The notes under the pieces: generated by a model
Databases searched by the model: none
What the model was told of the DNA's origin: nothing
The model's input: the letters and a program-made list of their open reading frames with translations, nothing else
Assembly: GCA_026414805.1 (NCBI GenBank)
Contig: JAOAIH010000001.1
Span: 51,335 to 115,334, forward strand
DNA length: 64,000 nucleotides
DNA from: Spirochaetota bacterium
Lineage (GTDB): Bacteria > Spirochaetota > UBA4802 > UB4802
Direction: 5' to 3'
Translations under genes and position numbers: made by a program
In this document: positions 1-64,000 of the stretch, in pieces
Layout of the letters: each line of letters starts with the position of its first letter
Numbering within the stretch: position 1 is the stretch's first letter

Positions 1-317
1 TGCGCCGTAAGGACATTGTGCATGAATTTGACCACGATATTGAGATAGTCTGCACACAACAGGAAATAGCAAAAGGAGCAATTGCGTTGGTGCAGTTGCC
101 TTCCAGAATACTGTGCCCCCTATGTAACGGGCAACACCGCGATTGCTACGTGTGTAACGGGATTGGACGGATATCAAGCGCTTCAACATTTGAAATTGCC
201 CTGCCTGAAGATATTATTCATACAACAATACTCACCGTTGACTTACGGAAATACCGCCCTGACACTTTTACCGATTTAACCATTAAGTATTTACGGATAA
301 AAGTAACAATTATATAA
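1..317 (+). CDS. C-terminal fragment of a protein with DnaJ-type CxxCxG zinc-finger repeats (partial; the frame is open from the window edge)
   Basis: The frame is open from nt 3. It contains CPLCNGQ and CYVCNGIG repeats. The listed ORF begins at GTG 18 but continues upstream. It is not a full DnaJ. Confidence 0.3.
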   Translation, partial: RRKDIVHEFDHDIEIVCTQQEIAKGAIALVQLPSRILCPLCNGQHRDCYVCNGIGRISSASTFEIALPEDIIHTTILTVDLRKYRPDTFTDLTIKYLRIKVTII

Positions 318-319
318 TA

Positions 320-1621
320 TTACTTAAACCTAATTCTCAATGAATCTCCATGCTTATCATCAAATCCTTCAACACTAGACATACGCGATACATGGTCCAC
401 TGCTTCTTTTAGTGCTGAAGGCGTCAGATACTGAAATGAGGTGCGGCGCATAAATGTTTCAACACCCAGCCCTGACGAAAATCGTGCAGCACCACCTGTA
501 GGAAGCACATGATTGGTCCCTGAAAAATAATCACCTACTGCAACAGGTGCATATCCACCTAAAAATAGTGAGCCTACATTTTTAATTTTAGTTAAATATT
601 GCAATGGGTTTTCCACCATAAGTTCCATATGTTCAGGCCCATAGTTATTTGAAAACTCTATTGCCTCTTCAATTGAAGATACAATAATAATGTGTGCATT
701 GTGTAATGCCTTTTTCTTTATTTCATGCCTTCCTCTTCCTGAGTTTATATCTTCTTCGATATACTCATTCACTTTTTTCGCAAGCTTTTGTGATGTTGTT
801 ACTAAAATGGCTATTGCCATCTCCTCATGCTCTGCTTGTGATAACAAATCCCATGCTACCCAGTGAGGATGTGCACTGTCATCAGCAATAATTAATACCT
901 CACTTGGTCCCGCAAGTGAATCAATCTGTATAATCCCCTGACTGAAAAGATATGCTTTTGCAGCAGTTACATAAATATTGCCTGGCCCAACAATAATCTC
1001 TGCTTTTGGAACGGATTGAGTACCATATGCAGCAGCAGCAATACCATGTGCCCCACCGGATTTGATTATTGTGGTAATACCAAGAATATGAGCCATTGCA
1101 CCAATATACGGAGCTATCGAACCATCTTTTGATGGAGGTGTAATAATTGAAATATGTTTGCACCCTGCAATCTGTGCCGGGATTACACCCATTAACACCG
1201 ACGAAGGATATGATGCTTTCCCCCCAGGCACATACACTGCAGCGCTTTCAATTGGCTGATACAGCATCCCCAGAGTAGTACCATCTTCCCGTGTATAAAT
1301 GAACGAATCTCTTCTCTGGTGTAAATGGAATTCGTATATATTTTCTATAGCTTTTTCAAATGATTTAATCACAACCTTATCAGTATTGTTATATGCATTT
1401 ACAATTTCCTTTTCTGTTGCACACACCTGGGTCAATTCAACCTTGTCAAATTGTCGTGTATATTCAATAACAGCAGCATCACCTTCATCTCTCACCTTTT
1501 GTATAATCGGGATAACCTTATTAACCATTATGCCCGTAAAATCCTGGCCAAAACGCTGAAACAACTTAGTACGGTCTTTTGCAGTCAAATCAGATAAATT
1601 CCTTATAGCTATCATATCCAC
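320..1621 (-). CDS. hisD: histidinol dehydrogenase
   Basis: 433 aa. Carries HisD signatures GPGNIYVTAAK, AGPSEVLIIAD and SQAEHEE, and has the typical length. Confidence 0.9.
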   Translation of the reverse strand: MDMIAIRNLSDLTAKDRTKLFQRFGQDFTGIMVNKVIPIIQKVRDEGDAAVIEYTRQFDKVELTQVCATEKEIVNAYNNTDKVVIKSFEKAIENIYEFHLHQRRDSFIYTREDGTTLGMLYQPIESAAVYVPGGKASYPSSVLMGVIPAQIAGCKHISIITPPSKDGSIAPYIGAMAHILGITTIIKSGGAHGIAAAAYGTQSVPKAEIIVGPGNIYVTAAKAYLFSQGIIQIDSLAGPSEVLIIADDSAHPHWVAWDLLSQAEHEEMAIAILVTTSQKLAKKVNEYIEEDINSGRGRHEIKKKALHNAHIIIVSSIEEAIEFSNNYGPEHMELMVENPLQYLTKIKNVGSLFLGGYAPVAVGDYFSGTNHVLPTGGAARFSSGLGVETFMRRTSFQYLTPSALKEAVDHVSRMSSVEGFDDKHGDSLRIRFK

Positions 1622-1653
1622 CCCTTATAACAAAGTAATTACTATATTATTTC

Positions 1654-1682
1654 TTGACTTTATTATACTTTATTATTAATAT
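1654..1682 (+). promoter_or_regulatory. candidate sigma70-type promoter (TTGACT, 17-nt spacer, TAATAT) for the lipoprotein gene
   Basis: TTGACT at 1654-1659 and TAATAT at 1677-1682. A GGAGG ribosome-binding site at 1720-1724 sits 8 nt before ATG 1733. The background is AT-rich, so hexamers like these are common. Confidence 0.3.
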
Positions 1683-1732
1683 TCATTAAAATATCACACA
1701 CTGTACAGTAAAAAAATATTTCTGGAGGCACT

Positions 1733-1996
1733 ATGTTCAGGTATATAGTAACAATAATGGTAGCGATAGCTCTTATTATAACTGGTTGCAAAAAAACTAC
1801 AATAACACCAAAACTTTTTGTGACAATACAAAATGAGATTCTTGACAGTGATATGCAGCAATCAACCAAAGAATCCATCGTTGCAAAATATGGAATCACT
1901 TTGCAACAGTATGAAGAATATGAAAAAAAAGTTGAAAGCGACCCCGAATTAAAGGCACAAGTTGGAAAAGAACGCCTCAATATTATGAAAAAATAG
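1733..1996 (+). CDS. small putative lipoprotein
   Basis: N-terminal signal peptide with lipobox ITGC (MFRYIVTIMVAIALIITGCKK); 87 aa. Confidence 0.45.
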   Translation: MFRYIVTIMVAIALIITGCKKTTITPKLFVTIQNEILDSDMQQSTKESIVAKYGITLQQYEEYEKKVESDPELKAQVGKERLNIMKK

Positions 1997-1998
1997 CA

Positions 1999-2820
1999 TT
2001 ACTGTATACCAAGCAGTTGTATCACATTCTTATACAAAATATGATCTGCACTGTTGCCAAGATTTTCAAAATGTTGTGCATAGCGTGAATATCCAAGAAG
2101 CGGGTAGTCACTTCCAAAAATAATTTTTTCTTTACCACATACCTGTATGCTTATACTATATATATCCGGATGGTATAGAAACGGAGTAGCGGCAGTATCG
2201 TAATAAACATGTCGTAACGATTGTTTAACTTCAGGCATTAGTTCATAAAATAAAAGCCCACCCCCCCAATGTGAGCAGATAATCGGTATTTTAGAATATT
2301 GTGCAAGTAGCGCAAAAAGCTTTCGCATATCAGTATAATATTTTCCCGCATAGAAATGGCCAACTGGTTCATTTACATGTAGGCACACCGGTAATTTAAC
2401 CTTCTCTGCTATTGCAAGAATTTGGCCACATAACAATTCCTCCTCTTCATTAAAGCCACTTACATAAAAAGCAACCTCACCAATGCCATACAATCCCATT
2501 TCCTTGATTAATGTTATCTGTTCATATATATCGCTCTCAAGAGCTATCGCTCCAAATGCATATACTTTTCCTTTATATTTCTGTTGCATCTTTACAAGGT
2601 ACTCATTATGCTCAATTGCATATTCCTTTTTTTGCCAGGTAAAGCCCAGAGTCACTGATGCATCAACTGCATTATTATTCATTGATTCTAACAGCATTTC
2701 AGCATTAGCAATCTTTGCTTTGCCATAATACAGCAAAGAAAATTGCCTGTCATCGCAATACTTTTCCTTGTTGTGTACCATCTCATCGTTAAAAATATGT
2801 GTATGTGCATCAATTATCAT
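1999..2820 (-). CDS. amidohydrolase-family (TIM-barrel metal-dependent hydrolase) protein
   Basis: N-terminal MIIDAHTHIF metal-binding motif typical of the amidohydrolase_2 family; 273 aa. Confidence 0.6.
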   Translation of the reverse strand: MIIDAHTHIFNDEMVHNKEKYCDDRQFSLLYYGKAKIANAEMLLESMNNNAVDASVTLGFTWQKKEYAIEHNEYLVKMQQKYKGKVYAFGAIALESDIYEQITLIKEMGLYGIGEVAFYVSGFNEEEELLCGQILAIAEKVKLPVCLHVNEPVGHFYAGKYYTDMRKLFALLAQYSKIPIICSHWGGGLLFYELMPEVKQSLRHVYYDTAATPFLYHPDIYSISIQVCGKEKIIFGSDYPLLGYSRYAQHFENLGNSADHILYKNVIQLLGIQ

Positions 2821-2887
2821 AGTATATTCCTAATATGTTTGACATTATCATAATCTTTTTTACTATTCTATTACCTTTATTTGATAT

Positions 2888-4393
2888 ATGAATACTATGA
2901 ATTCAATAGAATATTATTTAGAACCCTCAAAAGAGGGCTATCATACACTTCGAGTTAAAAGTGAAGACAACTCATTTAGATATATTCACAGCAAATATTA
3001 CCCCAGCAAAGAATCATCATATTTACAGGATATTGTCAATCCTGAAAAATATGATGTGTGCATTATTTTAGGAATTGGTCTAGGGTATCATCTTGCATAT
3101 TTACATCAGGTTATACATTTATTTAAGCAGATTATCTGTATAGATATTCATAATTATTTACCTAATGCCACTATATCACCTGAAATACAATCAATCATTG
3201 AAAACCCTTCTATACAATTGGTGTATGTTAATCATGACACCATTAGTATGTTACATGATGTAATAAAATTTAATTTTACTAAAGGCATCCAAGTCATTGA
3301 ACATCCTGCTTCAATCAATGCGTTCCCATCACTATTTTCCTCTATAAAAAGGTCTTTACAGCAAATTATAGAAAAATCCGTCACAAACCATCTCACTTCA
3401 TCCATGTTTGCCTATCGGTATATCAAAAATGCTTTAATAAACCTTTCACGTTTGCCAGAATGCTTTTCGGTACAGCAATGCAAAGATGTACATAAAGATA
3501 AGCCCTGCATCATCGTTGCTCCCGGTCCATCATTTGATGCAATTGCAGAGCATCTTGCCACGATGCAACATCATGTTATTATCATAGCAGTTGACTCTGC
3601 ACTTAAAGCTTTGCATGCATATTCTATCATACCTGATTATATTGTTTCCATTGACCCACAGCCCGTTGTGTTTGCTCATTTTTTTTCCACACACACTAAC
3701 TCATATATTATCTCAACGCCTACTGCACATCCGATGATTTTTTCTTCACCTGTTATTCTCTCACTAAACACACACCCTCTATGCCAGTTGATAGATGAAC
3801 TATACCCTGACCATATTGGTTCTGTCGATAGCCGAACTGGAACAGTCCTTGGCGATGCAATTTCATTTGCACTCTTTGCAGGATGCAATCCTTTAGCTAT
3901 AACTGGAGCCGACTTTTCATTTCCACGCTTTATCACTTATGCCCGTACAACAGAATACCAGTATCGTTATCAGTGCATGCATAGCCGTATAACCCCATTA
4001 GAAACAAAAAATATGGACTATATCATATATGCATCCCGACGTACTCTTACTCACAGCACATATTCAAGAAAAGTATTCATCCAGTACCGTAATGCTATAA
4101 ATAACCTTCTGCCTAAAAATGTGCATATATTCCATTTACATCCACAATTACCCCTTGAAAACGCAAGGCCTCTTACAATCAAAAACTTTTTATCACTACC
4201 ACAAGTCATACACCACAAAAAAGAAATTCCACTTCCACTACAAAAGCTATCTGGCACCATTAACATTCACACAGTATATGCAATGCTACAGGATGAAACT
4301 ATCTTTTCATCTATTTTAGAAGCATCACATATTCGGTCTTTAATTGACATTCAGAAAATACATCATCTTTTACTCAAGGGGGCAAATCTATGA
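2888..4393 (+). CDS. DUF115 / MptE-like (motility-accessory-factor-like) domain protein
   Basis: Central IIVAPGPSFD...AVDSALKAL...SIDPQ block resembles the 6-hydroxymethylpterin diphosphokinase MptE-like/Maf domain. The stop overlaps the coaE start (ATGA). Confidence 0.45.
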   Translation: MNTMNSIEYYLEPSKEGYHTLRVKSEDNSFRYIHSKYYPSKESSYLQDIVNPEKYDVCIILGIGLGYHLAYLHQVIHLFKQIICIDIHNYLPNATISPEIQSIIENPSIQLVYVNHDTISMLHDVIKFNFTKGIQVIEHPASINAFPSLFSSIKRSLQQIIEKSVTNHLTSSMFAYRYIKNALINLSRLPECFSVQQCKDVHKDKPCIIVAPGPSFDAIAEHLATMQHHVIIIAVDSALKALHAYSIIPDYIVSIDPQPVVFAHFFSTHTNSYIISTPTAHPMIFSSPVILSLNTHPLCQLIDELYPDHIGSVDSRTGTVLGDAISFALFAGCNPLAITGADFSFPRFITYARTTEYQYRYQCMHSRITPLETKNMDYIIYASRRTLTHSTYSRKVFIQYRNAINNLLPKNVHIFHLHPQLPLENARPLTIKNFLSLPQVIHHKKEIPLPLQKLSGTINIHTVYAMLQDETIFSSILEASHIRSLIDIQKIHHLLLKGANL

Positions 4394-4980
4394 GAATAGG
4401 TGTAACCGGCATTTATGCATCTGGAAAAGGCACGGTGTGCTCCATGTTTGAACAATTAGGGGCGATAGTTATTGATACAGACATTATTGCCCGCCAAATT
4501 GTCACCCCTCCAAGTCCTGTGCTTGATACACTAGTAAAAACATTTGGAGATGATATACTCAATCAAGATGGGACACTAAACAGAAGGTATCTAGCTCAAA
4601 AGGTATTTACTTGTAAAAAAAATGTGGATATGCTCAATTCGATAACCCATCCTGCAATATTCCATGAAGTTATGCAAAGATCTAATAACAGCAATAGTAT
4701 CTATATGATTAACACCCCTTTGCTGTTCGAAACAGAATTTTATAAATACATGGACAAAAATATCGTCGTAATTGCAAATACCGATCAGGTCATAAAAAGA
4801 GGTGTTATTCGTGATGGAATAAGTGAAGACGAAATAAAGGCACGTCTTAATTATCAAATTTCTCTTAAAGAAAAGATGCAATTAGCCGATTATATCATAG
4901 ATAATTCTGGATCATTAGAAAATACTAAAAAGCAGGTTGAAGAATTATGGAAAACTTTGATTTCAATGAAAGACCAGTAA
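4390..4980 (+). CDS. coaE: dephospho-CoA kinase
   Basis: MRIGVTGIYASGKGT P-loop at the N-terminus, ~196 aa, CoaE-like throughout. Confidence 0.85.
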   Translation: MRIGVTGIYASGKGTVCSMFEQLGAIVIDTDIIARQIVTPPSPVLDTLVKTFGDDILNQDGTLNRRYLAQKVFTCKKNVDMLNSITHPAIFHEVMQRSNNSNSIYMINTPLLFETEFYKYMDKNIVVIANTDQVIKRGVIRDGISEDEIKARLNYQISLKEKMQLADYIIDNSGSLENTKKQVEELWKTLISMKDQ

Positions 4981-5714
4981 CCAGGGAAAAAAATGTTTTT
5001 TTACTTCATCTTGATGTTCCCCGCATTATACTGATCTGTGCGGTATTAATCGGTATAATAGTAACAACCTTTCTTTTAGGAATGAATTTCAGCGAAAATA
5101 AAGTTGTTTCCCATAACGCTCTGGTAATGCCTGAAATCCCAGGTGATACACTGGCTCAGCTTGATAAGGGCATTGATATAACTAACAGTACCCAAAATCC
5201 AGATCTTCCATTAATAGACAATACTACTAAGATGGATATGACACCTAAAGTTGATGAACCAACCAAACTTGATATAAATCCCAAACAGGATATAGCAGAT
5301 GCTACTATGTCTAAAAATAACCAATCTCAAACAGAGCAGGTTATTCATGATACTGTGCACAAAGAAAACATTGTAAAAAATGTCCCAAAAAAGAATGTTA
5401 AAGCCAAAGCAACTATAAAAAAGAATAAAGTAGTTGAAGTAGCAAAAACCGATGAAACACATTTAAAGCATATATCCCAGCGATCATGGTCTATACAGAT
5501 AGCATCATATAATACATTAACAAAAGCTCAAAAAGAGGCAAAAAGCCTTCAGACAATGAAATATGATGCGTATGTCGATAAGGCGGATGTATCAGGAAAA
5601 ACGTACTATCGTGTTAAAGTAGGTCCTATTTTGAAAGAAGACAAAGCTATTAGTATGCTACAGGAAATACAATCAATTGATAAATATAAAGAAAGCTATA
5701 TTGTAAAAGAGTAA
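4947..5714 (+). CDS. SPOR-domain membrane protein (cell-division-associated, peptidoglycan-binding)
   Basis: N-terminal TM helix, a low-complexity linker, and a C-terminal SPOR-like block (WSIQIASYNTLTKAQKEAKSL...YYRVKVGPI). Confidence 0.6.
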   Translation: MENFDFNERPVTREKNVFLLHLDVPRIILICAVLIGIIVTTFLLGMNFSENKVVSHNALVMPEIPGDTLAQLDKGIDITNSTQNPDLPLIDNTTKMDMTPKVDEPTKLDINPKQDIADATMSKNNQSQTEQVIHDTVHKENIVKNVPKKNVKAKATIKKNKVVEVAKTDETHLKHISQRSWSIQIASYNTLTKAQKEAKSLQTMKYDAYVDKADVSGKTYYRVKVGPILKEDKAISMLQEIQSIDKYKESYIVKE

Positions 5715-5723
5715 AAGCATAAT

Positions 5724-5755
5724 AAAAAACCCGCTTTTAAGAAGCGGGTTTTTTT
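5724..5755. terminator. bidirectional rho-independent terminator between convergent SPOR gene and gyrA
   Basis: AAAAAA-CCCGCTT-ttaag-AAGCGGG-TTTTTTT: 7-bp GC-rich stem, 5-nt loop, A-run on one side and T-run on the other. Confidence 0.6.
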
Positions 5756-5768
5756 ATTATGTTACTAT

Positions 5769-8213
5769 TTACTCTTTATCTTCATATAAAACTGCAAAAT
5801 CGGTTACCTCATCATCTTTATCAAGTTGCAACAACAGAACCCCGCCTGCTGTTCTTCCCTGATATGATATCTCTTTTGCTTTTAGCCTAATTGTCATTCC
5901 TTTTTTTGATGCAATAATGACTTCATCTTCAGGATGTACGGACCTGACACCTACTGCATACCCATTCTTTTCACTTATCTTAAGATATGCCATTCCTTTC
6001 CCACCTCTGCCCTTTGTAGCAAAGTGTGAATATTGTGTCTTCTTACCATACCCACGCGATGTTACCACACAAAGGTCAGAATCTGGTTTTACAACATCCA
6101 TTGCAATTATCTGATCATCTGATGAAACTCTCATTCCAATTATACCAGAAGAATTTCTTCCCATAGCCCTCATCTTGGCAATATTTGTCCTAAGTAGCAG
6201 TCCATTTTTGGTTGCTATCACCACATCATCCTGTGATTTCACTACCTTCACATCAACGAGTTCATCATCTTTATGCAGATTAATTGCAATTATGCCACCT
6301 TTTTTTACATTGCTGAATTCTTCCAGCGCAGTCTTTTTCATTATACCATTACGCGTAACCATGCATAAAAAGTTTTCACTAAAATCATTTACTGAACAGA
6401 TTGCTGTTATGGTTTCACCCGATGCAAGGTTGATGATGCCTTTTAATGATTTTCCTCGTGTATTCTTTGAAGCAATAGGTATCTCATATACCTTCATGCC
6501 AAATATTTTACCTTTATTTGACAACAATAACAGCGTATCATGAGTTGAGGCGATAGTCATCATGGTAATAAAATCTTCTTTTTTGGATGAAAGCCCAATG
6601 ACACCCTTGCCACCACGGCGCTGTTTTTTGAATGTATCAGCAGATAGACGACGTATAAATCCATCATTAGTAATTGTAATGACCATGTCCTCTTCAGCAA
6701 TCAAATCCTCAGCTTCAAAGCTTACTGATGTATCTTCATATACAATCTCTGTTCTTCTTTTATCTTGATATTTTTCTTTAATGGCAATAAGTTCATCTTT
6801 AACTAACGCATATATTCTTTTCTCGCTTTTTAAGATCGCTGTCAGTTCATCAATCAGTTTCAACAATTCTTTTAACTCATCAATAACTTTCTTCACTTCA
6901 AGACTTGTTAACCGTTGCAATCTCATATCAAGGATTGCTTTGGATTGAATTTCAGAGAGCTTAAAACGCTTGATAAGCCTTTCATTAGCCTCTTCAACGG
7001 TCTTTGAACCTCTGATTATTGCTATCACCTCATCAATATTATCAAGTGCTATTTTTAACCCTTCAAGGATATGTGCCCTTTCTTTTGCTTTTGCTAATTC
7101 ATACTGAGTTCTGCGAGTAACAACTATTTTCCTGTGGCTAATATAGTGAGCTATAAGCCCCTTTAAATCTAAAAGCTTAGGTTGATTATTGACCAGGGCT
7201 AATAAATTTATGCCAAAGGATGTTTGCAACTGTGTATGCTTATAAAGCTGATTAATAATAATGTTTGTGACTGCATCTTTTCTACATCCAATAACTATTC
7301 TTAACCCATTTCGGTCTGATTCATCACGTAACTCATTAATACCTTCAATTACCTTATTGTTGACCAGCTCTGCAATTTTGGCTATTAATGCAGCTTTATT
7401 GACTTGATAGGGCAATTCGGTCACTACTATGAGTGATTTGTTCTTTTGCTCTTCAATATGGAGCTTGCCTCTGACAACAATACTGCCTTTTCCTTTTGCA
7501 TAGGCCTTTATCATTTCTTCTGAGGCAACAATAATGCCACCTGTTGGGAAATCCGGCCCTTTTACAAATTTCATCAACTGCTTCACAGTGGCATCAGGAT
7601 TATCAATCATGTATACTATTGCATCAATCACCTCAGAAAGATTGTGAGGGGGAATATTTGTGGCCATGCCAACTGCAATACCTGATGAGCCATTAACCAG
7701 AAGGTTTGGAAACGCAGCTGGAAGAACAACCGGCTCTTTTCTTGTTTCATCAAAGTTAGAAACAAAATCTACCGTATCTTTATCAATATCTTTGAGCAGT
7801 TCCTGCGCAAGTGCCGAAAGGCGTGCTTCGGTATATCGGTATGCAGCAGGTGGATCACCATCAATTGAACCAAAGTTTCCCTGCCCATCAATTAATGGCA
7901 GTCGCATAGAAAAGTCCTGAGCCATTCTGACTAGTGTATCATACACCGCCGCATCACCATGCGGGTGATAGTTACCTATAACCTCACCAACTATCTTTGC
8001 TGACTTTACATAGGGCCTATCACTTCGCCATGCACGCTCATTCATTGCATGAAGAATTCGTCTGTGTACAGGCTTTAATCCATCACGTACATCCGGAAGT
8101 GCTCGCCCTACAATGACGCTCATCGCATAATCCAGGTATGAGCGTTTCATCGATTCTTCAATTTCAATATTATAAACTCTTTTTTCTTTTGGGTTATCCT
8201 GTTTCTTAGTCAC
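5769..8213 (-). CDS. gyrA: DNA gyrase subunit A
   Basis: 814 aa. N-terminal GyrA signature ...DVRDGLKPVHRRILHAM..., with C-terminal beta-pinwheel repeats. Confidence 0.95.
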   Translation of the reverse strand: MTKKQDNPKEKRVYNIEIEESMKRSYLDYAMSVIVGRALPDVRDGLKPVHRRILHAMNERAWRSDRPYVKSAKIVGEVIGNYHPHGDAAVYDTLVRMAQDFSMRLPLIDGQGNFGSIDGDPPAAYRYTEARLSALAQELLKDIDKDTVDFVSNFDETRKEPVVLPAAFPNLLVNGSSGIAVGMATNIPPHNLSEVIDAIVYMIDNPDATVKQLMKFVKGPDFPTGGIIVASEEMIKAYAKGKGSIVVRGKLHIEEQKNKSLIVVTELPYQVNKAALIAKIAELVNNKVIEGINELRDESDRNGLRIVIGCRKDAVTNIIINQLYKHTQLQTSFGINLLALVNNQPKLLDLKGLIAHYISHRKIVVTRRTQYELAKAKERAHILEGLKIALDNIDEVIAIIRGSKTVEEANERLIKRFKLSEIQSKAILDMRLQRLTSLEVKKVIDELKELLKLIDELTAILKSEKRIYALVKDELIAIKEKYQDKRRTEIVYEDTSVSFEAEDLIAEEDMVITITNDGFIRRLSADTFKKQRRGGKGVIGLSSKKEDFITMMTIASTHDTLLLLSNKGKIFGMKVYEIPIASKNTRGKSLKGIINLASGETITAICSVNDFSENFLCMVTRNGIMKKTALEEFSNVKKGGIIAINLHKDDELVDVKVVKSQDDVVIATKNGLLLRTNIAKMRAMGRNSSGIIGMRVSSDDQIIAMDVVKPDSDLCVVTSRGYGKKTQYSHFATKGRGGKGMAYLKISEKNGYAVGVRSVHPEDEVIIASKKGMTIRLKAKEISYQGRTAGGVLLLQLDKDDEVTDFAVLYEDKE

Positions 8214-8261
8214 TGCCTGTTACCTTTTTTCAAAAAAATTAAATTATATACAATCTGTATT

Positions 8262-10373
<2,112 letters not shown>

Positions 10374-10393
<20 letters not shown>

Positions 10394-10742
10394 CGCTGCT
10401 TTTCCTTGATGGATTTTTTTTGACAGTGCACTTTAAAGAATGTATTGCAATTGAACTAGATAATTCAGATAACCGTTTAATAATCATAGATTGCGATAAA
10501 GTAATTTCATTTGCATATATAGGATGATCTACAATAATATACAATATGTGATTAGCTATTTTCAAAGGAAAACTATGAGTTGCAATAATATCTCCAACTA
10601 CATTTTTCCATAAATCCCGTATATGCTCCAGAACAAATCCCTGGGATAATCCAATCTCTGAAGCAACATCCTTCATAATCTGACCACATGCAATAATTCG
10701 GGAATACCTTTTTTCATTATATCTAAACTTCATTATCCACAC
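10374..10742 (-). CDS. DUF721 (YaaB/RemB-like) protein conserved between recF and gyrB
   Basis: 122 aa. W-x2-VVG-x2-IA-x-HS-P pattern (LWKNVVGDIIATHSFPLKIANHILYIIVD). The position between recF and gyrB is conserved across bacteria. Confidence 0.6.
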
Positions 10743-11830
10743 ACTCTATTATCTACAACCTTTATATGCTTATAATTTTCTATAAAATTTATATCATTAC
10801 TGCTTGCGCACGTAATGATAATCTGATTATTTCCCTCTAAAAGTTTGTGTACTAATTTTTTCCGTCTGCCATCATCCAATTCTGATAATACATCATCAAG
10901 AAGTATGACGGATTTTGTTTTTTTAACATCATATATTACATTAACTTCAGCAAGCCTCATTGCAATTGATGCTAACCTCCTTTGGCCAGTTGATGTATAA
11001 TACTTAAAAATTAAATTTTCTCTTCCATATATTACGTAAGAATCCCGATGTGGACCGGCGGTTGTGGTTCCAACCTTCATATCAATATCTCTTCTTTTAA
11101 TTAATTCATTCTTAATATTTAAAGGGTCTTTGTTACTCAATGATGAAAAATATCTTACTTCTAAATTGTCATTTAATCCTGAAAGCTCTTTATACAACTC
11201 ATTAAAATAGTTATTAAATTGCTCAATATACTGCTTCCTTTTCACTATTAAAACACTGGCACAATCAGAATACATTGAATCCCAAATGTCAAGCTGTTTA
11301 ATTATGTCTCTTTTAAATGAACTTTCTTTTAATAGATGATTGCGATTTCTTAATATTTTTTTGAATGAAGTGAGTAATTCAATATATTCCTTATCAACAT
11401 TTGATATAAGCCTATCAAAATACCTGCGAATAACATCTGGAGGACCACTTATTATTGCTGTATCATCAGGGAAAAAAGCAACTATATTAAATTTACCATA
11501 AAAATCAGATAATTTCTTTATTTCTTTTCCATCTATCTTTACTTTTTTTTCAGATTGCTCCTCTGTAATACTAGCACCTACCTCAATATTTGAAATATCA
11601 GCATTATTGACATTTACTGATATATAGTATTCTTTTTTGCCCCACTGAACAATATCCTTATCAGTACAATTTCTGAAAGATTTTATATTTGAAGCTATAT
11701 ATATGGCTTCAAGTATATTAGTCTTACCCGAGCCATTATCACCTGAAACTACATTTATTCCAGGTGAAAAGATAATAGCTTCATTTGTATAATTTCTAAA
11801 TGTCTTTAGAACTAATTTATGTATATACAT
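10733..11830 (-). CDS. recF: DNA replication/repair protein RecF
   Basis: N-terminal Walker A VVSGDNGSGKTNILEAI, C-terminal signature/D-loop ILLDDVLSELD; 365 aa. Confidence 0.9.
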   Translation of the reverse strand: MYIHKLVLKTFRNYTNEAIIFSPGINVVSGDNGSGKTNILEAIYIASNIKSFRNCTDKDIVQWGKKEYYISVNVNNADISNIEVGASITEEQSEKKVKIDGKEIKKLSDFYGKFNIVAFFPDDTAIISGPPDVIRRYFDRLISNVDKEYIELLTSFKKILRNRNHLLKESSFKRDIIKQLDIWDSMYSDCASVLIVKRKQYIEQFNNYFNELYKELSGLNDNLEVRYFSSLSNKDPLNIKNELIKRRDIDMKVGTTTAGPHRDSYVIYGRENLIFKYYTSTGQRRLASIAMRLAEVNVIYDVKKTKSVILLDDVLSELDDGRRKKLVHKLLEGNNQIIITCASSNDINFIENYKHIKVVDNRVCG

Positions 11831-11847
11831 TATGGGCAGTATATATT

Positions 11848-12969
11848 TTACATTGAGCGTATCTGTATTGGCATTATAACTGAGCGGAAATTGATATCAT
11901 CTTCGGGATATATTAATACTGGACTCATAACTCCTGTTATACACATTACAACTGAAAAAGAATCTATCTCCTTTAATAAATCCAGTAAAAACTGTACATT
12001 AATCCCTATTGTTATTGATTCTTTACTATCCGATTCAATAGACACTTCCTCCTGCCCTTCACCCTGATCGGGGTAACTTGCTTCAATGTTTAGTGAATTC
12101 TGTGAAAATTTCAGCAATATCCTCCACGAAGGTTCATTTGTAAAAATTTTGATTCTATTGAGCGCTTCTCTTAATTTTTTTACTTCAATTACTGATTTTA
12201 ATAAATAATCTTTAGGAATTACCTGTTTATAATCCGGAAACTGACCATCAATGAGTCTGGATACTAACACTGTTGGTCCTATTTTTACAAAACACCTACT
12301 ATCATCAAAAGCTAAAAGACATACACCCTTATCATCTAAAAGCCGTAAAAGCTCGTTAACTGTTTTAAGAGGTAATATAAAACCTTTTTTCATCAAATCA
12401 TTACCAGCAATATCTCTTTTGATCATAGATAAGCGTCGTGAATCGGTTGCAACAACAGTAATCGACTTTTCATCTTCTGATACAATATATACACCATTAA
12501 ATATAGGTTTTACTGTATCGTGAGCAGCAGCATGTACAGTTTTGCTTATCATTTCTTTGAATATTTTTTGTTCTATTTCTATTGCATTTTTAAAATCACA
12601 TTCTGTGATAGAAGGGTACTCTTCTGCAGAAGATCCAACCAGTACATATTGCCCTTTTACCAATCCTGATTTTGATGAAATTGATATATTTGTGTTATTT
12701 ACTTCAAGTATTATCACCCCATCAGGAAACTCTTTTAATAAACCCACCAGACGTTTCCCATTTATTGTAAAGGAACATGTACCATCCGAAATAACATCCA
12801 ACTGTGTTTTAATACCTATCTCATTATCTGTTCCAGTAATTGTAAGATTATCACCATTCACATTAAAAAGACATTGCGTGAGTATTGTATTAATACTTTT
12901 TGCACTCACAACAGAATCCGCTATTGTTGTTGCTTTGATCATTTGAATTTTGTCTACTTCAATTCTCAT
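11848..12969 (-). CDS. dnaN: DNA polymerase III beta sliding clamp
   Basis: 373 aa. Three-domain clamp-like sequence in the canonical position between dnaA and recF. Confidence 0.9.
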   Translation of the reverse strand: MRIEVDKIQMIKATTIADSVVSAKSINTILTQCLFNVNGDNLTITGTDNEIGIKTQLDVISDGTCSFTINGKRLVGLLKEFPDGVIILEVNNTNISISSKSGLVKGQYVLVGSSAEEYPSITECDFKNAIEIEQKIFKEMISKTVHAAAHDTVKPIFNGVYIVSEDEKSITVVATDSRRLSMIKRDIAGNDLMKKGFILPLKTVNELLRLLDDKGVCLLAFDDSRCFVKIGPTVLVSRLIDGQFPDYKQVIPKDYLLKSVIEVKKLREALNRIKIFTNEPSWRILLKFSQNSLNIEASYPDQGEGQEEVSIESDSKESITIGINVQFLLDLLKEIDSFSVVMCITGVMSPVLIYPEDDINFRSVIMPIQIRSM

Positions 12970-13229
12970 TGTTCACACCACCATTTCTTTTATTACTATT
13001 TATATTTTAAACTTATTTTAAATAAGTGTTAGTAATAGTGATAGTATTTTTGTTGATAACTGTAAAAAATCCTGAACTTTTCAGCATTTGGAAAAAATTT
13101 ACTTTGTTAATAATAATCAAAACAATCATTGTAAATTATTTAAAACCCATCTCTGCAACGTATAGATGTTAGATATAATAAAAAAAATTTATAACTATAC
13201 ATACTTTTAAACAATTTACTAACACAATA

Positions 13230-14574
13230 TTAACTTCGCAATTCGGAGATTAGTTCATCTATGACTTCTTTAAAATCCATATCTTCTTCTATGGATTTTT
13301 CTATGTTATTAATAGCATTGAGTACAGTTGAGTGATCTCTGTCACCAAACTCTTTTCCTATCTCGATTGTTGTTAGTTCTGTTAATCTACGAGAAAGATA
13401 CATTGCAATAAAACGTGGCTGCACTACTTTACTTTGTCTGTTTTTTGAAATGATATCTTCAACAGTAACTCCAAATTTAGAAGCCACTTTTACCATAATA
13501 TCGTGTACGGTAATCTTTTTGTTACTGTCAACATCAAATAGATCTTTGCAATGATCTTTTGCTAATTGAACAGTTATAGGCTGATTATATATACTTGACA
13601 CCATGCTAAGCCTGACCAATGCAGCTTCAAGCGCACGTATACTTGATTTTATCCTACGAGCTATATAGTTGCATACTTCATCGGAGAGCTCAATGTTTAT
13701 TTTCTCTGCTTTATTTCGCAGAATTGCCTCTCGGGTTTCTAAGTTTGGAAGCTGGATATCAACAATCATTCCCCACTCAAATCGGGTTCTAAGCCTCTCT
13801 TCAAGTGTTGAAAGCTCTTTTGGAGGCCTATCACTGGAAATTACAATTTGTTTTTTATTATTATGTAGTGTATTAAAAGTATGGAAAAACTCTTCTTGAG
13901 TTTGCTCTTTCTTTTCAATAAACTGAATATCATCTATCAACAGGATATCCACATTCCTGTATTTAATCTTAAAGCTTGATAAGGTATTAGCTCTTATTGC
14001 CTGTATAAATTCGTTAATGAATTGCTCGCAAGGAACATACAATACGTTAAGGTATGGCCGTTCTTGAATAATCCTATGACCTATGGCCTGCATAAGGTGA
14101 GTTTTACCTAGTCCAGTGCCCCCATAAATAAACAAAGGATTATATTGTGTTGCAGGAGCTTTTGAAACAGATATTGCAGCTGCATGTGCCAACTGGTTGT
14201 TAGGACCAATGACAAAATTTTCAAAAGTATAGTTTGGATTTAATATAGTAGGAAATTGTAATGTCTCTTTTTGATCTTCATTTGGAACTAGTATAGGAGA
14301 ATTTTTTGGCTGTTCCTTAAAGCCATTACCAGTAACAAACTCACACATTATTTCTTTGCCTGTTTGTTCCTTAATGATGGAGTGAATTAGTGAGGCATAA
14401 TGGTCAGAAATATGCCGTTTTGCTACATCATCTGGAACTTTAACAACTAGGATATTTTCATTATATGCCACTGGTTCCGTATTTTTGAACCACATATTGA
14501 AAGATTGTTTATTAATATATGTTTCAACCGAATTTAATACCTTATTCCAGATAGTTACTGTTTGATCTGTCATA
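13230..14574 (-). CDS. dnaA: chromosomal replication initiator DnaA
   Basis: AAA+ Walker A GGTGLGKTHLMQAIGH and a C-terminal DnaA-box-binding HTH (HSTVLNAI). The listed ORF extends to a TTG at 14600; ATG 14574 (MTDQTVTIWNKVL...) is the more likely start. Confidence 0.93.
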
Positions 14575-14900
14575 TTAATAACCCACCTAGTTATCAACAA
14601 TTGTTAATAACTTTGTTGATATCGTAATATACGTTTAGCATGTAATGAAAAGGTTAGTAGCTCAAATCTTTTGGTGTTGATAGTATGTTGAATTGGCTCT
14701 AATAAAGCATGATTACTTTTTTTTGCAACCAATTAATACATAAAAATTATCGGGACAATAAAAAATTTTTTAATTATGGATAATATGAGTATAAATGATT
14801 AAAATCTGTGAATATTATGTGGATAAATAGAAATATATAGTTGAAAAATATGATTTTATGTGTATTATTTGTTAATAATCTATACTAAAAGGTGTAAGCC
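14575..14900. promoter_or_regulatory. candidate oriC / dnaA promoter region with DnaA boxes and an AT-rich unwinding element
   Basis: Perfect DnaA box TGTGGATAA at 14818-14826. Near-perfect boxes TATGGATAA at 14775-14783 and TTATCAACA at 14591-14599. Long A/T runs at 14750-14775. Confidence 0.5.
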
Positions 14901-15158
14901 ATGGGTGTAATAATTAAAGACATAAAGAAAAATAATAATGAAATTATAAGGGTTGAAATTTCTGAATTCCAGGGAAAAGAACTAATTAATTTAAGAATAT
15001 GGTATCAGACAATCGATGGTGGAGAAGTTGTGTATAAGCCAACACAAAAAGGTGTTGCACTTTCGGTTGAAAAATTTGATGAATTACAGGAAGCGGTCAC
15101 AAAAATAGCTGAGTATTTACATGATAAAAAACATGGAACTACTCCACATGATGTATAG
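14901..15158 (+). CDS. PC4/YdbC-like putative ssDNA-binding small protein
   Basis: 85 aa. The pattern LRIWYQT...KPTQKGVALSVEKFDEL resembles the bacterial PC4 (YdbC) family consensus (IRxW...KGIxLSxEEF). It lies directly beside the origin. Confidence 0.4.
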   Translation: MGVIIKDIKKNNNEIIRVEISEFQGKELINLRIWYQTIDGGEVVYKPTQKGVALSVEKFDELQEAVTKIAEYLHDKKHGTTPHDV

Positions 15159-16599
15159 TTTCGTGATAATACAACTTAATAATTGATTGTATTAGTAAGT
15201 ATTGTGATTTTTTTATCTGCATCTCATCATGTAGTAAATTGGGGTTTAGTACACCATTAATCATATCCATAATGCAATATTGTGCTCCTATGGGTAGCTT
15301 CTGAGTACAATTGTGAACAAGCTTTTTTGGTAGTTGTTTAAATGCTGTTGCAAGGGTAAACCATCCAAGTTCAAATAGTAAATAATATATACTATCAGAA
15401 TTAATGTATTTAGGATATAATTTGTGAAATGGCATAGAATATAATTTATTTATTTGTGACATGTGTGAAAGATAAAGTTGTATTAGAGAATATTGTGCTT
15501 CCATTGTGTCCATATAATTAAATTTATTTTTAAAATATGAATGTATACTTTGTAATCTTCTTGAAGAGATGTACAGCGATAGTTTTTGTAATAGGAATGT
15601 GTGGTTGGAAAAAGCTGAAGCGATAGTACTATCAGTACAATGTGATAATATAGTGTACAACAATCCTGAATTTTCTATTTCATTAAACCAGGTTTCAAAA
15701 TTTTTTTTCTGAAATGTGGACAGTATTGTTATAAAGTGCAGAATCTTATTAATTTTGTCTATAAAATTGCCATACTTAAAGTATTGTTTACTTCTCAGTT
15801 TTAAATAGAGAATCTCTTCAAAAGCATATATCCCTTCAATCAAATCCCGGGTCTTGATATTTTTAACTACTTGTCCAACATGCATTATATCTGATATAAG
15901 ATTGCTGGAAATGTTATATTTGATTTTTAATGCATGTTGAGGAAAAGCACGTGTTAATAGATACAGATGATAAGGAGTGAGTACATTTTCGTTCAATAAG
16001 AAATAAATTAGTTTTTGTAACTCATTGTCTTCCATTCTTTCAAGAATAATTTCAAGAGAAGGGAAAAGGTTATAGGGATCTCTAAAAAACTGCAAAAATT
16101 GTAATTCAATATCATTGATCAAACCTTGCTTTGTTAAGTCATTAGCTTTTATTCTAAAAAGCTTAAAAAATTCTAAAGGGACATAGATTGTGAAAGAATG
16201 TACATCATTATTTGTAGGATCATCATGAAAAGAAGCGGTAATGGAAACATGTGGAATTTTCAAAGATGCGTTTTCAGATGGTACTTCATCAGAAAAAGTT
16301 ACTTTTAATATTTTTTTTGTAACCATGCTTACTCGTAATGCTATGCTAAAGGTGTTGTTATGAATATATTCCTTTATTGCTAGGAAAATATTGTTATTAT
16401 CAGTGGTGATAGTTATTGGATAATGTTTTGAAGACACTTTATGAAATGAAATACTGATATTATATTTTTGTAATTGTATGTATTCTTCCTGCCATGGGGT
16501 TAAAGCAAATATATTACAGTTGCATACCCTTGCTATTGAAACATCGATATCCTGAAACAGAATCAAGAAAAGTAGATGCGAAGCTGTGTTATAAAACAT
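15139..16599 (-). CDS. hypothetical protein (486 aa) at the end of the REC-GGDEF / REC-PP2C operon
   Basis: Long ORF with typical coding composition; no motif recognised. A 25-nt gap separates it from the upstream REC-PP2C gene. Confidence 0.5.
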   Translation of the reverse strand: MFYNTASHLLFLILFQDIDVSIARVCNCNIFALTPWQEEYIQLQKYNISISFHKVSSKHYPITITTDNNNIFLAIKEYIHNNTFSIALRVSMVTKKILKVTFSDEVPSENASLKIPHVSITASFHDDPTNNDVHSFTIYVPLEFFKLFRIKANDLTKQGLINDIELQFLQFFRDPYNLFPSLEIILERMEDNELQKLIYFLLNENVLTPYHLYLLTRAFPQHALKIKYNISSNLISDIMHVGQVVKNIKTRDLIEGIYAFEEILYLKLRSKQYFKYGNFIDKINKILHFITILSTFQKKNFETWFNEIENSGLLYTILSHCTDSTIASAFSNHTFLLQKLSLYISSRRLQSIHSYFKNKFNYMDTMEAQYSLIQLYLSHMSQINKLYSMPFHKLYPKYINSDSIYYLLFELGWFTLATAFKQLPKKLVHNCTQKLPIGAQYCIMDMINGVLNPNLLHDEMQIKKSQYLLIQSIIKLYYHETIHHVE

Positions 16600-16624
16600 T
16601 TCGTGTTTTAGCTTATTGTAAAAT

Positions 16625-17842
16625 TTATGAAAAATCTATATACACAAAAGCGATATCATCATTCCTCTCCTCCAGTGGGGAGAAGTTTTCAAGAGTTTGT
16701 AAAAGATGTTCACAAAATTCTTCCGGGTTTTCATTGTGTTGTTTTAAGAATTTTGCTAATCTATTTTCTCCAAATTCTTCTTTATTGGCATTTTTAATTT
16801 CAGTTATGCCATCTGTATAAAGTATGCACCTGTCACCCTGTTCAAAGTGGATGGTCTTTTGCTCATAGAGTGAATCATCCTGAATACCTAAAAATAACCC
16901 GTTTGTGTCAAGGGCAATAACTTTGTCTGAATTTTTTCTATAGTACAATGGTCGTGTATGTCCAGCATTTGTGAAAGAAATGGTTTTTTTATCAACATCA
17001 ATAAGCATGTAAAATGCAGTAATATATTGCATATCTAACAATAATCCACGCATTTCTTCATTGATTTTTGCCATTAGTTGCTGAGTGTTTGTTATCTCAT
17101 ACGCATAGATATTGAATGTCATCTTTGCCATACTCATGACAAGAGCTGCAGGGATCCCGTGTCCAGTAACATCGGCAATGAGAATACCAACTTTTGAATC
17201 AGAGATTTTATAGCAATCAAAAAGATCTCCACCAATATCAGCAATAGGGAGGTATCGTCCGCTGATAGATGGATATGATATGAATGAAAAATCTTTAGGA
17301 ATGATGAATTGTTGGAGTCGTTTTGCATATTCAAGTTCTTTTTGAATTAATTGATTCTTTTCATAGAGTTCATCATGAGCATTTTTTAATCTCAGTAAAG
17401 ACTGTACCCGTGCTATCAATTCTTTTGGGTTAAGTGGTTTTAACAAAAAATCATCAGCGCCAATCGTTAATCCTTTAATCTTTGAATTAAGATCATCAAG
17501 GCCCGTCATAAGAATGACAGGAATAAATTCGTTCCCTATATATTTTTTGAATTGTTCAAGAAAACCAAAACCATCTAAATTTGGCATCACAATATCAACC
17601 AGTATTAAATCAAAGTGTCTCAATTTTAAGGCATTAAGACCTTCTATGCCATCTGATGCTTCAAAAACATTAATGTTGTAGGTTGATAAAGTATTTTTTA
17701 CAATTGCCCTGTTTAATTTACTATCATCAATAACCAATATATTTTTTGGTGTTTCTGATGAATGAAATGATTGTAATATCATAATCATTAATCCTTCATA
17801 CTGTTTTTGATGCCGCAGAGAAAAGTGAAAATTGTTGTTCAA
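16625..17842 (-). CDS. response regulator with C-terminal PP2C/SpoIIE (RsbU-like) phosphatase domain
   Basis: REC: ILVIDDSKLNRAIV...DLILVDIVMPNLDGF. PP2C-like C-terminus: ADVTGHGIPAAL, LYTDGITE and ERNDDIAFVYIDFS. Confidence 0.75.
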   Translation of the reverse strand: MNNNFHFSLRHQKQYEGLMIMILQSFHSSETPKNILVIDDSKLNRAIVKNTLSTYNINVFEASDGIEGLNALKLRHFDLILVDIVMPNLDGFGFLEQFKKYIGNEFIPVILMTGLDDLNSKIKGLTIGADDFLLKPLNPKELIARVQSLLRLKNAHDELYEKNQLIQKELEYAKRLQQFIIPKDFSFISYPSISGRYLPIADIGGDLFDCYKISDSKVGILIADVTGHGIPAALVMSMAKMTFNIYAYEITNTQQLMAKINEEMRGLLLDMQYITAFYMLIDVDKKTISFTNAGHTRPLYYRKNSDKVIALDTNGLFLGIQDDSLYEQKTIHFEQGDRCILYTDGITEIKNANKEEFGENRLAKFLKQHNENPEEFCEHLLQTLENFSPLEERNDDIAFVYIDFS

Positions 17843-19976
17843 TATATGGACCAGAGGAATACGCTATATAAATATCTTTGATTATGCGATATTCTTCATC
17901 CTTTAGAATATTTGGAGCATATAACGGAAGATTAATTTGATCACAGAATAATCGCAACCCGTTTATAATTTTTATTCTATCTTTAAAATAATGGATGTTT
18001 CGGATCATATGTTCGGAAAGTATCACCATAGAGAATTCAATTGTAGAAAGGTATTGCAACAAGTTGCTTCCAATATAGCAATTTGAAACTGCAAATTCAA
18101 TACATGAATTGTTTTTTAAAGATAATCTCTCAAATTGGGTACTAAATGAATTCAAGTCTATTTCATCAATAGCTAAGATAACTTTTTTGAGTGAAAGTTT
18201 GGTGCAAATAGTATGCAGTGTTTCAATTTGTAATGATAGATCAATTGCAGAAATCCAGTTAATAATGACAGGTAATTGTATATGATGTGCTATCATAATT
18301 TCAGACAATGACGAAATAAATTGCATATAATGGTTAGCGGCTGTTATCGCATTTTTTGTCATAATATCAAAAAAGTTTTTTGCTGAAACAAGTTGCTTGC
18401 TTAATACATGATACATCGTTTTTTTAAAGCTTGTTGTATACACCGGCATAAAAAAGAGATAATCGCTGATTTCTTTTTTGGAATGAATTGCGTGTAAAAA
18501 TGAAGTCACTATGTTTGCTTCATTTGGAAGTGATAATAGTGGGGCAAAATATGATTTAATTGACTTAATTTCTTGTAGTATTTTTCTGGCACGGTTTTTG
18601 TGAAATGGGACAACTCCATGAGCATAGTGAATATCAATATGATGATGTATGGATTGCAATGAAATATCCAGAACAATTTCTTTACATAATTTATTAAATT
18701 CAGAAATGTTGGTTTTTAATGTTGAAGGAAATGGAAAAAGAATTGCTATTTCATAATCATAAAGATCCGCAACGGTTACATATCGTTCATAGGGAAAATG
18801 TATTTCACAAATCTTAGGGATCAGTAGAGCAATATTCTCTATATCGTATTCAAAATTTTTGTATCCCCTGTATTGGTAAAAATCAATAAGTGGCATAATT
18901 TTTATAATTAACACGCCAATCGCGTCTATTGATGTTTCAAAAGATAGCAGATTTTCAAGGACAACTGGAAGATAATGGTAGCCTGTCACAGGTTCATGAA
19001 GGAATGGGTCAATGAATATATTTTTAATTGCTTTATTTGTTTTAATGTATTCCCAGAATTTATCATTTCTGGACATGATAGGGCTGAAAGTGTATACACG
19101 ATTCCTTCCATCAGTTTTTGCTGAATATAAAGCTTGGTCAGCACGTGATAGCAATTCTGACAGATTGGTACCCATAGAGGGATACTCTGAAATGCCTGCA
19201 GAAAAGCTTACTGAAAATGTTTTATCGGGAGTGTTGGTTTTGAAGCTGATACTTGAAAATTGAAGCCTGATGCGGTCTATAATTTTTTTTGCTTCATTTG
19301 ACTGAAGCCCTGGGAATATGACTACAAATTCTTCACCGCCAAAGCGGGCAGGAGTAAAGTTATTTGATTGCAGTGATTTTAGCATATTAGCTAACTGAAT
19401 CAGCACAATATCTCCAATTGGATGACCATAAGTATCGTTGATATTTTTAAAATGGTCAATATCAATAATAGCTATACAGACACAGCTATGGATGTGACTT
19501 TCAATCTCAAATGAAAAGCGACGAAAAAATTCTTTTCTAGTAAAAAGGCCAGTGAGGTCATCAGTGACTGACAGCAGATAAAGCTCATCATGCTGTACTA
19601 ATTTTGCATGGACTAAAGAGTGTAACTCTTCATTTTTAAAGGGTACAGCTAGATACCCATCTGCTCCTGCATCAATTGCTGAGATTCTGTCATGTATCTC
19701 GTTATTTTGGCCAAAGACAATACAGGGAACATAACGGGTTATTGAATTTTTCTTAATTAGGCTCACAAGTTCAAATGCATTAATGTCGGCAATGTCAGTA
19801 CCAATTAATATGATATGGGGCAATTTATATGATATAAGGCTCAGTACTTCCATGCCGCTTTTTGTAATTGTTATCGTATATAGCGAATCTGAAAAAACCC
19901 TTGTGATGGTGCTAATAGAATCTTCATCTTTAGATACGATAAAAATCTGATAATTTTTTTCAATGCCCGGTGTCAT
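17796..19976 (-). CDS. response regulator-diguanylate cyclase (REC-GGDEF) with ~420-aa C-terminal extension (possibly degenerate GGDEF/EAL)
   Basis: REC domain at the N-terminus. GGDEF domain with LTGLFTRKEF, IDIDHFKNINDTYGH and the GGEEF active-site motif (RFGGEEFVVIF). The C-terminal part carries weak GGDEF-like and EAL-like remnants. Confidence 0.8.
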   Translation of the reverse strand: MTPGIEKNYQIFIVSKDEDSISTITRVFSDSLYTITITKSGMEVLSLISYKLPHIILIGTDIADINAFELVSLIKKNSITRYVPCIVFGQNNEIHDRISAIDAGADGYLAVPFKNEELHSLVHAKLVQHDELYLLSVTDDLTGLFTRKEFFRRFSFEIESHIHSCVCIAIIDIDHFKNINDTYGHPIGDIVLIQLANMLKSLQSNNFTPARFGGEEFVVIFPGLQSNEAKKIIDRIRLQFSSISFKTNTPDKTFSVSFSAGISEYPSMGTNLSELLSRADQALYSAKTDGRNRVYTFSPIMSRNDKFWEYIKTNKAIKNIFIDPFLHEPVTGYHYLPVVLENLLSFETSIDAIGVLIIKIMPLIDFYQYRGYKNFEYDIENIALLIPKICEIHFPYERYVTVADLYDYEIAILFPFPSTLKTNISEFNKLCKEIVLDISLQSIHHHIDIHYAHGVVPFHKNRARKILQEIKSIKSYFAPLLSLPNEANIVTSFLHAIHSKKEISDYLFFMPVYTTSFKKTMYHVLSKQLVSAKNFFDIMTKNAITAANHYMQFISSLSEIMIAHHIQLPVIINWISAIDLSLQIETLHTICTKLSLKKVILAIDEIDLNSFSTQFERLSLKNNSCIEFAVSNCYIGSNLLQYLSTIEFSMVILSEHMIRNIHYFKDRIKIINGLRLFCDQINLPLYAPNILKDEEYRIIKDIYIAYSSGPYIEQQFSLFSAASKTV

Positions 19977-19982
19977 TATTCG

Positions 19983-20825
19983 TTAATATCCCAACGTTTC
20001 ATTTAATATTTTTAAAGACTCTACTGCTGCACTGGCATAATCCAGCAAGCTATACTGCGGCTCCTTATATGCATAATTTATACTGCTAGAAGCATTTACA
20101 CGATGAAGGCTTTTAGTACGGGTATTATTTAATAATGCACTAACTGCTTCAATATCTCCTCCCTGTGTACCAATACCGGGTATGAGCAATGGGATGTCTT
20201 TCCCTGATTCATCAAACAATTGTATAATGTCGTTGAGTTGTCGTGGGAATGTTGCGCCAACAACAGCTCCAATACCGGGAGAATGCCACTCAATAATTTT
20301 TTTTGCAATTATAAAATATAATGGTGTATCATTAACAGTAATATCCTGTATTTCTACCGAACTTTTGTTGGATGTTTTAACAAGAACATAACAACCCTTA
20401 TCCGGGTAAGTGCTTGTAAATGGTTGAATTGCGTCATATCCAAGGTAGGGCGAAAGTGTGACAGCGTCAGCATCAAAGAATTCAAATGCTTCTTTTGCAT
20501 ACGCTGTTGCGGTTTTGCCAATGTCTCCTCGTTTTACATCCAGTATAACAGGAATCCCTTCATTTTTAAAAAGCTTTATGACATCACATAATGCAAAAAT
20601 TCCTTCAATGCCATACTGTGCATAAAAAGCATAATTTGGTTTTACACAGGCAGGGAAAACCCCAAGCTGCAAACATTTGTTAAGTATTCCTTCATAAAAT
20701 GCAACTATCGTTGTACGTGGAGATTCTTTTTTAAAAGGTATATCTTCAATAACAGGGTCAAGGCCCATACATACAATGCTTTTAAATTTGTTGGAAAAAA
20801 ATTGTAACGATTCGCAATAGTTCAT
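19983..20825 (-). CDS. pyrF: orotidine 5'-phosphate decarboxylase (long, type 2 form)
   Basis: 280 aa. Contains VCMGLDP, VKPNYAFY and ILDVKRGDIGKTATAYA motifs. Confidence 0.8.
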   Translation of the reverse strand: MNYCESLQFFSNKFKSIVCMGLDPVIEDIPFKKESPRTTIVAFYEGILNKCLQLGVFPACVKPNYAFYAQYGIEGIFALCDVIKLFKNEGIPVILDVKRGDIGKTATAYAKEAFEFFDADAVTLSPYLGYDAIQPFTSTYPDKGCYVLVKTSNKSSVEIQDITVNDTPLYFIIAKKIIEWHSPGIGAVVGATFPRQLNDIIQLFDESGKDIPLLIPGIGTQGGDIEAVSALLNNTRTKSLHRVNASSSINYAYKEPQYSLLDYASAAVESLKILNETLGY

Positions 20826-21362
20826 TTAAGAGAGCTCCTGTAAATATTTTTGGTATAATCCATAGTTCTCATCATCAAAAAGGACAAAGTACACATCTAT
20901 AAGAAAATTTTCTTTTTCCATGAATTCAATCACTGTTGAAAGAGCTATCCTGCATGCTTCATCTTTTGGATAGCCATATACACCTGTAGAAATAGCTGGA
21001 AATGCAATTGATTTGCATTCTTTTTCTTTTGCTAATTTCATACTGTTATAATAGGAATTCTTTAATATACTAGACTCATTGTGCTTTCCTCCTCTGTATA
21101 CTGGGCCAGGCGTATGGATCACATATTTTGCCGGGAGTCTGTAGCCTTTAGTGATCTTGGCTTCGCCAGGCTGTGCGCCACCTAAAGCCCTGCATTCCTC
21201 CAAAAGCTGTGGACCTGCGGCACGGTGTATTGCACCATCAACACCCCCGCCGCCAAGCAAAGAGGGGTTTGCCGCATTGACTATCGCATCAACCTCTATT
21301 TTAGTTATATCCCCTTTCTGTATGTGTATGTGTTTCACAATAGCGCTTCTGTCTATTGCCAT
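20826..21362 (-). CDS. macro-domain protein (O-acetyl-ADP-ribose deacetylase, YmdB-like)
   Basis: DITKIEVDAIVNAANPSLLGGGGVDGAIHRAAG and GYPKDEA motifs; 178 aa. Confidence 0.85.
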   Translation of the reverse strand: MAIDRSAIVKHIHIQKGDITKIEVDAIVNAANPSLLGGGGVDGAIHRAAGPQLLEECRALGGAQPGEAKITKGYRLPAKYVIHTPGPVYRGGKHNESSILKNSYYNSMKLAKEKECKSIAFPAISTGVYGYPKDEACRIALSTVIEFMEKENFLIDVYFVLFDDENYGLYQKYLQELS

Positions 21363-21501
21363 AGGTGCCTCCCGACTATGCTATAGAGTAAAAAATTTTT
21401 TTTCACAGAAAAAAAGGTATTATTAATTGATAATAGTATGCACACTATGTGTTTAATTCAAGCATAATTAAAGAAAATGTTGTAAGAGATAGTTAAATAC
21501 T

Positions 21502-23388
21502 ATGATACGATATTTTGACATTATAGTCATAGGTGCAGGACATGCTGGGGCCGAAGCAGCACTGGCATCTGCACGGCGGGGTTTTGCAACACTACTTTTG
21601 ACTGGCAATCTTGATACTATATGCCAGATGAGTTGTAATCCTGCTATAGGTGGGTTGGCAAAAGGGCATCTAGTGAAAGAGATTGATGCATTAGGTGGAC
21701 AAATGGGATTGACAATAGATGAAACGGGTATTCACTATAAGATGCTCAACAAAAGTAAAGGGCCAGCAGTGTGGGCACCACGTGCACAAGCCGATAAAAA
21801 GCAATATCAACTCAGGATGAAGGAAGTTATTGAAAAACAGAAGAATTTAACATTGATACAGGATATTGTGGACGAAATTATTGTTGAAGGTGATACGGTA
21901 AAAGGAGTTCAAACCATACGAGGACAGCAACATGTCGCACAAGCAGTTATAGTGTGTACAGGAACATTTTTAAAGGGACTTATCCATATTGGCAATTATA
22001 ATGAGAGAGCAGGGAGACTGGGTGATTTTTCATCTGAGAAGCTTTCGGATTCATTGCGCGCATTGGGCTTTCCAGTAAGACGGTTAAAAACAGGGACCCC
22101 TCCACGGGTTAATGGTAATTCAATAGATTTTAGTAAATGTGAAGTGCAACATCCTGACCCTGTTCCCACACCATTTTCGTACAGGACACAATCCATTAAT
22201 AGACCACAGGTGCCCTGTTATATTACCTATACAACTGACAAGACTCATACAATTATAATGAATAACCTGCATCTATCCCCATTGTATTCAGGCAAGATTA
22301 AAGGTATAGGGCCACGATATTGTCCATCAATTGAGGATAAGGTTGTCCGTTTTTCTTCACGAAATCGCCACCAACTGTTCCTAGAACCAGAGGGATTACA
22401 CACAAATGAATACTACATAAATGGATTTTCTAGCTCATTACCTGAGGATGTACAATTAGAAATGATTAAAACTATCCCTGGCTTAGAGGAAGTGCAAGTA
22501 ATGCGTCCTGCGTATGCTGTGGAATATGACTATGTGCCACCGGTAGAGTTATATCATACATTGGAAACCAAAAGGGTCAAAGGATTATATCATGCAGGGC
22601 AAATTAATGGGACATCAGGGTATGAGGAAGCAGCTGCACAGGGAATTATTGCTGCAATAAATGCAGGTAATAAGCTATTGGGATTGCCACCTCTGGTGCT
22701 TAAACGTTCTGAAGCATATATCGGAGTGCTCATTGATGATCTGGTTACCAAAGGTGCTGATGAACCTTACAGGATGTTCACATCCCGGGCCGAGTACAGG
22801 CTGTTACTAAGGCAGGATAACGCTGATGAACGGTTAATGAAGTATGGTTATCAGATAGGCCTAATTGATAAGGAACTATATGAAAGAACCGTTGAAAAGT
22901 ATAAAAGAATACAGGAACTTACCGCTAAAATAAATAGCATGACCATTGTAATTAATGAAAAAATGAAGGATATTCTCAGAGATAAGAATATAGAGATAGA
23001 AGAACAACACCAGATCCTAGCAGGAAAACTGTTAAAGCGCCCTGAAATAACCATGCATGATGTCATGTCTTTTATTGTTGAAAGCGATAGTACCCTTATA
23101 ATGAATGAGCAGGAAGCTAAGATTGTTGAGATGAATATCAAGTATGAAGGATATATCAGGAAAGATATGGAACGAGTAAAAAAGTTGGAGCAGATGGAAA
23201 ACAAAAAGATTCCAGAAACTATTGATTACGATAGTATCATTGGGCTTAAAAATGAAGCACGCGAAAAACTGAAAAAAATAAAGCCTCAAACAATAGGGCA
23301 AGCGTTGCGCATTTCAGGAGTTGATCCTTCAGATATATCGATAGTCTTAGTACATATAGAATCGTTAAGCAGAAAAAAAAGTAATTAA
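21502..23388 (+). CDS. mnmG: tRNA uridine-5-carboxymethylaminomethyl modification enzyme MnmG (GidA)
   Basis: 628 aa. FAD-binding [15 protein letters not shown] at the N-terminus, GidA-like throughout. Confidence 0.95.
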
Positions 23389-23424
23389 ATAAACTGAAAT
23401 TAGTTAAATATTTTACAAAAAATG

Positions 23425-23442
23425 ATGTTCCACGTGGAACAT
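23425..23442. promoter_or_regulatory. parS-like 18-bp perfect palindrome (ParB-binding centromere-like site), copy 1, intergenic
   Basis: ATGTTCCACGTGGAACAT. The core TGTTCCACGTGGAACA differs from the Bacillus-type parS consensus TGTTNCACGTGAAACA only at the symmetric A/G positions. Confidence 0.5.
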
Positions 23443-23546
23443 TATGTCGCATTATCATATTCAATTATACACTATACCAACTAAATTATTGAATATAATT
23501 ATTTTATTTATGCTTGAAGATATGGAAATTTTCAAATAATATCGTT

Positions 23547-23555
23547 TGGTATAAT
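23547..23555 (+). promoter_or_regulatory. candidate extended -10 promoter (TGGTATAAT) inside the long gidA-gidB intergenic region
   Basis: Exact TGnTATAAT motif ~270 nt upstream of the rsmG start. No good -35, which an extended -10 does not require. Confidence 0.25.
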
Positions 23556-23823
23556 ATTATCTTCATGAATGGACTGGCTTGATTAGTGGCTATAAATATT
23601 GGCGATTAAAATATATAAGTGATCCTTATAGCTTGATAATGAAAGTATTAAAGTGTGCAATTTAGTAAGGATTTATATACTGCATTCTGAAAGAATGTAA
23701 TAGATGAGTAAATATATTTATAAATTACATTAAAACAACATCTTATTGTTGCAATTTATTTGTGATGTGAATATGATCATTACTTTATTACAAATTAAGA
23801 TATAATTTATTTAATTTAAATAT

Positions 23824-24636
23824 ATGAAAGGTACCGTTATGCTGGCATTATCAGTAGAAATAGAAGAAAAACTAAAAAACTTTGCCTATTTGATATTTGA
23901 ATATAATAAAATAATAAATATTACCGGGTTAAAAGATGTCGATTCAATTTATAATCAGCTTATTGTTGAAAGTATTTTGCCACTTAAAAATATCAATGTT
24001 CCACGTGGAACATCCTTTATTGACATAGGCACAGGAGCGGGAATTCCAGGCATTCCATTGTTATTATATTTTGGCACGAACATCAATGGTGTATTGGTTG
24101 ATTCAAATAATAAAAAGATTAAATTTATTGAGAAAGCAATAGGTGTTCTTGGTCTTGCCCACAGTACTATGGTTATACAGGGCAGAGTAGAGGAAATGGC
24201 ACATGAAAATCAATATAGGGACAAGTTTGATTTTGCAGTAGCCAGGGCTTTTGCGCATCCGTATATGGCACTTGAATATGGATTGCCCTTTGTCAAAATA
24301 GCAGGTTGGTTGTATATATATTACGCTTCAAAGTTATATTCTACAAATTATAAAGAAAATGCAATAATAAGCAAAAACAATAGCAGAATGACGAATAATA
24401 TTAATACATTGCACGATCATAAAGTAGCTAATTTATCACAAAGAAATGTAAAAGCACTTGTAGAGTATTTGGAAAAGCATTCCCATGCTCTATGTGGACA
24501 TGTGGCAACTTTTGAAGAAGCTATGAATAAGGGCATTGATGAAGGTTTTCTTTTTATCAAGGATGGGCCAACACCGTTACAATATCCAAGAAAGTATGCT
24601 ATAGTCAAAAGGGAGGTTGATAAGATAAGAGGGTAA
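23824..24636 (+). CDS. rsmG: 16S rRNA (guanine527-N7)-methyltransferase RsmG (GidB), with a ~50-aa internal insertion
   Basis: SAM-binding motif IDIGTGAGIPGIPL, a C-terminal YPRKYAIVK tail typical of RsmG, and the conserved position after gidA. 270 aa against the usual ~210-240. Confidence 0.8.
   Translation: MKGTVMLALSVEIEEKLKNFAYLIFEYNKIINITGLKDVDSIYNQLIVESILPLKNINVPRGTSFIDIGTGAGIPGIPLLLYFGTNINGVLVDSNNKKIKFIEKAIGVLGLAHSTMVIQGRVEEMAHENQYRDKFDFAVARAFAHPYMALEYGLPFVKIAGWLYIYYASKLYSTNYKENAIISKNNSRMTNNINTLHDHKVANLSQRNVKALVEYLEKHSHALCGHVATFEEAMNKGIDEGFLFIKDGPTPLQYPRKYAIVKREVDKIRG
23997..24014. promoter_or_regulatory. parS-like 18-bp perfect palindrome, copy 2, inside rsmG coding sequence
   Basis: Identical ATGTTCCACGTGGAACAT, 572 bp from copy 1. 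It encodes NVPRGTSF in rsmG. Confidence 0.5.
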
Positions 24637-24644
24637 ATGAATGT

Positions 24645-25205
24645 ATGAAGAAGATAAAACGTCTATCAATGTATATTATTTGGTATGTACTTGCTCTGTA
24701 TTTGAGTGCGGTGTATGCAGAAAACCAGAGTAGCCTGCATAGTATAGTACTAAAAGATGAAACATTGATTGTACCTGGCACAGGTGCTTCAGGCATAGTA
24801 ATCGGTATGCCTGAACGTGAGGTCGTATTGATAAAGGGCAAGCCTTTTGAAAAAACAAAAAGTGTTGTCCATGAATTTTTTAAAGATGTATTAAAAATAA
24901 ATTCTCCATCACAGCTTCACTTTAATTATCTATATATATACAAGAGCCCATCAGCATTTATTGGAATATATAAAGAAAAAGTATCATTTATTGTAGTATG
25001 GAATTCCACTGGCATATTGATTGAAGGAATACCACTATCTAAGGGTTTACAGGCAATAGTATATCATTATGGGAATGAGGGCATGTTGAGTATTTCTGGG
25101 GCAGATGGGAAGATATGCATATATTCTTCAAAAGGAATAGCCTTTATTGATGATAAGAATGATAATAGCATTGATGGCATTATAATTTTTAAAGGTAATA
25201 TGTAA
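24645..25205 (+). CDS. secreted hypothetical protein
   Basis: Signal peptide (MKKIKRLSMYIIWYVLALYLSAVYA); no other motif. Confidence 0.45.
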   Translation: MKKIKRLSMYIIWYVLALYLSAVYAENQSSLHSIVLKDETLIVPGTGASGIVIGMPEREVVLIKGKPFEKTKSVVHEFFKDVLKINSPSQLHFNYLYIYKSPSAFIGIYKEKVSFIVVWNSTGILIEGIPLSKGLQAIVYHYGNEGMLSISGADGKICIYSSKGIAFIDDKNDNSIDGIIIFKGNM

Positions 25206-25214
25206 TTACTTTAT

Positions 25215-26987
25215 TTATGCAATTGAATTGAAATGTTCCATTGTATCGTTAATATGATGAGCAACAATATCACTGATATGGTATTCATGATAAATAATAT
25301 CATCAATTGAGTCCATTAATAGTTTCCTTTTATGCTCATTTGTTTCTTCCCTTAGTGTTAGGGATAAATTTTTTAACATGTTTTTATTAGATGAATTAAT
25401 TATTTTTATAGGTAATTTTTCAAGATTCCCGCGTAACACTTTTACAGTAAAAAATTGAGTATCATAGATATATTGAAGAAGGCGTGAGTTTAAGATTGCA
25501 GTAAGAATATCCGGATCCAAATCTGGGCTAAGAGGGATAAATCCATTAACATTATTCAAAGTATAAAATCCATGAGGGTCTACAGCAAACGTAAGATGCT
25601 TGCCAATAAATTTGTATACTATTTTATTGGGAGTTAGGTAACAACTCTTTTCGGCAACCTGTTGTAATGTAGCCACATTGTACTTGAAATAATGACCACT
25701 AAAAGTAATTCGAAATTTTTCGACATCTTTGCCTACAATTATTGGGTCTGGATGCAAACTATCTCTGGTATTGCTTATGTGGTGTTCATTGTTTCCAGTA
25801 ACAATTCCAAGAAAAAATTTTACTCTGTCTTTTAGTGTAATGTATGAAAGGGACTGAATATGTTCTAATAAGGCAACAGCTTTTCGTGAATAATTAATTG
25901 AAAATATATTTTGATATGATTCACTATACATATGTTGTGGTATTAGGTGAGCGGTATTTTTAGCAAGATTTATTAAAGATTTCCCGTGTTTTATATGTAC
26001 AATATTTTTCTTACGAACATCTTTGCACGGCTCTTTTTGAATTGTTAATGATATCGCCGGTGCATATACTCCTTTAAAACAATCTCCCCATTGTACTATT
26101 TCCTTAATCACCGAAAGCGATAGTACTAGTTCTCTTGATTTCTGATGCGCTTTGATATTGAGATATGCTTCTGGAATAAGAAATGATAATATCCCATGAT
26201 TTCGTAATAAAGACAATGACTTTTCAATAAATAGTGTAAAACTGTTAATACCACTTAAAGCTGAAATATAATGCTGTTTGAAATATTGTTTTTGCTCTTT
26301 AGTAAAATATGCACCCCATGGTGGATTACCAATAATAACATCAAATAGCATAGAATTGTATTGTCTATTAAAAAGATCGCCGGATGTAAGGGTGTCTTTA
26401 TGAAATATGTTAGTTTTTCTTCCTGATATCTTTTGTATATTCCACTGAGCAATCATACAGGCTATAGGGTCTATATCATAACCATACAGATTGGTATGAC
26501 AAATAATATTGGTAGATTCATTTTCAGGTATGCCAAGGTGTTTGTATAATGTTAATAAATATTGAAAGATATATATTAAAAACTGGCCTGAACCACATGC
26601 AGGATCTAAAATCCTCATAGTATATGGATTATCATAGTGCTGAAGTGCATTGTGTACCATATACTGAACAATTGCAGGTGGTGTAAAATACTGTCCTCTC
26701 TTTTTTTTGTCATCTGTATCTTTTAGCTGTTGATAAATATAGCCAGCAATATCGCCATATTGTATTATGTCCCATTTTTGGATTACCTTTAAAAGATCAT
26801 TGCATGCTAATTTTCCTTGTTCAGATAATGGTAATGGAATTTCTCTATTAAAAAGTAAATATTCAAGTATTGTTTGAATGAAATTGGATGACTCTTGGTT
26901 TGCAATAATATCTTTTTTTAGTTGCCCTATGCAGTAATCGATATAATGAATGTTATGAGTAATATAAGAATCAAATTTGTTTTTCAT
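25215..26987 (-). CDS. N6-adenine DNA methyltransferase (gamma-class, Eco57I/TaqI-like) with C-terminal target-recognition region; no adjacent restriction endonuclease
   Basis: Motif I LDPACGSGQFLI, motif IV NPPW (IIGNPPWGAYF), preceded by QYFTPPAIV. 590 aa. Confidence 0.75.
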   Translation of the reverse strand: MKNKFDSYITHNIHYIDYCIGQLKKDIIANQESSNFIQTILEYLLFNREIPLPLSEQGKLACNDLLKVIQKWDIIQYGDIAGYIYQQLKDTDDKKKRGQYFTPPAIVQYMVHNALQHYDNPYTMRILDPACGSGQFLIYIFQYLLTLYKHLGIPENESTNIICHTNLYGYDIDPIACMIAQWNIQKISGRKTNIFHKDTLTSGDLFNRQYNSMLFDVIIGNPPWGAYFTKEQKQYFKQHYISALSGINSFTLFIEKSLSLLRNHGILSFLIPEAYLNIKAHQKSRELVLSLSVIKEIVQWGDCFKGVYAPAISLTIQKEPCKDVRKKNIVHIKHGKSLINLAKNTAHLIPQHMYSESYQNIFSINYSRKAVALLEHIQSLSYITLKDRVKFFLGIVTGNNEHHISNTRDSLHPDPIIVGKDVEKFRITFSGHYFKYNVATLQQVAEKSCYLTPNKIVYKFIGKHLTFAVDPHGFYTLNNVNGFIPLSPDLDPDILTAILNSRLLQYIYDTQFFTVKVLRGNLEKLPIKIINSSNKNMLKNLSLTLREETNEHKRKLLMDSIDDIIYHEYHISDIVAHHINDTMEHFNSIA

Positions 26988-26992
26988 GGTTA

Positions 26993-27045
26993 CTATCGGT
27001 TATCAAGAATGTAAATACGATGTGTCCATATTTACATATCGATAG
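26993..27045. promoter_or_regulatory. nested inverted-repeat operator-like element in the divergent methyltransferase/hypA promoter region
   Basis: CTATCG(26993-98)...ATGTAAATA(27009-17)-11 nt-TATTTACAT(27029-37)...CGATAG(27040-45): an outer 6-bp arm and an inner 9-bp arm. Confidence 0.3.
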
Positions 27046-27080
27046 TTTCCAGAAAAACGATTAGCATTTGTGAGGAAACA

Positions 27081-27431
27081 ATGCATGAATTATCAATTAT
27101 GTCTAATGTTCTTGATATCGTAATACAGCATGCATCACGAAATGGTGCAACGAAGGTAACAAAAATTCATCTTCTGGTAGGGGAACTATCTGATTATATT
27201 CCAGAGTGGATGCAAACATATTTTGATTTTGTCAGTAAAGATACTATTGCAGAAAAAGCAGAACTTGTTGTTGAAACGGTGAAGGCATCGCTTGCATGTG
27301 ATGATTGTGGGAATACATTCAATTTCAATAAAAATGATTGGCAATTCAGTTGCCCACAATGTTCTTCACCAAATGTGACCATTATTTCAGGGAGGGAACT
27401 TACAGTAAAAAGCATAGAAATAGAGGGATAA
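27081..27431 (+). CDS. hypA: hydrogenase nickel-incorporation protein HypA
   Basis: N-terminal MHE Ni-binding motif. Zn finger CDDCGN...CPQCSS. 116 aa, with the typical HypA layout. Confidence 0.8.
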   Translation: MHELSIMSNVLDIVIQHASRNGATKVTKIHLLVGELSDYIPEWMQTYFDFVSKDTIAEKAELVVETVKASLACDDCGNTFNFNKNDWQFSCPQCSSPNVTIISGRELTVKSIEIEG

Positions 27432-27432
27432 T

Positions 27433-27921
27433 ATGATTACTATAGCAATAGTTGTTGTAAGTGATAGGTCGTACAATAAAGAGCGTGAGGATCTTTCAGG
27501 GAAGGCTATTGAGAAGTGGGCACATAGCAGAGGGTATGATGTTGTAGAATATATCATTGTGCCAGATGAGCGCGAGATGATCGCACGCACCTTGCGAGAC
27601 CTGTGTGCAAAAAATATTAATTGTATTCTCACTACAGGAGGAACAGGATTTGCTCATCGAGACGTTACACCTGAGGCAACTTCAGATGTTATTGAACGAT
27701 ATGCTCCAGGCTTTACTGAAGCAATGCGACAGGAATCACTTAAAATCACAAAACATGCAATGTTGTCACGGGCAATTGCAGGGATTAGAGGCTCATCAAT
27801 TATTATTAATTTACCGGGTAGTCCAAAAGCTGTTGTAGAAAATCTTGAAGTTATCCAGGATGCGCTGCCTCATGCTGTGAAACTTTTGCAGGGGCAGGTT
27901 AAAGATTGCGCTCATGAATAA
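27433..27921 (+). CDS. mogA: molybdopterin adenylyltransferase MogA/MoaB family
   Basis: IAIVVVSDRS...ILTTGGTGFAHRDVTPEAT matches the MogA/MoaB GGTG motif region; 162 aa. Confidence 0.8.
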   Translation: MITIAIVVVSDRSYNKEREDLSGKAIEKWAHSRGYDVVEYIIVPDEREMIARTLRDLCAKNINCILTTGGTGFAHRDVTPEATSDVIERYAPGFTEAMRQESLKITKHAMLSRAIAGIRGSSIIINLPGSPKAVVENLEVIQDALPHAVKLLQGQVKDCAHE

Positions 27922-28090
27922 AATTTGATTGCATTCACAATTAGGTCATACCGATAGTATAAACAGAGTAGTAAATTTCAAGTCATAAAAATTGTAAATA
28001 TCTCATAAATTTTTTTAAAACAAGTAGTAGTACTGAAATAAAGATTAAATGAAAGTATTTGTTATTAAATGATGAAATAACGAAAAAACA

Positions 28091-29536
28091 ATGAATACAA
28101 AACAAAAGGATATTTTAGCTATTTTTTGTTTGTTTTTAATTTTGCCTGTTATTGTGACTGCAAAGCCAATTATTACGATTGATAGCATCGATGTAACTTC
28201 ATTTCCAGCGATTAATATAAAAGGTATTATCAACAAACCAGAAAGCACTGATATTGGTGCAGTAACAAAAGAACATTTTACAGTTCTAGAGGATGGCACA
28301 AAAGTTAAGAATTTTGAATTAAAAACTTCTATAGCAGATAGTTATATTGCTGTTTGTGTAGATTCAAGTAAAAGTATATCCAAGAAAAATTTTTTAAAAC
28401 TTAAAAAAATAGCATTGAACGTAATCAGTAAAAGCCCTGAACACTATAAGTTTATTCTGTATAAATTTAATGATGAGGTTGTAAAATTAGGTTCTTTTTT
28501 AGAAAATAGATACTATTATCATGAAACTATTGAAACAATACAGCAGCATGGTAAGCGCACAAAATTGTTCAACTGCTTGTTTACAGCTACAGAGGAACTA
28601 GCGCGTTATGAGGGGAAAAGATCCATTATACTGCTGACCGATGGGAGGGATGAAGGCAGTTTTATGTTACCAGATGACATTATCAGCAATGCCCGTGAAC
28701 ATTCTATCCCTATATATACAATTGTACCAGAGCGCTGTTCAAAGGCTGCGGTTGTTAGCCGGTTAAGCAAAATTACAAAAGGGAAGCTTCTTGTTGCTGA
28801 TGCAGGGATAGAACATACTGTACTTAATTTGCTTCAGGGAGGAAAGTCATCCGTTATCCCATTTGAGATTATTTTCACATCCAAAAAACATGATAGTGCA
28901 ATACATTCCATTGAAGTACAATTCAAATATAAAACTATTCAGGATAATGATACTGTACACGTAAAGTACGCAATAGCACGTAATACCTATTCACTTACTG
29001 ATGAGCTTCCCTTTGTGGTACTTGCTGGGATTGTAGTGCTATTGATCATGGCGCTTGTTATAGTTATATTGATATTTATAAATAAATGGAGAGAGATAGT
29101 TGAGCTCATCACCATGCATAGGATACCAAAACCAATTCAGCGTTATTATTCCGTACTGTATGAAAAAGATGAAATGACAAAAAAAGAAGCAGATACATTA
29201 CTTTTGGCAACATCTCCTGAATACAGTTATACAAATGCTTGGCTTGTTGAAAAAAGTGGCCCTGAAACAGGGAAAAAATTTCCTCTAATATGGGATGAAG
29301 TAACAATTGGGCGCGATAAGGAGAATACTATAGTAATTAATGATGATGCAGTATCCCTGAAACATGCAAAAATAAAAAAAATTGGAAATACATATTATCT
29401 TTTTGACTGTGCAAGCGATAATGGTACCTTTTTGAATAACAAGAAGTTATTGCGTCCCAAACCTCTCTCAGACTGGGATGAAATACAGATAGGAAGAACA
29501 ACGATATTGTTCCGTGGAACAAAGATAAAACATTAA
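28091..29536 (+). CDS. signal-peptide vWA domain - transmembrane helix - cytoplasmic FHA domain protein
   Basis: vWA-like region (VCVDSSKSIS, ILLTDGRDEGS). A single TM (LPFVVLAGIVVLLIMALVIVILIF). C-terminal FHA-like region (VTIGRDKENTIVINDDAVSLKHAKI...YYLFDCASDNGTFLNNKKL). Confidence 0.7.
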   Translation: MNTKQKDILAIFCLFLILPVIVTAKPIITIDSIDVTSFPAINIKGIINKPESTDIGAVTKEHFTVLEDGTKVKNFELKTSIADSYIAVCVDSSKSISKKNFLKLKKIALNVISKSPEHYKFILYKFNDEVVKLGSFLENRYYYHETIETIQQHGKRTKLFNCLFTATEELARYEGKRSIILLTDGRDEGSFMLPDDIISNAREHSIPIYTIVPERCSKAAVVSRLSKITKGKLLVADAGIEHTVLNLLQGGKSSVIPFEIIFTSKKHDSAIHSIEVQFKYKTIQDNDTVHVKYAIARNTYSLTDELPFVVLAGIVVLLIMALVIVILIFINKWREIVELITMHRIPKPIQRYYSVLYEKDEMTKKEADTLLLATSPEYSYTNAWLVEKSGPETGKKFPLIWDEVTIGRDKENTIVINDDAVSLKHAKIKKIGNTYYLFDCASDNGTFLNNKKLLRPKPLSDWDEIQIGRTTILFRGTKIKH

Positions 29537-29540
29537 GTAT

Positions 29541-31046
29541 ATGTCCCTAAAAGTACTTCTGGTATCACCTCCGGTATTTGATTTTTATTATAGCTTTCAC
29601 CGTTCTGAACCCCTTGGGCTTTTGTATATTAGGGAAGCTTTGTTGAGGTATGATTGGCTTACGGTAGATATGTTTGATGCACGGTGTAACAGCACCACAA
29701 AAATGATACCTACCCCACACATATTTGATTATCTGAAACATATCTATGTTAAGGATACTTCATGGTTTAGTCTTCTTTATGGCTTTAAACGATATGGTTA
29801 TTCATTTGAAACAATATCAAAATTTGTTAAGGAACATGCGTATGATGTAGTATGCATTTCTTCTCTTTTCTCGGCATATCACCATGATGTTGAGTTACTG
29901 GTTAAAAAAATTAAAGAAGAAACCGGGGCGATAGTTATTGTGGGAGGATGGGCTGTATGGGCAGAAAAAACGGTAATTGAAAATGGCAGTGCTGATTTTT
30001 ATATAAGTGGAGATGGAGATGTGATACTGCCTGAGATACTGCGTGAGATAGATAGCAATAATACATCTAGGTTGCCTAAACTGATTACTACTAAGAATTC
30101 AGAATATAACGAATTCTTTGTAAATAGCTTCCCCTCTCGTAGGCACTGGTATACCTACTATGGTGCACGAATAGCAAATATCATCTGTAGCAAAGGGTGT
30201 GTGTATCGTTGTGATTTTTGTTCAATACATTGTCGGTATCGTTACTATCAGCGGAATTTTGAATCAATAGAAAAAGAATTAGAATATCTGTATGCACACG
30301 GAGTGAAAATAGTCAATTTTGAGGATGACAATTTTTTATTCCACAAAGGATTTGCATTACAGTTGCTATCGCTTTTGAAATATTACCATAAAAAAGGAAT
30401 GCATTTTTTATGTATGAATGGCGTAACCGCTTTCAATCTTCATTCAGTTTTGGATGATGCTCTTAATGCTGGATTTTTAGAATTTAACCTTTCCCTGGTT
30501 TCTTCGCAAAATACAGTAGTTGCTCAACATCACAGGCCTGATGTAAAAGAAATAATCAAAACTATTGCAAAACATTCTGCGGGGAAAGTAAAAGTGGTTG
30601 TGTATCTCATAGCGGGGCTACCGGGTTCTACTGTTGAAACCTGTGTTGAGGATATCCTTTTTTTAGCAAAGCTACCTGTTTTAATAGGATTTTCGCCTTT
30701 ATATATGCTTCCCGGGCTTGAATTATTTGATGCTATTGGTTTACCCAAAGACCGAAGATTATGCAGAGGCAGTGCCCTGTATTATTTTGGAGATAATTTT
30801 AGTCGTGAGGATATTGCGGCATTGTGGAAACTATGCCGTTTTATAAATAGGGTGAAGAATCCAGCAACAATTGATGCAGGTGAGATGAAAGAGCATAGTG
30901 ATTTTTATAAAAAATCCTGTAGAGAAAAGGTATGGTATTTTCGAGATAGCCAAGGTATGTGGCATGAAGGCTTTCAATTTAATGTAACCTTACCCCAAAG
31001 TTTTAAGGTATATGATATACAGGGTAATGAAATGCTTATTTTATAA
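29541..31046 (+). CDS. B12-binding-domain radical SAM protein
   Basis: N-terminal B12-binding-like fold (VLLVSPPV...PLGLLYIREAL). Radical SAM cluster motif CVYRCDFC (CxxxCxxC). Its start is 4 nt after the vWA-FHA stop. Confidence 0.75.
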   Translation: MSLKVLLVSPPVFDFYYSFHRSEPLGLLYIREALLRYDWLTVDMFDARCNSTTKMIPTPHIFDYLKHIYVKDTSWFSLLYGFKRYGYSFETISKFVKEHAYDVVCISSLFSAYHHDVELLVKKIKEETGAIVIVGGWAVWAEKTVIENGSADFYISGDGDVILPEILREIDSNNTSRLPKLITTKNSEYNEFFVNSFPSRRHWYTYYGARIANIICSKGCVYRCDFCSIHCRYRYYQRNFESIEKELEYLYAHGVKIVNFEDDNFLFHKGFALQLLSLLKYYHKKGMHFLCMNGVTAFNLHSVLDDALNAGFLEFNLSLVSSQNTVVAQHHRPDVKEIIKTIAKHSAGKVKVVVYLIAGLPGSTVETCVEDILFLAKLPVLIGFSPLYMLPGLELFDAIGLPKDRRLCRGSALYYFGDNFSREDIAALWKLCRFINRVKNPATIDAGEMKEHSDFYKKSCREKVWYFRDSQGMWHEGFQFNVTLPQSFKVYDIQGNEMLIL

Positions 31047-31050
31047 AATT

Positions 31051-31734
31051 TTACTTTTTATACATTATAAAAAGATAATTAAATCCTCTTAAGAAGAAAT
31101 TACCTTCTTGGGCAGCTTTGTGGTACTTGCCCATCTGCAATGTTTTGTTATGGCGCACTACTGCAATAATATCAATGGCAGAAAAATATTTAAGCAGTAG
31201 TAAAAACAGATGGAAACCAATGGGAACAAACCCGTCTTTTTTATTAAAGTAATCGCACACATACAATCCCATATACCGCTTTGGTTTTAATATTCTATGA
31301 ATCTCCTTAATTACTTCCTCCATGGCTATGAAATAATCTTGTTCTGTGGCCTTTAATTTGCCTATACATAATGCTTCATTGGAGTAGGTGATGTTGTCGC
31401 CGTAGGGAGGGTCAATAAAGACAAAGTCTGCTTTGTTATTTTCAAGGGGCAATTTCCGTGCATCTGCTTTTATTATATCTTTTCGGTAGGGATGAATATC
31501 ATAGCCCAGACATTTTCTGCCAATATCTTTGCAGACGTCAATGGTGGTGCCGCTGCCACACATAGGATCGACTACAAGATCGCCTTTATTGGTATAGCGC
31601 ATAAGTAAATTCCAGATAACATATGATGGTGTAGCGCCAGGGTAGTTCTGATCCCCCTGCTGTGTATTACCATAATGCTGTGAAGGGTAATTCCATAGCG
31701 TTGTGGTTTGAATAGATAAAGGTGGCTTGAGCAT
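31051..31734 (-). CDS. small DPPY-motif amino-methyltransferase (N6/N4 DNA MTase-like; motif I precedes motif IV)
   Basis: YPGATPSYVIWNLL...GDLVVDPMCGSGTT resembles the motif-I half of N6_N4 methylases. FIDPPYG (motif IV) lies 40 aa downstream. 227 aa. Confidence 0.55.
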   Translation of the reverse strand: MLKPPLSIQTTTLWNYPSQHYGNTQQGDQNYPGATPSYVIWNLLMRYTNKGDLVVDPMCGSGTTIDVCKDIGRKCLGYDIHPYRKDIIKADARKLPLENNKADFVFIDPPYGDNITYSNEALCIGKLKATEQDYFIAMEEVIKEIHRILKPKRYMGLYVCDYFNKKDGFVPIGFHLFLLLLKYFSAIDIIAVVRHNKTLQMGKYHKAAQEGNFFLRGFNYLFIMYKK

Positions 31735-31864
31735 ATTTTTACATCCTAATAAAAAAAAGTTTATTTTAATATATCAAAAATTTTTCTCAATTTCAGATAT
31801 ATCATAAAATGAGAAGAAAATAAATAATATTTATGTTATAGCACTTAAAAAATAGGTATAAATT

Positions 31865-32428
31865 ATGGAATACTTTGGAGGAGATATGGGTAACAGAAGT
31901 TCAGATTGTATTGCACAATGTTATGTTCTATACGGAAGTTATGTTCGAAGTATCATTAAAAGGTTTTACACAGATAAAGACGATATTGAGGATATTTTTC
32001 ATGATGTTTTTCTTAAATTGCTTAACGTTGGGTTTTCCGCAGATCCACATTCATATAAAACCAAAAACTATATTGGGAAGGCAACACGACATTGTTGCAT
32101 TTCACATATGCGTAAAAAGATTGCACGCCAAAAGAATTGCAAAGAAGTCTATACAAGTACTCTATGTGATAGTGATATAGTTGTTGATATATGCAACAAA
32201 AATATTGAAGACACAATAATTGAGGGGATGGTTGTCAGTACTCTTTACGATGTTATACATGAGCTTGAATATCATGAGCAAAATCTGGTGTTTGACAAAT
32301 ATTTTCACAATAAAAAATATGTACAGCTTGCTGCAGAGCAGGGAGTTCCATATTATAGCGTTAAAAGGAAGATTAAAGAAATTAATATTAAAATAAAACA
32401 AAAGTTAATGAATAAAGGTATTGTATAA
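31865..32428 (+). CDS. sigma-70 family (ECF-like) RNA polymerase sigma factor
   Basis: Region-2-like EDIFHDVFLKLL, and a region-4 HTH-like KKYVQLAAEQGVPYYSVKRKIKEI. 187 aa. Confidence 0.5.
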   Translation: MEYFGGDMGNRSSDCIAQCYVLYGSYVRSIIKRFYTDKDDIEDIFHDVFLKLLNVGFSADPHSYKTKNYIGKATRHCCISHMRKKIARQKNCKEVYTSTLCDSDIVVDICNKNIEDTIIEGMVVSTLYDVIHELEYHEQNLVFDKYFHNKKYVQLAAEQGVPYYSVKRKIKEINIKIKQKLMNKGIV

Positions 32429-32471
32429 TAATAAAGGCGATAGCTATTGTAGTATTTAGCTTGAAATTTAT

Positions 32472-32530
32472 CGATATCTATTGTACAAGTAGCTTGTTTT
32501 TACTAGCAAACAATACAACAATAGATATCG
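32472..32530 (+). promoter_or_regulatory. 13-bp perfect inverted repeat (CGATATCTATTGT / ACAATAGATATCG) with nested TTGTTT/AAACAA stem, abutting the ribosome-binding site of the downstream 7TM-PP2C gene
   Basis: Arms at 32472-32484 and 32518-32530. The right arm ends at the G of GGAAGG (the ribosome-binding site), 8 nt before the TTG start at 32543. No U-run follows. Confidence 0.35.
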
Positions 32531-32542
32531 GAAGGTTTAACT

Positions 32543-34699
32543 TTGAAATATATTGTTACCCTGATATGTAGTTTCACAATTGTGTATGCGTTTTATGTGG
32601 TACTGGTTAATGTACTGAAACGGTTTTCCTATGCAGTAAACAGGTTATTTTCATTTATAGCTTTGCTTACTGCAGGGATGATCTTATGTTTACTTATACC
32701 TATTTATGTACCAGGTATTGATGTTACAGTAGTAACACGCTTATATTTTGCACTCATTATAATTATTAATCAATCCTTCTTCCATTATACACAGATATTC
32801 CCACGCTGGGAAAAAAGGAGCCCTTTACTCGTTATTATACTATCAGCAATTCCTGGCATTATTACTTTTCTAGTTACTATAGCAACCAATGGAATTATTC
32901 TTTCTGCTTCTTTGGTTGATGTTCATCTACAGTTTACCTATGGTCAATTTGTACTACTGTACCTGATTGTGTTTGTTCTTTATATATTGGGCACTTTCTT
33001 AACCCTATTCTACAAAGTGCGCCGGTTGGAAAATACCTCATTCAGATATCAGCTTTTTTATGTGTTTATGGGAAATCATGTAGGTGCGTTAATTATACTT
33101 GTGTCGTTTATTATTATGCCCTATGTTTTTCACCGCTATGAATATCACAGTTTGGGGATTTCTTCAGCAGCGTTGCTATTGTTATATATCAATAATTATG
33201 CTATATCTGATGAGCGGTATCTCAACTTTAAAGAGTTTTATCTTAAAATATTTTTTTATGCAATTGTATTGTTGTTCACTGTTTTTCCAACCTACTTGAT
33301 TCTTATCAATAGTTACCGTTATTTTTTGGCAGGGGGACAGATACCTGCAGTTGCTGTTGCATTTTTAAATTTTATATATTTAATATTTTTTACCAGGGTT
33401 GTACAACCGTACTTAGAAAAATTTATTAAACAAGAATATGCCCATTTAGAAAAACGTTTTAACGATTTTATTCAGGCATTATCGCAAACTGAAGAATTTG
33501 AAGGCGATCCAACCTACTGGGACAGGTTCTTTACAACTACTATGGAATCGCTTGAATATTTATTTAATGTTGTTTTTGCAAGCTTTTTAATGTACAATGA
33601 ATCAGAAAAAGCATATATATTAAGCCACACTGTAGGTCAACAGCCTCAATTGAAGAGGATATCCTTGGATGATTCATTAGTTCAATTATGCCAGACTGTT
33701 AAAACAACCATACATAAATCATTGTTCTATACTGATGCAATGATAAGACCATTTGATGATGTACTTACATTGATAAAAAATAATTCAATTGAAGTTATTC
33801 TTCCATGTTTTGACCAGTCAGGCAAGCTTATTGGGATTCTTTTTTTAGGGCCTCATAGAAAGGGGCGGCCATATACGTTTAATGAAATTGAGTTTATGGA
33901 ATTGTACCGCGTGAAATTTAATAATGCACTCATTAATTCACTTCAGATTGAAGAGGTAAAGGTAAAACAGATAGGTGAACATGATAATTTAGTAGTAAGT
34001 GCCATAAAAAATTCAATTATACCAAGACAGTTGCCCTCTATTGAACATATACGAATGAGTTCGTTGTTTATGAACAATTCAAATTTAGGGGGTGAATTCT
34101 TTAGTGCAAAAGTTTTACATAAGAATGCGCTTGCTTTTTTAATTTCGGATTGCTCATACAGTGGAGTAGATGCTGCGGTACTGGCATTGGAGCTTTATGC
34201 TGCTTTTGAATCATTATCCTCAACCTATGATACACCAGAAAAAATAATGCAGTTATTAAACTGGGTAGTATGTACATCAAAATTTACTGAACGATATGCG
34301 ACAACTTTTTGTTTTACCTTTAACTCTGAGACGTTATCATTAAAGTATATCAATGCTGCATTTAATCCTCTGATAATGTATGAAATTAATAATGACAGTT
34401 TTGTAGAATTAGATACAAAAGGTATACCAATAGGAATTGAAAAAGAATTTATTTATGAGTCAAAAGAATATATTGTTAAAGGACCATGTGTTGGATGTAT
34501 TTACTCTAATGGAATCACTGGTGCTGTGAATCAGATGGGGCAGCCATATGCTGTTGGAAGAATTAAAGATTTGATAAGGCTCCATAATAACGAAAGCCCT
34601 GCTCTTTTAATCCGTCGTATCACTGCAGATATAGAGACATACACAAGTAATACAGCAGTTAAAGAAGATATAAGTATTATTATTTTTAGAATTGATTGA
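32543..34699 (+). CDS. multi-pass membrane sensor with C-terminal PP2C/SpoIIE-type phosphatase domain
   Basis: ~9 N-terminal TM helices. C-terminus has LISDCSYSGVDAAVLALE (Asp-rich metal site like DvsGHGxxAA) and LIMYEINNDSFVELDTKGIPIGI. 718 aa. Confidence 0.6.
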   Translation: MKYIVTLICSFTIVYAFYVVLVNVLKRFSYAVNRLFSFIALLTAGMILCLLIPIYVPGIDVTVVTRLYFALIIIINQSFFHYTQIFPRWEKRSPLLVIILSAIPGIITFLVTIATNGIILSASLVDVHLQFTYGQFVLLYLIVFVLYILGTFLTLFYKVRRLENTSFRYQLFYVFMGNHVGALIILVSFIIMPYVFHRYEYHSLGISSAALLLLYINNYAISDERYLNFKEFYLKIFFYAIVLLFTVFPTYLILINSYRYFLAGGQIPAVAVAFLNFIYLIFFTRVVQPYLEKFIKQEYAHLEKRFNDFIQALSQTEEFEGDPTYWDRFFTTTMESLEYLFNVVFASFLMYNESEKAYILSHTVGQQPQLKRISLDDSLVQLCQTVKTTIHKSLFYTDAMIRPFDDVLTLIKNNSIEVILPCFDQSGKLIGILFLGPHRKGRPYTFNEIEFMELYRVKFNNALINSLQIEEVKVKQIGEHDNLVVSAIKNSIIPRQLPSIEHIRMSSLFMNNSNLGGEFFSAKVLHKNALAFLISDCSYSGVDAAVLALELYAAFESLSSTYDTPEKIMQLLNWVVCTSKFTERYATTFCFTFNSETLSLKYINAAFNPLIMYEINNDSFVELDTKGIPIGIEKEFIYESKEYIVKGPCVGCIYSNGITGAVNQMGQPYAVGRIKDLIRLHNNESPALLIRRITADIETYTSNTAVKEDISIIIFRID

Positions 34700-35838
34700 G
34701 GAAAAATTCCCTTTTTAATATATTTATGATGATGAATATTGATTTTGAAGGATTGGCAAAAAATATTATAGCACTATTGCAGGGACAGGAAAATGTTGCA
34801 ATTATAATCAAAGGCTCACCTGATCCGGATGCTATAGCTTCTTCATATTTTTTCTGGAAAATTTGTACCATAATGCATGTCAATGCTTCAATATTTTGTT
34901 TCATGCCTGCATCTTTACCATCTAATAGAGCTTTAATTTCAATGTTTAACATACCGGTGAAAATTGTTGCAAGTATAAATGAAATAAAATTGAAACGATA
35001 TTCGGGATATATAGTATGTGATTATCAAACAGCAAGGCTTGAAGATGAATTTTCTTCCACTCCCTGCATTATTCATCTAGATCATCACACTCCTGCAGAA
35101 CATGATGTTCCTGCAAGTATTAGAATTTTAACAGATGAAGTATCGTCAACCAGTACGCTTTGTGTGCTGTTAATGCAGCATATATCCTTTTTATCGATGG
35201 ACGATATTTCGGAGCTTTCTACTATATTGTATGTTGGCATAAAAACAGATTCAGATGGTTTTAGCCACATGAATGAATATGATACAGTGGCTATTGAATA
35301 TATAAAACCATATTGTGATATAGCATCAATTCAAAAAATTGAAAATACACCATTAACTCCTTATACAGTTGCCCTGCTACAAAAAGCAATGAATAATGCT
35401 GTCAATTATAAAGATTGGCTTATTGCAGGTGTTGGATTTGTTGAAGAAAAGTATCGAGATACTATCGCCATAATAGCTGATTATCTTTTGCAAAACAACG
35501 ATGTTGAGCTTGTTGTAGTATATGGAGCAGTCTACCATAATAACCACACTAAATTGGACATAGATGCATCATTTAGAACAAAAAATGAAGACTTTGATTT
35601 AAATGAGCTTATTAAAAATATTACTCCTGATGGGGGTGGACGTAAATATAAGGGAGCATTTCAGGTTCATATTGATTATTTTGTCCATTGTCCTGATCAG
35701 GATAAATTGTGGGAAGTGATAGAAATTACAACAAATGCTATTTTGCAGAATCAAAGAGACCATAGTTTTGCAATAGCTTTGCAGAGTAAATTTAAAAAAC
35801 TAAAAAATATATTAAAGCAGCTATTTGGCTTTAAATAA
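34696..35838 (+). CDS. DHH/DHHA1 phosphoesterase (NrnA-like nanoRNase / pAp phosphatase)
   Basis: DHH motifs GSPDPDAIAS and HLDHH, with a DHHA1-like GGGRKYKGAF. Its start overlaps the preceding stop. Confidence 0.7.
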   Translation: MRKNSLFNIFMMMNIDFEGLAKNIIALLQGQENVAIIIKGSPDPDAIASSYFFWKICTIMHVNASIFCFMPASLPSNRALISMFNIPVKIVASINEIKLKRYSGYIVCDYQTARLEDEFSSTPCIIHLDHHTPAEHDVPASIRILTDEVSSTSTLCVLLMQHISFLSMDDISELSTILYVGIKTDSDGFSHMNEYDTVAIEYIKPYCDIASIQKIENTPLTPYTVALLQKAMNNAVNYKDWLIAGVGFVEEKYRDTIAIIADYLLQNNDVELVVVYGAVYHNNHTKLDIDASFRTKNEDFDLNELIKNITPDGGGRKYKGAFQVHIDYFVHCPDQDKLWEVIEITTNAILQNQRDHSFAIALQSKFKKLKNILKQLFGFK

Positions 35839-35855
35839 AAATTAAAACCGGGGTT

Positions 35856-38800
35856 TTAAAATAACAAGCTAAACTGGAAACCCAGTTCGTATGATATGAT
35901 CTCACGGTTAATACCATTTGTTTCCCTATTTCTGAATCGTTCCAGAATCCCACGCGCTATGCATTGTCCTTGTACATTTTTATGCATGTTTATTGTCAGG
36001 CTGGATGAGATACTGTAGAGATCATAGGGTTCAGGTGAAGTAAAATAGGTATAGTTATACCGGTTTAGCGTCATAAGATATTCTAACCTGAATATAGGCA
36101 GCGCTGTCAATGTGTACCAGATACTGAAAAAATCATATATAAAAGGGACATCCGTTTCATATATAGTTGAAAACGTATACCCTTTATCAATGTTGGTATA
36201 TGGTGGTTGCATAGTCATATTATAGTAATAGATATCATCCTTTGCTGATCGCTTGTCTTCTTCAATTGGTATGAATTCATACCATTGCTGTGAGCGGTAG
36301 CTTATACCAAATTTTGTAGCTATGCTTGACCTATCCCACTTGAATGTTGTTCCAATACTTGGTGTGTGCTCATTTATCAGTATATTAGATGTGATTCGTA
36401 AATATTTATTAAACTGGTATTCAAATAGTGCTGTTGCTGAATGATATGGGAGGTTGGGCCTGTTTGGCCTGAAAAAGCCAAATGAAAATATCTTCATTAA
36501 ATCGCAAGACAATGATGAGACTAGTGTATAGGTTACTACCTGCTGGGATGGTGAGTTAACACCATTGCGGTCTGATACTGAGTGGAGGCTGCTATTTACA
36601 AAAATTATAAATGGAGATAGCTCCCAGCTGATTGCAAATGATACATTGTCTAAAAGCCTGAAGTAGTTATTGTATTCTGAAAATGTGGTCTGGTTAACTA
36701 CTGGTTGAGAAGATAACGTATATGTTACAAAATCACGCCCTCTGGCATAATTTGATCTTCCCTTAAAGAAATACCATGGAGGATATTGTAGTAAATTATA
36801 TATTGAATTGGCAGATGCATTGCAGTAACGACCAGCACCAAATTTTTCTTCATAAAAGTTGATGGATTCACCTTCATAAGGGACGTTAATTTCATTGAGT
36901 GTACTACTCCTGGTATAATTAATTGAACAATTTTTTATGCTGGGAAAGTATGATTGGAGATTGATGGGCAATGAAAGTGTATTGGATAAAAATCCTTGTG
37001 TGGATCGGGTACGTTTGAAACCGTAGTGTAGCCAGTTATCATAAGGCAGTAGGTCTTTAAATTGATTTTCAAAATACGAAAATTCATACGTTATTGTAGG
37101 GTTTATAAATTTATAGCGCTGCAGTCCCAAGGCAAGTGAGTATTTTTTTAACCGCTCAATGAACCGGATTGTGTCATTATAAAGAAAGGGGATATGGAAG
37201 CCAGAGCTTATCTCATTTGATAAAACTGGATTAATATCAGTAACTGTACCTGAGTAGGTAAGGAATTCTTCAGATACATGTTGAATTCTGGGAGAAATAA
37301 AAAAATGGGTGAATTGATAATTGATATTTATTGAACATGATTGGCGCTGTTTTTTTTGTGTATTGTATCCTGATGTTAATGATTGGCTGTATTCTTTAAA
37401 TATGTCTTCCTTAAATGAAGCATCCAGAAATATCCTGTACGATAAATCTCCCCCTACTATATCATGCAATGATTGTTGTAATCCTACTGTTGCTTGATGT
37501 GTTGTTTTACTTGTATCATTATCAAATGTATTAATGTCCTGATAATACGCCTGTCTGTTAGTGAAGTTTTCATAATTGTACAGTACATTAAGCTGTGGAA
37601 TAGCTGTATCTGGTGGTGACAGAGTTGATGAAAAGTGGAATTGTTGTATATTGGTTGTTCCCCGTTTTGTAGGGCTAACCTGTTCATTGAGACTATCAGT
37701 CCTTGATTGCTCCTGTATGTAATCAAATGATGTGTGCCAGTATGGAAGAACACTGCAAGTTAATGTTGCCTGATTGTAGTCTTCGGATATATCATTATAT
37801 GGCTGCCCTATCGTATAAAAATTATTTCCGTGTTTTTTCTTTACATATGATACGGTAATATCGGATAATACAGGTGTACCTGATTCAGTGCGGGTAATAG
37901 GTTTTGTTATTTTTACTGTACCTTCATACCATGATGCAGTGTCTTCAAGTGTCATAGGGTCACTGGTGTAAATATCATTAAGCCAGAATTCACCATTTGT
38001 GGGAGTGGTATTTTCAACTGAAACTGTGATGGCAGTTATCCGTTTGAGATCAGGTTCTCCTTCCTTTTTTTTAAACTGTACGTTTGTATTCTTGCATTGG
38101 AGTGATAATACAATATCTTCCCAGGTATGCAGCAGTTGAGGGGTGTAGGAATATTCCAGGTAATCACTGTCAGATGAATGTATACGAAATGTAAGAATAT
38201 CCCCTGGTGTAAAACTTCGCATGTTAATCCAGCTATGTATGTTGCGATAAAAACGCAAATCCATGGGTTTATGAAATTTTCGCTTGATAGTAGCTGAACT
38301 AATCGCACTATATGTTACTTTGAGAGCAGATTCCATAGTTTGGGTGAGTTCTTTTTTGGATTTATCGCCATAGAGACTTGTATACACGTCGCTTTTTATG
38401 CGCGCAAATGATTCCTGTGCATAGTCTGTATCATTAAATGAATCAATGAGTGTGAGTTTGACTTTATCTGTGTTACTGCCACTTATCCCATCAATGCTAT
38501 CAACCTGCCAGTGCATGGTAACAAAACGTATTGTATCAATAAGGATTGTACCTGAAGTTGCTGTTGCTTTGTGTAATATCAATCGAATTGAATATATTTT
38601 TTTCAATATATCATAAAACGCATCTGGATTTGTAGCATATAATGAGGGGTTGTTTTTATTCACATAGATACGGATGCTTTTCCATGAGGTATCTGCCAAA
38701 TTTACTGAGAGAGGAGATGGTAGCCCAGGGATTCGTATGTACTGTTCTCCAGTATCAAGCATACCGTTGTCATTTAAGTCTTCGGTATTGAGTACTCCAT

Positions 38801-41495
38801 CGCCAATGGTGGTGGATGATAAACCTGGGCCTGACCCTACTGTAGTTGGGAAAGATGGATTATTAAAAATATAACCTGTATCTTCGGATATATTCCGGTT
38901 AGTATCATAATCTAAGAATCCATTACGGTTGCTATCTTCACTGTCAAGGATCCCATCCCCGTCGCTATCTTCGTTTATACTGCCAATATCGCAATAAAGG
39001 TCAATGGTTCCTGTGCCACCAGTACTGCGATACCATATCTCTACATATTCAATTGTAGAAAGATCAACTGGTTTGGGCGATAATGTACGGGTAACAATGG
39101 AGATATACTCACCTGTGCTGAAGTCAAAATTTAACCCTAAAGACCGCTGGGATTGTTCTGTTTGTATGGATTCCGCTATATGCCCTGTGGCAACATTGTA
39201 CGGACCAGGCTTTTTTGAATAGGGAACATTAATAGGGGTAAAGTTTAATCCGTACAGTGTTTGGGGATTATTAATATCACGGTAGAATTTATAATAAATT
39301 CGCGCACGATCGTTCTGTGTAATACCGGCTGGCAATGAACCAAGTATCCAGTCTTTCTCGGACATTGACAGCGTAAGACCTGAATAGATTGATTCAAAAT
39401 CATCAATAAGGCCTTTGCCAAAAGTGTTGATGCTGTGATAGCTTTTTGCAAATTCTGCATACCCTTTGAACATTGCAGGCACTGATATATCAGAATTGGT
39501 TATGTTTGATGCTAAGGCTGATATATCATGAGGGCTGAACTCTACTGTGCTATCGGCTTCAATAACAGTTGTTTGCGTTGGTTCGTTCCCTAACAATGGA
39601 ACAGTGGATGCCATGCCCTGTGTGGTATACAGGATTGTACCACCTACATTAATGTTTTTGTTGAGAGCATAATCAGCACGCATGCCACCGATAAACTGCT
39701 GTGCCTGCCCTTCAAAGGGAAGATACTGGTAGCTTACTTCAATATCGGTTTCAGGTGTTATGACTGGATTGCCAGAATTGGTGAACTGGAAAAAACCTGA
39801 TGTAGGGTCAACGCTGTATAGACTTTCTGCAATCTGTATGCCATTAATTTTTACACGTACTGTGTCAGGGATTATGTTGACGTGTTTAAGCTGAAACCCA
39901 CGTGACTGGCTGTATCCTGCAATGCCAATTTTATACTGTGAAACTGTAAACGCCTGCTGATTTTGTGATTCAGTATAGATAATTTTTTGTGATTGTGCAG
40001 GCAATAGACCTTTAAAGGGTTCGCGCAGCTTAAAAGTGATAGTACCAGAATTATAATCCACATTAAAATTGCCTAATTTTTGTATATCAGATTGAGACAT
40101 TGGGAAAAGGTTATTGAAAAAAGATATTTTTACATCTTCAGCACGTATATTTTGTAAGCCTGTAGAGTATATCCCGCGAATTTCATAGATGTCTAAATTT
40201 AGTGTACCGTCATTATTAGTGTCCTCACCGGGATCAAGGGTACCATTAAAATTGACATCTTCGTGAATTGACGGGCCATATTTAATAAACACGCATATTT
40301 TGCCTGGAAATTGTGGGTGTGTAGTGATTGCAGAAGGGTCAGAGGTTTGAGTGCTTCCACCATTACGCGTATATACTGCAAATATTTTTGCTTGAGGTTT
40401 AAAAGATTTTAATAGGGCGATAGTACCTGTGGAAAAGTTTATGGTGTAATCAGAACCCTGTTGCAATCTTCTGAAATATCCCAAAATAATAGAAGGATCA
40501 TCCCATTTGCGAAGTTCCAGCAATCCACTTTTACTTTGTGTGATAGCTTCATCAGCATACAGTTCAAAACCAGAGCTATCGATACCCACAGGATACGGTG
40601 TGTAGGTAGAAGGGATAGCAGGTGTTGAAGTCCAGGTAATGGTTGTATAATAATTTGTTGGTGGAGTATCACTATTATCATAACGCTTGAAAGGTTCCAA
40701 CTGATAGTAGGTGGCTTTGGTATACTGGTATTCCTGCAATGTAATGCTTGCGCTTGAGAAGTTTCCCTTAAATCGTTCTATTTCGCTGACTCCCTTTGCA
40801 ACGGAGCCAAATGCTTTTAATTGCAAGTTACCCTTTTTAATAGTAAAATCAATTCCCATACCTTTTGATGAGGTATCATCGTATACGGCATATTTTGATT
40901 TGTTCACTTTAATGGTTATATCACCAGCATTGATTTCACGCAACACTTCATCATCTTCTACAGCTTTATATTGCATAATATAGGTGTTGGTACGCTGCTG
41001 GCTGTCATGGTCTATGTAAAGTGTGAGTCGTCGCCCTGCTTTCCCTTCGATATGCAACTGCATAGTCTGTTCGGGACTAAATCCTTGTTGAATTAATGTT
41101 GAAGTGGGTTTATCCTCATCAAATCGCTTATACTTATTGTTAGTAAAAAAAGATTTTCCATATTTAAGGTTAAGGTTCATTGATCCATAGGAGAGGATAT
41201 CATAAGGCTCTTCTTGTGATAAGGTTTCAGTGCCGGGAATGGTATATTTGTAATGAGGATCAATGATATATTTAGTCCAATCACCCTGATTATATTCAAA
41301 GGGTGATTGTGTGTCATCTCCAACTGCTGGCACTGTTTCAACAGGGACATCTGTTTTTTTTTCTATTACTTTGTATGTTGAAATGTATTCATCTATTAAT
41401 TGTCTAAAAGAGGAAGTTGGTTGTTGGGAAATGACTATGGCAGTTGCTGATGTCAGCAGTACACCAATAACGATGATATTGGATAGTGATTTCAT
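35856..41495 (-). CDS. giant (1879 aa) secreted outer-membrane beta-barrel-type protein with thrombospondin-type-3-like Ca-binding repeats; SprA/Sov-like (candidate T9SS translocon) at low confidence
   Basis: Signal peptide. Repeated DxDxDG/DxNxNG motifs (DSDGDGILDSEDSNRNGFLDYDTNRN, DLNDNGMLDTGE, DPGEDTNNDGTLNLD). The C-terminal residues ...FQFSLLF end in Phe, as outer-membrane beta-barrels do. The size is comparable to SprA. Confidence 0.6.
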   Translation of the reverse strand: MKSLSNIIVIGVLLTSATAIVISQQPTSSFRQLIDEYISTYKVIEKKTDVPVETVPAVGDDTQSPFEYNQGDWTKYIIDPHYKYTIPGTETLSQEEPYDILSYGSMNLNLKYGKSFFTNNKYKRFDEDKPTSTLIQQGFSPEQTMQLHIEGKAGRRLTLYIDHDSQQRTNTYIMQYKAVEDDEVLREINAGDITIKVNKSKYAVYDDTSSKGMGIDFTIKKGNLQLKAFGSVAKGVSEIERFKGNFSSASITLQEYQYTKATYYQLEPFKRYDNSDTPPTNYYTTITWTSTPAIPSTYTPYPVGIDSSGFELYADEAITQSKSGLLELRKWDDPSIILGYFRRLQQGSDYTINFSTGTIALLKSFKPQAKIFAVYTRNGGSTQTSDPSAITTHPQFPGKICVFIKYGPSIHEDVNFNGTLDPGEDTNNDGTLNLDIYEIRGIYSTGLQNIRAEDVKISFFNNLFPMSQSDIQKLGNFNVDYNSGTITFKLREPFKGLLPAQSQKIIYTESQNQQAFTVSQYKIGIAGYSQSRGFQLKHVNIIPDTVRVKINGIQIAESLYSVDPTSGFFQFTNSGNPVITPETDIEVSYQYLPFEGQAQQFIGGMRADYALNKNINVGGTILYTTQGMASTVPLLGNEPTQTTVIEADSTVEFSPHDISALASNITNSDISVPAMFKGYAEFAKSYHSINTFGKGLIDDFESIYSGLTLSMSEKDWILGSLPAGITQNDRARIYYKFYRDINNPQTLYGLNFTPINVPYSKKPGPYNVATGHIAESIQTEQSQRSLGLNFDFSTGEYISIVTRTLSPKPVDLSTIEYVEIWYRSTGGTGTIDLYCDIGSINEDSDGDGILDSEDSNRNGFLDYDTNRNISEDTGYIFNNPSFPTTVGSGPGLSSTTIGDGVLNTEDLNDNGMLDTGEQYIRIPGLPSPLSVNLADTSWKSIRIYVNKNNPSLYATNPDAFYDILKKIYSIRLILHKATATSGTILIDTIRFVTMHWQVDSIDGISGSNTDKVKLTLIDSFNDTDYAQESFARIKSDVYTSLYGDKSKKELTQTMESALKVTYSAISSATIKRKFHKPMDLRFYRNIHSWINMRSFTPGDILTFRIHSSDSDYLEYSYTPQLLHTWEDIVLSLQCKNTNVQFKKKEGEPDLKRITAITVSVENTTPTNGEFWLNDIYTSDPMTLEDTASWYEGTVKITKPITRTESGTPVLSDITVSYVKKKHGNNFYTIGQPYNDISEDYNQATLTCSVLPYWHTSFDYIQEQSRTDSLNEQVSPTKRGTTNIQQFHFSSTLSPPDTAIPQLNVLYNYENFTNRQAYYQDINTFDNDTSKTTHQATVGLQQSLHDIVGGDLSYRIFLDASFKEDIFKEYSQSLTSGYNTQKKQRQSCSININYQFTHFFISPRIQHVSEEFLTYSGTVTDINPVLSNEISSGFHIPFLYNDTIRFIERLKKYSLALGLQRYKFINPTITYEFSYFENQFKDLLPYDNWLHYGFKRTRSTQGFLSNTLSLPINLQSYFPSIKNCSINYTRSSTLNEINVPYEGESINFYEEKFGAGRYCNASANSIYNLLQYPPWYFFKGRSNYARGRDFVTYTLSSQPVVNQTTFSEYNNYFRLLDNVSFAISWELSPFIIFVNSSLHSVSDRNGVNSPSQQVVTYTLVSSLSCDLMKIFSFGFFRPNRPNLPYHSATALFEYQFNKYLRITSNILINEHTPSIGTTFKWDRSSIATKFGISYRSQQWYEFIPIEEDKRSAKDDIYYYNMTMQPPYTNIDKGYTFSTIYETDVPFIYDFFSIWYTLTALPIFRLEYLMTLNRYNYTYFTSPEPYDLYSISSSLTINMHKNVQGQCIARGILERFRNRETNGINREIISYELGFQFSLLF

Positions 41496-41538
41496 GTGTT
41501 ATAATAAAAAGCATGTATGGCACTGGGAAATAATACTA

Positions 41539-42531
41539 TTACCACATCTTGCTCATATAAGGGTAAGGATTAATTGGCACCCCTCCCAAACGTATTTCAT
41601 AATGGCAGTGACTGCCTGTGGCCGAACCGGTTTGGCCAACATAGGCAATAACCTGCCCTTTCTGGATATTCTGCCCTGGATACACTATTATCTTGGAACA
41701 GTGTCCATATATTGTTTCATAGCCATATTTGTGTTTAATCCTGACCATGTAGCCGTAACCGCCACCCCATGATGATGATACCACTACACCAGGAGCTGTC
41801 GCACGAATTTCTGTGCCCTGAGGCGCTGCTATGTCAATGCCAGAGTGGAAATCTCTTCCAAAACCAAATGGCGAACGCCTCCATCCAAAAAGTGAGGTAA
41901 TGTGGCCAGGATTAGGTATTATTGATGGTGTGTCGTATATTACTTTATTACGGACATCAATGAAATTCTTAATTGTTTTAACGGTATTTGTGGTGCAAAT
42001 TAAATCTTTTTGAAGAGCGCGCAGTGTTTTTACTTCAGAGGGCAGAATTGCTGAGTATTGTCGCATTGCAGGATCTTCAACCGGAATCATTGATGATTCC
42101 CATATTGATTGTGTGTTGTTATTATTGGTTGCTAATTCATACAAATCTTCGATGTCGGGTTTTATGTCATCTAATTCTTTTTCCAGTTCATTTGTCAATT
42201 GTTCAAAACGTATGAGTTGTGACCGAATATCTTTGTAATTTGACATTAATCGCTCTTCTTCCCGTTTTACTGCAGCATTTTTTATTATGGCATAGGCAGA
42301 TGTAACAATAACTATAACCATTAATGAACTAAAAAAAAGTATTGTAAAACGAGAAATCTGAAAATTAAATATCTTCTGTTCATTATGCGGAATGAACATT
42401 ATTGTCATTTTTTCATGGCCATGTTCAAGGAATTTGTCCCATTTTTTGGCCCATTGCTTTTTTTTAAGATAATATTTTTCTTTGAGCTGTCGCTCAATTT
42501 CACTCTTTATTATTTTAAGCTTTACCTTCAT
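41539..42531 (-). CDS. M23 (LytM-type) peptidase with N-terminal TM and coiled-coil (EnvC-like)
   Basis: FHSGIDIAAPQGTEIRA...GHCSKI...GSHCHYEIR are the HxxxD / HxH motifs of M23 peptidases. Confidence 0.8.
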   Translation of the reverse strand: MKVKLKIIKSEIERQLKEKYYLKKKQWAKKWDKFLEHGHEKMTIMFIPHNEQKIFNFQISRFTILFFSSLMVIVIVTSAYAIIKNAAVKREEERLMSNYKDIRSQLIRFEQLTNELEKELDDIKPDIEDLYELATNNNNTQSIWESSMIPVEDPAMRQYSAILPSEVKTLRALQKDLICTTNTVKTIKNFIDVRNKVIYDTPSIIPNPGHITSLFGWRRSPFGFGRDFHSGIDIAAPQGTEIRATAPGVVVSSSWGGGYGYMVRIKHKYGYETIYGHCSKIIVYPGQNIQKGQVIAYVGQTGSATGSHCHYEIRLGGVPINPYPYMSKMW

Positions 42532-42692
42532 AGTTCCTTTACAAATACTATCAGTGTATAATGATTTAGGGCAATGGTTAAAAATGTAGAATAAATTGCA
42601 ATAAAAATTAAATATGCTATTATTGTATTATATCGTATGAAAAGCGTAATTTATGCAAGTTTTTTTTGTTGCTTGAATGATGTCAAAAAGAT

Positions 42693-43055
42693 TTGCTAAC
42701 GAATATGGAATGTAAACGATGCGGAACATGCTGCAATGATGTACGACTTGCCGAATCACCAGAAATGCTTAAAAAAGCCTATGAATATTGGCGAAAACTC
42801 CCTTCAGTTGACCCAAAATTTTCAGAAATATACCTCATTTACCCCATGCTAACATTTAAATATGAAAATCCCTCTGAGGATTTACCTTACCATTATGTAT
42901 GCAAGCATTTTACACGTGACAGCAATGGACTTGGTGTATGCAGTATATACCAAATAAGGCCTCGCATGTGTAGAGATTTCCCTTATTATGAGGGAATTGA
43001 ACTGGCACATGAAGAAAAGATAAGCCCTTATGAAGGATGTGGGTATAATGAATAA
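42693..43055 (+). CDS. YkgJ-family (UPF0153) Fe-S/Zn-chelating CxxCxxCC domain protein
   Basis: CKRCGTCC ... C..Y.IRPRMCRDFPY matches the YkgJ pattern. Confidence 0.6.
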   Translation: MLTNMECKRCGTCCNDVRLAESPEMLKKAYEYWRKLPSVDPKFSEIYLIYPMLTFKYENPSEDLPYHYVCKHFTRDSNGLGVCSIYQIRPRMCRDFPYYEGIELAHEEKISPYEGCGYNE

Positions 43056-43266
43056 CTATGCTTAAGATTATAGAACATCCAGCTTTTTTGATTAGATATT
43101 TCTATTTCAGGGGGCAATCTGGCAATTGTGTGAACCGTATTGCAGGCTTGAAAAGTATGTTCTATATGCTATGCTCTTTTTTTCATATCTAAATTATTGT
43201 AAAAAACGCTTGTATTAATAGCAAGGGCAATGTATAGTTTTTCAAGGATTAAAAAATGGTGTGTAA

Positions 43267-43809
43267 ATGAAATCTGAAAATAAAGACAAGCTTTTAGCTG
43301 TATTGTTTTATACACTGGTAGCTGCCTATTCTTACCTGGTATTGACAGTGGGTTCTGGAAACGATATTTTATTCTGGTCGTATGAAGAATTAATTTTTGG
43401 GATTGTAATTAGTATCATTTTGGCATCTGTCACCTACTGGCTTATACCAATAAAAATTACCGGAAAATTACTGAATCCGTTTTTTTATGTGGGGATAGTA
43501 TTATATTTCATTGGCCCTTTTTTTGTAGCGCTTTTGATAGCTAATCTGGAAGTACTTTACAGAATTATTACTGGGAAAATTAAACCCGCTATTGTAAAAG
43601 TTGATCCGGAAATTAACGATGAGATGGGTGTGTATCTACTGGCAAATTCAATAACGCTATCGCCTGGAACACTCACAATAGGTGTTGATCCCGAAAAACG
43701 AAAATTATTCATTCACTGTTTGTACTGGGATAAAGCAAAGGAATATTCTGCTGTGCCAAAAGATGTTGCAGGTTTTCTGCACTATTTTTTAAAAAAGCTT
43801 TTTACATGA
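43267..43809 (+). CDS. Mrp/Mnh antiporter subunit E-like (MbhA-like), first gene of the hydrogenase cluster
   Basis: LANSITLSPGTLTIGVDPEKRKLFIHCL matches the MnhE signature LANxITLTPGT. Confidence 0.65.
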   Translation: MKSENKDKLLAVLFYTLVAAYSYLVLTVGSGNDILFWSYEELIFGIVISIILASVTYWLIPIKITGKLLNPFFYVGIVLYFIGPFFVALLIANLEVLYRIITGKIKPAIVKVDPEINDEMGVYLLANSITLSPGTLTIGVDPEKRKLFIHCLYWDKAKEYSAVPKDVAGFLHYFLKKLFT

Positions 43810-43822
43810 AACAGGCGTATAT

Positions 43823-44092
43823 ATGTATGATTATAACTCTATATTTTTGATATCTGCATTTCTCTGTATACTATATGTATGCATTATCGTTATACGGATT
43901 GCATTCAGCCATAACGTCCCTGAACGGATTGTAGCGCTTGATACAATTAATACATTAATTATCGTTATCATGATTGTTTTAGGTGCTGCTCAAAAGAAGG
44001 CCTTGTATATTGATATTGGTATAGTCTATGGGATTATCTCTTTTATTGGTACATTATATATTGCCCGATATCTCATAGATGAGAGGAAATGA
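43823..44092 (+). CDS. Mrp/Mnh subunit F-like small membrane protein (MbhB-like)
   Basis: 89 aa, 3 TM; its position after the MnhE-like gene follows the cluster order. Confidence 0.5.
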   Translation: MYDYNSIFLISAFLCILYVCIIVIRIAFSHNVPERIVALDTINTLIIVIMIVLGAAQKKALYIDIGIVYGIISFIGTLYIARYLIDERK

Positions 44093-44500
44093 ATGGACGC
44101 TTTGATTTTGGTTTGTATGGCAATTGGTTTATTTGTTAATGGTATGAGCATTATTGGGCTAATGCGCTTTCCTGATATATATACCCGCCTGCACGCAGCT
44201 ACAAAAACTACAACATTTGGAAGTATTTTTGTGGTTTTAGCGATAGTTATTAAAAATATATTTTATTATGACCCCACCAGTCTCACAATTATTATTCATA
44301 GTATTGTTGCATTGCTGGTTATTATATTTACTAATCCAATCAGCGCTCATGCAATTGCACGAGCATCATTACTGTCGGGCATTAAGCCTGTGGGCGTTAT
44401 AATTAATGAGTTTGACTATAAATCCCAGATGAAAACCGCTGATGAGCTTGAATTGGAAAAGGTGAGTGAAGGAATCCCGGATGAAGGTGGTATGGTATGA
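44093..44500 (+). CDS. Mrp/Mnh subunit G-like (MbhC-like)
   Basis: RFPDIYTRLHAATKTTTFGSIFVV matches the MnhG signature. Confidence 0.65.
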   Translation: MDALILVCMAIGLFVNGMSIIGLMRFPDIYTRLHAATKTTTFGSIFVVLAIVIKNIFYYDPTSLTIIIHSIVALLVIIFTNPISAHAIARASLLSGIKPVGVIINEFDYKSQMKTADELELEKVSEGIPDEGGMV

Positions 44501-44739
44501 TGTATTATTTTTTTCTGGTTATTTCAATAGCACTAGTAATAACTGCACTGCTTTCAATATATTTTCGTGATCTTCTTGCAGCAATAGTGAGCTATTCGGT
44601 CTTTTCATTAGTACTCACTGTACTGTATTTTCTCCTTGATGCGCCTGATGTAGCTATTGCTGAAGCTGGAATTGGTGCAGCACTGACCACCTGTATTTTT
44701 GTTATCGCAATTAGGATGACACGGAGAAGGGAAGAATGA
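44497..44739 (+). CDS. small membrane subunit (MbhD-like)
   Basis: 80 aa, 2-3 TM; overlapping start and stop within the operon. Confidence 0.45.
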   Translation: MMYYFFLVISIALVITALLSIYFRDLLAAIVSYSVFSLVLTVLYFLLDAPDVAIAEAGIGAALTTCIFVIAIRMTRRREE

Positions 44740-45569
44740 GGCTTTTAAGTGTTGTAGCTATTGTCATTATATTTGGGTTTTTATTTGTTGGGATACTTAA
44801 CCTTCATCCAGTGGGGCAGGCTATTGGGAATCCGGATGTATTAAAGGAAAGGCCAGAGTATGGCATTGATGTCCAGGGCGTTACCACTATGGATGATTAT
44901 TTTTTACGAAACGGACAGGTAGAAACAAAATCAAACAATATTGTGGCAAGTGTAGTATTTGATTATAGAGGATTTGATACATTGGGGGAAGCAACAGTAT
45001 TATTCGTTGTGGTAAGCAGCATTTCAATGCTATTCTTTACATTCCTTAAGAGCAAAAGTATTGTATCAGCGGGTGTACCTCCCGCAGGGCAGTTCCCTAA
45101 AATTGAATCACGGATAATAACATTTGGAGCTTTTATCATGTATATCATGATATTAAGTTTTGGTGTGTATCTAGTGGTACATGGACATCTTTCCCCTGGG
45201 GGTGGTTTCCAGGGTGGCTCGGTTATGGCTTCTGCTACTGCGCTTCTGCTTATAAGTTTTTTAATTACCAGGCATATGCAACGCACTCGTAAAATATTTT
45301 CATTCTTTGAATCATTTGGATTAACAATTTTTATTGGTATCGGTTTTACTGGAATTGGAATATCATTTTTATATAATTTTCTAGCGCACAGTGGCGCTGC
45401 ATTTGGAAGGCTTATCCCATTTGGGCCCAATCAGGGTTATCTTATTTCCGCTGGAATATTGCCATGGCTGTCACTGGCTGTGGGTATTGAAGTATTTTTT
45501 GGATTAAGTCTTATACTTGTGACGTTATTCCATGCATCGGGAGTGAAAAATAATTCTTTGCAACGGTAA
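44736..45569 (+). CDS. Mrp/Mnh subunit B-like membrane protein (MbhE/F-like)
   Basis: IVASVVFDYRGFDTLGEATVLF matches the MnhB motif NIVxAIlxDyRGxDTLGE. Confidence 0.6.
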   Translation: MRLLSVVAIVIIFGFLFVGILNLHPVGQAIGNPDVLKERPEYGIDVQGVTTMDDYFLRNGQVETKSNNIVASVVFDYRGFDTLGEATVLFVVVSSISMLFFTFLKSKSIVSAGVPPAGQFPKIESRIITFGAFIMYIMILSFGVYLVVHGHLSPGGGFQGGSVMASATALLLISFLITRHMQRTRKIFSFFESFGLTIFIGIGFTGIGISFLYNFLAHSGAAFGRLIPFGPNQGYLISAGILPWLSLAVGIEVFFGLSLILVTLFHASGVKNNSLQR

Positions 45570-45573
45570 TGCT

Positions 45574-45933
45574 ATGGCAGCTATTGTACTTTATGTAACA
45601 TTTATTTTACTGCTGATTATAGGGATAATTGCTCTACTGTTTAAACGAAACCTTATAAAGATTGTGCTTGCATTTAACATTCTAGACTCAGGCATAAACC
45701 TTTTTTTTATTACACTTGGCTATCGTGAAAATGCTATGGCGCCCATTTTCACTTTAGCGCCATTTGATTATGTCTTCACCATGGTATTGCCAACGCCTCA
45801 GGCTTTGATATTAACCAATATTGTTATTGGATTTGCCACTACTGCACTGATGTTGGGTGTTGCTGTACTTACCTATAGAAACAACAATACAATGGATACA
45901 CGAAAATTACGTGGAGTTGAAGAGTATGATTAA
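45574..45933 (+). CDS. Mrp/Mnh subunit C / NuoK-like (MbhG-like)
   Basis: 119 aa, 3 TM, NuoK/MnhC-like N-terminus (LLLIIGIIALLFKRNLIKIVLAFNILDSGINLFFITLG). Confidence 0.6.
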   Translation: MAAIVLYVTFILLLIIGIIALLFKRNLIKIVLAFNILDSGINLFFITLGYRENAMAPIFTLAPFDYVFTMVLPTPQALILTNIVIGFATTALMLGVAVLTYRNNNTMDTRKLRGVEEYD

Positions 45934-47458
45934 ACACGTGCCGGTATTACTGGTAACTATACCGCTTCTGGTTGCATTTATGGTGCCAATGATTGGTATG
46001 GTTAATCGTACTGCACGTACAATTATTGGGGCGATAGCTCTTGTTATTATAATGGCAGCATCTTATTATATTGCTGGTGATGTTTTGCTTCATGGAAGGA
46101 TTTTTTATTATATGGTAGGTTCTTCTAATCCGGAAGTTGTTACAGAACATGGTTTAACGTTCCCAATACGTATAGGGTTGAAAATTGACCAATTTTCGCT
46201 CTTTTTTATTATCATGGCAACAACTCTTGTATTTATTTTTTATGTATTCTCAACGCAATATATTGAGGAAAATGATAGGAAAAATTATTTTGTTGTGCTT
46301 TTTATAAGCATGGTAGCGGGTATGATGGGTTTGCTTGTTGCAAATGACCTGTTTACATTCTTTGTATTTTTAGAAATTCTTTCAATTTCATCGGCTGCTC
46401 TGGTGGCTTTCAGAACTGAACGAAGGCATCCGCCGTATGCTGGGTATAAATACATGTTTGTGAGTGCAGTGGCAACTAGTTTCTTTTTGTTAGGAATTGC
46501 TTTTTTATATGCTCAGTATGGATCATTCAATATTGACTATCTCAAAGAAGCTTTACGGGGAACATTCTTAGATAAAATTGCTATTATACTTCTCATTATT
46601 CCACTTGCAATGAAATCAGGCGTTGTTCCTATGCATATGTGGATACCTGATACCTATTCTGAAGCTCCTGCCCCAATAAGTGCAATGGTAAAATTAGCAA
46701 GTTTAATTTGTCTTTATGGTTTATTCAGGATTTCCTTTTCTTTTGGATTAAGCCATGCTCATGTTAGTTATCCTCTTGGAATATTATTTATTGTGTTTGG
46801 AATATTATCAATGTTTGTAGGGGTAACTCAAGCGCTGGTACAAAGGGATGTGAAACGCCTTATGGCTTTTCACGCCGTTTCGCAAGTTGGATATATGCTG
46901 TTAGGTATGGGTGTTGGATTATCAGTGATTAAATCAGGTGATGCTTCTTTTGCTCTTTTTGGAAAAGTAGCTATGATAGGGGGACTGCTTCATGTAGTTA
47001 ATAATGCATTATATAAGGGATTGCTGTTTTTAACATCAGGTATTTTGGTACGACATTTTAAAACACGTAATCTGGATGAAATGCATGGCTTAGCACATTA
47101 TGATATTTTTACTACAGTAGTGTTTATGATTGCTGCCCTTGCAATATCAGGGATTCCACCGTTCAATGGATTTATATCAAAAATTATCATTTATGAATCT
47201 GTTTTCCAGTACAATCCAGTGTTGACATTGATTGCAATATTTGTTTCAATTTTAACGCTGGCTTCATTTATGAAAGTTTTTTACAGTGCTTTTCTTGGTA
47301 TGCCCTGTGACAGAATCCCAAAAGAACAGCCTATTTTGATTAAATGCAGTATGCTTTTGATTTCAATATTTATTATAGTAATTGGTATATTCCCCCAAGG
47401 TATATTAAAGATATTGATTGAACCAGCTATTAATGCCTTAATCAATTTTCAGGGGTAA
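45926..47458 (+). CDS. MrpD/NuoL/NuoN-like proton-pumping antiporter subunit (MbhH-like)
   Basis: ~510 aa polytopic protein of the complex-I antiporter-like family. The probable start MIKHV overlaps the preceding stop. Confidence 0.8.
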   Translation: MIKHVPVLLVTIPLLVAFMVPMIGMVNRTARTIIGAIALVIIMAASYYIAGDVLLHGRIFYYMVGSSNPEVVTEHGLTFPIRIGLKIDQFSLFFIIMATTLVFIFYVFSTQYIEENDRKNYFVVLFISMVAGMMGLLVANDLFTFFVFLEILSISSAALVAFRTERRHPPYAGYKYMFVSAVATSFFLLGIAFLYAQYGSFNIDYLKEALRGTFLDKIAIILLIIPLAMKSGVVPMHMWIPDTYSEAPAPISAMVKLASLICLYGLFRISFSFGLSHAHVSYPLGILFIVFGILSMFVGVTQALVQRDVKRLMAFHAVSQVGYMLLGMGVGLSVIKSGDASFALFGKVAMIGGLLHVVNNALYKGLLFLTSGILVRHFKTRNLDEMHGLAHYDIFTTVVFMIAALAISGIPPFNGFISKIIIYESVFQYNPVLTLIAIFVSILTLASFMKVFYSAFLGMPCDRIPKEQPILIKCSMLLISIFIIVIGIFPQGILKILIEPAINALINFQG

Positions 47459-47462
47459 GGTA

Positions 47463-47798
47463 ATGAATATATTTCAAGTAGAATATCTTCACTGGACACC
47501 ACTGTTATGGTTGGGGATTTTTTTTGTGTTGTTTATTGTAATGATTATTGTTGGAAAACTTTTTTTCAGAAATGATTATAATACAGTTGATCAGCAAAGC
47601 TTGCCTTTTTACTCGGGGACAAGTAATAAAATGCTCCAAATGATTACCGCAAGCAATTTATACTGGGGTTTTAAGCATGCTCTGGATGTGTATTTTACTG
47701 CTATCAAGAAATTATTCATAAGTGATGTTGAAGATTTTATTCAATGGTTTATTATAATAATAGCGTGTATGCTTCTTTTAGTAACAGGAGTATTATAG
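47463..47798 (+). CDS. small membrane subunit (MbhI-like)
   Basis: 111 aa, 2 TM, inside the operon. Confidence 0.4.
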   Translation: MNIFQVEYLHWTPLLWLGIFFVLFIVMIIVGKLFFRNDYNTVDQQSLPFYSGTSNKMLQMITASNLYWGFKHALDVYFTAIKKLFISDVEDFIQWFIIIIACMLLLVTGVL

Positions 47799-48226
47799 TG
47801 AAGATAAATTACCGCCATTTGAAACGTTCCTTATGGGCTTATCATTTGAATACAGGGTCATGCAATGCATGTGATATTGAGATTTTGGCAACACTTATGC
47901 CTCGGTATGATATTGAACGCTTTGGTATAAAACTGGTTGGTACCCCACGTCATGCTGATGTTTTACTTGTTACTGGAACTGTAACCGAAAAGATTAAAGA
48001 AAGCGTCATTCAAGTATATCAGCAGGTACCAGAACCCAAGTTGGTGATTGTCATTGGAGGGTGTGGTTCAACTAAAGGTGTGTTTCAGGAGTCCTATGCA
48101 ATGGCTGGACCGGTTGATGAAATAATTCCTGTTGATGTGTACATACCCGGGTGTCCACCAAGACCTGAAGCTATAATTTATGGAATAGCAAAAGCCTGGG
48201 AAAAATTGGAAAAATTCCAAAAATGA
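47798..48226 (+). CDS. [NiFe] hydrogenase small subunit, NuoB/HycG-like (MbhJ-like)
   Basis: Four-Cys [4Fe-4S] ligands GSCNACDIE, GGCGSTKG and IPGCPP. GTG start at 47798 overlaps the upstream TAG, with an AGGAG ribosome-binding site 8 nt before it. Confidence 0.85.
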   Translation: MKINYRHLKRSLWAYHLNTGSCNACDIEILATLMPRYDIERFGIKLVGTPRHADVLLVTGTVTEKIKESVIQVYQQVPEPKLVIVIGGCGSTKGVFQESYAMAGPVDEIIPVDVYIPGCPPRPEAIIYGIAKAWEKLEKFQK

Positions 48227-48244
48227 AGTTACTATATATATGCC

Positions 48245-48739
48245 ATGGGTACTGAATCTATTATAACAGCTTTACAGGAAAAATTAGGAAGTCATATTGT
48301 GGCATCTAGGGAAAAGATTAAAGAATATGCAAGTGGTGTTTCCCGCATTACACTATGGATAAGTATTGATAGAGAGTCATTTCATCACGCTGTGGGGATT
48401 TTAAAAACCCTTGGAAGGTTACATATATCTACACCAATGCCCTACAAGGAGTATGAAGACCGCATAGAACTTATATATCCTTTTGCTTTGAAGATGAAAG
48501 ATGCCAGGTTCTCTGAGGTAATGGTCATTCTATCAGTAGATGTCCCCAAAGAAGATTTAATGGTACGCACAATTACCGATATTGTCCCTGGGGCTCTATT
48601 TATGGAACGAGAGGCTATGGAAATGATAGGAGTTGCAATTGAAGATATACCTGACCCACGTAGGCTTTTTACAGGTAATTATTTGCCAGATGGTTTTTAT
48701 CCACTAAGGGAATCAGGTAAGAAGGAAATATTACCATGA
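48245..48739 (+). CDS. NuoC/HycE-N-terminal-like subunit (MbhK-like)
   Basis: ALFMEREAMEMIGVAIEDIPDPRRLFTGNYLPDGFYPLRE matches the 30-kDa subunit signature (ERExxDMFGIxFxxHPDLRRIL). Confidence 0.65.
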   Translation: MGTESIITALQEKLGSHIVASREKIKEYASGVSRITLWISIDRESFHHAVGILKTLGRLHISTPMPYKEYEDRIELIYPFALKMKDARFSEVMVILSVDVPKEDLMVRTITDIVPGALFMEREAMEMIGVAIEDIPDPRRLFTGNYLPDGFYPLRESGKKEILP

Positions 48740-49974
48740 AATCAGATATATACTATCCGTTAAATATTGGTCCTGTACATCCTGCATTTAAGGAACCTAT
48801 TAAATTTACTTTCAGAATAGAAGGTGAAAAGGTTATTGGAGCTGATATAGAATTTGGGTACACGCACAGAGCCATAGAAAGAGTTGCTCAGGAAAGAAAT
48901 TACATCCAGATTATCTATCTTTTAGAAAGAGTCTGTGGTATTTGTTCTTTCTCACATCCAATGGCATATTGCCTGGCTATTGAGGATGTAGCTGGTATTG
49001 AGGTTCCACCACGTGCAAGGTATATCCGGACTATCATTGGGGAGCTTGAACGCCTTCACTCTCACTTATTGTGGACGGGGGTTGCAGCTCATGAAATAGG
49101 ATTTGATACGCTGTTTATGTATACATGGAATATACGAGAAAAAGTCCTGGATTGTTTAGAGGAACTTACAGGGAACAGAATTAATTATGCAATGCTTACT
49201 ATAGGAGGTGTACGCCGTGATATAACTGCAGAAAATGCAGTAACTATCAATCAGATTCTAGAATACTATGAGGAATTATATAATAGAACTTCCGAAATAT
49301 TACTTGATGATTTAACGCTGAGAGCAAGAACTGAAAACATTGGAATTCTGACTCTGGAGCAGGCAGAGCGTTTATGTGCAGTAGGTCCAACAGCTCGGGG
49401 TTCGGGACTTTTGAAAGATGTTCGATTTGATTATCCTGTGAATGCATATTATGAAATACCTTGGTTAAAACCTGTATCACCTAAAGATATTGGGAAAGAA
49501 CCTATTGGTGATGTGTATGACAGGATGGCTGTTCGCGTATTAGAGATAAAACAATCAATCCAAATCATCCAATTTTGTATGGAAAACCTTCCTCAAGGGA
49601 ATATTAATACCGGTGAAAATGCTGTAAAGATGATAAACACTCTAAAGAAGCTTGAAGGGGAAGGAATAGGCCGGTATGAAGCACCACGTGGGGAAGTGTG
49701 CCATTATGTTATACTGGATAATCAAGAACATCCTGTTCAGATTAAAGTAAAAGCTCCAACATACTCTAATGGTTTTACCTGGGCACCAATGCTTACTAAT
49801 ATTGAGATAGCTGATATTCCAATAGTTATTGCTTCAATAGACCCATGTGTTGCATGTGCTGATAGGATGACATATATTCAATCGAATGGCAAATTGATCA
49901 CAATGTCGTGGGAAGAATTGCACAAAAAGAGTATACAGAAGTTCAAAGAGGCACGCAGAAAATGTTTGAGGTAA
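48736..49974 (+). CDS. group-4 [NiFe] hydrogenase large (catalytic) subunit (MbhL/HycE-like)
   Basis: N-terminal L1 motif ERVCGICSFSH (RxCGxCxxxH) and C-terminal L2 motif DPCVACADR (DPCxxCxxR) are both intact, which marks a true hydrogenase rather than a complex-I/Mbx-type paralogue. Confidence 0.85.
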   Translation: MKSDIYYPLNIGPVHPAFKEPIKFTFRIEGEKVIGADIEFGYTHRAIERVAQERNYIQIIYLLERVCGICSFSHPMAYCLAIEDVAGIEVPPRARYIRTIIGELERLHSHLLWTGVAAHEIGFDTLFMYTWNIREKVLDCLEELTGNRINYAMLTIGGVRRDITAENAVTINQILEYYEELYNRTSEILLDDLTLRARTENIGILTLEQAERLCAVGPTARGSGLLKDVRFDYPVNAYYEIPWLKPVSPKDIGKEPIGDVYDRMAVRVLEIKQSIQIIQFCMENLPQGNINTGENAVKMINTLKKLEGEGIGRYEAPRGEVCHYVILDNQEHPVQIKVKAPTYSNGFTWAPMLTNIEIADIPIVIASIDPCVACADRMTYIQSNGKLITMSWEELHKKSIQKFKEARRKCLR

Positions 49975-50975
49975 TGTATATAGCGATAGCTATCACTATC
50001 GCAGGTGTGATTGTGGGGCTTTTTCTTAAAGGTATAGATAGGAAACTTGCAGCGTATTTGCAGTCAAGGATTGGTCCACCTATCGCACAACCCCTGTACG
50101 ATGTAATGAAATTAATGCATAAACAGACAATTGTACCATCGACATCTGTACGATGGTTATTTAATGGAGCACCATTTGTTGCGCTTGTTTCATGTATAGT
50201 ATTATTCTTATATATTACCCTACCCTATATGTTTTATATTATGGGAATGCACAGTCCCCTTCACGGTGACCTTATTGTTGTCATCTACCTTGTTCTTATT
50301 CCATCCATTGCAGTTATCAGCGGTGCATTTGCATCAGGATCTCCATATGCTTCAATTGGTGCGCAGCGTGAAATGGTTCTTTTGATGAGTACAGAGTTGC
50401 CAATTGCAGTTGTAGTGGTGAGCATTGCATGGCATGTAGCTGATAGCTTGTATAATCCGTTTGCATTACAATCTTTTCTTGAATATACAGTATGGCATAA
50501 AGCGGGGGCATTTGGAATTCTGGGCAGTATTTTACTGTTGCTTGCAATGATGCTTGTTTTACCTGCTGAAATGTCTAAAGTACCATTTGATCAGGCCGAA
50601 GCTGAAACTGAGATAGCTGAGGGAGTGCTTGTAGAGTATTCTGGTAAGCTGCTGGCATTTTTGCTTTTAACAGATGCATTTAAAGCATTATCTTTATCAA
50701 TTCTGATAATTATATTGTTTTTCCCCTATACAATTTCAAGTTTGTTTGGAATATCGTTTACAATTGGTAATTATACTATCACCCCATTAGTTGAAATACT
50801 TTTTCTTGTATTCAAAATTATCATTGTCTATAGCTTTGGGGTTACTATTATTAGAGTAATTATGGCTCGATTAAAGATTTCGCAAGTTGCAAAAGTATTT
50901 CTTTTTGCAATTTCAGCAATAAGTATTATCGGAATGGTCTTGATTATGTTAGACCCTAAGATGAAAATGATGTGA
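49962..50975 (+). CDS. NuoH/HycD-like membrane subunit (MbhM-like)
   Basis: Polytopic membrane protein directly after the large subunit; the alternative ATG 49974 overlaps the stop (TAATG). Confidence 0.75.
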   Translation: MFEVMYIAIAITIAGVIVGLFLKGIDRKLAAYLQSRIGPPIAQPLYDVMKLMHKQTIVPSTSVRWLFNGAPFVALVSCIVLFLYITLPYMFYIMGMHSPLHGDLIVVIYLVLIPSIAVISGAFASGSPYASIGAQREMVLLMSTELPIAVVVVSIAWHVADSLYNPFALQSFLEYTVWHKAGAFGILGSILLLLAMMLVLPAEMSKVPFDQAEAETEIAEGVLVEYSGKLLAFLLLTDAFKALSLSILIIILFFPYTISSLFGISFTIGNYTITPLVEILFLVFKIIIVYSFGVTIIRVIMARLKISQVAKVFLFAISAISIIGMVLIMLDPKMKMM

Positions 50976-50985
50976 CAGGTGTACT

Positions 50986-51453
50986 ATGTTGGGAATGATA
51001 TATAAAGTAGTTGAGCAGCTATTTTCAAAAAAGTCTACAAATTTTTTCCCTTCAAAATATATACTGGAAAATACAGAGTATGCTCTGAAAAGCGGTTTAC
51101 TACATCCGACTGTTGAAGTCAAAGATGGCTTCAGGGGCAGGTTGAAATATGATTTTGAAAGCTGTACAGGCTGTGGATTATGTAACAAAGTATGCCCTGC
51201 TAATGCTATTGAATTATATCCTGCTCAAGTAAATGCCAAAAAAACAAAAAGGATCGTGATTTATTTATCACGGTGTACATATTGTCAGGAGTGTGTTAAT
51301 ATATGCCCTAAAAATTCAATTCAGATTACCAAAGATTTTTTTATGGCTGGTTATAAAAAATATGGAAATTCAATGGTTGTTGGTTTTGAGCACAGAGAAA
51401 ATTATGAGATAAAACAAGAGGAAAGCTCAGATGTTCAAAAAGAAGGAAATTGA
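50986..51453 (+). CDS. NuoI/HycF-like 2x[4Fe-4S] ferredoxin subunit (MbhN-like)
   Basis: Two ferredoxin motifs, CTGCGLCNKVCP and CTYCQECVNICP. Confidence 0.8.
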   Translation: MLGMIYKVVEQLFSKKSTNFFPSKYILENTEYALKSGLLHPTVEVKDGFRGRLKYDFESCTGCGLCNKVCPANAIELYPAQVNAKKTKRIVIYLSRCTYCQECVNICPKNSIQITKDFFMAGYKKYGNSMVVGFEHRENYEIKQEESSDVQKEGN

Positions 51454-51694
51454 GATAAAAGTAAAACTATATAGCGGGCTTCACAAGGAAGCTAAAATTG
51501 ATCATTATAACCCCGATTTAGGATATGTGCTTAAAATTCCAAAGGGTGCTCGGGTGAGGCATGTTGCAAAACTGTTAGGATTACCTGATATTTATTCACT
51601 GGCATATTTTTGCAATGGGCAGCGCATAGGTGTTTTCAAAAAGTTGCATGAAGGTGATGAGCTTTCCTGTTTTAGGCCTTCGGGCGGTGGCTGA
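51431..51694 (+). CDS. ThiS/MoaD-like ubiquitin-fold sulfur-carrier candidate ending in Gly-Gly(-Gly)
   Basis: 87 aa, beta-grasp-like pattern; the C-terminus ...CFRPSGGG-stop is the hallmark of sulfur-carrier proteins. Confidence 0.5.
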   Translation: MFKKKEIEIKVKLYSGLHKEAKIDHYNPDLGYVLKIPKGARVRHVAKLLGLPDIYSLAYFCNGQRIGVFKKLHEGDELSCFRPSGGG

Positions 51695-51696
51695 TA

Positions 51697-52419
51697 TTAT
51701 AGTAAATATTCGTCCTCTCTATGGCTCAATGATCTGAAAATACTAGATTGAGCACCTTTAACTGATTTGTTAATTATTTTTAAAAGTTCTTTTGTATGAT
51801 TTCGTTTTGTAAGATCCTTGTAAGGACATTCATTTTCAACAGGTGATAACATACATGCACTGCAATATCCTTTTACTTCAGCCTCTGTGAGAAATGCTAG
51901 AGGACGTATAATCTCCAATGTGCCATTAAACATTTTTAATTTAGGCGGCATGGTAGATAGTTTGCCATGATATAACATATTCATAAAAAAAGTAATTATA
52001 ATATCATCCTGATTGTGACCAAATGCTATTTTTTTACATCCCAGCTCGGCTGCGGTCTCAAATAAAATTTTTCTTCTAAACCATGAACAAACAAAGCAAG
52101 GAGAGGAATTTTTTCTTGAAAGATCTAGCGTTATTTCTTTAATATAAAGAGGTATATCGTAGTTGCAACAGTACTGTTTGAGTCTGTCAATGCTTTTACT
52201 ATTGTGAAAGTTTTTTACTATTACATGGCAGCAAAACAAATTATAATGTATTGGTATATGCTTTAAACGTCGGTGTAATGCATCCATCAAAACAAGTGAA
52301 TCTTTCCCTCCTGAAAGAGCTATAAGAATATTATCATTTGCTTCTATCATGTTATAGGTATTAATAGCTTTTCCTACAATCTTCAGTAATTTCCCAATCT
52401 GTTTATCCTTATGGTTCAT
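51697..52419 (-). CDS. ttcA: TtcA/TtuA-family PP-loop tRNA thiolase (short, 240 aa)
   Basis: PP-loop SGGKDS. CFVCSWFRRKILFETAAELGCKKIAFGHNQDDII...MPPKL closely parallels the E. coli TtcA block CNLCSRLRRG...GHHRDD...MPPKL. Confidence 0.8.
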   Translation of the reverse strand: MNHKDKQIGKLLKIVGKAINTYNMIEANDNILIALSGGKDSLVLMDALHRRLKHIPIHYNLFCCHVIVKNFHNSKSIDRLKQYCCNYDIPLYIKEITLDLSRKNSSPCFVCSWFRRKILFETAAELGCKKIAFGHNQDDIIITFFMNMLYHGKLSTMPPKLKMFNGTLEIIRPLAFLTEAEVKGYCSACMLSPVENECPYKDLTKRNHTKELLKIINKSVKGAQSSIFRSLSHREDEYLL

Positions 52420-52508
52420 ATAATAAAGCCTTGACGGAAAGGGTATTGTATGATTTACTAGTGTTTAGTACATTATATGGTGTCAATACAAATTATAACT
52501 AAATAATA

Positions 52509-52886
52509 ATGAATACAGAGGTTTTACTGATGGCTCGTTGTATGATAGTTGATGATTCAAGTTTTATGCGCCGAATTATTAAACAGACATTGGAAGAAGG
52601 AGGTCATGAGGTTGTTGCGGAAGTAGATAATGGCCTTGAAGCTTTGGAAAAATATAAAGAAAAGAAGCCTGATATTGTTACCATGGATATTACTATGTGG
52701 GGGAAAGATGGACTGGAGGCTATTTCTGAAATAACCAATAGTTATCCAGATGCCAAAATTATTGTGATATCAGCGTTAAATGAAAGAACTTTGAAAATAA
52801 ATGAAAAAGACATCAAAGCCAAAATATTTTTAACCAAGCCTTTTGAAAAGAAAGAACTTCTGGAAGCAATAAATAAAGTCCTTTAA
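52509..52886 (+). CDS. CheY-like single-domain response regulator
   Basis: MIVDDSSFMRR...DIVTMDITM...K: REC domain only, 125 aa. Confidence 0.8.
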   Translation: MNTEVLLMARCMIVDDSSFMRRIIKQTLEEGGHEVVAEVDNGLEALEKYKEKKPDIVTMDITMWGKDGLEAISEITNSYPDAKIIVISALNERTLKINEKDIKAKIFLTKPFEKKELLEAINKVL

Positions 52887-52892
52887 ATTGCT

Positions 52893-53936
52893 ATGGAAGA
52901 ACAATTTTTACAATTATATAAAAAAAATTCATCTGCAGATAGTGCGTATTTAATTGCTGATGGGAAGGTGTTTTTGTTTGTAACTGAAGCAGATAAGTAT
53001 ATATTACAGGGCAAAAACCTTATTGTTGGTGCTACTGAACTAGTATTAGAGTCAAAGAATGGTGAATCTATACAGAGACTAGAAACTGCGTTAGCAGTTA
53101 AAGGTACAACTATAAAAAAGATCCCTACTACAACACTTTTGCAAGGATTAGAAAACAATGCATTTGCCATGAACCTTGCAATTGTTGAAGCTAAAAGTGT
53201 AGTTTTGACCAATGAGATTCTGAAAAGAGATTTGCAACTTGATGCTCAGCTAACTAAAGAAAAAAGCATTTGTATGGAATATTATATAATTATCCAATCT
53301 TTACAAAAAGAATATGATAAAAGAAGACTGCCATGGTTAAAAGAGCTCATTGATAAATACAAAACTAGTATAATATTTAAGAAAGGTGAGGCTTTTACAC
53401 GATCTACAGAAGCTATAAGAGTTGAAACTCCCAAAGAACTATCTTCAAACACCATTGAATTTCCACCTGGATCAATGTTATGCCAAGAAGGCAGTGTTGG
53501 AGATTTTATGTATATACTTGAATCTGGCAACCTGGAAGTTTTTATACAGAATGTAAAGGTTGCAACAATTTCTGAAAAAGGTACAGTTATAGGTGAGATA
53601 GCTATGCTTCTATCAATGCCTCGTACTGCTACACTTAAAGCTCAGAATACAGTGATTGTTACTAAAGTAACACGTGAAGATTTGAAAAATACCTCCTCAC
53701 CAAAATTAATTCAGATGCTGTTAGTTTCCCTAGCAAAAAAGCACCATGCAAATATTGTGCATATTGAAGATATTAACCAGAAAAAGGCTCTTGCTTATGC
53801 AGAAAAAAAAGAACAAGAGCCACATAAAACAGATGTACATCGTTATTATAATGAACTATCTCAGCTAAAAAGCTCCTTAGAAAAAATCATCCACAACAAA
53901 CAAGCTGATTATCTAGAGTACATACTTAAAAGATAG
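52893..53936 (+). CDS. cyclic-nucleotide-binding domain protein
   Basis: The central region FPPGSMLCQEGSVGDFMYILESGNLEV...GEIAML...RTATLKA is a CAP/CNB fold; the N-terminal part may be a second, degenerate CNB. Confidence 0.6.
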   Translation: MEEQFLQLYKKNSSADSAYLIADGKVFLFVTEADKYILQGKNLIVGATELVLESKNGESIQRLETALAVKGTTIKKIPTTTLLQGLENNAFAMNLAIVEAKSVVLTNEILKRDLQLDAQLTKEKSICMEYYIIIQSLQKEYDKRRLPWLKELIDKYKTSIIFKKGEAFTRSTEAIRVETPKELSSNTIEFPPGSMLCQEGSVGDFMYILESGNLEVFIQNVKVATISEKGTVIGEIAMLLSMPRTATLKAQNTVIVTKVTREDLKNTSSPKLIQMLLVSLAKKHHANIVHIEDINQKKALAYAEKKEQEPHKTDVHRYYNELSQLKSSLEKIIHNKQADYLEYILKR

Positions 53937-53942
53937 ATAACA

Positions 53943-54476
53943 TTATTCAAATTCAGCTAATACTTCGCCTTTCTTTAATGATTTCAACCAGTTCAGCTCT
54001 GCCTTTAAGTGGTTTTCAAGATATGTATACACGTGCAATTGAGAAGCAGGGGATGTGTTTTTTGATTCAGCGTCAATCTTTTCGCGCAGCGCGTTCATCT
54101 TTTCTTTAATATGTTCTACACGATCTTCAATAAACTGTTCTCGCTGTTCTGGTGAAAGTGAATTTAAGAACATAAGTACGATGTCGATATCAAAATGAAT
54201 AAAATTATGATCAAAGTATTGTTTTAACATCTTTTTATAGTATTTTCTTCCTTCTGGAAGTATCTGGTAAATATAGCGCTCTGGATTCCCACCTTCTTTT
54301 TCAGTTCCTATTTTTTTAACCCAGCCATTATCAAGGGCTTTCTTGATAGCATAGTAAATAGAACCAAATTTTATATCCACATAGTCTTCCAAACGTTCAA
54401 CTATCCTTTTTTTGATTTCATAGCCATATAAATTTTCTTCCATTAAAAGCCCCAATATGGTAATTTCAATTTTCAT
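53943..54476 (-). CDS. PadR-family transcriptional regulator
   Basis: LLMEENLYGYEIKKRI...GSIYYAIKKALDNGWV: PadR winged helix. Confidence 0.8.
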   Translation of the reverse strand: MKIEITILGLLMEENLYGYEIKKRIVERLEDYVDIKFGSIYYAIKKALDNGWVKKIGTEKEGGNPERYIYQILPEGRKYYKKMLKQYFDHNFIHFDIDIVLMFLNSLSPEQREQFIEDRVEHIKEKMNALREKIDAESKNTSPASQLHVYTYLENHLKAELNWLKSLKKGEVLAEFE

Positions 54477-54671
54477 ACTACACCTCTTTATAAAAATTTA
54501 ATTATTTATTTTATAATACTAATAATAGTGTTAAAAAGCAATAATAATATTGTATGTGTATATAAATATTTTAAAAATAATTTAAATTAAATTATATAAA
54601 TATGAGTTTATATATAATATTATTTAATATAGTTTAATTTTACTATTTTAATAAAACATATAATTTTTGTT

Positions 54672-55259
54672 TTATCTTGATAATTGTTTTAATGCCAATC
54701 GTATAATAGTTTCAATATTTGTTATTTCAGGATTTTCTTTAATTATTGATGTAACAGTTGAAGTTGCAATTTTTTCTTCAAAGCCCAATGAAATTAAAGC
54801 TTCAATTGCATCACTCATATAAGGAATTGTAGCAGATTTATTTGAAAGAATGGAATCTAATTTTTTTAATTTTCGTTTTAATTCAAATACTATTTTTTCA
54901 CTTTTACTTTGCCCAATACCTGGTATTGATTTAAATGCTACAATTTGTTCATTTTTCACTGCTGATACTATCTGTTGTGGGGTCATTGAGGATAAAATGG
55001 AAATTGCGATTGAAGGTCCAATCCCTGATATTGTTAGTAACAGAGAAAACATCTGCTTTTCCTCTTCAGTGTTGAATCCATAAAGAGAGATAGCATTTTC
55101 TCTTACGACCATGTGAATATATAATTGTACGTTTGTTGCAGTATTGATTTGTTCATACGTTGATAAAGGGATATGTATCTCATAGCCAACACCATTTACA
55201 TTAAGAACTACAACTGTTGGTTTACACGAAAGTATAGTGCCTTCAAGGAATGATATCAT
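54672..55259 (-). CDS. ruvA: Holliday junction branch-migration complex subunit RuvA
   Basis: MISFLEGTI...VVLNVNGVGYEIHIP with HhH motifs (GIGPSIA, IPGIGQ); 195 aa. Confidence 0.85.
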   Translation of the reverse strand: MISFLEGTILSCKPTVVVLNVNGVGYEIHIPLSTYEQINTATNVQLYIHMVVRENAISLYGFNTEEEKQMFSLLLTISGIGPSIAISILSSMTPQQIVSAVKNEQIVAFKSIPGIGQSKSEKIVFELKRKLKKLDSILSNKSATIPYMSDAIEALISLGFEEKIATSTVTSIIKENPEITNIETIIRLALKQLSR

Positions 55260-55265
55260 AGTATG

Positions 55266-55769
55266 TCACTTTTCTTTTTTAACTAATAAAGTGTTATTAC
55301 GTGATGAATATCTGGGTAATGCAAGACAATGGCATAAAGCTATGGCAAGAGCGTCAAAGGCATCATCATGATTTATATGAGAAGATGGCTTCAGTATTTT
55401 TTTTATCATATTAGCAAGTTGTTCTTTTGATGCACGTCCGTAACCGGTTATTGATTGTTTTACCTGTAAGGGAGTATATTCAACATAAGGTATGCTTTGC
55501 TGAATTAACAATAATTTTATCACTCCAATAACTTGGGAAACGGGTATGGCTGTTGAAATGTTTTTATTAAAAAACAATTTTTCTATTCCGCATGACACAG
55601 GAGTATATTGAATAATCACATCGCTGAGAAGATTATACACCCGTAATAAACGATTTTCGTCATTTGATTTTGTTTCTATCACGCCACAATCAATATATGA
55701 AAATGTGTCATCGATGACGGCCCATCCACAACGGCCGTAGCCTGGATCAATTCCTAGTAATTTTGCCAC
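55266..55769 (-). CDS. ruvC: crossover junction endodeoxyribonuclease RuvC
   Basis: LLGIDPGYGRCGWAVID with the catalytic acidic residues; 167 aa; adjacent to ruvA. Confidence 0.9.
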   Translation of the reverse strand: MAKLLGIDPGYGRCGWAVIDDTFSYIDCGVIETKSNDENRLLRVYNLLSDVIIQYTPVSCGIEKLFFNKNISTAIPVSQVIGVIKLLLIQQSIPYVEYTPLQVKQSITGYGRASKEQLANMIKKILKPSSHINHDDAFDALAIALCHCLALPRYSSRNNTLLVKKEK

Positions 55770-55775
55770 AAATAA

Positions 55776-56522
55776 TTAACTCATAGTGTTGATGATATCG
55801 TCAGGAATATCAAAATTAGAGTGAACATTTTGTACATCATCATGATCTTCCAATGCTTCGATAAGACGAAGGCATTGGGATGCTTTTTGTCCTTCTAAAT
55901 GTACTGTTGTTTGAGGGATGTACGTTATTTCACTATTCAATGTTGGCAAGTTGTGTGAGCGGATTACTTCCAGAATATCGTTAAATTTTTCTGGAGCTGT
56001 GTAGACGACAATTGTATTATCTTCGGTTTTTATGTCCTCAACATCATAATCAAGTAAAATTTCCATAACTTTATCTTCGGTAGTTGCTTGTGCATCTATG
56101 TTGATAACACCTTTTTTGTCAAAAAGGAATGATACACATCCGGTTTCACCTAGATTACCGCCGTTTTTTGAAAATATTGTCCTGATTTCAGGAGTTGTGC
56201 GGTTTTTATTATCGGTCATGCAATCGACCATGATTGCCACTCCACCAGGTCCATATCCTTCATAACGAACTTCTTCATAGGTTGATCCTTCTAGGGCGCC
56301 GGTACCTTTTTTAATAGCTCTTTCAATATTTTCCATGGGCATATTATTTTCACGTGCTTTCAACACTGCGGTGCGTAAACGTGGATTACTGTTTATATCA
56401 TCCCCGCCAACACGAGCAGCAACTGTAATTTCGCGTATCAATTTTGTAAATATTTTTCCTTTTTTGGCGTCCTGTGCTGCTTTTCTGTGTTTGATATTTG
56501 CCCATTTAGAATGTCCTGACAT
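55776..56522 (-). CDS. yebC: YebC/PmpR-family transcriptional regulator
   Basis: MSGHSKWANIKHRKAAQDAKKGKIFTKLIREI is the family's invariant N-terminus. Confidence 0.9.
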   Translation of the reverse strand: MSGHSKWANIKHRKAAQDAKKGKIFTKLIREITVAARVGGDDINSNPRLRTAVLKARENNMPMENIERAIKKGTGALEGSTYEEVRYEGYGPGGVAIMVDCMTDNKNRTTPEIRTIFSKNGGNLGETGCVSFLFDKKGVINIDAQATTEDKVMEILLDYDVEDIKTEDNTIVVYTAPEKFNDILEVIRSHNLPTLNSEITYIPQTTVHLEGQKASQCLRLIEALEDHDDVQNVHSNFDIPDDIINTMS

Positions 56523-56644
56523 ACGCTATCTCCTCATCATGCTATTTTTTGGAAATTTTTATGCAGAGCGCAAACGAATAGTAAAACCATACAAGTTTTT
56601 GTCATTAATAAAATAATCACAAAATTGAGACAAAAATAATTTTT

Positions 56645-57931
56645 TCAATAACCTTTTGAAATTTTCAACTGTATTTTTTCAATTTTTTTTGTGGATTCAC
56701 GGATCTTTGTACCAGTAGCGATAGCTTTTGTATACCAGTCAATTGCAAGCTGATATTGTGAAATAACTTCATATATTGAAGCGATTTTAAAATATAATTC
56801 TCCGGTATTAAGTTTACTATATTCATGATCAAGACGGCGTAATTCGAGCTCATTGTTACCCAATTCATCCATAAGAGATTGATATTCAGGGTATAGGGAC
56901 ACATCCTTTTTATCGAGCAGTGTTGATTTGATTGTATTAATTTTTGTTTTAATACTTTCAATGTTATTTTTTTTATCATCTATGGACTGTTTCATGATAT
57001 CTGATATTGCTATTGCCTGTAAATAATGATCAATGCTTTCTTTATAGTTCAAATCCATACTAGATATATCGCCCAATATGGAATGAGACATGCCTTTGCG
57101 GAAAAGATCATTGGAGTTATATAATGATAGACCTTTATTCAATGAAGTATATGCCAATTTCATGTCTGATATTTTTGTGTATGCTAGGTAGCCCAGTGCA
57201 AACAATACTGCAGAATCATCAGAATTCCTGTTAAGATACAATTGATAAAAACGCGAAGCGCTTATGAAATCATTAATTGATTCATAGCAGTTTGCGGCAG
57301 TAAGGTATAATTCTGGAGGTGTCTGATCCCCTTTTGCCTGTATGTAGCGATTGAGATGATATAATGCTTTTTTTTTATTTTTTCCAGAAGCAAGACTTAG
57401 CGCTAATTCCAGAGAGTAGTCATAGTTATCAGGATTTATTTCATATGCTTCTTCTAAAAAATTTAGATAGGCATCAGTTTTGTTAAGACGTTTAAACAGC
57501 TGTGCAAGGGAATAAAAAATGATATGGTCTTTTTGGCTTATGGTAGTAAATCGCAAAGCTTGGAAATAATGCTGTATAGCTTCATTGTATTTAAAAATGC
57601 TCTGGTAACATAAAGCTGCATCAATATGTAGAGTATAAAGGGTGTCATTGTTTTCAATAAAATATGGTTGCAGTTTTCTCTCAGTAAAAAGTTTTTTAAG
57701 ATCTATACCTTCTTCAATTTTTTCAATTGCAATATATGAGGTAGGTATTTTTTTATCAAAACTTCGGCTGGTATAGATTTTGTTCAATTGAGATTGTATC
57801 AAGGGAAGGGCATCTGTGAATTTTTTTTGCTCAATAAGATTACGATAATCCTGCCCGTTGCTATTGTTATAAAATAACAGGATTAAAAATGTATAAACAA
57901 TAAAGGTATATATATTATATCTCATGTTCAT
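56645..57931 (-). CDS. secreted TPR-repeat protein
   Basis: Signal peptide, then multiple A/Y-rich TPR-like 34-residue repeats. Confidence 0.55.
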   Translation of the reverse strand: MNMRYNIYTFIVYTFLILLFYNNSNGQDYRNLIEQKKFTDALPLIQSQLNKIYTSRSFDKKIPTSYIAIEKIEEGIDLKKLFTERKLQPYFIENNDTLYTLHIDAALCYQSIFKYNEAIQHYFQALRFTTISQKDHIIFYSLAQLFKRLNKTDAYLNFLEEAYEINPDNYDYSLELALSLASGKNKKKALYHLNRYIQAKGDQTPPELYLTAANCYESINDFISASRFYQLYLNRNSDDSAVLFALGYLAYTKISDMKLAYTSLNKGLSLYNSNDLFRKGMSHSILGDISSMDLNYKESIDHYLQAIAISDIMKQSIDDKKNNIESIKTKINTIKSTLLDKKDVSLYPEYQSLMDELGNNELELRRLDHEYSKLNTGELYFKIASIYEVISQYQLAIDWYTKAIATGTKIRESTKKIEKIQLKISKGY

Positions 57932-57991
57932 TGTAGTAGCTGTTTTGTAACATTATCGGTTGGTTAAAAAGGTATGTTAAAATAAAAAGAG

Positions 57992-58606
57992 CTATCGTCT
58001 AATCCGTATTTTTGGTAGCTGTCGTTTTTTAATTTTTGGTGCACCTTCAGGATTATATTTATTCTGCACTTCTTCAATGCTATGTGTTATAAGCATTCTG
58101 ACCACTTCTTCTGATTTGTTAAGTACGTCTATCAATATCAAATTTTCATCTTCAGAAAAATCATTCAGGAGATATTCCTCCATTGTCATGCCTTTTTTAG
58201 GATATCCAATCCCTATGCGTACCTTGGCAAATCTGTCTGATTTTAACGCACGGGTTATCGATTCAATGCCGGGATGCTTAAGCTTTGACATAATTGAGTC
58301 AATTCTTATTTCACCAAGAGGGAGGGTGGGATCCTCCAATACACATATAATATCGCGTACATTTATGCGAAGAAAGGAGGCAATATATAACACTGATTCG
58401 CCTAGTAAATTGACAAAGGTTTGTGGTTTGAGCAGTACAACATCCTCACCGCAAATTTTTCCACGTCCAATAATAGATTTTTTCTTTTTTATACGGATGT
58501 CGATATTCTCGTTGTTTCCAAGAATATCGACAACCTTAAATCCAATATTTTGTCTGTTATTGAAATATTCTTCGCCTGGATTTCCAAATCCTACGATTAG
58601 TTTCAA
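57992..58606 (-). CDS. pth: peptidyl-tRNA hydrolase
   Basis: MKLIVGFGNPGEEYFNNRQNIGF matches the Pth N-terminal signature. Confidence 0.85.
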   Translation of the reverse strand: MKLIVGFGNPGEEYFNNRQNIGFKVVDILGNNENIDIRIKKKKSIIGRGKICGEDVVLLKPQTFVNLLGESVLYIASFLRINVRDIICVLEDPTLPLGEIRIDSIMSKLKHPGIESITRALKSDRFAKVRIGIGYPKKGMTMEEYLLNDFSEDENLILIDVLNKSEEVVRMLITHSIEEVQNKYNPEGAPKIKKRQLPKIRIRR

Positions 58607-58630
58607 TTACATACTCCTTGTGATTGACTG

Positions 58631-59254
58631 TTACTGCTGTTCTTCAGCAGGTTTAACTTCTTCAGCAACTGGCTGTGCAACCTCTTCTGCTGCCTTGTGT
58701 GGTGCAAGGACAGCCAGAACTACAGAATCGGGTGTACTGAGAATTTTAACGCCTTTTGGAGCAATTATATCCTTTACATGTATAGATTGCCCAATTGCCA
58801 GATTTGTTACATCAATTGTAATTTTTTCCGGTAAATCTGCAGGGAGACATTCGACCTCAATTTCACGTTCTATAAATTCAAGTATACCACCCTGCTTCAC
58901 ACCCACAGGAGTTCCAACAACTTCAACAGGCACCTTGGTAGAAATAGCTTCGGTCATTGTTACTCTGAAGAAGTCTACATGCAATATTTCATCTGTTATT
59001 GGATGACGCTGATAATCTTTGACAAAGGCTTTTACTGGTGAATCAGGGTTGTCCTTGATATCAAGGTCTATCAGCACATTTTCGGAAATATGCCCTTTGA
59101 AAATTTTAAAGAAGTTTTTCTTCTGAAACATTATGCTTTGTGATTCGCCATGTGCATAGAGCACTGCAGGAATGTACCCTTGAGCTCTGAGTCTATGATT
59201 GGCATTTTTTCCGGTTTGGGTCCTTATTTCAACTGGTAAAACGTGTGCTTCCAT
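58631..59254 (-). CDS. rplY: 50S ribosomal protein L25 / general stress protein Ctc
   Basis: N-terminal L25 fold (LPVEIRTQTGKNANHRLRAQGYIPAVLY), an acidic C-terminal tail, and the conserved position between pth and prs. Confidence 0.8.
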   Translation of the reverse strand: MEAHVLPVEIRTQTGKNANHRLRAQGYIPAVLYAHGESQSIMFQKKNFFKIFKGHISENVLIDLDIKDNPDSPVKAFVKDYQRHPITDEILHVDFFRVTMTEAISTKVPVEVVGTPVGVKQGGILEFIEREIEVECLPADLPEKITIDVTNLAIGQSIHVKDIIAPKGVKILSTPDSVVLAVLAPHKAAEEVAQPVAEEVKPAEEQQ

Positions 59255-59327
59255 ATCAACCTCTTTCAGATTATTTAATATACATTATAGTAAAAATGTT
59301 ATAAAATTCAACAATAAATTCCTGTAA

Positions 59328-60275
59328 CTATCGGATAAACAATGAGCTAACAGATTCACCGTTATGAATGCGACGTATAGCTTCACCAAATAACGGTGCC
59401 ATCGATAATATTTTCATATTTGGCAAAAGTTTCTTTTCTGGGATATCGATTGTATTAGTTAAAATAATCTCCTTAAAATCTGCTTTTTTAAGCTTTTCAG
59501 CTGCATTTTCAGATAAAACAGCATGAGTGGCAATACAGTATATATCCTTTGCACCGTTTTCGCGTAGGGCATGAGCTGCCTGTGTTATGGAGCCTCCGGT
59601 GTCGATCATGTCATCGATTAATATACAGTTGTGGTTTTTGACACTTTCTTCACCTATGATATTCATTACCTCAGATTTGTTAGGTTCCGGCCTTCTTTTA
59701 TCTACTATCGCCAATTCTGCCCCAATATTTCTTGCTAAAAATCGTGCGCGCTCTGTTCCACCCGCGTCTGGTGATACTACAGTTGGGTTTTGGATGTTAA
59801 GTTCCTTCACGTATTCGATGACCAGAGGTGAAGCAAAAAGATTATCTACGGGGATATCAAAGAAGCCTTGTATTTGGTCAGAATGTAGTTCCATGGTGAG
59901 TATACGGTCAACCCCGGCTGCCTGTAACATGTTTGCAACTAATTTTGCAGAAATAGGTACACGTGGCTCAACCTTTCTGTCCTGACGGGCATAGCCATAA
60001 TATGGTATTACGGCGGTAATTCGCTGTGCTGAAGCACGCATGGCTGCATCCACCATTAGCAGCAATTCCATGATGTTGTCATTTGCAGGGTTGCTGGTGG
60101 ATTGAATTAAAAAAACATCTACGCTACGTACATTTTCAAGAATCTTGACGGATATTTCACCATCCTTGAATTTTTTAATTTCAATTTCGGAAAGCTCAAT
60201 TCCTAAATAATGAGCTATCTCCTGAGCTAAGGGATAGTTTGATGTTCCAGAAAACAATTTTATTGGATATATCAT
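59328..60275 (-). CDS. prs: ribose-phosphate pyrophosphokinase
   Basis: PRPP-binding DLVIDDMIDTGG-like motif (ILIDDMIDTGGSI) with a Prs-like N-terminus. Confidence 0.9.
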   Translation of the reverse strand: MIYPIKLFSGTSNYPLAQEIAHYLGIELSEIEIKKFKDGEISVKILENVRSVDVFLIQSTSNPANDNIMELLLMVDAAMRASAQRITAVIPYYGYARQDRKVEPRVPISAKLVANMLQAAGVDRILTMELHSDQIQGFFDIPVDNLFASPLVIEYVKELNIQNPTVVSPDAGGTERARFLARNIGAELAIVDKRRPEPNKSEVMNIIGEESVKNHNCILIDDMIDTGGSITQAAHALRENGAKDIYCIATHAVLSENAAEKLKKADFKEIILTNTIDIPEKKLLPNMKILSMAPLFGEAIRRIHNGESVSSLFIR

Positions 60276-60295
60276 AACAAACCTTTTTTAAAATA

Positions 60296-61048
60296 CTATT
60301 TTTGTGAGAGTATAGCTTCTAGTTTTGATAGCTCTTCTTTTGAATTAATACCACTTCCTTCAAGTGGGTCAGAAAGTTTAATAATTTTGACATTGCTACC
60401 AGTATTGTGGATGTAGGTCAATGCATCAGGAAGATAATATTCGCGCTGTGCATTTTCAGTGGTTACGGTTTTCAACCCCTGAAAAAGCAGCTGCGACTTG
60501 AATGCATATGTACCAGTATTGACCTCATGCAGTGCTTTTTGTTCGGGGTCTGCATCTTTTTCTTCAACAATTTTCAACAAATTTCCCTTTTTATCACGCA
60601 CAATCCGACCATACCCAAAAGGATTATCAAGTTCCATTGTAAGAACCACAGCACCAGTGTTTGGTTCATTGGCTGATTCAAAAAGTAATGAAAAAGTTTT
60701 GGGCTTTATTAAGGGGACATCTCCGCATGCTACAATGACAATCCCATCATAGTTGCGCAATACATCTTCTGTTTGCATTACGGCGTGTCCAGTTCCCAGT
60801 TGCTCTTTCTGCCAAACAAAATGAACCCTGTTCCCTATTGCTTTTATAACATCATCACCTTTATAGCCAACAACCACTATAATATCCTCTTCTTTTAAGC
60901 CTGCCTTAGTAAGATTATCAATTACATGTAGAACAAGTGGTTTGCCCCCTAAAAGGTGGAGTACTTTGGGCATTTCTGATTGCATTCTTACTCCTTTTCC
61001 GGCAGCAAGAACAATAGCTTTACACTTACTGTCCATAAATAGTTCCAA
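60296..61048 (-). CDS. GlmU-N-terminal-like sugar-1-phosphate nucleotidyltransferase (lacks the C-terminal LbH acetyltransferase domain)
   Basis: AIVLAAGKGVRMQSEMPKVLHLLGGKPL matches the GlmU uridyltransferase signature. At only 250 aa there is no hexapeptide-repeat domain. It sits at the glmU position upstream of prs. Confidence 0.6.
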   Translation of the reverse strand: MELFMDSKCKAIVLAAGKGVRMQSEMPKVLHLLGGKPLVLHVIDNLTKAGLKEEDIIVVVGYKGDDVIKAIGNRVHFVWQKEQLGTGHAVMQTEDVLRNYDGIVIVACGDVPLIKPKTFSLLFESANEPNTGAVVLTMELDNPFGYGRIVRDKKGNLLKIVEEKDADPEQKALHEVNTGTYAFKSQLLFQGLKTVTTENAQREYYLPDALTYIHNTGSNVKIIKLSDPLEGSGINSKEELSKLEAILSQK

Positions 61049-61058
61049 AAATAAAAAT

Positions 61059-61130
61059 CTGAGGTGCCAGGATTCGAACCTGGGAATGCCGGGACCAAAA
61101 CCCGGTGCCGTACCGCTTGGCTACACCTCA
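61059..61130 (-). tRNA. tRNA-Gln (anticodon UUG)
   Basis: Reverse complement TGAGGTGTAGCCAAGCGGTACGGCACCGGGTTTTGGTCCCGGCATTCCCAGGTTCGAATCCTGGCACCTCAG folds as a cloverleaf: 7-bp acceptor stem, U8, GTTCGAATC T-loop, anticodon loop TTTTGGT. It is near-identical in layout to E. coli tRNA-Gln. CCA is not encoded. Confidence 0.8.
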
Positions 61131-61159
61131 ATTATTAAATAATATAGTAAAAATTTATA

Positions 61160-62080
61160 TTATATCATTAATAATTTGGCAAAAAAAACTTGAGAAAACC
61201 GTGATTGAATCTGTCCAAATACATTTTCAGCTCTGACTTTATCAAAAAATAGTGCAAAAATTGCAGATCCGCTCCCAGTTAACTGAACAAACTCAGGCTG
61301 ATAGTGTTTTAAAGTATTATACACATTTACAAGCTCAGGATAATTGGTAAATATTGTATCTTGAAAGTCGTTTTTAAATACATTCAGCAACGATATTACA
61401 TCTCCATTATACCACAATGACAGAATATCTTCCTTTAAAGAAGGCAATTTGTCCGGTCCTCTTTTAAGTGAAGTATATGCTTCTTTAGTATTACAGTAAA
61501 TTTCATCATATACAATAATTGCATACGCTGGAAGTTTAATAGGATGCAGTGGTGTTACTATCTGGCCAATTCCTTCGCACAATGCAACATTACCGTTTAA
61601 GCAGAAAGGGACATCTGCCCCTATTGTATGAGCTATCGCTGAAAGTTGCTGTATATTAAAGCAATTCAAAGAATTGTTAAGAAGCAACAATGTTGCTGCA
61701 GCATCTGCACTCCCGCCTCCTAACCCTGCCTGTGCGGGAATATTTTTTTGTATGGCGATAGCAACTTGCAATCCAATACCAGCATGGCGACAATACACAT
61801 CAACAGCCCTTGCAATGAGATTTTGCTCATGTGGGATATTTTCAACGACAGATGCGTTGCGTCCACCTACACATTTAAGTGTACATATAACAGAATCAGG
61901 ATTGCACAATGTGCAATGTTCAAGTTGTAAAAGATCAAAAATATCTACTTTTGCCATGATGCTACAGATATTGTGGTAGCCATCAGGCCTTTTATTCAAA
62001 ACTTCAAGATGAAGATTTATTTTTGCGTAGGCTTTTATGCTATCAATCATTACTACCGCTAAATCATAACAGAATGGCAA
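61160..62080 (-). CDS. ispE: 4-diphosphocytidyl-2-C-methyl-D-erythritol kinase
   Basis: AKINLHLEV...RPDGYH and the GHMP-kinase motif PAQAGLGGGSADAAA. Confidence 0.85.
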   Translation of the reverse strand: MPFCYDLAVVMIDSIKAYAKINLHLEVLNKRPDGYHNICSIMAKVDIFDLLQLEHCTLCNPDSVICTLKCVGGRNASVVENIPHEQNLIARAVDVYCRHAGIGLQVAIAIQKNIPAQAGLGGGSADAAATLLLLNNSLNCFNIQQLSAIAHTIGADVPFCLNGNVALCEGIGQIVTPLHPIKLPAYAIIVYDEIYCNTKEAYTSLKRGPDKLPSLKEDILSLWYNGDVISLLNVFKNDFQDTIFTNYPELVNVYNTLKHYQPEFVQLTGSGSAIFALFFDKVRAENVFGQIQSRFSQVFFAKLLMI

Positions 62081-62139
62081 ATCTATATTTTAGCTATTTT
62101 TCTGTCAAGCAATTAATAATTCCAGGATAATTGCCCGCA

Positions 62140-62951
62140 CTAATTATTTTCTAGATAGCTTTTTATGGCCTCTTCAGAAGTAAATCGGGGGCAAAACCCC
62201 AGAACTTTCTTAATTTTTTCTGCATTCATAGATAAGGGATATTGAATATATGTCAATTGACCTGGTCCAAAAGGCAGGAGGTGGAGAGTATACAATGCTG
62301 AAACAATTGGTTTTATAATGCTAGCAGGAATTTGTACCAAGTGTTTCCCGGAAATCTTTGCCATTTCATCATAACGCAATCCTTTGTCTGCAGCAAGATT
62401 AAATGCTCCCCGTACATTTTTTGTTAAAGCTAGATAAAATGCTTCTGCAGCATCATCTTCATGGATAAATTGCATGATTGGGTTACAACCTTTAAATCCT
62501 AGTATAAATGGTTGCTTCAGTGATTTTGCTACTGCGCTATTACAGTGAGGACCCATAATAATGCAGGGACGCATGATAACAACTTTTACTTTGGGGTTTT
62601 CTTTAGCAAACTGCTCAACTTTATGTTCAATTTCAACTTTGTTTATGGCATAGGTAAAACCAGGGGTTGGACGCAATGGTGCTGTTTCATCAAGAAAATC
62701 CGGAGTATAAGATATGCCAAATGCAAAACATCGGTCACTTTGTGGTTAACAAAAATATCAGTAAGTTTTTTGCTATCCCGTATGTCACAATGTTCGAAAA
62801 CAAATGGGGATGGAAGTGGATGTGATGGTGTGATAATATCCGTGCAGATAATTTTATGATAAAATCTGGATTTTTTAAGATGCTCAATAACTCTTGAGCC
62901 AACATACCCAAAAGCTCCAGTGATAATTAGAATTCTTTTTTTATTTTTCAT
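62140..62951 (-). pseudogene. NAD-dependent epimerase/dehydratase-family gene split into two frames (frameshift, possibly with an internal deletion)
   Basis: The N-terminal ORF (62643-62951) has the Rossmann motif ITGAFGYVGS and then degenerates into nonsense after ...DVLHLA. The C-terminal ORF (62140-62676) in another frame carries the catalytic YAINK (YxxxK). The HLA-to-YxxxK spacing (~22 aa) is shorter than the usual ~55 aa. Confidence 0.45.
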
Positions 62952-63173
62952 AGTAGGGTTTCACCAATCATGATTTTTACAGATTGTACTATAGCATTAT
63001 GACTATTATCAATTACTTTTTTTTATTTTTTATTGTGATTTGTTAAATGATGAATACTATTCTGTATATCCAATAGCTATACAGGGTAGTATCATTTACT
63101 ATAATTTATATATTGATATGTGACGGGATACGAAGTATATTAATATAATTAAGTATTTAAGAGGAAACTTAAT

Positions 63174-64000
63174 ATGTTAAAAACAATTGTAGTAAATGTA
63201 AAAAATTCATCCCACCATAAAATAGAAGATATTGTACCTAACATTAATGGTATTATTAATATAGAACAAACAAACAAAAACTACACTATACTGTACGATA
63301 GCTCCGTTACCAATCCATCCCAGATATTAAACCAACTGGAAAAAGCTGGATTGTATGTGGAAAAAGATATGCTGCAGGCTTCTGTTGGTGGTATGAGTTG
63401 CGTAATGTGCTCAAAAGCTGTTACGCACTCAATAGAGACTTTACCAGGCGTTCTGGATGTTACAGTAAATTATGCTACCGGGAAGGCTACTCTTATTGTC
63501 ACTCCAAACACTATCAGCGTAAACGATATTAAAACAAAAGTTGAGGAAGCCGGATATCAGTTTCTTGGGTCCGATACAGTTGATCAGAAGAGTTCAGGCA
63601 TTCGATTGATACAGATAATTACTGGTATGGTAGCAGGCATTGCATATATGGTGATGATGTATTTCCCAACTGATGTTAATTATTGGATTATGGCACTACT
63701 ATCTACACCAGTATTTATTTTTATAAGCTATCATATTTTTATTCACGCATACACTGCACTACGACAAGGGCTTTTAACAATGGATGTTATGTATGCGTTA
63801 GGAATTGGGGTGTCTTTTAGTGCTAGTATATTAGCAACGGTACATGTATTGCCTCATGAGTTTTTTGTTTATGAGACAGCGATATTCCTTGCAACATTTC
63901 TTACTATTGGGAAATATCTTGAGGATAGGGCTAAATCCAAAACGTCTGCGACCATTAAAAAGTTGCTATCGCTCAAACCTGATACTGCTGTCGTAATACG
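63174..64000 (+). CDS. copA: heavy-metal (Cu+-type) translocating P-type ATPase, N-terminal part (partial at window end)
   Basis: GAGGAAA ribosome-binding site, then ATG. An HMA domain with GMSCVMCSKAV (GMxCxxC), preceded by a degenerate HMA without CxxC. The first TM helices follow. Confidence 0.8.
   Translation, partial: MLKTIVVNVKNSSHHKIEDIVPNINGIINIEQTNKNYTILYDSSVTNPSQILNQLEKAGLYVEKDMLQASVGGMSCVMCSKAVTHSIETLPGVLDVTVNYATGKATLIVTPNTISVNDIKTKVEEAGYQFLGSDTVDQKSSGIRLIQIITGMVAGIAYMVMMYFPTDVNYWIMALLSTPVFIFISYHIFIHAYTALRQGLLTMDVMYALGIGVSFSASILATVHVLPHEFFVYETAIFLATFLTIGKYLEDRAKSKTSATIKKLLSLKPDTAVVI

What the first reader, a model, noticed from the sequence alone, without database searches (positions are those of the whole stretch)
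15139..21362. Operon macro-pyrF-(REC-GGDEF-degenerate GGDEF/EAL)-(REC-RsbU-type PP2C)-486-aa unknown next to the origin
Five tightly packed genes form one unit. Two of the gene junctions overlap (pyrF start/GGDEF-gene stop, 17796-17842); the others have gaps of 0-25 nt. A c-di-GMP synthase and a response-regulator phosphatase are coupled to a large protein with no recognisable domain. Fusing a housekeeping pyrF and a macro-domain deacetylase into a signalling operon is unusual, and the 486-aa protein is the obvious uncharacterised output or partner.
Basis: partly seen in the sequence, partly recalled or inferred. Interest (0 to 1): 0.5.

Follow-up and report, generated by a model that had tools for sequence, protein, structure and literature searches.

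The report
Hidden flagellar-switch-like protein near origin
The five tightly packed genes are real, but relatives show they are a loose, lineage-specific string rather than a fixed signalling operon, and the supposedly domainless 486-aa protein is an unannotated, spirochaete-only relative of the flagellar rotor proteins FliM and FliG joined in one chain.

Summary
All five ORFs exist at the stated coordinates on the minus strand, next to dnaA and oriC. Their domain calls hold: macro, pyrF, REC-GGDEF with a degenerate C-terminal half, and REC-SpoIIE/PP2C. Gaps are 0, 6, 7-13 and 25 nt. The reported overlap is mislabelled and comes from taking the longest ORF.

Across 40 species-level loci the cluster is modular. 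Macro-pyrF is one stable pair. REC-PP2C precedes the 486-aa gene in 22 of 31 origin-type loci. The GGDEF gene is present in 15. An opposite-strand radical-SAM gene often splits the string. Four of four sampled REC-PP2C orthologues lack the 486-aa gene.

Verdict: an ordinary gene string containing a new, accessory FliM/FliG-like fusion family. Its function is inferred, not shown.

The parts
20826..21362 (-). Macro-domain protein (O-acetyl-ADP-ribose deacetylase type), 178 aa
   Evidence: Pfam Macro E 4e-47. NCBIfam NF001664 scores 226.9 bits against a cut-off of 200. Its stop codon abuts the pyrF ATG. The macro-pyrF pair is kept in nearly all origin-type loci.
19983..20825 (-). pyrF, orotidine-5'-phosphate decarboxylase (type 2), 280 aa
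   Evidence: TIGR02127 scores 202.7 bits against a cut-off of 110.6. The gap to the next gene is 6 nt.
17796..19976 (-). 726-aa diguanylate cyclase: pseudo-receiver (aa 11-122), GGDEF with intact GGEEF and no RxxD I-site (aa 137-293), undetected region (aa ~300-580, possibly a degenerate GGDEF), degenerate partial EAL (aa 583-714)
   Evidence: Pfam results are. In the REC domain the CheY D57, T87 and K109 equivalents are G, G and V. PARFGGEEF is invariant in 16 orthologues, and the REC phospho-site varies between lineages. hhalign of aa 300-475 against the GGDEF domain is weak (probability 27%). The absence of an I-site was judged by eye.
16625..17782 (-). REC-SpoIIE/PP2C response-regulator phosphatase, 385 aa (start ATG 17782 or 17788; the TTG at 17842 is a longest-ORF artefact)
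   Evidence: Pfam Response_reg E 8e-26 and SpoIIE E 1.7e-48, the latter over the full model length. The receiver has canonical DD, D, T and K residues. Orthologues are 382-385 aa.
16132..16599 (-). 486-aa protein, aa 1-156: alpha/beta domain with the CheC/CheX/FliM-middle fold
15706..16131 (-). 486-aa protein, aa 157-298: first helical domain (FliG_N-like by position). It carries the family motifs FFxNPxxLFP, LLTxYQ, AFP(E/Q)HS, LSxN, RD and GIYSxEE.
15415..15705 (-). 486-aa protein, aa 299-395: second helical domain, FliG_M/FliG_C-like
15142..15414 (-). 486-aa protein, aa 396-486: FliG_C-like domain (GW...LSTALK...LIEDVLxGxVNPNILHDE...)
14901..15158 (+). PC4-like (ssDNA-binding fold) 85-aa gene, convergent with the 486-aa gene and overlapping its 3' end by 20 nt
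   Evidence: Pfam PC4 E 4.7e-14, 52 bits against a cut-off of 25. It is present downstream in 31 of 40 loci, 19 of them with the same 20-nt overlap.
14574..14900 (.). dnaA-upstream intergenic region, the probable oriC
   Evidence: GC is 24%. The GC-skew sign change occurs here. DnaA-box matches lie at 14591, 14775 and 14818.
21363..21501 (.). 139-nt divergent intergenic region between macro and mnmG, the only non-coding space where a promoter for the string could sit
   Evidence: Sequence is. The promoter scan is no better than shuffled sequence. This is an inference only.

Best explanation
The region is a lineage-specific, probably co-transcribed string assembled from separable modules. It is not a dedicated five-gene signalling machine. 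Four modules can be distinguished.
1. Macro-pyrF is a housekeeping pair.
2. The 726-aa protein is a diguanylate cyclase. Its receiver has lost the phospho-acceptor residues in this lineage, and its C-terminal half is a degenerate EAL-like region, possibly preceded by a degenerate GGDEF-like region.
3. The next gene encodes a canonical phospho-accepting REC-PP2C phosphatase.
4. The 486-aa protein belongs to a previously unannotated, Spirochaetota-restricted, fast-evolving accessory family. Its N-terminal domain has the CheC/CheX/FliM-middle fold. Its remaining ~330 residues are collinear with full-length FliG and end in a bona fide FliG_C homologue.

Inferred mechanism (not shown). The only known jobs of the CheC fold are binding CheY-type receivers and binding FliG. 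The known jobs of FliG domains are rotor and stator contacts. I therefore propose that the protein acts as a protein-protein adaptor derived from the flagellar switch. It would dock a REC-domain signalling protein encoded upstream (REC-PP2C, or REC-GGDEF in some genomes). Through its FliG-like half it would then engage or mimic a component of the periplasmic-flagellar motor.

Sub-confidences: domain identity about 0.9; co-transcription of the string in this genome about 0.6; functional link to the upstream REC protein about 0.45; a motor-related target about 0.3.
For: Identity of the 486-aa protein:
- AF2 model with 53 sequences has pLDDT 88.1 and pTM 0.86.
- Foldseek's best hit is full-length FliG over 330 columns.
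- The C-terminal profile hits only FliG in the PDB, E 6.5e-6.
- Pfam FliG_C matches 24 of 53 members, and two members pass the gathering score.
Family: 65 clusters at 50% identity and 40 species-level loci, all Spirochaetota MAGs and all named 'hypothetical'.
Link to REC proteins: REC-PP2C lies immediately upstream in 22 of 31 origin-type loci, with gaps of -4 to +4 nt in 9 of them. 26 of those 31 loci carry REC-PP2C and/or the REC-GGDEF gene upstream.
Modularity.
Active-site and receiver status.
Fast evolution: 58-61% identity against 77-97% for the neighbouring genes.
Against: - No hallmark motif of the canonical switch survives. EHPQ is found in 0 of 53 members, FliM GGxG in 2 of 53 and the CheC phosphatase motif in 1 of 53. 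Only 2 of 5 torque-helix charged residues are kept.
- No flagellar gene lies in the window or beside any family member.
- Nine loci place the gene after a fatty-acid-type operon with no signalling gene nearby.
- Four of four sampled REC-PP2C orthologues (62-65% identity) lack the gene. Two of them (L049, L051) sit beside an Hpt gene, and a third (L050) has a STAS gene 3.7 kb downstream. REC-PP2C therefore probably has other partners.
- The N-terminal and first helical domain assignments rest on a predicted structure only.
- No interaction was tested.
Confidence: 0.4

Rival explanations
1. The five genes form one dedicated signalling operon in which c-di-GMP synthesis, a response-regulator phosphatase, pyrF and a macro-domain enzyme act together on the 486-aa output protein.
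For: Gaps are 0-25 nt, with no predicted terminator and a single upstream intergenic region. The same five-gene order occurs in L006-L012, L018 and L019, where dnaA identity falls to 73%.
Against: The whole origin region is syntenic in those genomes, so shared order carries little weight. Elsewhere an opposite-strand radical-SAM gene splits the string. The GGDEF gene is absent in 16 of 31 origin-type loci and REC-PP2C in 9 of 31. Macro-pyrF persists without any signalling gene after it.
Confidence: 0.15
2. The 486-aa protein is a fold-level descendant of FliG and FliM that now has a non-motility role, as the FliG-like N domain of MgtE does. One possibility is a scaffold, substrate or regulator in a PP2C partner-switching or c-di-GMP pathway. 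Another is a role tied to the origin region.
For: All canonical interface motifs are lost. No flagellar neighbours are present. MgtE N domains appear among the structural hits. The gene keeps a conserved position beside the PC4-like gene and oriC in 31 of 40 loci. Its distribution is patchy and accessory.
Against: The full FliG-like domain order plus a FliM-like domain is kept in one chain across the family, down to 15-25% identity. That is more than a single reused ARM-like domain. All hosts are spirochaetes, which carry periplasmic flagella (general knowledge, not tested here).
Confidence: 0.35
3. The 486-aa protein is a genuine structural C-ring subunit: an alternative FliG isoform, like FliG1 of Borrelia, that assembles into the rotor.
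For: The C-terminal domain is homologous to FliG_C, and the helical part is collinear with full-length FliG.
Against: The window protein has no hit to any Pfam FliG model. EHPQ is absent, and the R281, D289 and R297 equivalents are lost. The gene is not in a fliF-fliG context. It is missing from closely related genomes. It evolves much faster than its neighbours.
Confidence: 0.07

Closest known systems
FliG, flagellar rotor/switch protein (Pfam FliG_N, FliG_M, FliG_C)
   Same: The C-terminal 90 aa are sequence-homologous to FliG_C, and the second helical domain is FliG_C-like in distant members. The ~330-aa helical part aligns along the whole of FliG in Foldseek. The K264 and D288 equivalents are conserved.
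   Different: It has an extra N-terminal CheC/FliM-like domain. It lacks the EHPQ(R) motif and keeps only 2 of 5 torque-helix charges. A 6-residue NPNILH insertion occurs in the C-terminal domain. The window protein is below detection for Pfam FliG models. It is not encoded with fliF or other flagellar genes, and it is patchily distributed.
FliM middle domain and the CheC/CheX/FliY family
   Different: There is no detectable sequence similarity. The D/S-x3-E-x2-N-x22-P phosphatase site is absent, as are the FliM GGxG motif, the FliM N-terminal CheY-binding peptide and a FliN-like C-terminal domain.
FliY (CheC-like domain fused to FliN), and engineered FliG-FliM fusions (the latter recalled from memory)
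   Same: These are precedents for a CheC-fold domain joined in one chain to another C-ring component.
   Different: Here the partner is FliG-like rather than FliN-like, the order is CheC-like then FliG-like, and the protein is not encoded among flagellar genes.
REC-PP2C response regulators with a partner gene downstream (Pseudomonas RssB-RssC; the HptB-HsbR-HsbA-HsbD cascade, recalled from memory)
   Same: The domain architecture is REC + SpoIIE/PP2C. NCBIfam RssB_Pseudo aligns full length (E 1e-32) but far below its cut-off. An Hpt gene lies next to orthologues in L049 and L051, and a diguanylate cyclase is nearby.
   Different: The downstream gene is a FliM/FliG-like protein rather than a STAS antagonist. 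No kinase domain is present. No STAS or Hpt gene is found in the window.
PleD/DgcR-type REC-GGDEF cyclases and LapD/FimX-type degenerate GGDEF-EAL receptors
   Same: REC-GGDEF with intact GGEEF. NCBIfam PleD scores 181 bits and Leptospira DgcR 159 bits, both below their cut-offs. A degenerate EAL-like tail is present.
   Different: The receiver lacks the Asp, Thr and Lys residues in this lineage. No I-site is present. The 430-aa C-terminal half is too diverged to assign.

Membership tests
FliG (flagellar motor switch protein) | Matches Pfam FliG domain models above the gathering score | tested here: not met
   The window protein has no FliG hit even at E<=10. Within its family, 24 of 53 members match FliG_C at E<=1, and P0069 and P0076 pass the 23.3-bit cut-off.
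FliG (flagellar motor switch protein) | Three helical domains in N-M-C order with the FliG fold | tested here: met
FliG (flagellar motor switch protein) | EHPQ(R) motif of the middle domain (FliM-binding surface) | tested here: not met
   EHPQ is present in 0 of 53 family members.
FliG (flagellar motor switch protein) | Conserved charged residues of the torque helix (E. coli K264, R281, D288, D289, R297) | tested here: not met
   hhalign and HMM alignments map K264 to K421 and D288 to D445, both conserved. R281 maps to G438, D289 to M446 (V in most members), and R297 falls in an NPN insertion.
FliG (flagellar motor switch protein) | Encoded with fliF and other flagellar genes; binds the FliF C-terminus | tested here: not met
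   tblastn with ten E. coli Fli proteins finds nothing in the window. No flagellar gene was seen among the annotated neighbours of the 40 loci. FliF binding is not testable with these tools.
CheC/CheX/FliY CheY-P phosphatases | CheC alpha/beta fold | tested here: met
CheC/CheX/FliY CheY-P phosphatases | Active-site motif D/S-x3-E-x2-N-x22-P | tested here: not met
   The motif is found in 1 of 53 members and not in the window protein. ExxN positions are not aligned between members.
FliM | N-terminal CheY-binding peptide, GGxG motif in the middle domain, FliN-like C-terminal domain | tested here: not met
   The protein starts directly with the folded domain. GGxG is present in 2 of 53 members. 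The C-terminal part is FliG-like, not FliN-like. hhalign against E. coli FliM is not significant.
SpoIIE/RsbU-type PP2C response regulator (405/385-aa gene) | Receiver with phospho-acceptor Asp plus a full-length SpoIIE/PP2C domain | tested here: met
   Pfam Response_reg scores 90.8 bits and SpoIIE 165.5 bits over profile positions 2-191 of 192. The CheY D12/D13, D57, T87 and K109 equivalents are present. Metal-binding motifs were judged by eye only.
Diguanylate cyclase (726-aa gene) | GGDEF domain with an intact GG(D/E)EF active site | tested here: met
   Pfam GGDEF scores 141 bits and TIGR00254 138 bits against a cut-off of 37.4. PARFGGEEF is invariant in 16 orthologues. Enzyme activity was not tested.
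EAL c-di-GMP phosphodiesterase (726-aa gene, C-terminus) | Full EAL domain above the Pfam threshold, including the EAL-motif region | tested here: not met
   The score is 26.5 bits against a cut-off of 31.3, and only profile positions 101-235 are matched. phmmer against the PDB finds no EAL protein. Loss of the catalytic residues was judged by eye.
Conserved operon (five genes as one unit) | Same gene set and order kept in relatives beyond the general synteny of the region | tested here: not met
   Only 11 of 31 origin-type loci have both signalling genes. A radical-SAM gene on the opposite strand splits the string in many loci. REC-PP2C orthologues occur without the 486-aa gene.

The most novel reading that the evidence does not exclude
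The family is a self-contained 'one-chain switch unit' (FliM-like plus FliG-like) that spirochaetes use as a regulated accessory of the periplasmic-flagellar motor. For example, it could act as a decoy or clutch that a phosphorylated REC-PP2C or REC-GGDEF protein loads onto the rotor or stator. That would give a new route from two-component and c-di-GMP signalling to motor behaviour, possibly including the unexplained asymmetry between the two polar motors.
Probability: 0.12. Interest if true: 0.8.

Novelty: new variant of a known kind. Interest (0 to 1): 0.45.

Why it matters
Divergent paralogues of the flagellar switch proteins are rare, and a natural chain joining a FliM-middle-like domain to a complete FliG-like protein does not appear in the searched literature. 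Every database copy I looked up is labelled 'hypothetical protein'. If the protein touches the motor, it would be a new type of motor regulator in spirochaetes, whose motor control is poorly understood. If it does not, it is a clear example of the whole switch module being recruited for another job. The gene string itself, which was the original finding, is ordinary.

Tried and rejected
- Single-sequence and 12-sequence searches of the 486-aa protein against Pfam, NCBIfam and PDB sequences gave nothing. The first AF2 model, built from 12 close sequences, was poor in the centre (pLDDT 63.6).
- A profile of aa 157-300 against the PDB gave no significant hit.
- hhalign of each domain against single E. 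coli FliG and FliM sequences was informative only for the C-terminal domain.
- Internal-repeat tests between the three helical domains were not significant.
- A defence-system role was checked with PADLOC and gave no hit.
- I tried to obtain genomic context for the most distant subfamily (P0069, P0071, P0073, P0076). The word-indexed search returned only the query, its contig is 3.8 kb long, and a metagenome scan found nothing.
- The AFDB Foldseek library was unavailable.
- The sub-threshold 7TMR-HDED matches in 24 of 53 members are long, gappy alignments. I judge them motif noise rather than homology.
- The promoter scan is no better than shuffled sequence.
- My early by-eye idea that AFPQH corresponds to the FliG EHPQ motif is dropped. 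Domain order places that motif in the FliG_N-like domain.
- An idea that the GGDEF protein keeps a functional receiver wherever REC-PP2C is absent did not hold. L038 has a degenerate receiver and no PP2C.

Full report
OBSERVATION.
The five ORFs are present on the minus strand exactly where stated: 20826-21362 (178 aa), 19983-20825 (280 aa), 17796-19976 (726 aa), 16625-17842 (405 aa as longest ORF) and 15139-16599 (486 aa).
- Macro, passing the O-acetyl-ADP-ribose deacetylase equivalog.
- pyrF type 2.
- Response_reg + GGDEF + a partial, sub-threshold EAL.
- Response_reg + a full-length SpoIIE/PP2C.
- No family at all for the 486-aa ORF.

The flanks are dnaA-dnaN-recF-gyrB-gyrA on one side and mnmG-rsmG on the other. 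The cumulative GC skew reaches its minimum at about 13.8-14.5 kb. The 24%-GC intergenic region upstream of dnaA carries DnaA-box-like sites. 'Next to the origin' is therefore correct.

Reading the junctions directly gives gaps of 0 nt (macro/pyrF), 6 nt (pyrF/GGDEF) and 25 nt (PP2C/486). It lies between the GGDEF-gene stop and a TTG that merely extends the REC-PP2C ORF. Orthologues are 382-385 aa and begin at the ATG at 17782, which leaves a 13-nt gap. No terminator-like site is predicted anywhere in 14500-21600, and promoter-like matches are no more frequent than in shuffled sequence. Co-transcription is plausible but untested.

THE SIGNALLING PROTEINS.
The REC domain of the PP2C protein has every canonical receiver residue. 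The REC domain of the 726-aa protein has G, G and V at the CheY D57, T87 and K109 positions, so it is a pseudo-receiver in this lineage. In more distant orthologues the same position is D or E and the Lys is present. PARFGGEEF is invariant in all 16 orthologues. The cyclase is therefore catalytically competent by motif, while its input domain has drifted. I see no RxxD I-site five residues upstream of GGEEF, but this was judged by eye.

Residues 300-726 give no hit in the PDB. A profile-profile comparison of aa 300-475 with the protein's own GGDEF domain aligns LYDYEIAILFP with FGGEEFVVIFP, but only at 27% probability. A degenerate second GGDEF is possible, not shown. The EAL match is below threshold and lacks the first 100 model positions.

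THE 486-AA PROTEIN.
A word-indexed search found only 12 relatives, all from Spirochaetota MAGs and all 'hypothetical'. A profile of these, run against 1.84 billion cluster representatives, found 65 clusters. 50 of them score E<1e-30, and nearly all are 470-492 aa and align end to end. All named members I looked up are 'hypothetical protein' from Spirochaetota.

The architecture is therefore a CheC/CheX/FliM-middle fold (aa 1-156) followed by three helical domains collinear with FliG N-M-C (aa 157-486).

Sequence evidence supports part of this. A profile of aa 392-486 hits ten PDB sequences, all of them FliG, with a best E of 6.5e-6. Pfam FliG_C matches 24 of 53 family members. In the most distant members the second helical domain passes the FliG_C gathering score. 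The N-terminal domain and the first helical domain have no sequence-level support.

WHAT IT IS NOT.
The hallmark functional motifs are missing:
- EHPQ is present in 0 of 53 members.
- FliM GGxG is present in 2 of 53.
- The CheC/CheX/FliY phosphatase motif is present in 1 of 53.
- Of the five torque-helix charges of E. coli FliG, only the K264 and D288 equivalents (K421, D445) are conserved. R281, D289 and R297 are not.

The family has its own invariant features instead: GW412-413, NPN452-454, HDE457-459, RD251-252 and P180/Y210/P220. There is no flagellar gene in the window or next to any family member examined. The protein evolves much faster than its neighbours, at 58-61% identity against 77-97% in the same genomes. 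The CheC-like domain is its least conserved part. It fails the membership tests for FliG, FliM and CheC, while clearly descending from the same folds.

GENE NEIGHBOURHOOD.
The close relatives (gyrB 96-97% identical) share the entire origin region, so their synteny says little. A scan of one genome per species returned 40 loci, all Spirochaetota or Leptospirales MAGs. Annotating them gave the following:
- 31 loci have the origin-type context, with the convergent PC4-like gene. 19 of these keep the identical 20-nt 3' overlap.
- Of the 31, 22 have REC-PP2C immediately upstream. The gap is -4 to +4 nt in nine of them, which suggests translational coupling.
- 15 of the 31 have the 726-aa cyclase orthologue, and 11 have both genes.
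- In many loci a B12/radical-SAM gene of about 630 aa on the opposite strand sits between macro-pyrF(-GGDEF) and REC-PP2C.
- Macro-pyrF stays adjacent throughout.
- Nine loci place the gene after an acyl-CoA dehydrogenase / TetR / kinase / 3-hydroxyacyl-CoA dehydrogenase / hydrolase / SDR operon, with no signalling gene nearby.

Looking from the other side, the REC-PP2C orthogroup is large: 487 clusters at E<1e-40, all from spirochaete metagenomes. The four long-contig orthologues I sampled (62-65% identical, and sharing the same radical-SAM neighbour) all lack the 486-aa gene. In L050 REC-PP2C is followed directly by the PC4-like gene. In L049 and L051 it sits beside a methyltransferase and an Hpt gene. 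A STAS gene lies 3.7 kb downstream in L050. The window itself has no Hpt or STAS homologue.

The 486-aa gene is thus an accessory, patchily present gene. Its link to REC-PP2C is frequent but facultative.

INTERPRETATION.
Three things are shown:
- The genes and their domains.
- The new family and its FliM-like plus FliG-like architecture (on a confident predicted structure, plus sequence homology for the FliG_C-like parts).
- The modular, non-obligate neighbourhood.

The mechanism is inferred. The CheC fold is known only as a binder of CheY-type receivers and of FliG. FliG domains are known as rotor and stator contact modules. 26 of 31 origin-type loci carry a REC-domain protein upstream. My best mechanistic guess is therefore an adaptor derived from the flagellar switch, which couples a REC-domain signalling protein to a motor component. 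I put about 0.45 on the REC link and about 0.3 on a motor target.

The main rival, at about 0.35, is a switch-derived scaffold that now works outside motility. The loss of every canonical interface motif and the absence of flagellar neighbours both point that way. A true alternative C-ring subunit is unlikely (about 0.07).

NOVELTY AND SCORE.
The gene string is ordinary. The 486-aa family is a new variant of a known kind: an undescribed fusion architecture within the FliG/FliM/CheC superfamily. No paper held two or more of the terms searched. 'FliG-like' occurs in three papers, and the two listed (on FliF/MS-ring modelling and type III secretion structure) do not, by title and abstract, describe such a protein. 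The family is restricted to uncultured spirochaetes. That limits immediate testability, although heterologous assays and complex prediction are feasible. Interest 0.45.

Noticed in passing
window 14901-15158 (+); also L006-L045: An 85-aa PC4-like (ssDNA-binding fold) gene sits between the 486-aa gene and the dnaA upstream region. It is convergent with the 486-aa gene. It occurs in 31 of 40 loci, and 19 of these keep an identical 20-nt 3' overlap. In L050 it directly follows REC-PP2C. A conserved ssDNA-binding-fold gene abutting the probable oriC may be worth study in its own right.
   Followed up: partly
window 14053-14126 (+): A sub-threshold Rfam match to AsdA, the antisense RNA of dnaA mRNA (35.2 bits against a gathering score of 52, E 3e-4), lies antisense to the dnaA coding region. 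It may only reflect conservation of the dnaA coding sequence.
   Followed up: no
family members P0013-P0028 (protein level): 24 of 53 family members give sub-threshold, long and gappy Pfam matches to 7TMR-HDED, the extracellular domain of 7TM-HD receptors (best E 1.7e-5). The matches end near the NPNILHDE motif. This is probably motif noise, but it remains unexplained.
   Followed up: partly
L015 4617-6554, L023 4344-6233, L028 5642-7552, L049-L052: A B12-binding radical-SAM gene of about 630 aa on the opposite strand is a recurrent insertion between pyrF/GGDEF and REC-PP2C in relatives. It is absent from this position in the window. The window has a different 501-aa B12/radical-SAM gene at 29541-31046.
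   Followed up: partly
L049 7198-8386, L051 8106-9300: In genomes that lack the 486-aa gene, the REC-PP2C orthologue is followed by a methyltransferase and an Hpt phosphotransfer gene. This hints that the receiver is fed by a phosphorelay, as in HptB-HsbR. No Hpt or STAS homologue is found in the window.
   Followed up: partly
window 31865-35838 (+): A second signalling string is present. It consists of a sigma-70-region-2 (ECF-like) protein (31865-32428), a 718-aa multi-pass membrane protein with a C-terminal SpoIIE/PP2C domain (32543-34699), and a DHH/DHHA1 phosphoesterase that overlaps the latter by 4 nt (34696-35838).
   Followed up: no
window 25215-26987 (-); L001, L002, L049, L051: A type IIG-like restriction-modification gene (N6_Mtase, Eco57I, MmeI_Mtase and TaqI_C domains) is conserved beside rsmG and a small unknown gene in several relatives. 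This is unusual stability for an R-M gene near the origin.
   Followed up: no
window 15139-21362 versus the GC skew: The whole string is transcribed towards oriC, on the lagging strand and head-on with replication. The same orientation relative to dnaA is kept in all origin-type loci.
   Followed up: no
window 28091-29536 (+): A 481-aa protein combines a VWA domain, a membrane segment (judged by eye) and a C-terminal FHA domain. It lies directly upstream of the radical-SAM gene.
   Followed up: no

What the first reader, a model, noticed from the sequence alone, without database searches (positions are those of the whole stretch)
23425..24014. Two identical 18-bp perfect palindromes matching the parS centromere consensus flank the start of rsmG
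ATGTTCCACGTGGAACAT occurs at 23425-23442 (gidA-gidB intergenic) and again at 23997-24014 (inside rsmG, encoding NVPRGTSF). An exact 18-mer appearing twice in 600 bp is not chance. The core TGTTCCACGTGGAACA is one symmetric substitution away from the Firmicute-type parS TGTTNCACGTGAAACA bound by ParB/Spo0J. Such sites cluster near oriC and often lie inside genes. No parAB is in the window, so the cognate ParB must be encoded elsewhere or the sites serve another dimeric HTH protein.
Basis: partly seen in the sequence, partly recalled or inferred. Interest (0 to 1): 0.6.

Follow-up and report, generated by a model that had tools for sequence, protein, structure and literature searches.

The report
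Two origin-proximal parS centromere sites
The two identical palindromes are textbook chromosome-partition (parS) sites about 9 kb from the replication origin of an uncultured Leptospira-like spirochaete: real and strongly conserved, but an ordinary, already well-known kind of element.

Summary
About 0.02 matches are expected by chance even with 3 mismatches allowed.

The 16-bp core TGTTCCACGTGGAACA is letter for letter the high-affinity parS2/parS3 site of Pseudomonas aeruginosa. The sites lie 8.8-9.4 kb from dnaA and the GC-skew minimum. One sits 37 bp after the mnmG stop. The other lies inside rsmG, in the codons for N-V-P-R-G-T.

In related Spirochaetota genomes (MnmG identity 63-89%) the 14-bp core is perfect in 33 of 34 copies of the first site and 29 of 33 copies of the second, at the same syntenic places. 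Inside rsmG, four four-fold-degenerate third codon positions are invariant (0 bits). Third positions across rsmG otherwise carry about 1.7-1.9 bits, so selection acts on the DNA, not on the protein.

A terminator, a second origin and a neighbouring DNA-binding gene were tested and rejected. No ParA or ParB is encoded in the window, or within 10 kb of mnmG in any spirochaete relative. The cognate ParB therefore could not be shown and must be encoded elsewhere.

Verdict: genuine canonical parS sites, a known kind of element, of low interest.

The parts
23425..23442 (.). parS-1: an 18-bp perfect palindrome (16-bp core 23426-23441) in the spacer, 37 bp after the mnmG stop
   Evidence: The 14-bp core is perfect in 33 of 34 syntenic copies in Spirochaetota relatives. 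It is the only conserved block in an otherwise unalignable spacer.
23996..24013 (.). parS-2: the identical 18-bp palindrome (core 23997-24012) inside rsmG, at codons 58-63 (N-V-P-R-G-T)
   Evidence: The 14-bp core is perfect in 29 of 33 relatives. Third-position entropy is 0 bits at GTT CCA CGT GGA, against a mean of 1.71 bits across rsmG. The VPRGT peptide is absent from RsmG of other phyla.
21502..23388 (+). mnmG (gidA), the upstream anchor gene
   Evidence: TIGR00136, 881 bits.
23824..24636 (+). rsmG (gidB), the host gene of parS-2
   Evidence: TIGR00138, 109 bits, and PF02527.
23443..23823 (.). A+T-rich, fast-evolving spacer between parS-1 and the rsmG start; it is the reason the two sites are 571 bp apart here rather than about 205 bp as in most relatives
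   Evidence: The mnmG-rsmG interval has 23% G+C. Nothing aligns between close relatives except the parS-1 block. There is no DnaA box and no credible ORF.
13230..15138 (-). Context: dnaA (13230-14600) and the 538-bp upstream spacer with DnaA boxes, which is the probable oriC; it sets the distance to parS at about 9 kb
   Evidence: TIGR00362, 536 bits. The cumulative GC-skew minimum is at 13.8-14.0 kb. DnaA boxes are at 14775, 14818 (perfect) and 15029.

Best explanation
The two palindromes are chromosomal parS centromere sites. By analogy with characterised systems, each 16-bp palindrome is bound by a dimer of the canonical ParB/Spo0J protein, which here must be encoded outside the 64-kb window. 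parS binding triggers CTP-dependent closure of ParB into a clamp that slides out over the flanking kilobases. This builds a partition complex beside oriC, about 9 kb away. ParA then segregates the complex, and it loads SMC onto the origin region. Two redundant high-affinity sites are kept. One of them is written into the rsmG reading frame, in a loop just upstream of the SAM-binding motif, and fixes the peptide VPRGT. Shown here: sequence identity to validated parS sites, origin proximity, deep syntenic conservation, and selection on the DNA itself. Inferred: ParB binding, spreading, and the role in segregation.
For: Exactly two copies, against 0.02 expected. The core is identical to P. aeruginosa parS2/parS3, the sites ParB binds most tightly, any one of which suffices for segregation when close to oriC (PMC4368675). 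It also equals the P. putida consensus and differs by one base from the M. xanthus consensus (PMC7022226 Table 1). dnaA, dnaN, recF, gyrB and gyrA, and the GC-skew minimum at about 14 kb, place oriC 8.8-9.4 kb from the sites. About 33 Spirochaetota genomes have two sites at the same places: the mnmG stop/rsmG junction, and inside rsmG. The 14-bp core is perfect in 33 of 34 and 29 of 33 copies. Inside rsmG the third positions of four four-fold-degenerate codons have 0 bits of entropy, while the invariant Gly, Pro and Asp codons of the adjacent SAM motif have 0.9-2.0 bits. VPRGT is confined to this lineage. In the Firmicute loci fetched in the same scan, TGTTTCACGTGAAACA sites lie next to rsmG with soj-spo0J adjacent, the classical arrangement. 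Chromosomal ParB is known in Leptospira chromosome I, Treponema, Brachyspira and Borrelia.
Against: No ParB or ParA gene lies in the window, or within 10 kb either side of mnmG in any spirochaete relative. I could not retrieve a ParB from this lineage. No binding data exist. Only 64 kb of the genome was visible, so genome-wide clustering of the motif around oriC is untested.
Confidence: 0.9

Rival explanations
1. The palindromes are operators for a different dimeric DNA-binding protein, for example a lineage-specific regulator of rsmG, or a replacement centromere protein in the way ParZ partly replaces ParB in Borrelia. They would resemble parS only in sequence.
For: parAB is not next to the sites in this lineage. 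Both sites bracket the rsmG 5' end. In Borrelia a non-ParB centromere-binding protein controls ParA.
Against: The sequence is identical, not merely similar, to validated ParB sites. The same motif family sits at mnmG/rsmG in other phyla beside parAB. No candidate regulator is adjacent: orf186 downstream is a signal-peptide protein with no Pfam match. Even in Borrelia, ParB still binds parS.
Confidence: 0.04
2. The sites are relics. ParB has been lost in this lineage and the palindromes persist for another reason or by inertia.
For: No ParB could be shown.
Against: Relics would decay. Instead the core is invariant across genomes whose synonymous sites are saturated.
Confidence: 0.03
3. The palindromes act at the RNA level as hairpins: an intrinsic terminator after mnmG, or an attenuator in rsmG.
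For: The consensus scan flags both as terminator-like. The RNA hairpins fold at -11.9 and -8.4 kcal/mol.
Against: The T-run is not conserved. Only 6% of copies (+ strand) and 22% (- strand) in relatives have 6 or more T in the next 10 nt. The rare changes in relatives are single substitutions that break the palindrome, not compensatory pairs. In most relatives site 1 overlaps the mnmG stop or the rsmG start, and site 2 is in the middle of a coding region.
Confidence: 0.02
4. Coincidence or protein-coding constraint: the rsmG copy is conserved only because RsmG needs VPRGT, and the intergenic copy is a local duplication of it.
For: VPRGT is nearly invariant in the lineage.
Against: Synonymous third positions are frozen, whereas invariant residues nearby vary freely at third positions. 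Other phyla have variable residues at that place. The non-coding copy is equally conserved.
Confidence: 0.01

Closest known systems
Pseudomonas aeruginosa parS2/parS3 (and the P. putida parS consensus)
   Same: Identical 16-bp perfect palindrome TGTTCCACGTGGAACA. Several redundant copies lie within about 16 kb of oriC, in the region that holds gidA-gidB.
   Different: In Pseudomonas, parAB lies in the gidAB-parAB operon close to the sites. Here parAB is absent from the 23 kb to the left and the 40 kb to the right of the sites.
Bacillus subtilis parS (TGTTNCACGTGAAACA), bound by Spo0J
   Same: Same motif family, one base different, origin-proximal. One B. subtilis site lies inside a gene, spo0J (my own knowledge). 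The Firmicute loci fetched here show such sites next to rsmG-soj-spo0J.
   Different: A G instead of an A at position 12 makes the site here perfectly symmetric. There is no adjacent soj-spo0J or noc.
Borrelia burgdorferi parS/ParB with ParZ
   Same: Spirochaete chromosome with an oriC-proximal parS bound by ParB.
   Different: Borrelia has a single parS within its par locus, and ParZ controls ParA. Nothing here indicates a ParZ-like system.

Membership tests
Chromosomal parS (ParB/Spo0J-binding centromere) | 16-bp inverted repeat matching tGTTnCACGTGnAACa | tested here: met
   Both copies are TGTTCCACGTGGAACA, one mismatch from TGTTNCACGTGAAACA. They are identical to P. aeruginosa parS2/3.
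Chromosomal parS (ParB/Spo0J-binding centromere) | Location in the origin-proximal domain | tested here: met
   8.8-9.4 kb from the dnaA 5' end; GC-skew minimum at 13.8-14.0 kb.
Chromosomal parS (ParB/Spo0J-binding centromere) | Conservation as a DNA element across related genomes, independent of coding | tested here: met
   Perfect 14-mers in 33 of 34 and 29 of 33 copies. Zero entropy at four four-fold-degenerate sites.
Chromosomal parS (ParB/Spo0J-binding centromere) | Motif enriched near oriC and rare elsewhere in the genome | tested here: inconclusive
   Only the two sites occur in the 64-kb window and in each roughly 22-kb relative locus. The rest of the genome was not available.
Chromosomal parS (ParB/Spo0J-binding centromere) | A cognate ParB (PF02195 plus the HTH domain) encoded in the same genome | not testable with these tools
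   Absent from the window and from 10 kb either side of mnmG in relatives. The source genome is not on record. Searches with Spo0J returned only Bacillus proteins or plasmid ParBs.
Chromosomal parS (ParB/Spo0J-binding centromere) | Specific ParB binding and spreading (EMSA, ChIP-seq) | not testable with these tools
   Experimental.
Intrinsic (rho-independent) terminator | G+C-rich hairpin followed by a conserved U-tract at the end of a transcription unit | tested here: not met
   The U-tract is not conserved in relatives. Site 2 lies in the middle of a coding region. No compensatory changes were seen.
Replication origin (DnaA-box cluster) in the mnmG-rsmG spacer | A cluster of DnaA boxes with an A+T-rich unwinding element | tested here: not met
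   No TTATCCACA-like box (up to 1 mismatch) in 23389-23823. The skew minimum is at dnaA.

The most novel reading that the evidence does not exclude
In this order-level Leptospirales-like lineage the parS pair stayed at the mnmG-rsmG junction while parAB moved at least tens of kilobases away. The sites might therefore have a second job, such as ParB-dependent control of rsmG transcription from sites flanking its 5' end. Alternatively, they might be read by a protein other than canonical ParB.
Probability: 0.06. Interest if true: 0.45.

Novelty: already known. Interest (0 to 1): 0.12.

Why it matters
The finding marks the origin-proximal centromere of an uncultured spirochaete chromosome and supports placing oriC at dnaA. 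It is also a clean example of a protein-binding DNA site overriding codon choice inside a housekeeping gene: it fixes a VPRGT peptide in RsmG across an entire lineage. It opens no new question. The element, its sequence, its position beside gidA/gidB and its occurrence inside genes are all established features of ParABS systems.

Tried and rejected
1. Finding the source genome through exact-protein look-ups of RsmG (two start codons) and MnmG: nothing on record.

2. Finding a ParB of this lineage.
- tblastn of Spo0J and Soj against the window and all 80 loci hit only Firmicute loci plus one weak Soj match in a Planctomycetia locus.
- The large protein search with Spo0J listed only Bacillus proteins. 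It did confirm that my remembered query is 100% identical to B. subtilis Spo0J.
- The plasmid search gave only a plasmid ParB in Leptospira noguchii.

3. The paper by Livny et al. 2007 (PMC2168934) is not held.

4. A second origin in the mnmG-rsmG spacer: no DnaA boxes.

5. A hidden gene or RNA in the spacer: only short, non-conserved ORFs; no Rfam match in the window except one tRNA; no similarity among close relatives beyond the parS-1 block.

6. orf186, downstream of rsmG, as a parS-binding partner: it has a signal peptide, no Pfam or NCBIfam match and no sign of a DNA-binding domain.

7. Terminator function: rejected.

8. Enrichment of half-sites (GTTCCAC) elsewhere in the window: 4 outside the full sites, against about 3.6 matches expected in the whole window.

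Full report
**Observation.** The 18-mer ATGTTCCACGTGGAACAT occurs exactly twice in the 64-kb window, at 23425-23442 and 23996-24013. Allowing three mismatches adds no further match, and shuffles predict 0.02 matches, so the repetition is not chance. Each 16-bp core, TGTTCCACGTGGAACA, differs from TGTTNCACGTGAAACA at one position, and that change makes it a perfect palindrome.

**Surroundings.**
- The minus strand carries gyrA, gyrB, a DUF721 gene, recF, dnaN and dnaA (13230-14600).
- GC skew changes sign there, and the cumulative minimum is at 13.8-14.0 kb.
- The 538-bp spacer upstream of dnaA holds one perfect and two one-mismatch DnaA boxes. The replication origin is therefore at about 14-15 kb, and the palindromes lie 8.8-9.4 kb from it.
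- mnmG (gidA, 21502-23388) and rsmG (gidB, 23824-24636) are securely identified. Copy 1 lies 37 bp after the mnmG stop, and copy 2 occupies rsmG codons 58-63.
- No ORF of 100 aa or more in the window has a ParA or ParB domain.
- tblastn with B. subtilis Spo0J and Soj finds nothing in the window. The same queries hit soj-spo0J strongly in the Firmicute loci fetched alongside, so the queries work.

**Organism and relatives.** The best MnmG relatives (82-89% identity) are uncultured Spirochaetota MAGs labelled Leptospira, Leptospirales or Spirochaetia. About thirty more Spirochaetota MAGs follow at 63-72%. Gene order from dnaA through mnmG, rsmG, orf186, a methyltransferase, hypA and moaB is largely shared.

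**Conservation.** Nearly every spirochaete locus long enough to show both positions has two sites at the same places. One is at the mnmG stop/rsmG start junction, and the other is about 205 bp further on, inside rsmG. The 14-bp core GTTCCACGTGGAAC is perfect in 33 of 34 copies of site 1 and 29 of 33 copies of site 2. The outer T and A are less strict. No other parS-like sequence (up to 2 mismatches) occurs in those roughly 22-kb loci.

In the window's own clade the two sites are further apart: 571 bp here and 866-1277 bp in L002, L003, L004 and L032. An A+T-rich spacer has grown between site 1 and the rsmG start. That spacer does not align between close relatives, except for the parS block plus about 10 nt (TATGTCRCAT).

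**Is the rsmG copy conserved as DNA or as protein?**
- A codon alignment of 32 rsmG genes settles this. The third positions of GTT, CCA, CGT and GGA, all four-fold degenerate, have zero entropy.
- Third positions across 215 rsmG columns average 1.71 bits (median 1.85).
- The invariant Asp, Gly and Pro codons of the adjacent SAM-binding motif carry 0.9-2.0 bits at their third positions.
- The VPRGT peptide is found only in this lineage. RsmG of Firmicutes and of a Sphaerochaetaceae MAG has variable residues and gaps there.
- The DNA palindrome is therefore the selected object, and the peptide is its by-product.

**Identity.**
- The 16-mer is exactly P. aeruginosa parS2/parS3. These are the sites ParB binds with the highest affinity in vitro, and any one of them is sufficient for segregation provided it is close to oriC (PMC4368675).
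- It is also the P. putida consensus. M. xanthus uses TGTTCCACGTGGAACG (PMC7022226 Table 1).
- In the Firmicute loci retrieved by the same scan, TGTTTCACGTGAAACA sites lie beside rsmG with soj-spo0J adjacent. Several Verrucomicrobiota loci carry TGTTCCACGTGGAACA-type sites in or next to mnmG. The association of parS with mnmG and rsmG is thus widespread.
- Chromosomal ParB is reported for Leptospira chromosome I, Treponema and Brachyspira, and ParB binds an oriC-proximal parS in Borrelia.

**Mechanism.** This part is inferred from established ParABS biology, which is my own knowledge of the CTP-clamp model. ParB dimers nucleate on each palindrome. CTP binding closes them into clamps that slide over the neighbouring DNA. 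The resulting complex next to oriC is moved by ParA and recruits SMC. Two sites give redundancy, as in Pseudomonas.

**Rivals.**
- Terminator or attenuator: the T-run is not conserved (6% and 22% of copies), the rare substitutions in relatives break the palindrome rather than compensate, and site 2 lies in the middle of a gene.
- Second origin in the spacer: there are no DnaA boxes.
- Neighbouring partner protein: orf186 has a signal peptide and matches no family.
- Coding constraint or chance: refuted.
- A non-ParB binder, or a relic of a lost ParB, cannot be formally excluded, because no ParB of this lineage could be retrieved. The invariance of the site argues against a relic, and its identity to validated parS sites argues against a different binder.

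**What remains open.** parAB lies more than 23 kb to the left and more than 40 kb to the right of the sites, and more than 10 kb from mnmG in every spirochaete relative. The classical gidA-gidB-parA-parB block has therefore been broken in this lineage while parS stayed put. The genome-wide distribution of the motif could not be examined.

**Verdict.** These are genuine, strongly selected, origin-proximal parS sites. The kind of element, the exact sequence, the genomic neighbourhood and the occurrence inside genes are all already known. Confidence is 0.9 and interest is low.

Noticed in passing
window 23443-23823; L002 11950-12776; L003 11942-12616; L004 11966-12852; L032 11957-13042: The spacer between parS-1 and the rsmG start has expanded and turns over quickly in the window's close clade. 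The mnmG-rsmG interval is 435 bp here and about 730-1150 bp in close relatives, whereas the two genes nearly abut in more distant relatives. Nothing aligns except parS-1 plus a 10-nt extension, TATGTCRCAT. L004's spacer contains an ORF fragment with an 'SKPPSSD' motif that reminded me of IS66-type transposases (from memory, not tested), which would suggest insertion and decay.
   Followed up: partly
window 23422-23484 and relatives' site 1: In many distant relatives parS-1 overlaps the last codons of mnmG or the first codons of rsmG; the ATG of ATGTTCCACGTGGAACAT could be the rsmG start, giving MFHVEH. In those genomes both sites may therefore lie in coding sequence. In the window the corresponding short ORF (MMFHVEHYVALSYSIIHYTN) looks like a remnant.
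   Followed up: partly
window 23824-24636 and 24645-25205: RsmG (270 aa, longer than the 183-184-position RsmG/GidB family models, which stop aligning at about residue 200) and the downstream signal-peptide protein orf186 evolve much faster than their neighbours. They are 53-58% and 52-61% identical to homologues in genomes where MnmG is 88-89% identical. orf186 matches no family, yet it follows rsmG across the lineage, in the slot where parA-parB sits in other bacteria.
   Followed up: partly
window 25215-26987 (-) and 31051-31734 (-): Two DNA methyltransferase genes lie near the origin and keep their position across the lineage. One is a 590-aa Eco57I/PglX-like N6-adenine methyltransferase and the other a 227-aa CcrM-like or N4/N6 enzyme. 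No obvious restriction partner is present, so they may be orphan methyltransferases.
   Followed up: no
window 14901-15158 (+): An 85-aa ORF with a PC4 (transcriptional coactivator p15, single-stranded-DNA-binding) domain lies inside the dnaA-upstream spacer taken to be oriC (PF02229, E = 4.7e-14).
   Followed up: no
window 15139-16599 (-): A 486-aa ORF directly beside the putative origin has no Pfam or NCBIfam match. It keeps its position in relatives but is only 21-61% identical to their copies.
   Followed up: no
window 35856-41495 (-): A 1879-aa ORF has no Pfam match at all.
   Followed up: no
window 43267-51453 (+), plus hypA at 27081-27431: A gene cluster resembles a membrane-bound, Mrp-linked group-4 [NiFe] hydrogenase. 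It encodes MnhE, MnhG and MnhB/MbhE-like proteins, NuoK-like and NuoL/M-like subunits, the 20-kDa, 30-kDa and 49-kDa/NiFe large subunits, a NuoH-like subunit and a 2x[4Fe-4S] ferredoxin subunit.
   Followed up: no
L036, L037, L043, L047, L050, L051, L057, L059, L068, L069, L071, L074: Verrucomicrobiota and Vicinamibacteria loci carry TGTTCCACGTGGAACA-type sites inside or just after mnmG, with no parAB in the stretch fetched. The mnmG/rsmG neighbourhood may therefore be a recurrent home for parS in several phyla, independently of parAB.
   Followed up: partly

What the first reader, a model, noticed from the sequence alone, without database searches (positions are those of the whole stretch)
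28091..31046. Extracytoplasmic vWA / cytoplasmic FHA transmembrane protein translationally coupled to a B12-binding radical SAM enzyme
The 481-aa protein has a signal peptide, a von Willebrand A-like domain outside, one TM helix, and an FHA phosphothreonine-binding domain inside. The next gene starts 4 nt after its stop and encodes a cobalamin-type radical SAM protein (CVYRCDFC). vWA-FHA proteins normally partner with Ser/Thr kinases or PP2C phosphatases, so pairing with a class-B radical SAM enzyme is atypical. A membrane PP2C gene lies 1.5 kb downstream.
Basis: partly seen in the sequence, partly recalled or inferred. Interest (0 to 1): 0.5.

Follow-up and report, generated by a model that had tools for sequence, protein, structure and literature searches.

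The report
Lineage-specific vWA-FHA / radical SAM gene adjacency
Both genes are real and correctly described, but they sit together only in one small group of related spirochaete genomes where the whole origin-proximal region keeps its gene order, so the pairing looks like an accident of gene order and not a new signalling-enzyme partnership.

Summary
ORF 28091-29536 encodes a 481-aa protein with an N-terminal hydrophobic segment, a vWA domain with an intact MIDAS motif, one TM helix and a canonical FHA domain. Four nucleotides after its stop, ORF 29541-31046 encodes a 501-aa enzyme with a B12-binding-like domain and a radical SAM domain (CX3CX2C). A membrane SpoIIE/PP2C gene starts 1.5 kb downstream.

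The interpretation of an atypical functional partnership is not supported. The pair is adjacent only in one Spirochaetota clade (vWA-FHA at least 58% identical, rSAM at least 60%). There the whole +-10 kb block has the same gene order, and it lies about 14 kb from dnaA/oriC.

- Of 35 orthologous rSAM loci at 37-46% identity, none has a vWA-FHA neighbour.
- Of 46 vWA-FHA loci at 41% identity or less, none has the rSAM.
- The rSAM orthologue abuts a same-strand upstream gene in 34 of 44 loci. At least 10 unrelated families fill that position (Pth, RpiB, ComFB, RNase HII and others), so tight spacing is generic.
- The vWA-FHA gene's conserved context is gidA-gidB-MTase-moaB.

The best reading is two unrelated, uncharacterised but conserved genes that became co-transcribed in one lineage. 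Interest is low.

The parts
28091..29536 (+). 481-aa bitopic membrane protein. In order: N-terminal signal/anchor segment (about aa 4-33), periplasmic beta-sandwich plus vWA domain with intact MIDAS (aa ~28-292), TM helix (aa ~303-335), linker, and cytoplasmic FHA domain (aa ~380-478).
   Evidence: Pfam VWA and FHA score above their gathering cutoffs. Hydropathy peaks and MIDAS/FHA residue conservation come from 119 homologues. In the AlphaFold model the ectodomain resembles ArnB and ITIH1, and the FHA domain superposes on GarA/OdhI at rmsd 0.9 A.
29537..29540 (+). 4-nt spacer between the vWA-FHA stop codon and the rSAM ATG. No obvious Shine-Dalgarno sequence is present. The spacer is 4-5 nt in all 7 clade genomes.
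29541..31046 (+). 501-aa enzyme with an N-terminal Rossmann (B12-binding-like) domain, a radical SAM barrel (C220-x3-C224-x2-C227) and a conserved C-terminal domain of about 100 aa. The family is uncharacterised.
   Evidence: Pfam. No NCBIfam model reaches its cutoff. PDB profile hits are TsrM, CysS, OxsB and TokK. Model pLDDT is 90 with Foldseek hits to TsrM, AprD4, MgmA, CysS, TokK and MiaB. There are 18 invariant-rich orthologues from several phyla.
27922..28090 (+). 169-nt AT-rich intergenic region upstream of the vWA-FHA gene. It is the likely promoter region of the two-gene transcription unit.
   Evidence: Sequence. The promoter scan was not informative, with 21 sites found against 25 expected. 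No Rfam riboswitch was found.
21502..27921 (.). Conserved upstream context of the vWA-FHA gene: gidA, gidB, a 186-aa hypothetical, an N6-adenine MTase with TaqI_C domain (minus strand), hypA and moaB/mog.
   Evidence: Pfam. The same order is seen in L082, L084 and L002. These clusters are present in 15-20 of 43 outgroup loci.
31051..35838 (.). Clade-specific downstream context: a convergent 227-aa N6_N4 MTase, an ECF sigma factor, a membrane SpoIIE/PP2C phosphatase and a DHH/DHHA1 protein.
   Evidence: The block is conserved only in the 7 clade genomes.

Best explanation
Two independent, conserved genes of unknown specific function were brought together once, in the ancestor of one Spirochaetota clade. 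They have stayed adjacent because the origin-proximal block they sit in hardly rearranges.

Gene 1 is a bitopic membrane adaptor or sensor. Its periplasmic vWA domain, through the MIDAS metal site, binds an extracytoplasmic ligand. Its cytoplasmic FHA domain binds a phosphothreonine on a partner that is encoded elsewhere.

Gene 2 is a stand-alone, housekeeping-type enzyme of class-B radical SAM architecture. It is most probably a methyltransferase acting on an unactivated carbon of a cellular substrate.

They are very likely co-transcribed, and the rSAM may be translated by termination-reinitiation. This reflects genome compaction and not a shared pathway.

Shown: the domains, topology, spacing, phyletic pattern and synteny. 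Inferred: co-transcription, ligand and pThr binding, methyltransferase chemistry, and the absence of a functional link.
For: 1. Adjacency is restricted to one clade. The vWA-FHA gene lies directly upstream of the rSAM in L003-L008 and in 11 metagenome contigs (rSAM 60-75% identical, vWA-FHA 58-80%). There are 0 of 35 rSAM orthologue loci (37-46% identity; Spirochaetota, Fibrobacterota, Chitinivibrionales, Sumerlaeota, UBP6) and 0 of 46 vWA-FHA loci (41% identity or less) with the partner within the flanks.

2. In the clade all of about 12 neighbouring genes are collinear, so adjacency carries no extra information.

3. The nearest outgroup, L082 (41% identity), has the same MTase-hypA-moaB upstream genes. 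Its downstream gene is a different ORF that the rSAM profile does not hit; I read it as GDPD-like from its sequence, without a profile search.

4. The block is about 14 kb from dnaA/oriC. Its upstream part, gidA-gidB-MTase-moaB, is conserved across Spirochaetota.

5. The rSAM orthologue abuts or overlaps a same-strand upstream gene in 34 of 44 loci. At least 10 unrelated families fill that position: Pth 12, vWA-FHA 7, RpiB 4, ComFB 3, HI0933-like 2, RNase HII 1, and others.

6. Downstream partners of the vWA-FHA gene vary: RR-GAF-HD-GYP plus rhomboid in 10-13 loci, and purD in 11.
Against: The 4-5 nt spacing is kept in all clade members despite 20-40% protein divergence. The pair appears to form a discrete two-gene unit, bounded by a 169-nt upstream gap and a convergent downstream gene. 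Co-expression is therefore real and could have been co-opted.

One unrelated lineage (L001/L012) has a different FHA protein 119 nt downstream of the rSAM orthologue. By my rough estimate, which assumes about 10 FHA genes per genome of roughly 3,500 genes and was not measured here, 1 in 35 loci is about what chance gives.

No expression or interaction data exist.
Confidence: 0.8

Rival explanations
1. The pair is a genuine functional module in this clade. The membrane vWA-FHA protein would sense a periplasmic ligand and, through its FHA domain, recruit or regulate the co-translated B12-radical SAM enzyme or its phosphorylated substrate. That would couple an envelope signal to a radical methylation.
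For: The 4-5 nt spacing is conserved and the pair looks like a two-gene unit in 7 genomes and 11 metagenome contigs. An FHA protein also follows the rSAM orthologue in L001/L012. Canonical pThr-binding residues are retained.
Against: Linkage is absent in all 81 outgroup loci. The whole block is collinear in the clade. The rSAM is equally tightly coupled to at least 9 other unrelated upstream genes elsewhere. There is no Hanks kinase in the window or the clade flanks to create a pThr ligand.
Confidence: 0.1
2. The vWA-FHA protein belongs to a Ser/Thr-phosphorylation module together with the downstream ECF sigma and membrane SpoIIE/PP2C phosphatase. On this view the rSAM and the MTase are passengers inserted into that module.
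For: A SpoIIE/PP2C with a large membrane domain lies 1.5 kb downstream and is conserved in all clade genomes. vWA, STK, FHA and PP2C operons exist in other bacteria, for example Deinococcus DRA0331-0334 (bioRxiv 10.64898/2026.01.23.701218, abstract seen).
Against: PP2C linkage is again only found inside the collinear clade. No outgroup vWA-FHA locus has this SpoIIE orthologue, and only a weak hit appears in L148. The genes are separated by an opposite-strand MTase and belong to a different transcription unit. From my general knowledge, SpoIIE/RsbU-type phosphatases next to sigma factors usually act on anti-sigma antagonists (phospho-Ser), not on FHA ligands.
Confidence: 0.07
3. The rSAM enzyme is a RiPP or natural-product tailoring methyltransferase, and the vWA-FHA protein is part of an associated export or immunity function.
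For: Class-B rSAM enzymes often tailor natural products. The weak NCBIfam hits are to P-methyltransferases, RiPP C-methyltransferases and similar families.
Against: Every NCBIfam hit is far below its cutoff. There is no unassigned space for a precursor peptide and there are no biosynthetic neighbours. Orthologues are spread across phyla next to housekeeping genes such as pth, L25, rpiB and RNase HII. There are no defence or biosynthesis family hits beyond a generic 59-bit PDC-M51A match.
Confidence: 0.03

Closest known systems
ArnA (FHA) / ArnB (vWA) pair of Sulfolobus acidocaldarius (PDB 8s05, 5a8i, 5a8j)
   Same: It combines a vWA plus beta-sandwich module with an FHA module. The ectodomain model's best Foldseek hit is ArnB (E 9e-13), and the FHA domain also matches ArnA (sequence hits).
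   Different: In the PDB entries ArnA and ArnB are separate chains that form a complex, and to my knowledge both are cytoplasmic. Here the two domains are fused in one chain and separated by a membrane, so they cannot contact each other. Sequence identity is about 14%.
FhaB/FipA (Rv0019c) type membrane-anchored FHA proteins of actinobacteria; GarA/OdhI FHA domains
   Same: The TM helix, linker and C-terminal FHA arrangement is shared. NCBIfam FhaB_Rv0019c aligns to residues 317-472 (E 7e-22). The FHA domain superposes on GarA/OdhI at rmsd 0.9 A with 33% identity.
   Different: The score of 78 bits is below the 125-bit cutoff. FhaB has no extracytoplasmic vWA domain. From my general knowledge it sits in a kinase/phosphatase/division operon; no kinase is nearby here.
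vWA - Ser/Thr kinase - FHA - PP2C operons (e.g. Deinococcus radiodurans DRA0331-0334)
   Same: The same domain vocabulary (vWA, FHA, PP2C) occurs within a few kb.
   Different: There is no kinase. The PP2C is a SpoIIE-type membrane protein in another transcription unit behind an ECF sigma factor. That linkage is not conserved outside one clade.
Class B (cobalamin-dependent) radical SAM methyltransferases: TsrM, CysS, TokK, MgmA; and the B12-domain-bearing AprD4
   Same: It has an N-terminal Rossmann/B12-like domain plus a CX3CX2C radical SAM barrel. Foldseek E values run from 2e-15 to 2e-11 with TM about 0.55-0.63. PDB profile hits agree.
   Different: Identity is only 13-18%. No curated family cutoff is reached. 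It has a unique conserved C-terminal domain of about 100 aa. Cobalamin use is unproven, and to my knowledge AprD4 carries the same domain without using B12.

Membership tests
FHA domain (PF00498) | Profile match above the gathering score | tested here: met
   65.5 bits against a cutoff of 20.7, residues 404-468. The model superposes on GarA/OdhI at rmsd 0.9 A.
FHA domain (PF00498) | Canonical pThr-binding residues (GR, SxxH, NG-T) | tested here: met
   G407, R408, S422, H425, N444, G445 and T446 are present. In the family G, S, H, G and T are 99-100% conserved, R408 is 68% and N444 is 66%.
FHA domain (PF00498) | Binds phosphothreonine peptides | not testable with these tools
   This needs biochemistry.
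von Willebrand factor A domain (PF00092) | Profile match above the gathering score, and a Rossmann-like vWA fold | tested here: met
   42.8 bits against 23.8. VWA_2 scores 34.9 against 27. Foldseek hits are integrin I domains, vWF A3 and ArnB.
von Willebrand factor A domain (PF00092) | Intact MIDAS motif DxSxS...T...D | tested here: met
   D91-S-S93-K-S95, T157 and D184 are 96-100% conserved in 119 homologues.
Radical SAM superfamily (PF04055) | CX3CX2C cluster motif within a profile match above the gathering score | tested here: met
   57.6 bits against 29.5. C220, C224 and C227 are invariant in 18 orthologues.
Class B (cobalamin-dependent) radical SAM enzymes | N-terminal B12-binding Rossmann domain preceding the rSAM barrel | tested here: met
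   PF02310 scores 33.3 bits against 32.1, which is marginal. The model aligns over both domains with TsrM, CysS, TokK, OxsB and MgmA.
Class B (cobalamin-dependent) radical SAM enzymes | Actually binds and uses cobalamin | not testable with these tools
   The only soft hint is a corrinoid adenosyltransferase gene next to the orthologue in L039/L040. To my knowledge AprD4 shows the domain can be B12-free.
Named class-B rSAM families (Sden_1168 P-MT, ladderane-lipid rSAM TIGR04072, PhpK, HpnR, BchE, TsrM-type, MgmA-type) | Score at or above the curated NCBIfam cutoff | tested here: not met
   The best is 77.5 bits against a cutoff of 575. TIGR04072 scores 66 against 360. All others are lower.
vWA/FHA/STK/PP2C phospho-signalling operon | Hanks-type Ser/Thr kinase encoded in the same neighbourhood | tested here: not met
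A regex scan for the kinase motif also found none.
vWA/FHA/STK/PP2C phospho-signalling operon | PP2C phosphatase co-operonic and co-conserved with the FHA gene | tested here: not met
   The SpoIIE gene is 1.5 kb away, behind an opposite-strand gene and an ECF sigma gene. Its orthologue is seen only in the collinear clade.
Conserved functional gene pair (vWA-FHA + rSAM) | Adjacency recurs in lineages where the surrounding gene order has diverged | tested here: not met
   0 of 35 rSAM-anchored and 0 of 46 vWA-FHA-anchored outgroup loci show it. All 17 positive loci share the full block.

The most novel reading that the evidence does not exclude
In this one Spirochaetota clade the co-transcribed pair has been co-opted into a new module. 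A periplasm-sensing vWA/FHA membrane adaptor would dock or gate a cobalamin-type radical SAM methyltransferase at the membrane, for instance to modify an envelope lipid or protein in response to an extracytoplasmic cue. FHA-controlled radical SAM chemistry has no precedent that I know of.
Probability: 0.07. Interest if true: 0.55.

Novelty: new member of a known kind. Interest (0 to 1): 0.15.

Why it matters
It matters little as a pair. The result mainly shows that a striking domain juxtaposition with near-zero spacing can be a by-product of frozen origin-proximal synteny.

Two modest points remain:

1. A vWA(out)-TM-FHA(in) protein family is a conserved feature of the gidAB-proximal region across Spirochaetota. 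It has no linked kinase and no known function.
2. An uncharacterised enzyme family with class-B rSAM architecture is conserved across Spirochaetota, Fibrobacterota, Sumerlaeota and UBP6 in housekeeping contexts. It could be worth characterising on its own.

Tried and rejected
- **Conserved neighbourhood in both directions.** I scanned genome contigs with the rSAM alignment and metagenome contigs with the vWA-FHA alignment, plus five contig look-ups. No linkage appeared outside one clade.
- **A common partner of the rSAM orthologues.** I clustered the flanking ORFs and ran Pfam on them. There is none, only lineage-specific housekeeping neighbours.
- **A kinase or PP2C partner.** A motif regex and phmmer with PknB and SpoIIE seeds found no kinase. 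The PP2C is clade-only.
- **Defence-system reading**, prompted by the two flanking MTases. PADLOC gave nothing for vWA-FHA and only a generic 59-bit rSAM hit. Both MTases are positionally conserved and so are not part of a mobile island.
- **RiPP or natural-product reading.** There is no space for a precursor and there are no biosynthetic neighbours.
- **B12 riboswitch or other RNA element upstream.** Rfam found only one tRNA in the window.
- **Promoter and terminator scan.** It was uninformative, with counts at or below shuffled expectation for promoters.
- **Literature search** for the vWA + FHA + radical SAM combination. It gave no relevant report.
Full report
**What is there**

The window comes from a low-GC (about 34%) Spirochaetota MAG. 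Both proteins are 100% identical to NCBI entries named 'MAG: Spirochaetes bacterium' on a 137-kb contig.

ORF 28091-29536 (+) encodes 481 aa and ORF 29541-31046 (+) encodes 501 aa.

*Protein 1.*
- Pfam finds VWA (aa 86-229) and FHA (aa 404-468), both above their gathering scores.
- Hydropathy shows two hydrophobic segments, at aa ~4-33 and ~300-340. Lys/Arg-rich sequence follows the second one.
- The vWA and FHA domains therefore lie on opposite sides of the membrane. The charge distribution puts vWA outside and FHA inside.
- The MIDAS residues (D91, S93, S95, T157, D184) and the FHA pThr-binding residues (G407, R408, S422, H425, N444, G445, T446) are all present. Most are 96-100% conserved in 119 homologues.
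- The AlphaFold model (mean pLDDT 80) shows a beta-sandwich plus vWA ectodomain. Its best PDB matches are ArnB and inter-alpha-inhibitor heavy chain. The FHA domain superposes on GarA/OdhI at 0.9 A.

*Protein 2.*
- Pfam finds Radical_SAM (aa 214-374) and a marginal B12-binding hit (33.3 bits against a cutoff of 32.1).
- The cluster motif is C220-x3-C224-x2-C227.
- No NCBIfam family reaches its cutoff; the best is 77.5 bits against 575.
- The model (pLDDT 90, pTM 0.89) aligns over both domains with TsrM, AprD4, MgmA, CysS, TokK, OxsB and MiaB. The PDB profile search agrees.
- The architecture is therefore class B. The family is uncharacterised, and cobalamin use itself cannot be tested here.

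*PP2C.* The membrane SpoIIE/PP2C gene (32543-34699) starts 1497 nt downstream.

**Is the pairing meaningful?**

I anchored on each gene in turn.

*rSAM as anchor.*
- A scan of one genome per GTDB species with an 18-sequence rSAM alignment returned 79 loci.
- I built HMMs from the homologues and searched all six-frame ORFs of those loci.
- A vWA-FHA gene lies directly upstream of the rSAM only in L003-L008. These are the six loci with 60-74% rSAM identity.
- None of 35 orthologous loci at 37-46% identity with at least 1.5 kb of upstream sequence has one. Those loci come from Spirochaetota, Fibrobacterota, Chitinivibrionales, Sumerlaeota and UBP6 rumen MAGs.

*vWA-FHA as anchor.*
- Five contig look-ups and a metagenome scan gave the mirror image.
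- All loci at 58% identity or more with enough sequence carry the rSAM immediately downstream (11 contigs, plus a frameshifted one).
- None of 46 loci at 41% identity or less does (38 distinct at 95% identity).
- The nearest outgroup, L082 (41% identity), has the identical MTase-hypA-moaB upstream context. Its downstream gene is not hit by the rSAM profile, and I read it as glycerophosphodiester-phosphodiesterase-like from its sequence.

The adjacency therefore arose once.

**Why it persists**

In the seven clade genomes every gene within +-10 kb is collinear. The order is MTase, hypA, (moaB), vWA-FHA, rSAM, N6_N4 MTase, ECF sigma, SpoIIE, DHH and a 1879-aa protein. Conservation of the pair therefore says nothing beyond conservation of the block.

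The window also contains gyrA, gyrB, recF, dnaN and dnaA on the minus strand at 5.8-14.6 kb. The GC skew changes sign at about 14 kb, and DnaA-box-like sites cluster at 14.6-15.0 kb. The finding thus lies about 14 kb from the origin.

The upstream part of the block is Macro, pyrF, gidA, gidB, a hypothetical, the N6 MTase and moaB. It is shared with distant Spirochaetota.

Downstream of the vWA-FHA gene the neighbours vary. RR-GAF-HD-GYP plus rhomboid occurs in 10-13 loci, and purD in 11.

**Tight spacing is generic for this rSAM gene**

In 34 of 44 loci the orthologue starts within 25 nt of, or overlaps, a same-strand upstream gene. That gene belongs to at least 10 unrelated families:
- Pth: 12 loci
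- vWA-FHA: 7 loci
- RpiB: 4 loci
- ComFB: 3 loci
- HI0933-like flavoprotein: 2 loci
- RNase HII, DUF2238 and four others: 1 locus each

The 4-nt spacer therefore does not single out the vWA-FHA gene as a partner. The junction has no clear Shine-Dalgarno sequence. Termination-reinitiation is plausible but unproven.

**Kinase and phosphatase context**

No Hanks-type kinase is detectable in the 64-kb window or in the clade loci. Only one distant vWA-FHA locus (L149, 27% identity) has one (a regex scan also found none). The SpoIIE/PP2C orthologue is found only in the collinear clade. It sits behind an opposite-strand gene and an ECF sigma gene. For this family, then, the statement that vWA-FHA proteins normally partner with kinases or PP2C does not hold.

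**One possible echo**

In L001/L012, a 2.95-Mb MAG chromosome, an unrelated 376-aa protein with an N-terminal FHA domain lies 119 nt downstream of the rSAM orthologue. My rough estimate is that one such case in 35 loci is about what chance gives. That estimate assumes about 10 FHA genes per genome and roughly 18 genes per +-10 kb flank, and it was not measured.

**Other readings rejected**

- Defence island: PADLOC gives nothing for vWA-FHA and only a generic rSAM hit, and both MTases are positionally conserved.
- RiPP or natural-product tailoring: there is no precursor space, and the orthologues have housekeeping neighbours.
- Riboswitch control: Rfam finds only a tRNA in the window.
- The literature searches returned no report of a vWA/FHA/rSAM combination.

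**Verdict**

The most likely situation (about 0.8) is two independent, conserved genes of unknown specific role that are co-transcribed in one lineage by an accident of gene order near the origin. One is a periplasmic-vWA / cytoplasmic-FHA membrane adaptor. The other is a housekeeping enzyme of class-B radical SAM architecture, probably a methyltransferase.

A clade-specific co-option into a real module cannot be excluded (about 0.07-0.1) and would need expression and interaction data.

Both proteins are new members of known superfamilies. Interest is low.

Noticed in passing
window 5769-15138: The window contains the chromosomal replication origin region. gyrA, gyrB, recF, dnaN and dnaA lie on the minus strand. 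The GC skew changes sign at about 14 kb. Four DnaA-box-like sites, one of them perfect, lie at 14591-15037 in and next to the 538-nt gap upstream of dnaA.
   Followed up: partly
window 25215-26987 (-): A 590-aa N6-adenine DNA methyltransferase with a TaqI_C specificity domain sits at the same position (between gidB plus a hypothetical and hypA/moaB) in distant Spirochaetota. That includes 16 of 43 outgroup loci, among them L082 and L084. No restriction gene is evident next to it. It looks like a conserved orphan, possibly regulatory, MTase near the origin and not a mobile R-M system.
   Followed up: partly
window 31051-31734 (-): A 227-aa N6_N4-type DNA methyltransferase is convergent with the rSAM gene, with only 4 nt between the two stop codons. 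It is conserved in all 7 clade genomes.
   Followed up: no
window 35856-41495 (-): A 1879-aa ORF with an N-terminal signal-like segment has no Pfam match at E <= 0.01. It is conserved in all clade genomes. It is a large uncharacterised, probably envelope, protein.
   Followed up: no
window 16625-19976 (-): A response-regulator-SpoIIE/PP2C fusion (16625-17842) and a REC-GGDEF-EAL protein (17796-19976) lie next to the origin. A Pfam-less 486-aa ORF at 15139-16599 lies beside them.
   Followed up: no
L024, L026, L028-L029, L031-L034, L036, L042-L043, L049 (rSAM at ~10001-11480 in most): In UBP6/rumen MAGs the rSAM orthologue is always the gene directly after peptidyl-tRNA hydrolase, and ribosomal protein L25 precedes that in 9 of the 12 loci. 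In 6 loci a PrmC-like methyltransferase is convergent downstream. This translation-related context might hint at the enzyme's substrate.
   Followed up: partly
L039 11661-12188 and L040 11654-12181: In two Leptospirales MAGs the rSAM orthologue is followed by a corrinoid adenosyltransferase (CobA/BtuR) gene. This is soft support for cobalamin dependence.
   Followed up: no
L001 11655-12782 (= L012 11652-12779): A 376-aa protein with an N-terminal FHA domain lies 119 nt downstream of the rSAM orthologue in an unrelated MAG chromosome (OY763407.1). It is the only other FHA-rSAM proximity found.
   Followed up: partly
L047 4106-5781: The rSAM orthologue in this MAG is broken into several short ORFs in different frames. 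This is either a pseudogene or an assembly or frameshift error.
   Followed up: no
L002, L083, L084, L085 and others, downstream of the vWA-FHA gene: Outside the clade, the vWA-FHA gene is often followed by a REC-GAF-HD-GYP protein (10 loci) and a rhomboid protease (13 loci). This recurrent neighbourhood might be a better lead to the vWA-FHA protein's function than the rSAM. Neither gene is present in the window.
   Followed up: partly

What the first reader, a model, noticed from the sequence alone, without database searches (positions are those of the whole stretch)
35856..42531. 1879-aa Ca-binding-repeat outer-membrane protein next to an M23 peptidase: possible SprA-type secretion translocon
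The protein has a signal peptide and a terminal Phe typical of beta-barrels, and it carries many thrombospondin-type-3-like DxDxDG/DxNxNG loops. Its size and beta-rich C-terminal two-thirds resemble SprA/Sov of type IX secretion, but that assignment is tentative; it could equally be a surface adhesin or S-layer-associated outer-membrane protein. Together with the SPOR protein, TPR protein and M23 peptidase, it indicates a Gram-negative-type envelope despite the Firmicute-like gene order around dnaA.
Basis: partly seen in the sequence, partly recalled or inferred. Interest (0 to 1): 0.5.

Follow-up and report, generated by a model that had tools for sequence, protein, structure and literature searches.

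The report
SprA-like giant barrel in Spirochaetota
This 1879-residue protein is a distant relative of SprA, the giant outer-membrane pore through which Bacteroidota export proteins, but here it is conserved in uncultured spirochaetes, outside the only bacterial group thought to have that pore, and always follows a cell-wall-cutting enzyme.

Summary
ORF 35856-41495 (-) encodes a 1879-aa protein with a signal peptide and a C-terminal Phe. It has 5-6 DxDxDG-type loops, fewer than "many". An intact M23 peptidase gene lies 43 bp upstream.

The tentative SprA assignment is supported by four lines:
- NCBIfam TIGR04189 hit, E 4e-32, 110 bits, below the 200-bit cutoff.
- AlphaFold models of both halves (pLDDT 82 and 87). 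Their top four Foldseek PDB hits are all SprA chains, E 5e-38 and 4e-24; the next hits are 4e-4 and 2e-6.
- hhalign probability 100% over 1571 columns to relatives that pass the SprA cutoff.
- hhalign E 1e-42 to a Cloacimonadota protein that NCBI names SprA.

The family is labelled "hypothetical" wherever a source names it. It is found in at least 112 species-level genomes, nearly all labelled Spirochaetota. The M23 gene is directly upstream in 63-64 of the 80 loci fetched. A sister clade sits in Leptospiraceae-labelled MAGs.

SprA is described as specific to the FCB superphylum. I could not test whether these genomes carry gldKLMN, porV or CTD cargo. None appears in the window or the flanks. 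So this is a SprA-family barrel, probably a protein-conducting channel, with T9SS membership unresolved.

The parts
35856..41495 (-). SprA-like giant outer-membrane beta-barrel gene (1879 aa plus stop)
   Evidence: ORF. TIGR04189 E 4.3e-32. SprA chains are the top Foldseek hits for both halves. hhalign probability 100% to SprA-cutoff-passing relatives and to a protein named SprA.
41424..41495 (-). Signal peptide, aa 1 to about 24; no lipobox
   Evidence: Read from the sequence. AF2 models aa 2-23 as a helix at low pLDDT. An Ala near position 24 is conserved in the family consensus.
40734..41204 (-). N-terminal set of about 9 beta strands (aa 98-254); the most conserved part of the protein
   Evidence: DSSP on the AF2 model. 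Column identity is 0.72-0.74 for aa 151-250. This stretch aligns to the N-terminal strands of SprA relatives.
40197..40259 (-). Ca-loop cluster 1 (aa 413-433: DVNFNGTLD, DTNNDGTLN)
   Evidence: Motif scan.
39306..39959 (-). Region that carries the direct sequence match to the SprA model (aa 513-730). It comprises a small beta-sandwich (VRVKINGxxI..YSVD..SG) plus four long strands.
   Evidence: TIGR04189 best stretch is aa 513-730 against profile positions 575-794. The signal is confined to aa 501-1000. DSSP.
38754..38990 (-). Ca-loop cluster 2 (aa 836-914: NEDSDGDGILD, DSNRNGFLD, DLNDNGMLD). It is invariant in the family and also present in SprA relatives.
   Evidence: The A5 consensus reads DLGxISEDxNGNGxLDTED and aligns to this stretch. 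Weak CglD hit.
38046..38708 (-). Jelly-roll or CBM-like extracellular domain, about aa 930-1150. The boundaries are approximate.
35859..38039 (-). C-terminal barrel region (aa 1153-1879), about 26 strands, ending in the beta-signal ...YELGFQFSLLF
41496..41538 (-). 43-bp spacer between the M23 stop codon and the SprA-like start codon; no terminator-like site
41539..42531 (-). M23 (LytM) metalloendopeptidase gene, 330 aa. It has an N-terminal membrane anchor (about aa 62-84), a probable coiled coil, and a catalytic domain at aa 228-322 with HxxxD (229-233) and HxH (308-310) intact.
   Evidence: PF01551 E 8e-34 and weak coiled-coil family hits at aa 63-155. NCBIfam hits to MepM, ShyA, Pgp3 and DipM, all below cutoff. 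Motifs. The gene is directly upstream on the same strand in 63-64 of 80 loci.
34696..35838 (+). Convergent DHH/DHHA1 phosphoesterase gene. It is a conserved neighbour; no functional link is shown.
   Evidence: Pfam. Present downstream in 58 of 80 loci.
32543..34699 (+). SpoIIE-type PP2C phosphatase gene. It is a conserved neighbour; any regulatory link is speculative.
   Evidence: Pfam. Present in 50-54 of 80 loci. In the sister clade a STAS anti-sigma antagonist sits directly upstream of the SprA-like gene.

Best explanation
The 1879-aa protein is a divergent member of the SprA/Sov superfamily. It is a single-chain giant outer-membrane beta-barrel. Its strands are spread along the whole sequence (aa 98-254, 521-690 and 1153-1877). 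Large extracellular insertions sit between them: a beta-sandwich, two clusters of Ca-binding loops and a CBM-like jelly roll. By analogy with SprA, these insertions would form the cap.

The proposed route is as follows. The protein is exported by Sec and inserted by BAM through its C-terminal beta-signal. It then most likely works as SprA does, as a very wide gated channel that lets folded proteins cross the outer membrane.

In this Spirochaetota lineage it is co-transcribed with an inner-membrane-anchored, catalytically intact M23 peptidoglycan endopeptidase. I infer that this enzyme opens the cell wall locally, either for assembly of the machine or for cargo to reach it.

What is shown: the gene, its conservation, the SprA fold and homology, the conserved Ca loops, and the M23 operon. 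What is inferred: channel function, protein cargo, and the role of M23. What is unresolved: whether the rest of a type IX secretion system (gldKLMN motor and ring, PorV shuttle, CTD-tagged cargo) exists in these genomes.
For: Sequence:
- TIGR04189 (SprA/Sov) E 4.3e-32, 110 bits. The signal lies in aa 501-1000.
- hhalign of the family profile against 11 relatives: probability 100%, E 3e-116, 1571 aligned columns, query positions 139-1888. Two of these relatives score 215 and 265 bits on TIGR04189, above the 200-bit cutoff.
- hhalign against a Cloacimonadota protein that NCBI names 'cell surface protein SprA': probability 100%, E 9.5e-43, 1048 columns.

Structure:
- AF2 of aa 1-1150, pLDDT 82.2. 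Foldseek top four hits are 8gl6_A, 8gl8_A, 6h3i_A and 6h3j_A, E 5.5e-38 to 2.6e-26; the next hit is 4e-4.
- AF2 of aa 730-1879, pLDDT 87.2. The top four hits are the same SprA entries, E 3.6e-24 to 5e-20, TMq 0.50-0.52; the next hit is 2e-6.

Conservation:
- More than 120 full-length homologues.
- 112 relatives in GTDB species genomes; 79 of the 80 loci kept are labelled Spirochaetota or an unclassified bacterium/metagenome.
- Invariant terminal Phe and Ca-loop residues.

Operon: the M23 gene is directly upstream on the same strand in 63-64 of 80 loci, with a gap of 34-491 bp. No terminator lies between the genes. The catalytic motifs are intact.

Functional analogy: a 1682-aa relative (210 bits on TIGR04189) sits beside two PorV/PorQ-family genes and two cargo genes with T9SS type A CTDs. 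Short SprA forms do therefore occur in a real T9SS setting.
Against: - The score is below NCBI's SprA equivalog cutoff (110 against 200 bits). No Pfam SprA_N hit at E up to 0.1. No HMMER hit to the SprA sequences in the PDB, even with family profiles.
- The two models are fragments, so barrel closure, strand number and a lateral opening were not seen.
- No T9SS gene was found among the window ORFs scanned or in the conserved neighbourhood. tblastn with a PorV query found nothing in the 80 loci or the window. In C-terminal segments of 143 distinct flank proteins, TIGR04183 was not among the families matched by three or more segments, so the two positive controls account for all matches except at most one.
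- The M23 adjacency may be plain lineage synteny. The unrelated DHH and PP2C neighbours are conserved almost as well, and the sister clade has no M23.
Confidence: 0.7

Rival explanations
1. It is simply the translocon of a complete, canonical T9SS that this Spirochaetota lineage possesses, whether inherited or acquired. The gldKLMN, porV, sprE, porU and porZ genes and the CTD cargo would be encoded elsewhere in the genome, as they usually are in Bacteroidota. This is a special case of the best explanation, with its open point settled in favour of T9SS.
For: Full-length SprA homology. Sequence scores run continuously up to bona fide SprA. A short 1682-aa relative sits in a PorV plus CTD context. 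From general knowledge, sprA is not normally clustered with gldKLMN, so an uninformative neighbourhood is expected. PorV/PorQ-family barrels are reported in a cultured spirochaete, Brachyspira (10.1101/2025.01.03.631275).
Against: T9SS and SprA are described as specific to Bacteroidota or the FCB superphylum (PMC12611786; PMC10994853). The papers that mention T9SS or SprA together with spirochaete names, where I opened them, do not report a T9SS in that phylum. No T9SS gene, PorV or CTD was found in the window or in roughly 1.6 Mb of related flanks, though that sample is small and syntenic.
Confidence: 0.35
2. It is a SprA-fold barrel recruited to a T9SS-independent envelope task tied to peptidoglycan and cell-shape machinery. 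Examples would be an outer-membrane channel or anchor that works with the M23 endopeptidase during growth or division of a spirochaete cell, or export of something other than CTD proteins.
For: The M23 operon is strictly conserved, and M23 (54-98% identity) is more conserved than the barrel (37-85%). The sister clade lies between a STAS gene and zapA, followed by mreBCD-pbp2-rodA, or next to a class A PBP. No T9SS partner was seen nearby. The lineage has a flagellar motor gene, motB, in the flanks, so it is not a glider.
Against: No precedent is known for such a role of the SprA fold. Gene order in these lineages is broadly syntenic, so adjacency is weak evidence. The cap-forming Ca loops and the beta-sandwich are conserved with T9SS-context SprA relatives, which argues for a retained function.
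Confidence: 0.25
3. It is mainly a surface adhesin or S-layer-anchoring outer-membrane protein. On this view the barrel is only a membrane anchor for Ca-stabilised, carbohydrate-binding extracellular domains.
Against: The same extracellular modules are present in SprA relatives and align with them. The barrel, not the cap, accounts for most of the sequence and is what matches SprA. SlpA matches are far weaker: Foldseek 3.9e-4 against 3.6e-24.
Confidence: 0.08

Closest known systems
SprA (Flavobacterium johnsoniae) / Sov (Porphyromonas gingivalis), the 36-strand T9SS outer-membrane translocon (PDB 6H3I, 6H3J, 8GL6, 8GL8; NCBIfam TIGR04189)
   Same: Both are single-chain giant beta-barrels whose strands are interleaved with large extracellular insertions. 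SprA is the best structural match for both halves. Direct sequence similarity covers the beta-sandwich and strand region, aa 513-730. Profile-profile homology to SprA relatives runs over nearly the full length. Both have a Sec signal and a terminal aromatic beta-signal.
   Different: It is about 450-550 residues shorter (1879 aa against a profile of 2319 positions). Identity to the SprA structures is only 10-14%. It scores below the curated cutoff and has no Pfam SprA_N match. It is found in Spirochaetota, not in the FCB superphylum. It is always preceded by an M23 peptidase gene. No PorV, Plug, PPI, SprE or gldKLMN partners have been identified.
Short SprA homologues of uncultured, mostly FCB-group bacteria, 1550-2200 aa. 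Examples: P0301 (1682 aa, 210 bits), P0340 (2196 aa, 265 bits), and Cloacimonadota 'cell surface protein SprA' P0414 (2068 aa).
   Same: Same architecture, including the DxDxDG loop cluster (DLGxISEDxNGNGxLDTED) and the NG..L..DY.VDY..G beta-sandwich motif. Similar length.
   Different: Those proteins reach the SprA cutoff or are named SprA, and at least one lies beside PorV-family genes and CTD-cargo genes. Their neighbours are lptFG and comF-like genes, not M23.
Sister clade of SprA-like proteins in MAGs labelled Leptospiraceae or Spirochaetia (P0259, P0260, P0262, P0396, P0398; 1970-2060 aa)
   Same: About 31% identical over 93% of the length. Same phylum label. Also annotated 'hypothetical'. 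Also embedded among cell-envelope genes.
   Different: It is preceded by a STAS anti-sigma antagonist and followed by convergent zapA and then mreBCD-pbp2-rodA. No M23 is present.
Other large outer-membrane barrels: MtrB (26 strands), TonB-dependent transporters (22), LptD (26), Deinococcus SlpA (30)
   Different: At most 457 residues align, against 811 for SprA. Foldseek E is 1e-5 to 1e-3 with TMq at most 0.25. There is no sequence signal.

Membership tests
SprA/Sov superfamily (fold and homology) | Statistically significant sequence or profile homology to recognised SprA proteins | tested here: met
   TIGR04189 E 4.3e-32. hhalign probability 100%, E 3e-116, to relatives that include proteins above the SprA cutoff. 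hhalign E 9.5e-43 to an NCBI-named SprA.
SprA/Sov superfamily (fold and homology) | SprA-type giant barrel fold | tested here: met
SprA/Sov superfamily (fold and homology) | A closed barrel of 36 strands with an extracellular cap and a lateral opening | tested here: inconclusive
DSSP shows about 35-40 long strands in total. Closure, strand count and gate could not be inspected.
NCBIfam TIGR04189 equivalog 'T9SS outer membrane translocon Sov/SprA' | Whole-protein score at or above the curated cutoff of 200 bits | tested here: not met
   110.4 bits. PGAP accordingly names it 'hypothetical protein'.
Pfam PF14349 SprA_N | Match to the Pfam model | tested here: not met
   No Pfam family at E up to 0.1. 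More distant relatives do carry PF14349.
Type IX secretion system (as a system) | Core motor and ring genes gldK/L/M/N (porK/L/M/N) in the same genome | not testable with these tools
   Only 64 kb of this genome and flanks of up to 10 kb in relatives were readable. None was seen there.
Type IX secretion system (as a system) | PorV-type shuttle or other outer-membrane partners (PorV, PorQ, PorU, PorZ, SprE) | tested here: inconclusive
   tblastn with a PorV-family protein from a T9SS-context relative found no hit in the window or the 80 loci. Whole genomes were not searched.
Type IX secretion system (as a system) | Cargo proteins with a T9SS C-terminal sorting domain (TIGR04183 or TIGR04131) | tested here: inconclusive
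   I scanned 143 C-terminal 120-aa segments of distinct proteins from the window and flanks. TIGR04183 was not among the families matched by three or more members, so the two positive controls account for all matches except at most one. The sample is small and syntenic.
Type IX secretion system (as a system) | Host belongs to Bacteroidota or the FCB superphylum | tested here: not met
   Source labels are Spirochaetota, Spirochaetes, Leptospirales or Leptospiraceae for the protein and for 77 of the 80 loci; two loci carry only an unclassified bacterium or metagenome label. The one locus labelled Bacteroidetes (L080) has the same M23 synteny and is probably mis-binned.
Peptidase family M23 (the upstream gene) | LytM domain with the HxxxD and HxH zinc ligands | tested here: met
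   PF01551 E 8.3e-34, 116 bits against a cutoff of 28.7. H229-D233 and H308-H310 are present.

The most novel reading that the evidence does not exclude
A SprA-type giant translocon has been maintained for a long time in two deep clades of flagellated, non-gliding Spirochaetota without the T9SS motor, PorV shuttle or CTD signal. Either it is a T9SS-independent outer-membrane export or envelope channel coupled to a dedicated peptidoglycan endopeptidase, or the SprA pore predates the FCB superphylum and T9SS was later built around it.
Probability: 0.3. Interest if true: 0.8.

Novelty: new variant of a known kind. Interest (0 to 1): 0.55.

Why it matters
SprA is currently described as the FCB-specific T9SS channel, and its presence has been correlated with a special BamG/BamH-type BAM complex thought necessary to build such outer-membrane proteins (PMC12611786).

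A conserved SprA-fold barrel of about 210 kDa in Spirochaetota, in two clades only about 31% identical to each other, extends the fold beyond that superphylum. It also offers a natural test of three questions:
- Is T9SS really confined to FCB?
- Can SprA-type pores work with other partners?
- Is the FCB-type BAM required to assemble them?

The finding also gives a functional lead for a family of large proteins that the public sources label only as 'hypothetical'. It points to a reproducible genetic pairing with an M23 cell-wall endopeptidase that could be tested.

Tried and rejected
- phmmer of the protein against PDB sequences found no SprA hit. It gave only a weak NetB-toxin match at aa 93-178 (E 0.0016), which I took as chance beta-strand similarity.
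- hmmsearch with the family profiles A1 and A4 against PDB sequences found nothing, even at E up to 10. Sequence-to-structure linkage needed NCBIfam, hhalign and Foldseek instead.
- Pfam found no family for the protein. PF27067.1, precomputed for a few homologues, did not come up when three of them were rescanned against the local Pfam copy, so its meaning is unknown.
- A full-length structure was not possible because of the 1200-aa limit.
- The afdb50 fold library was unavailable.
- A homology search with the M23 protein returned only the same lineage in its top 120 hits, all at 57% identity or more. It gave no bridge to cultured spirochaetes.
- Literature searches for T9SS or SprA together with Spirochaetota or Leptospira found no report of such a protein among the papers I opened. 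A search for 'UBA4802' gave nothing useful, so the GTDB class of the lineage remains unverified.
The substitutes are only weak negatives.
- The promoter and terminator scan was no better than shuffles.
Full report
OBSERVATION

The window has an ORF at 35856..41495 on the minus strand (1879 aa, ATG start). A second ORF lies at 41539..42531 on the same strand (330 aa), 43 bp upstream.

The large protein starts with a typical Sec signal (MKSLSNIIVIGVLLTSATAIVISQQ, no lipobox) and ends in ...SYELGFQFSLLF. The final Phe and S1868 are invariant, and Y1869 is conserved in at least 90% of 31 homologues.

The motif [DN]x[DN]x[DN]G occurs six times, against 0.2 expected from shuffles. The loops fall in two clusters, aa 413-433 and 841-914, and most of their acidic residues are invariant in the family.

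The upstream protein is an M23 (LytM) peptidase (PF01551, E 8e-34). It has a membrane anchor at about aa 62-84 and a probable coiled coil. Both zinc-ligand motifs are intact: HSGID at 229 and HCH at 308.

WHOSE GENE IS IT

The protein is identical to NCBI's 'MAG: hypothetical protein N3F66_00390 [Spirochaetes bacterium]'. It has more than 120 full-length homologues of 1850-1930 aa at 37-85% identity. Every one that carries a source name is called 'hypothetical', and nearly all come from Spirochaetota MAGs.

A scan of one genome per GTDB species found 112 relatives. Of the 80 loci kept, 77 are labelled Spirochaetota, Spirochaetes, Leptospirales or Leptospiraceae, and two carry only an unclassified bacterium or metagenome label. 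The exception is a contig labelled Bacteroidetes that has the same synteny and is probably mis-binned. The envelope is Gram-negative-type simply because the organism is a spirochaete.

WHAT IT IS

Pfam gives nothing. NCBIfam's SprA/Sov equivalog model TIGR04189 matches at E 4.3e-32 and 110 bits, below the curated 200-bit cutoff. When the protein was scanned in four pieces, the signal lay only in aa 501-1000.

HMMER searches against PDB sequences did not reach SprA, either with the protein or with family profiles. I therefore tested the fold. The 1200-aa limit forced two overlapping AlphaFold2 jobs, each with a 64-sequence alignment.

- aa 1-1150: pLDDT 82.2. The four best Foldseek matches in the PDB are the four SprA entries: 8gl6_A at 5.5e-38, then 8gl8_A, 6h3i_A and 6h3j_A. 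The next hit is at 4e-4.
- aa 730-1879: pLDDT 87.2. The same four entries lead: 8gl8_A at 3.6e-24 with TMq 0.52. The next hit is at 2e-6. Other large barrels (MtrB, TonB-dependent receptors, SlpA, LptD) score only 1e-5 to 1e-3 with TMq at most 0.25.

The DSSP strings show long strands at aa 98-254, 521-690 and 1153-1877, roughly 35-40 in all. Strands spread through the sequence and separated by large insertions fit a barrel of SprA's size (36 strands). I could not verify closure, the exact strand number or a lateral opening.

SEQUENCE BRIDGE TO SprA

An exhaustive profile search with aa 96-1150 found 1584 representative proteins at E up to 1e-3, of which 613 were at E up to 1e-30. These fall into three groups: the protein's own clade, a sister clade, and hundreds of proteins of 1500-2200 aa.

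Five of them scored 112, 142, 210, 215 and 265 bits on TIGR04189. Scores therefore run continuously from below the cutoff, where this protein lies, to above it.

hhalign of the family profile against eleven of these relatives gives probability 100%, E 3e-116 and 1571 aligned columns, running to the C-terminus. Against a Cloacimonadota protein that NCBI names 'cell surface protein SprA', it gives probability 100%, E 9.5e-43 and 1048 columns.

The Ca-loop cluster and the beta-sandwich motif are conserved in these relatives. They are therefore features of the SprA superfamily and not signs of an adhesin.

One 1682-aa relative (210 bits) lies beside two PorV/PorQ-family genes and two genes whose products end in a T9SS type A sorting domain. 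Short SprA forms thus occur in genuine T9SS settings.

CONTEXT

In 63-64 of the 80 loci fetched, the M23 gene lies directly upstream on the same strand, with a gap of 34-491 bp. M23 is 54-98% identical across loci, more conserved than the barrel. No terminator-like site lies between the two genes in the window.

A convergent DHH phosphoesterase gene (58 of 80 loci) and a SpoIIE-type PP2C gene (50-54 of 80) are conserved almost as well. Further out, the genes are housekeeping ones: radA, mlaD, ispE, glmU and prs. Part of the M23 conservation could therefore be plain synteny.

The sister clade is about 31% identical. Its members are labelled Leptospiraceae or Spirochaetia, with one labelled Hydrogenedentota. 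There a STAS anti-sigma antagonist sits upstream and zapA lies convergent downstream. The mreBCD-pbp2-rodA genes then follow in one locus, and a class A PBP gene lies upstream in another. No M23 is present.

IS IT A T9SS?

I could not settle this. [quoted passage not shown] The papers I opened that mention T9SS or SprA together with spirochaete names do not report one in that phylum. A preprint does note a PorV/PorQ-family barrel in Brachyspira.

No T9SS gene is present among the window ORFs scanned or in the conserved flanks. A PorV query found nothing in the window or the 80 loci.

I also scanned C-terminal segments of 143 distinct flank proteins. The CTD model TIGR04183 was not among the families matched by three or more segments, so the two positive controls account for all matches except at most one.

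These are weak negatives, for two reasons. From general knowledge, sprA is not normally clustered with its partners. And only a few per cent of any genome was readable. A genome-wide HMM scan of the closed genomes carrying the gene would decide the matter; it is listed under next steps.

MECHANISM

Shown: a conserved, Sec-exported outer-membrane protein with the SprA fold and SprA homology, Ca-binding loops shared with the superfamily, and a conserved two-gene arrangement with an intact, membrane-anchored M23 endopeptidase.

Inferred: it forms a very wide capped channel through which folded proteins cross the outer membrane, as SprA does. The M23 enzyme would cut peptidoglycan cross-links locally, either for assembly of the complex or for cargo to reach it. 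From general knowledge, this resembles the dedicated cell-wall hydrolases of flagella and of type III, IV and VI secretion systems.

The rivals are:
- a canonical T9SS encoded elsewhere in the genome (probability about 0.35; a special case of the main reading);
- a T9SS-independent envelope role linked to cell-wall morphogenesis (about 0.25);
- a surface adhesin or S-layer anchor (about 0.08).

VERDICT

The feature is a divergent branch of the SprA superfamily that lies outside the known host range. It is shorter than canonical SprA, scores below the curated thresholds, is labelled only as hypothetical wherever a source names it, and has a distinctive M23 partner. I class it as a new variant of a known kind, of moderate interest. 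Interest would rise if the genomes prove to lack the rest of the T9SS.

Noticed in passing
L082:9585-15976, L088:9621-25000, L084:366-10152 (sister-clade loci): A second SprA-like clade, about 31% identical and 1970-2060 aa, occurs in MAGs labelled Leptospiraceae or Spirochaetia. It is always preceded by a STAS anti-sigma antagonist and followed by convergent zapA. mreBCD-pbp2-rodA then follows in L088; a class A PBP lies upstream in L084. Both Spirochaetota clades therefore sit among cell-wall and cell-shape genes.
   Followed up: partly
window 31865-34699: A sigma-70 region-2 protein and a 718-aa SpoIIE-type PP2C phosphatase lie next to the locus. Together with the STAS gene upstream of the sister-clade barrel, this hints at partner-switching regulation of SprA-like genes.
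   Followed up: no
L087:203-16371: A 1682-aa SprA homologue (P0301, 210 bits on TIGR04189) in an unclassified 'bacterium' MAG sits with two PorV/PorQ-family genes, an M6 peptidase and a Kelch protein. Both of the latter carry TIGR04183 CTDs. The homologue is divergent from lptFG. A much shorter SprA than the textbook 2400 aa thus appears to serve a real T9SS.
   Followed up: partly
window 39720-39962 (aa 512-592 of the barrel protein): The small beta-sandwich with the motif VRVKINGxxI..YSVD..SG..F also gives weak hits to phage tail-tube and distal-tail-protein models: NF052337 at E 1.8e-5, and TIGR02217/DUF2460. The same weak hits appear in SprA relatives.
   Followed up: no
window 15139-16599 (-): A 486-aa ORF beside the likely replication-origin region has no Pfam or NCBIfam match.
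   Followed up: no
window about 13200-15200: The cumulative GC skew reaches its minimum near 14 kb, next to ORFs whose sizes and order fit dnaA, dnaN, recF, gyrB and gyrA. I did not verify the genes with profiles.
   Followed up: no
window 25215-26987 (-) and 31051-31734 (-): Two DNA methyltransferases are present: an Eco57I/TaqI_C-type N6 methylase of 590 aa and an N6_N4_Mtase of 227 aa. No obvious endonuclease partner turned up among the ORFs scanned.
   Followed up: no
window 28091-31046 (+): A VWA-FHA protein is followed by a B12-binding radical SAM enzyme. This pairing is unrelated to the finding.
   Followed up: no
L080 (MWDJ01000049.1, 'Bacteroidetes bacterium ADurb.Bin145'): This is the only locus with a non-Spirochaetota phylum label. 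It carries the same M23 plus SprA-like pair (61% and 45% identity), so the contig is probably mis-binned. Likewise, one sister-clade protein is labelled Hydrogenedentota.
   Followed up: partly
homologues P0027, P0084, P0087, P0100, P0104, P0106: The precomputed Pfam accession PF27067.1 is attached to a few family members. It did not come up when three of them were rescanned against the local Pfam copy, so I could not tell what it denotes.
   Followed up: partly
window 57992-62080 against L059:19307-23361 and L068:19001-22457: The ispE, glmU-like, prs, L25 and pth block lies directly beyond the PP2C gene in distant relatives. In this window it sits about 22 kb away on the other side, which indicates a local rearrangement in this genome.
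   Followed up: no
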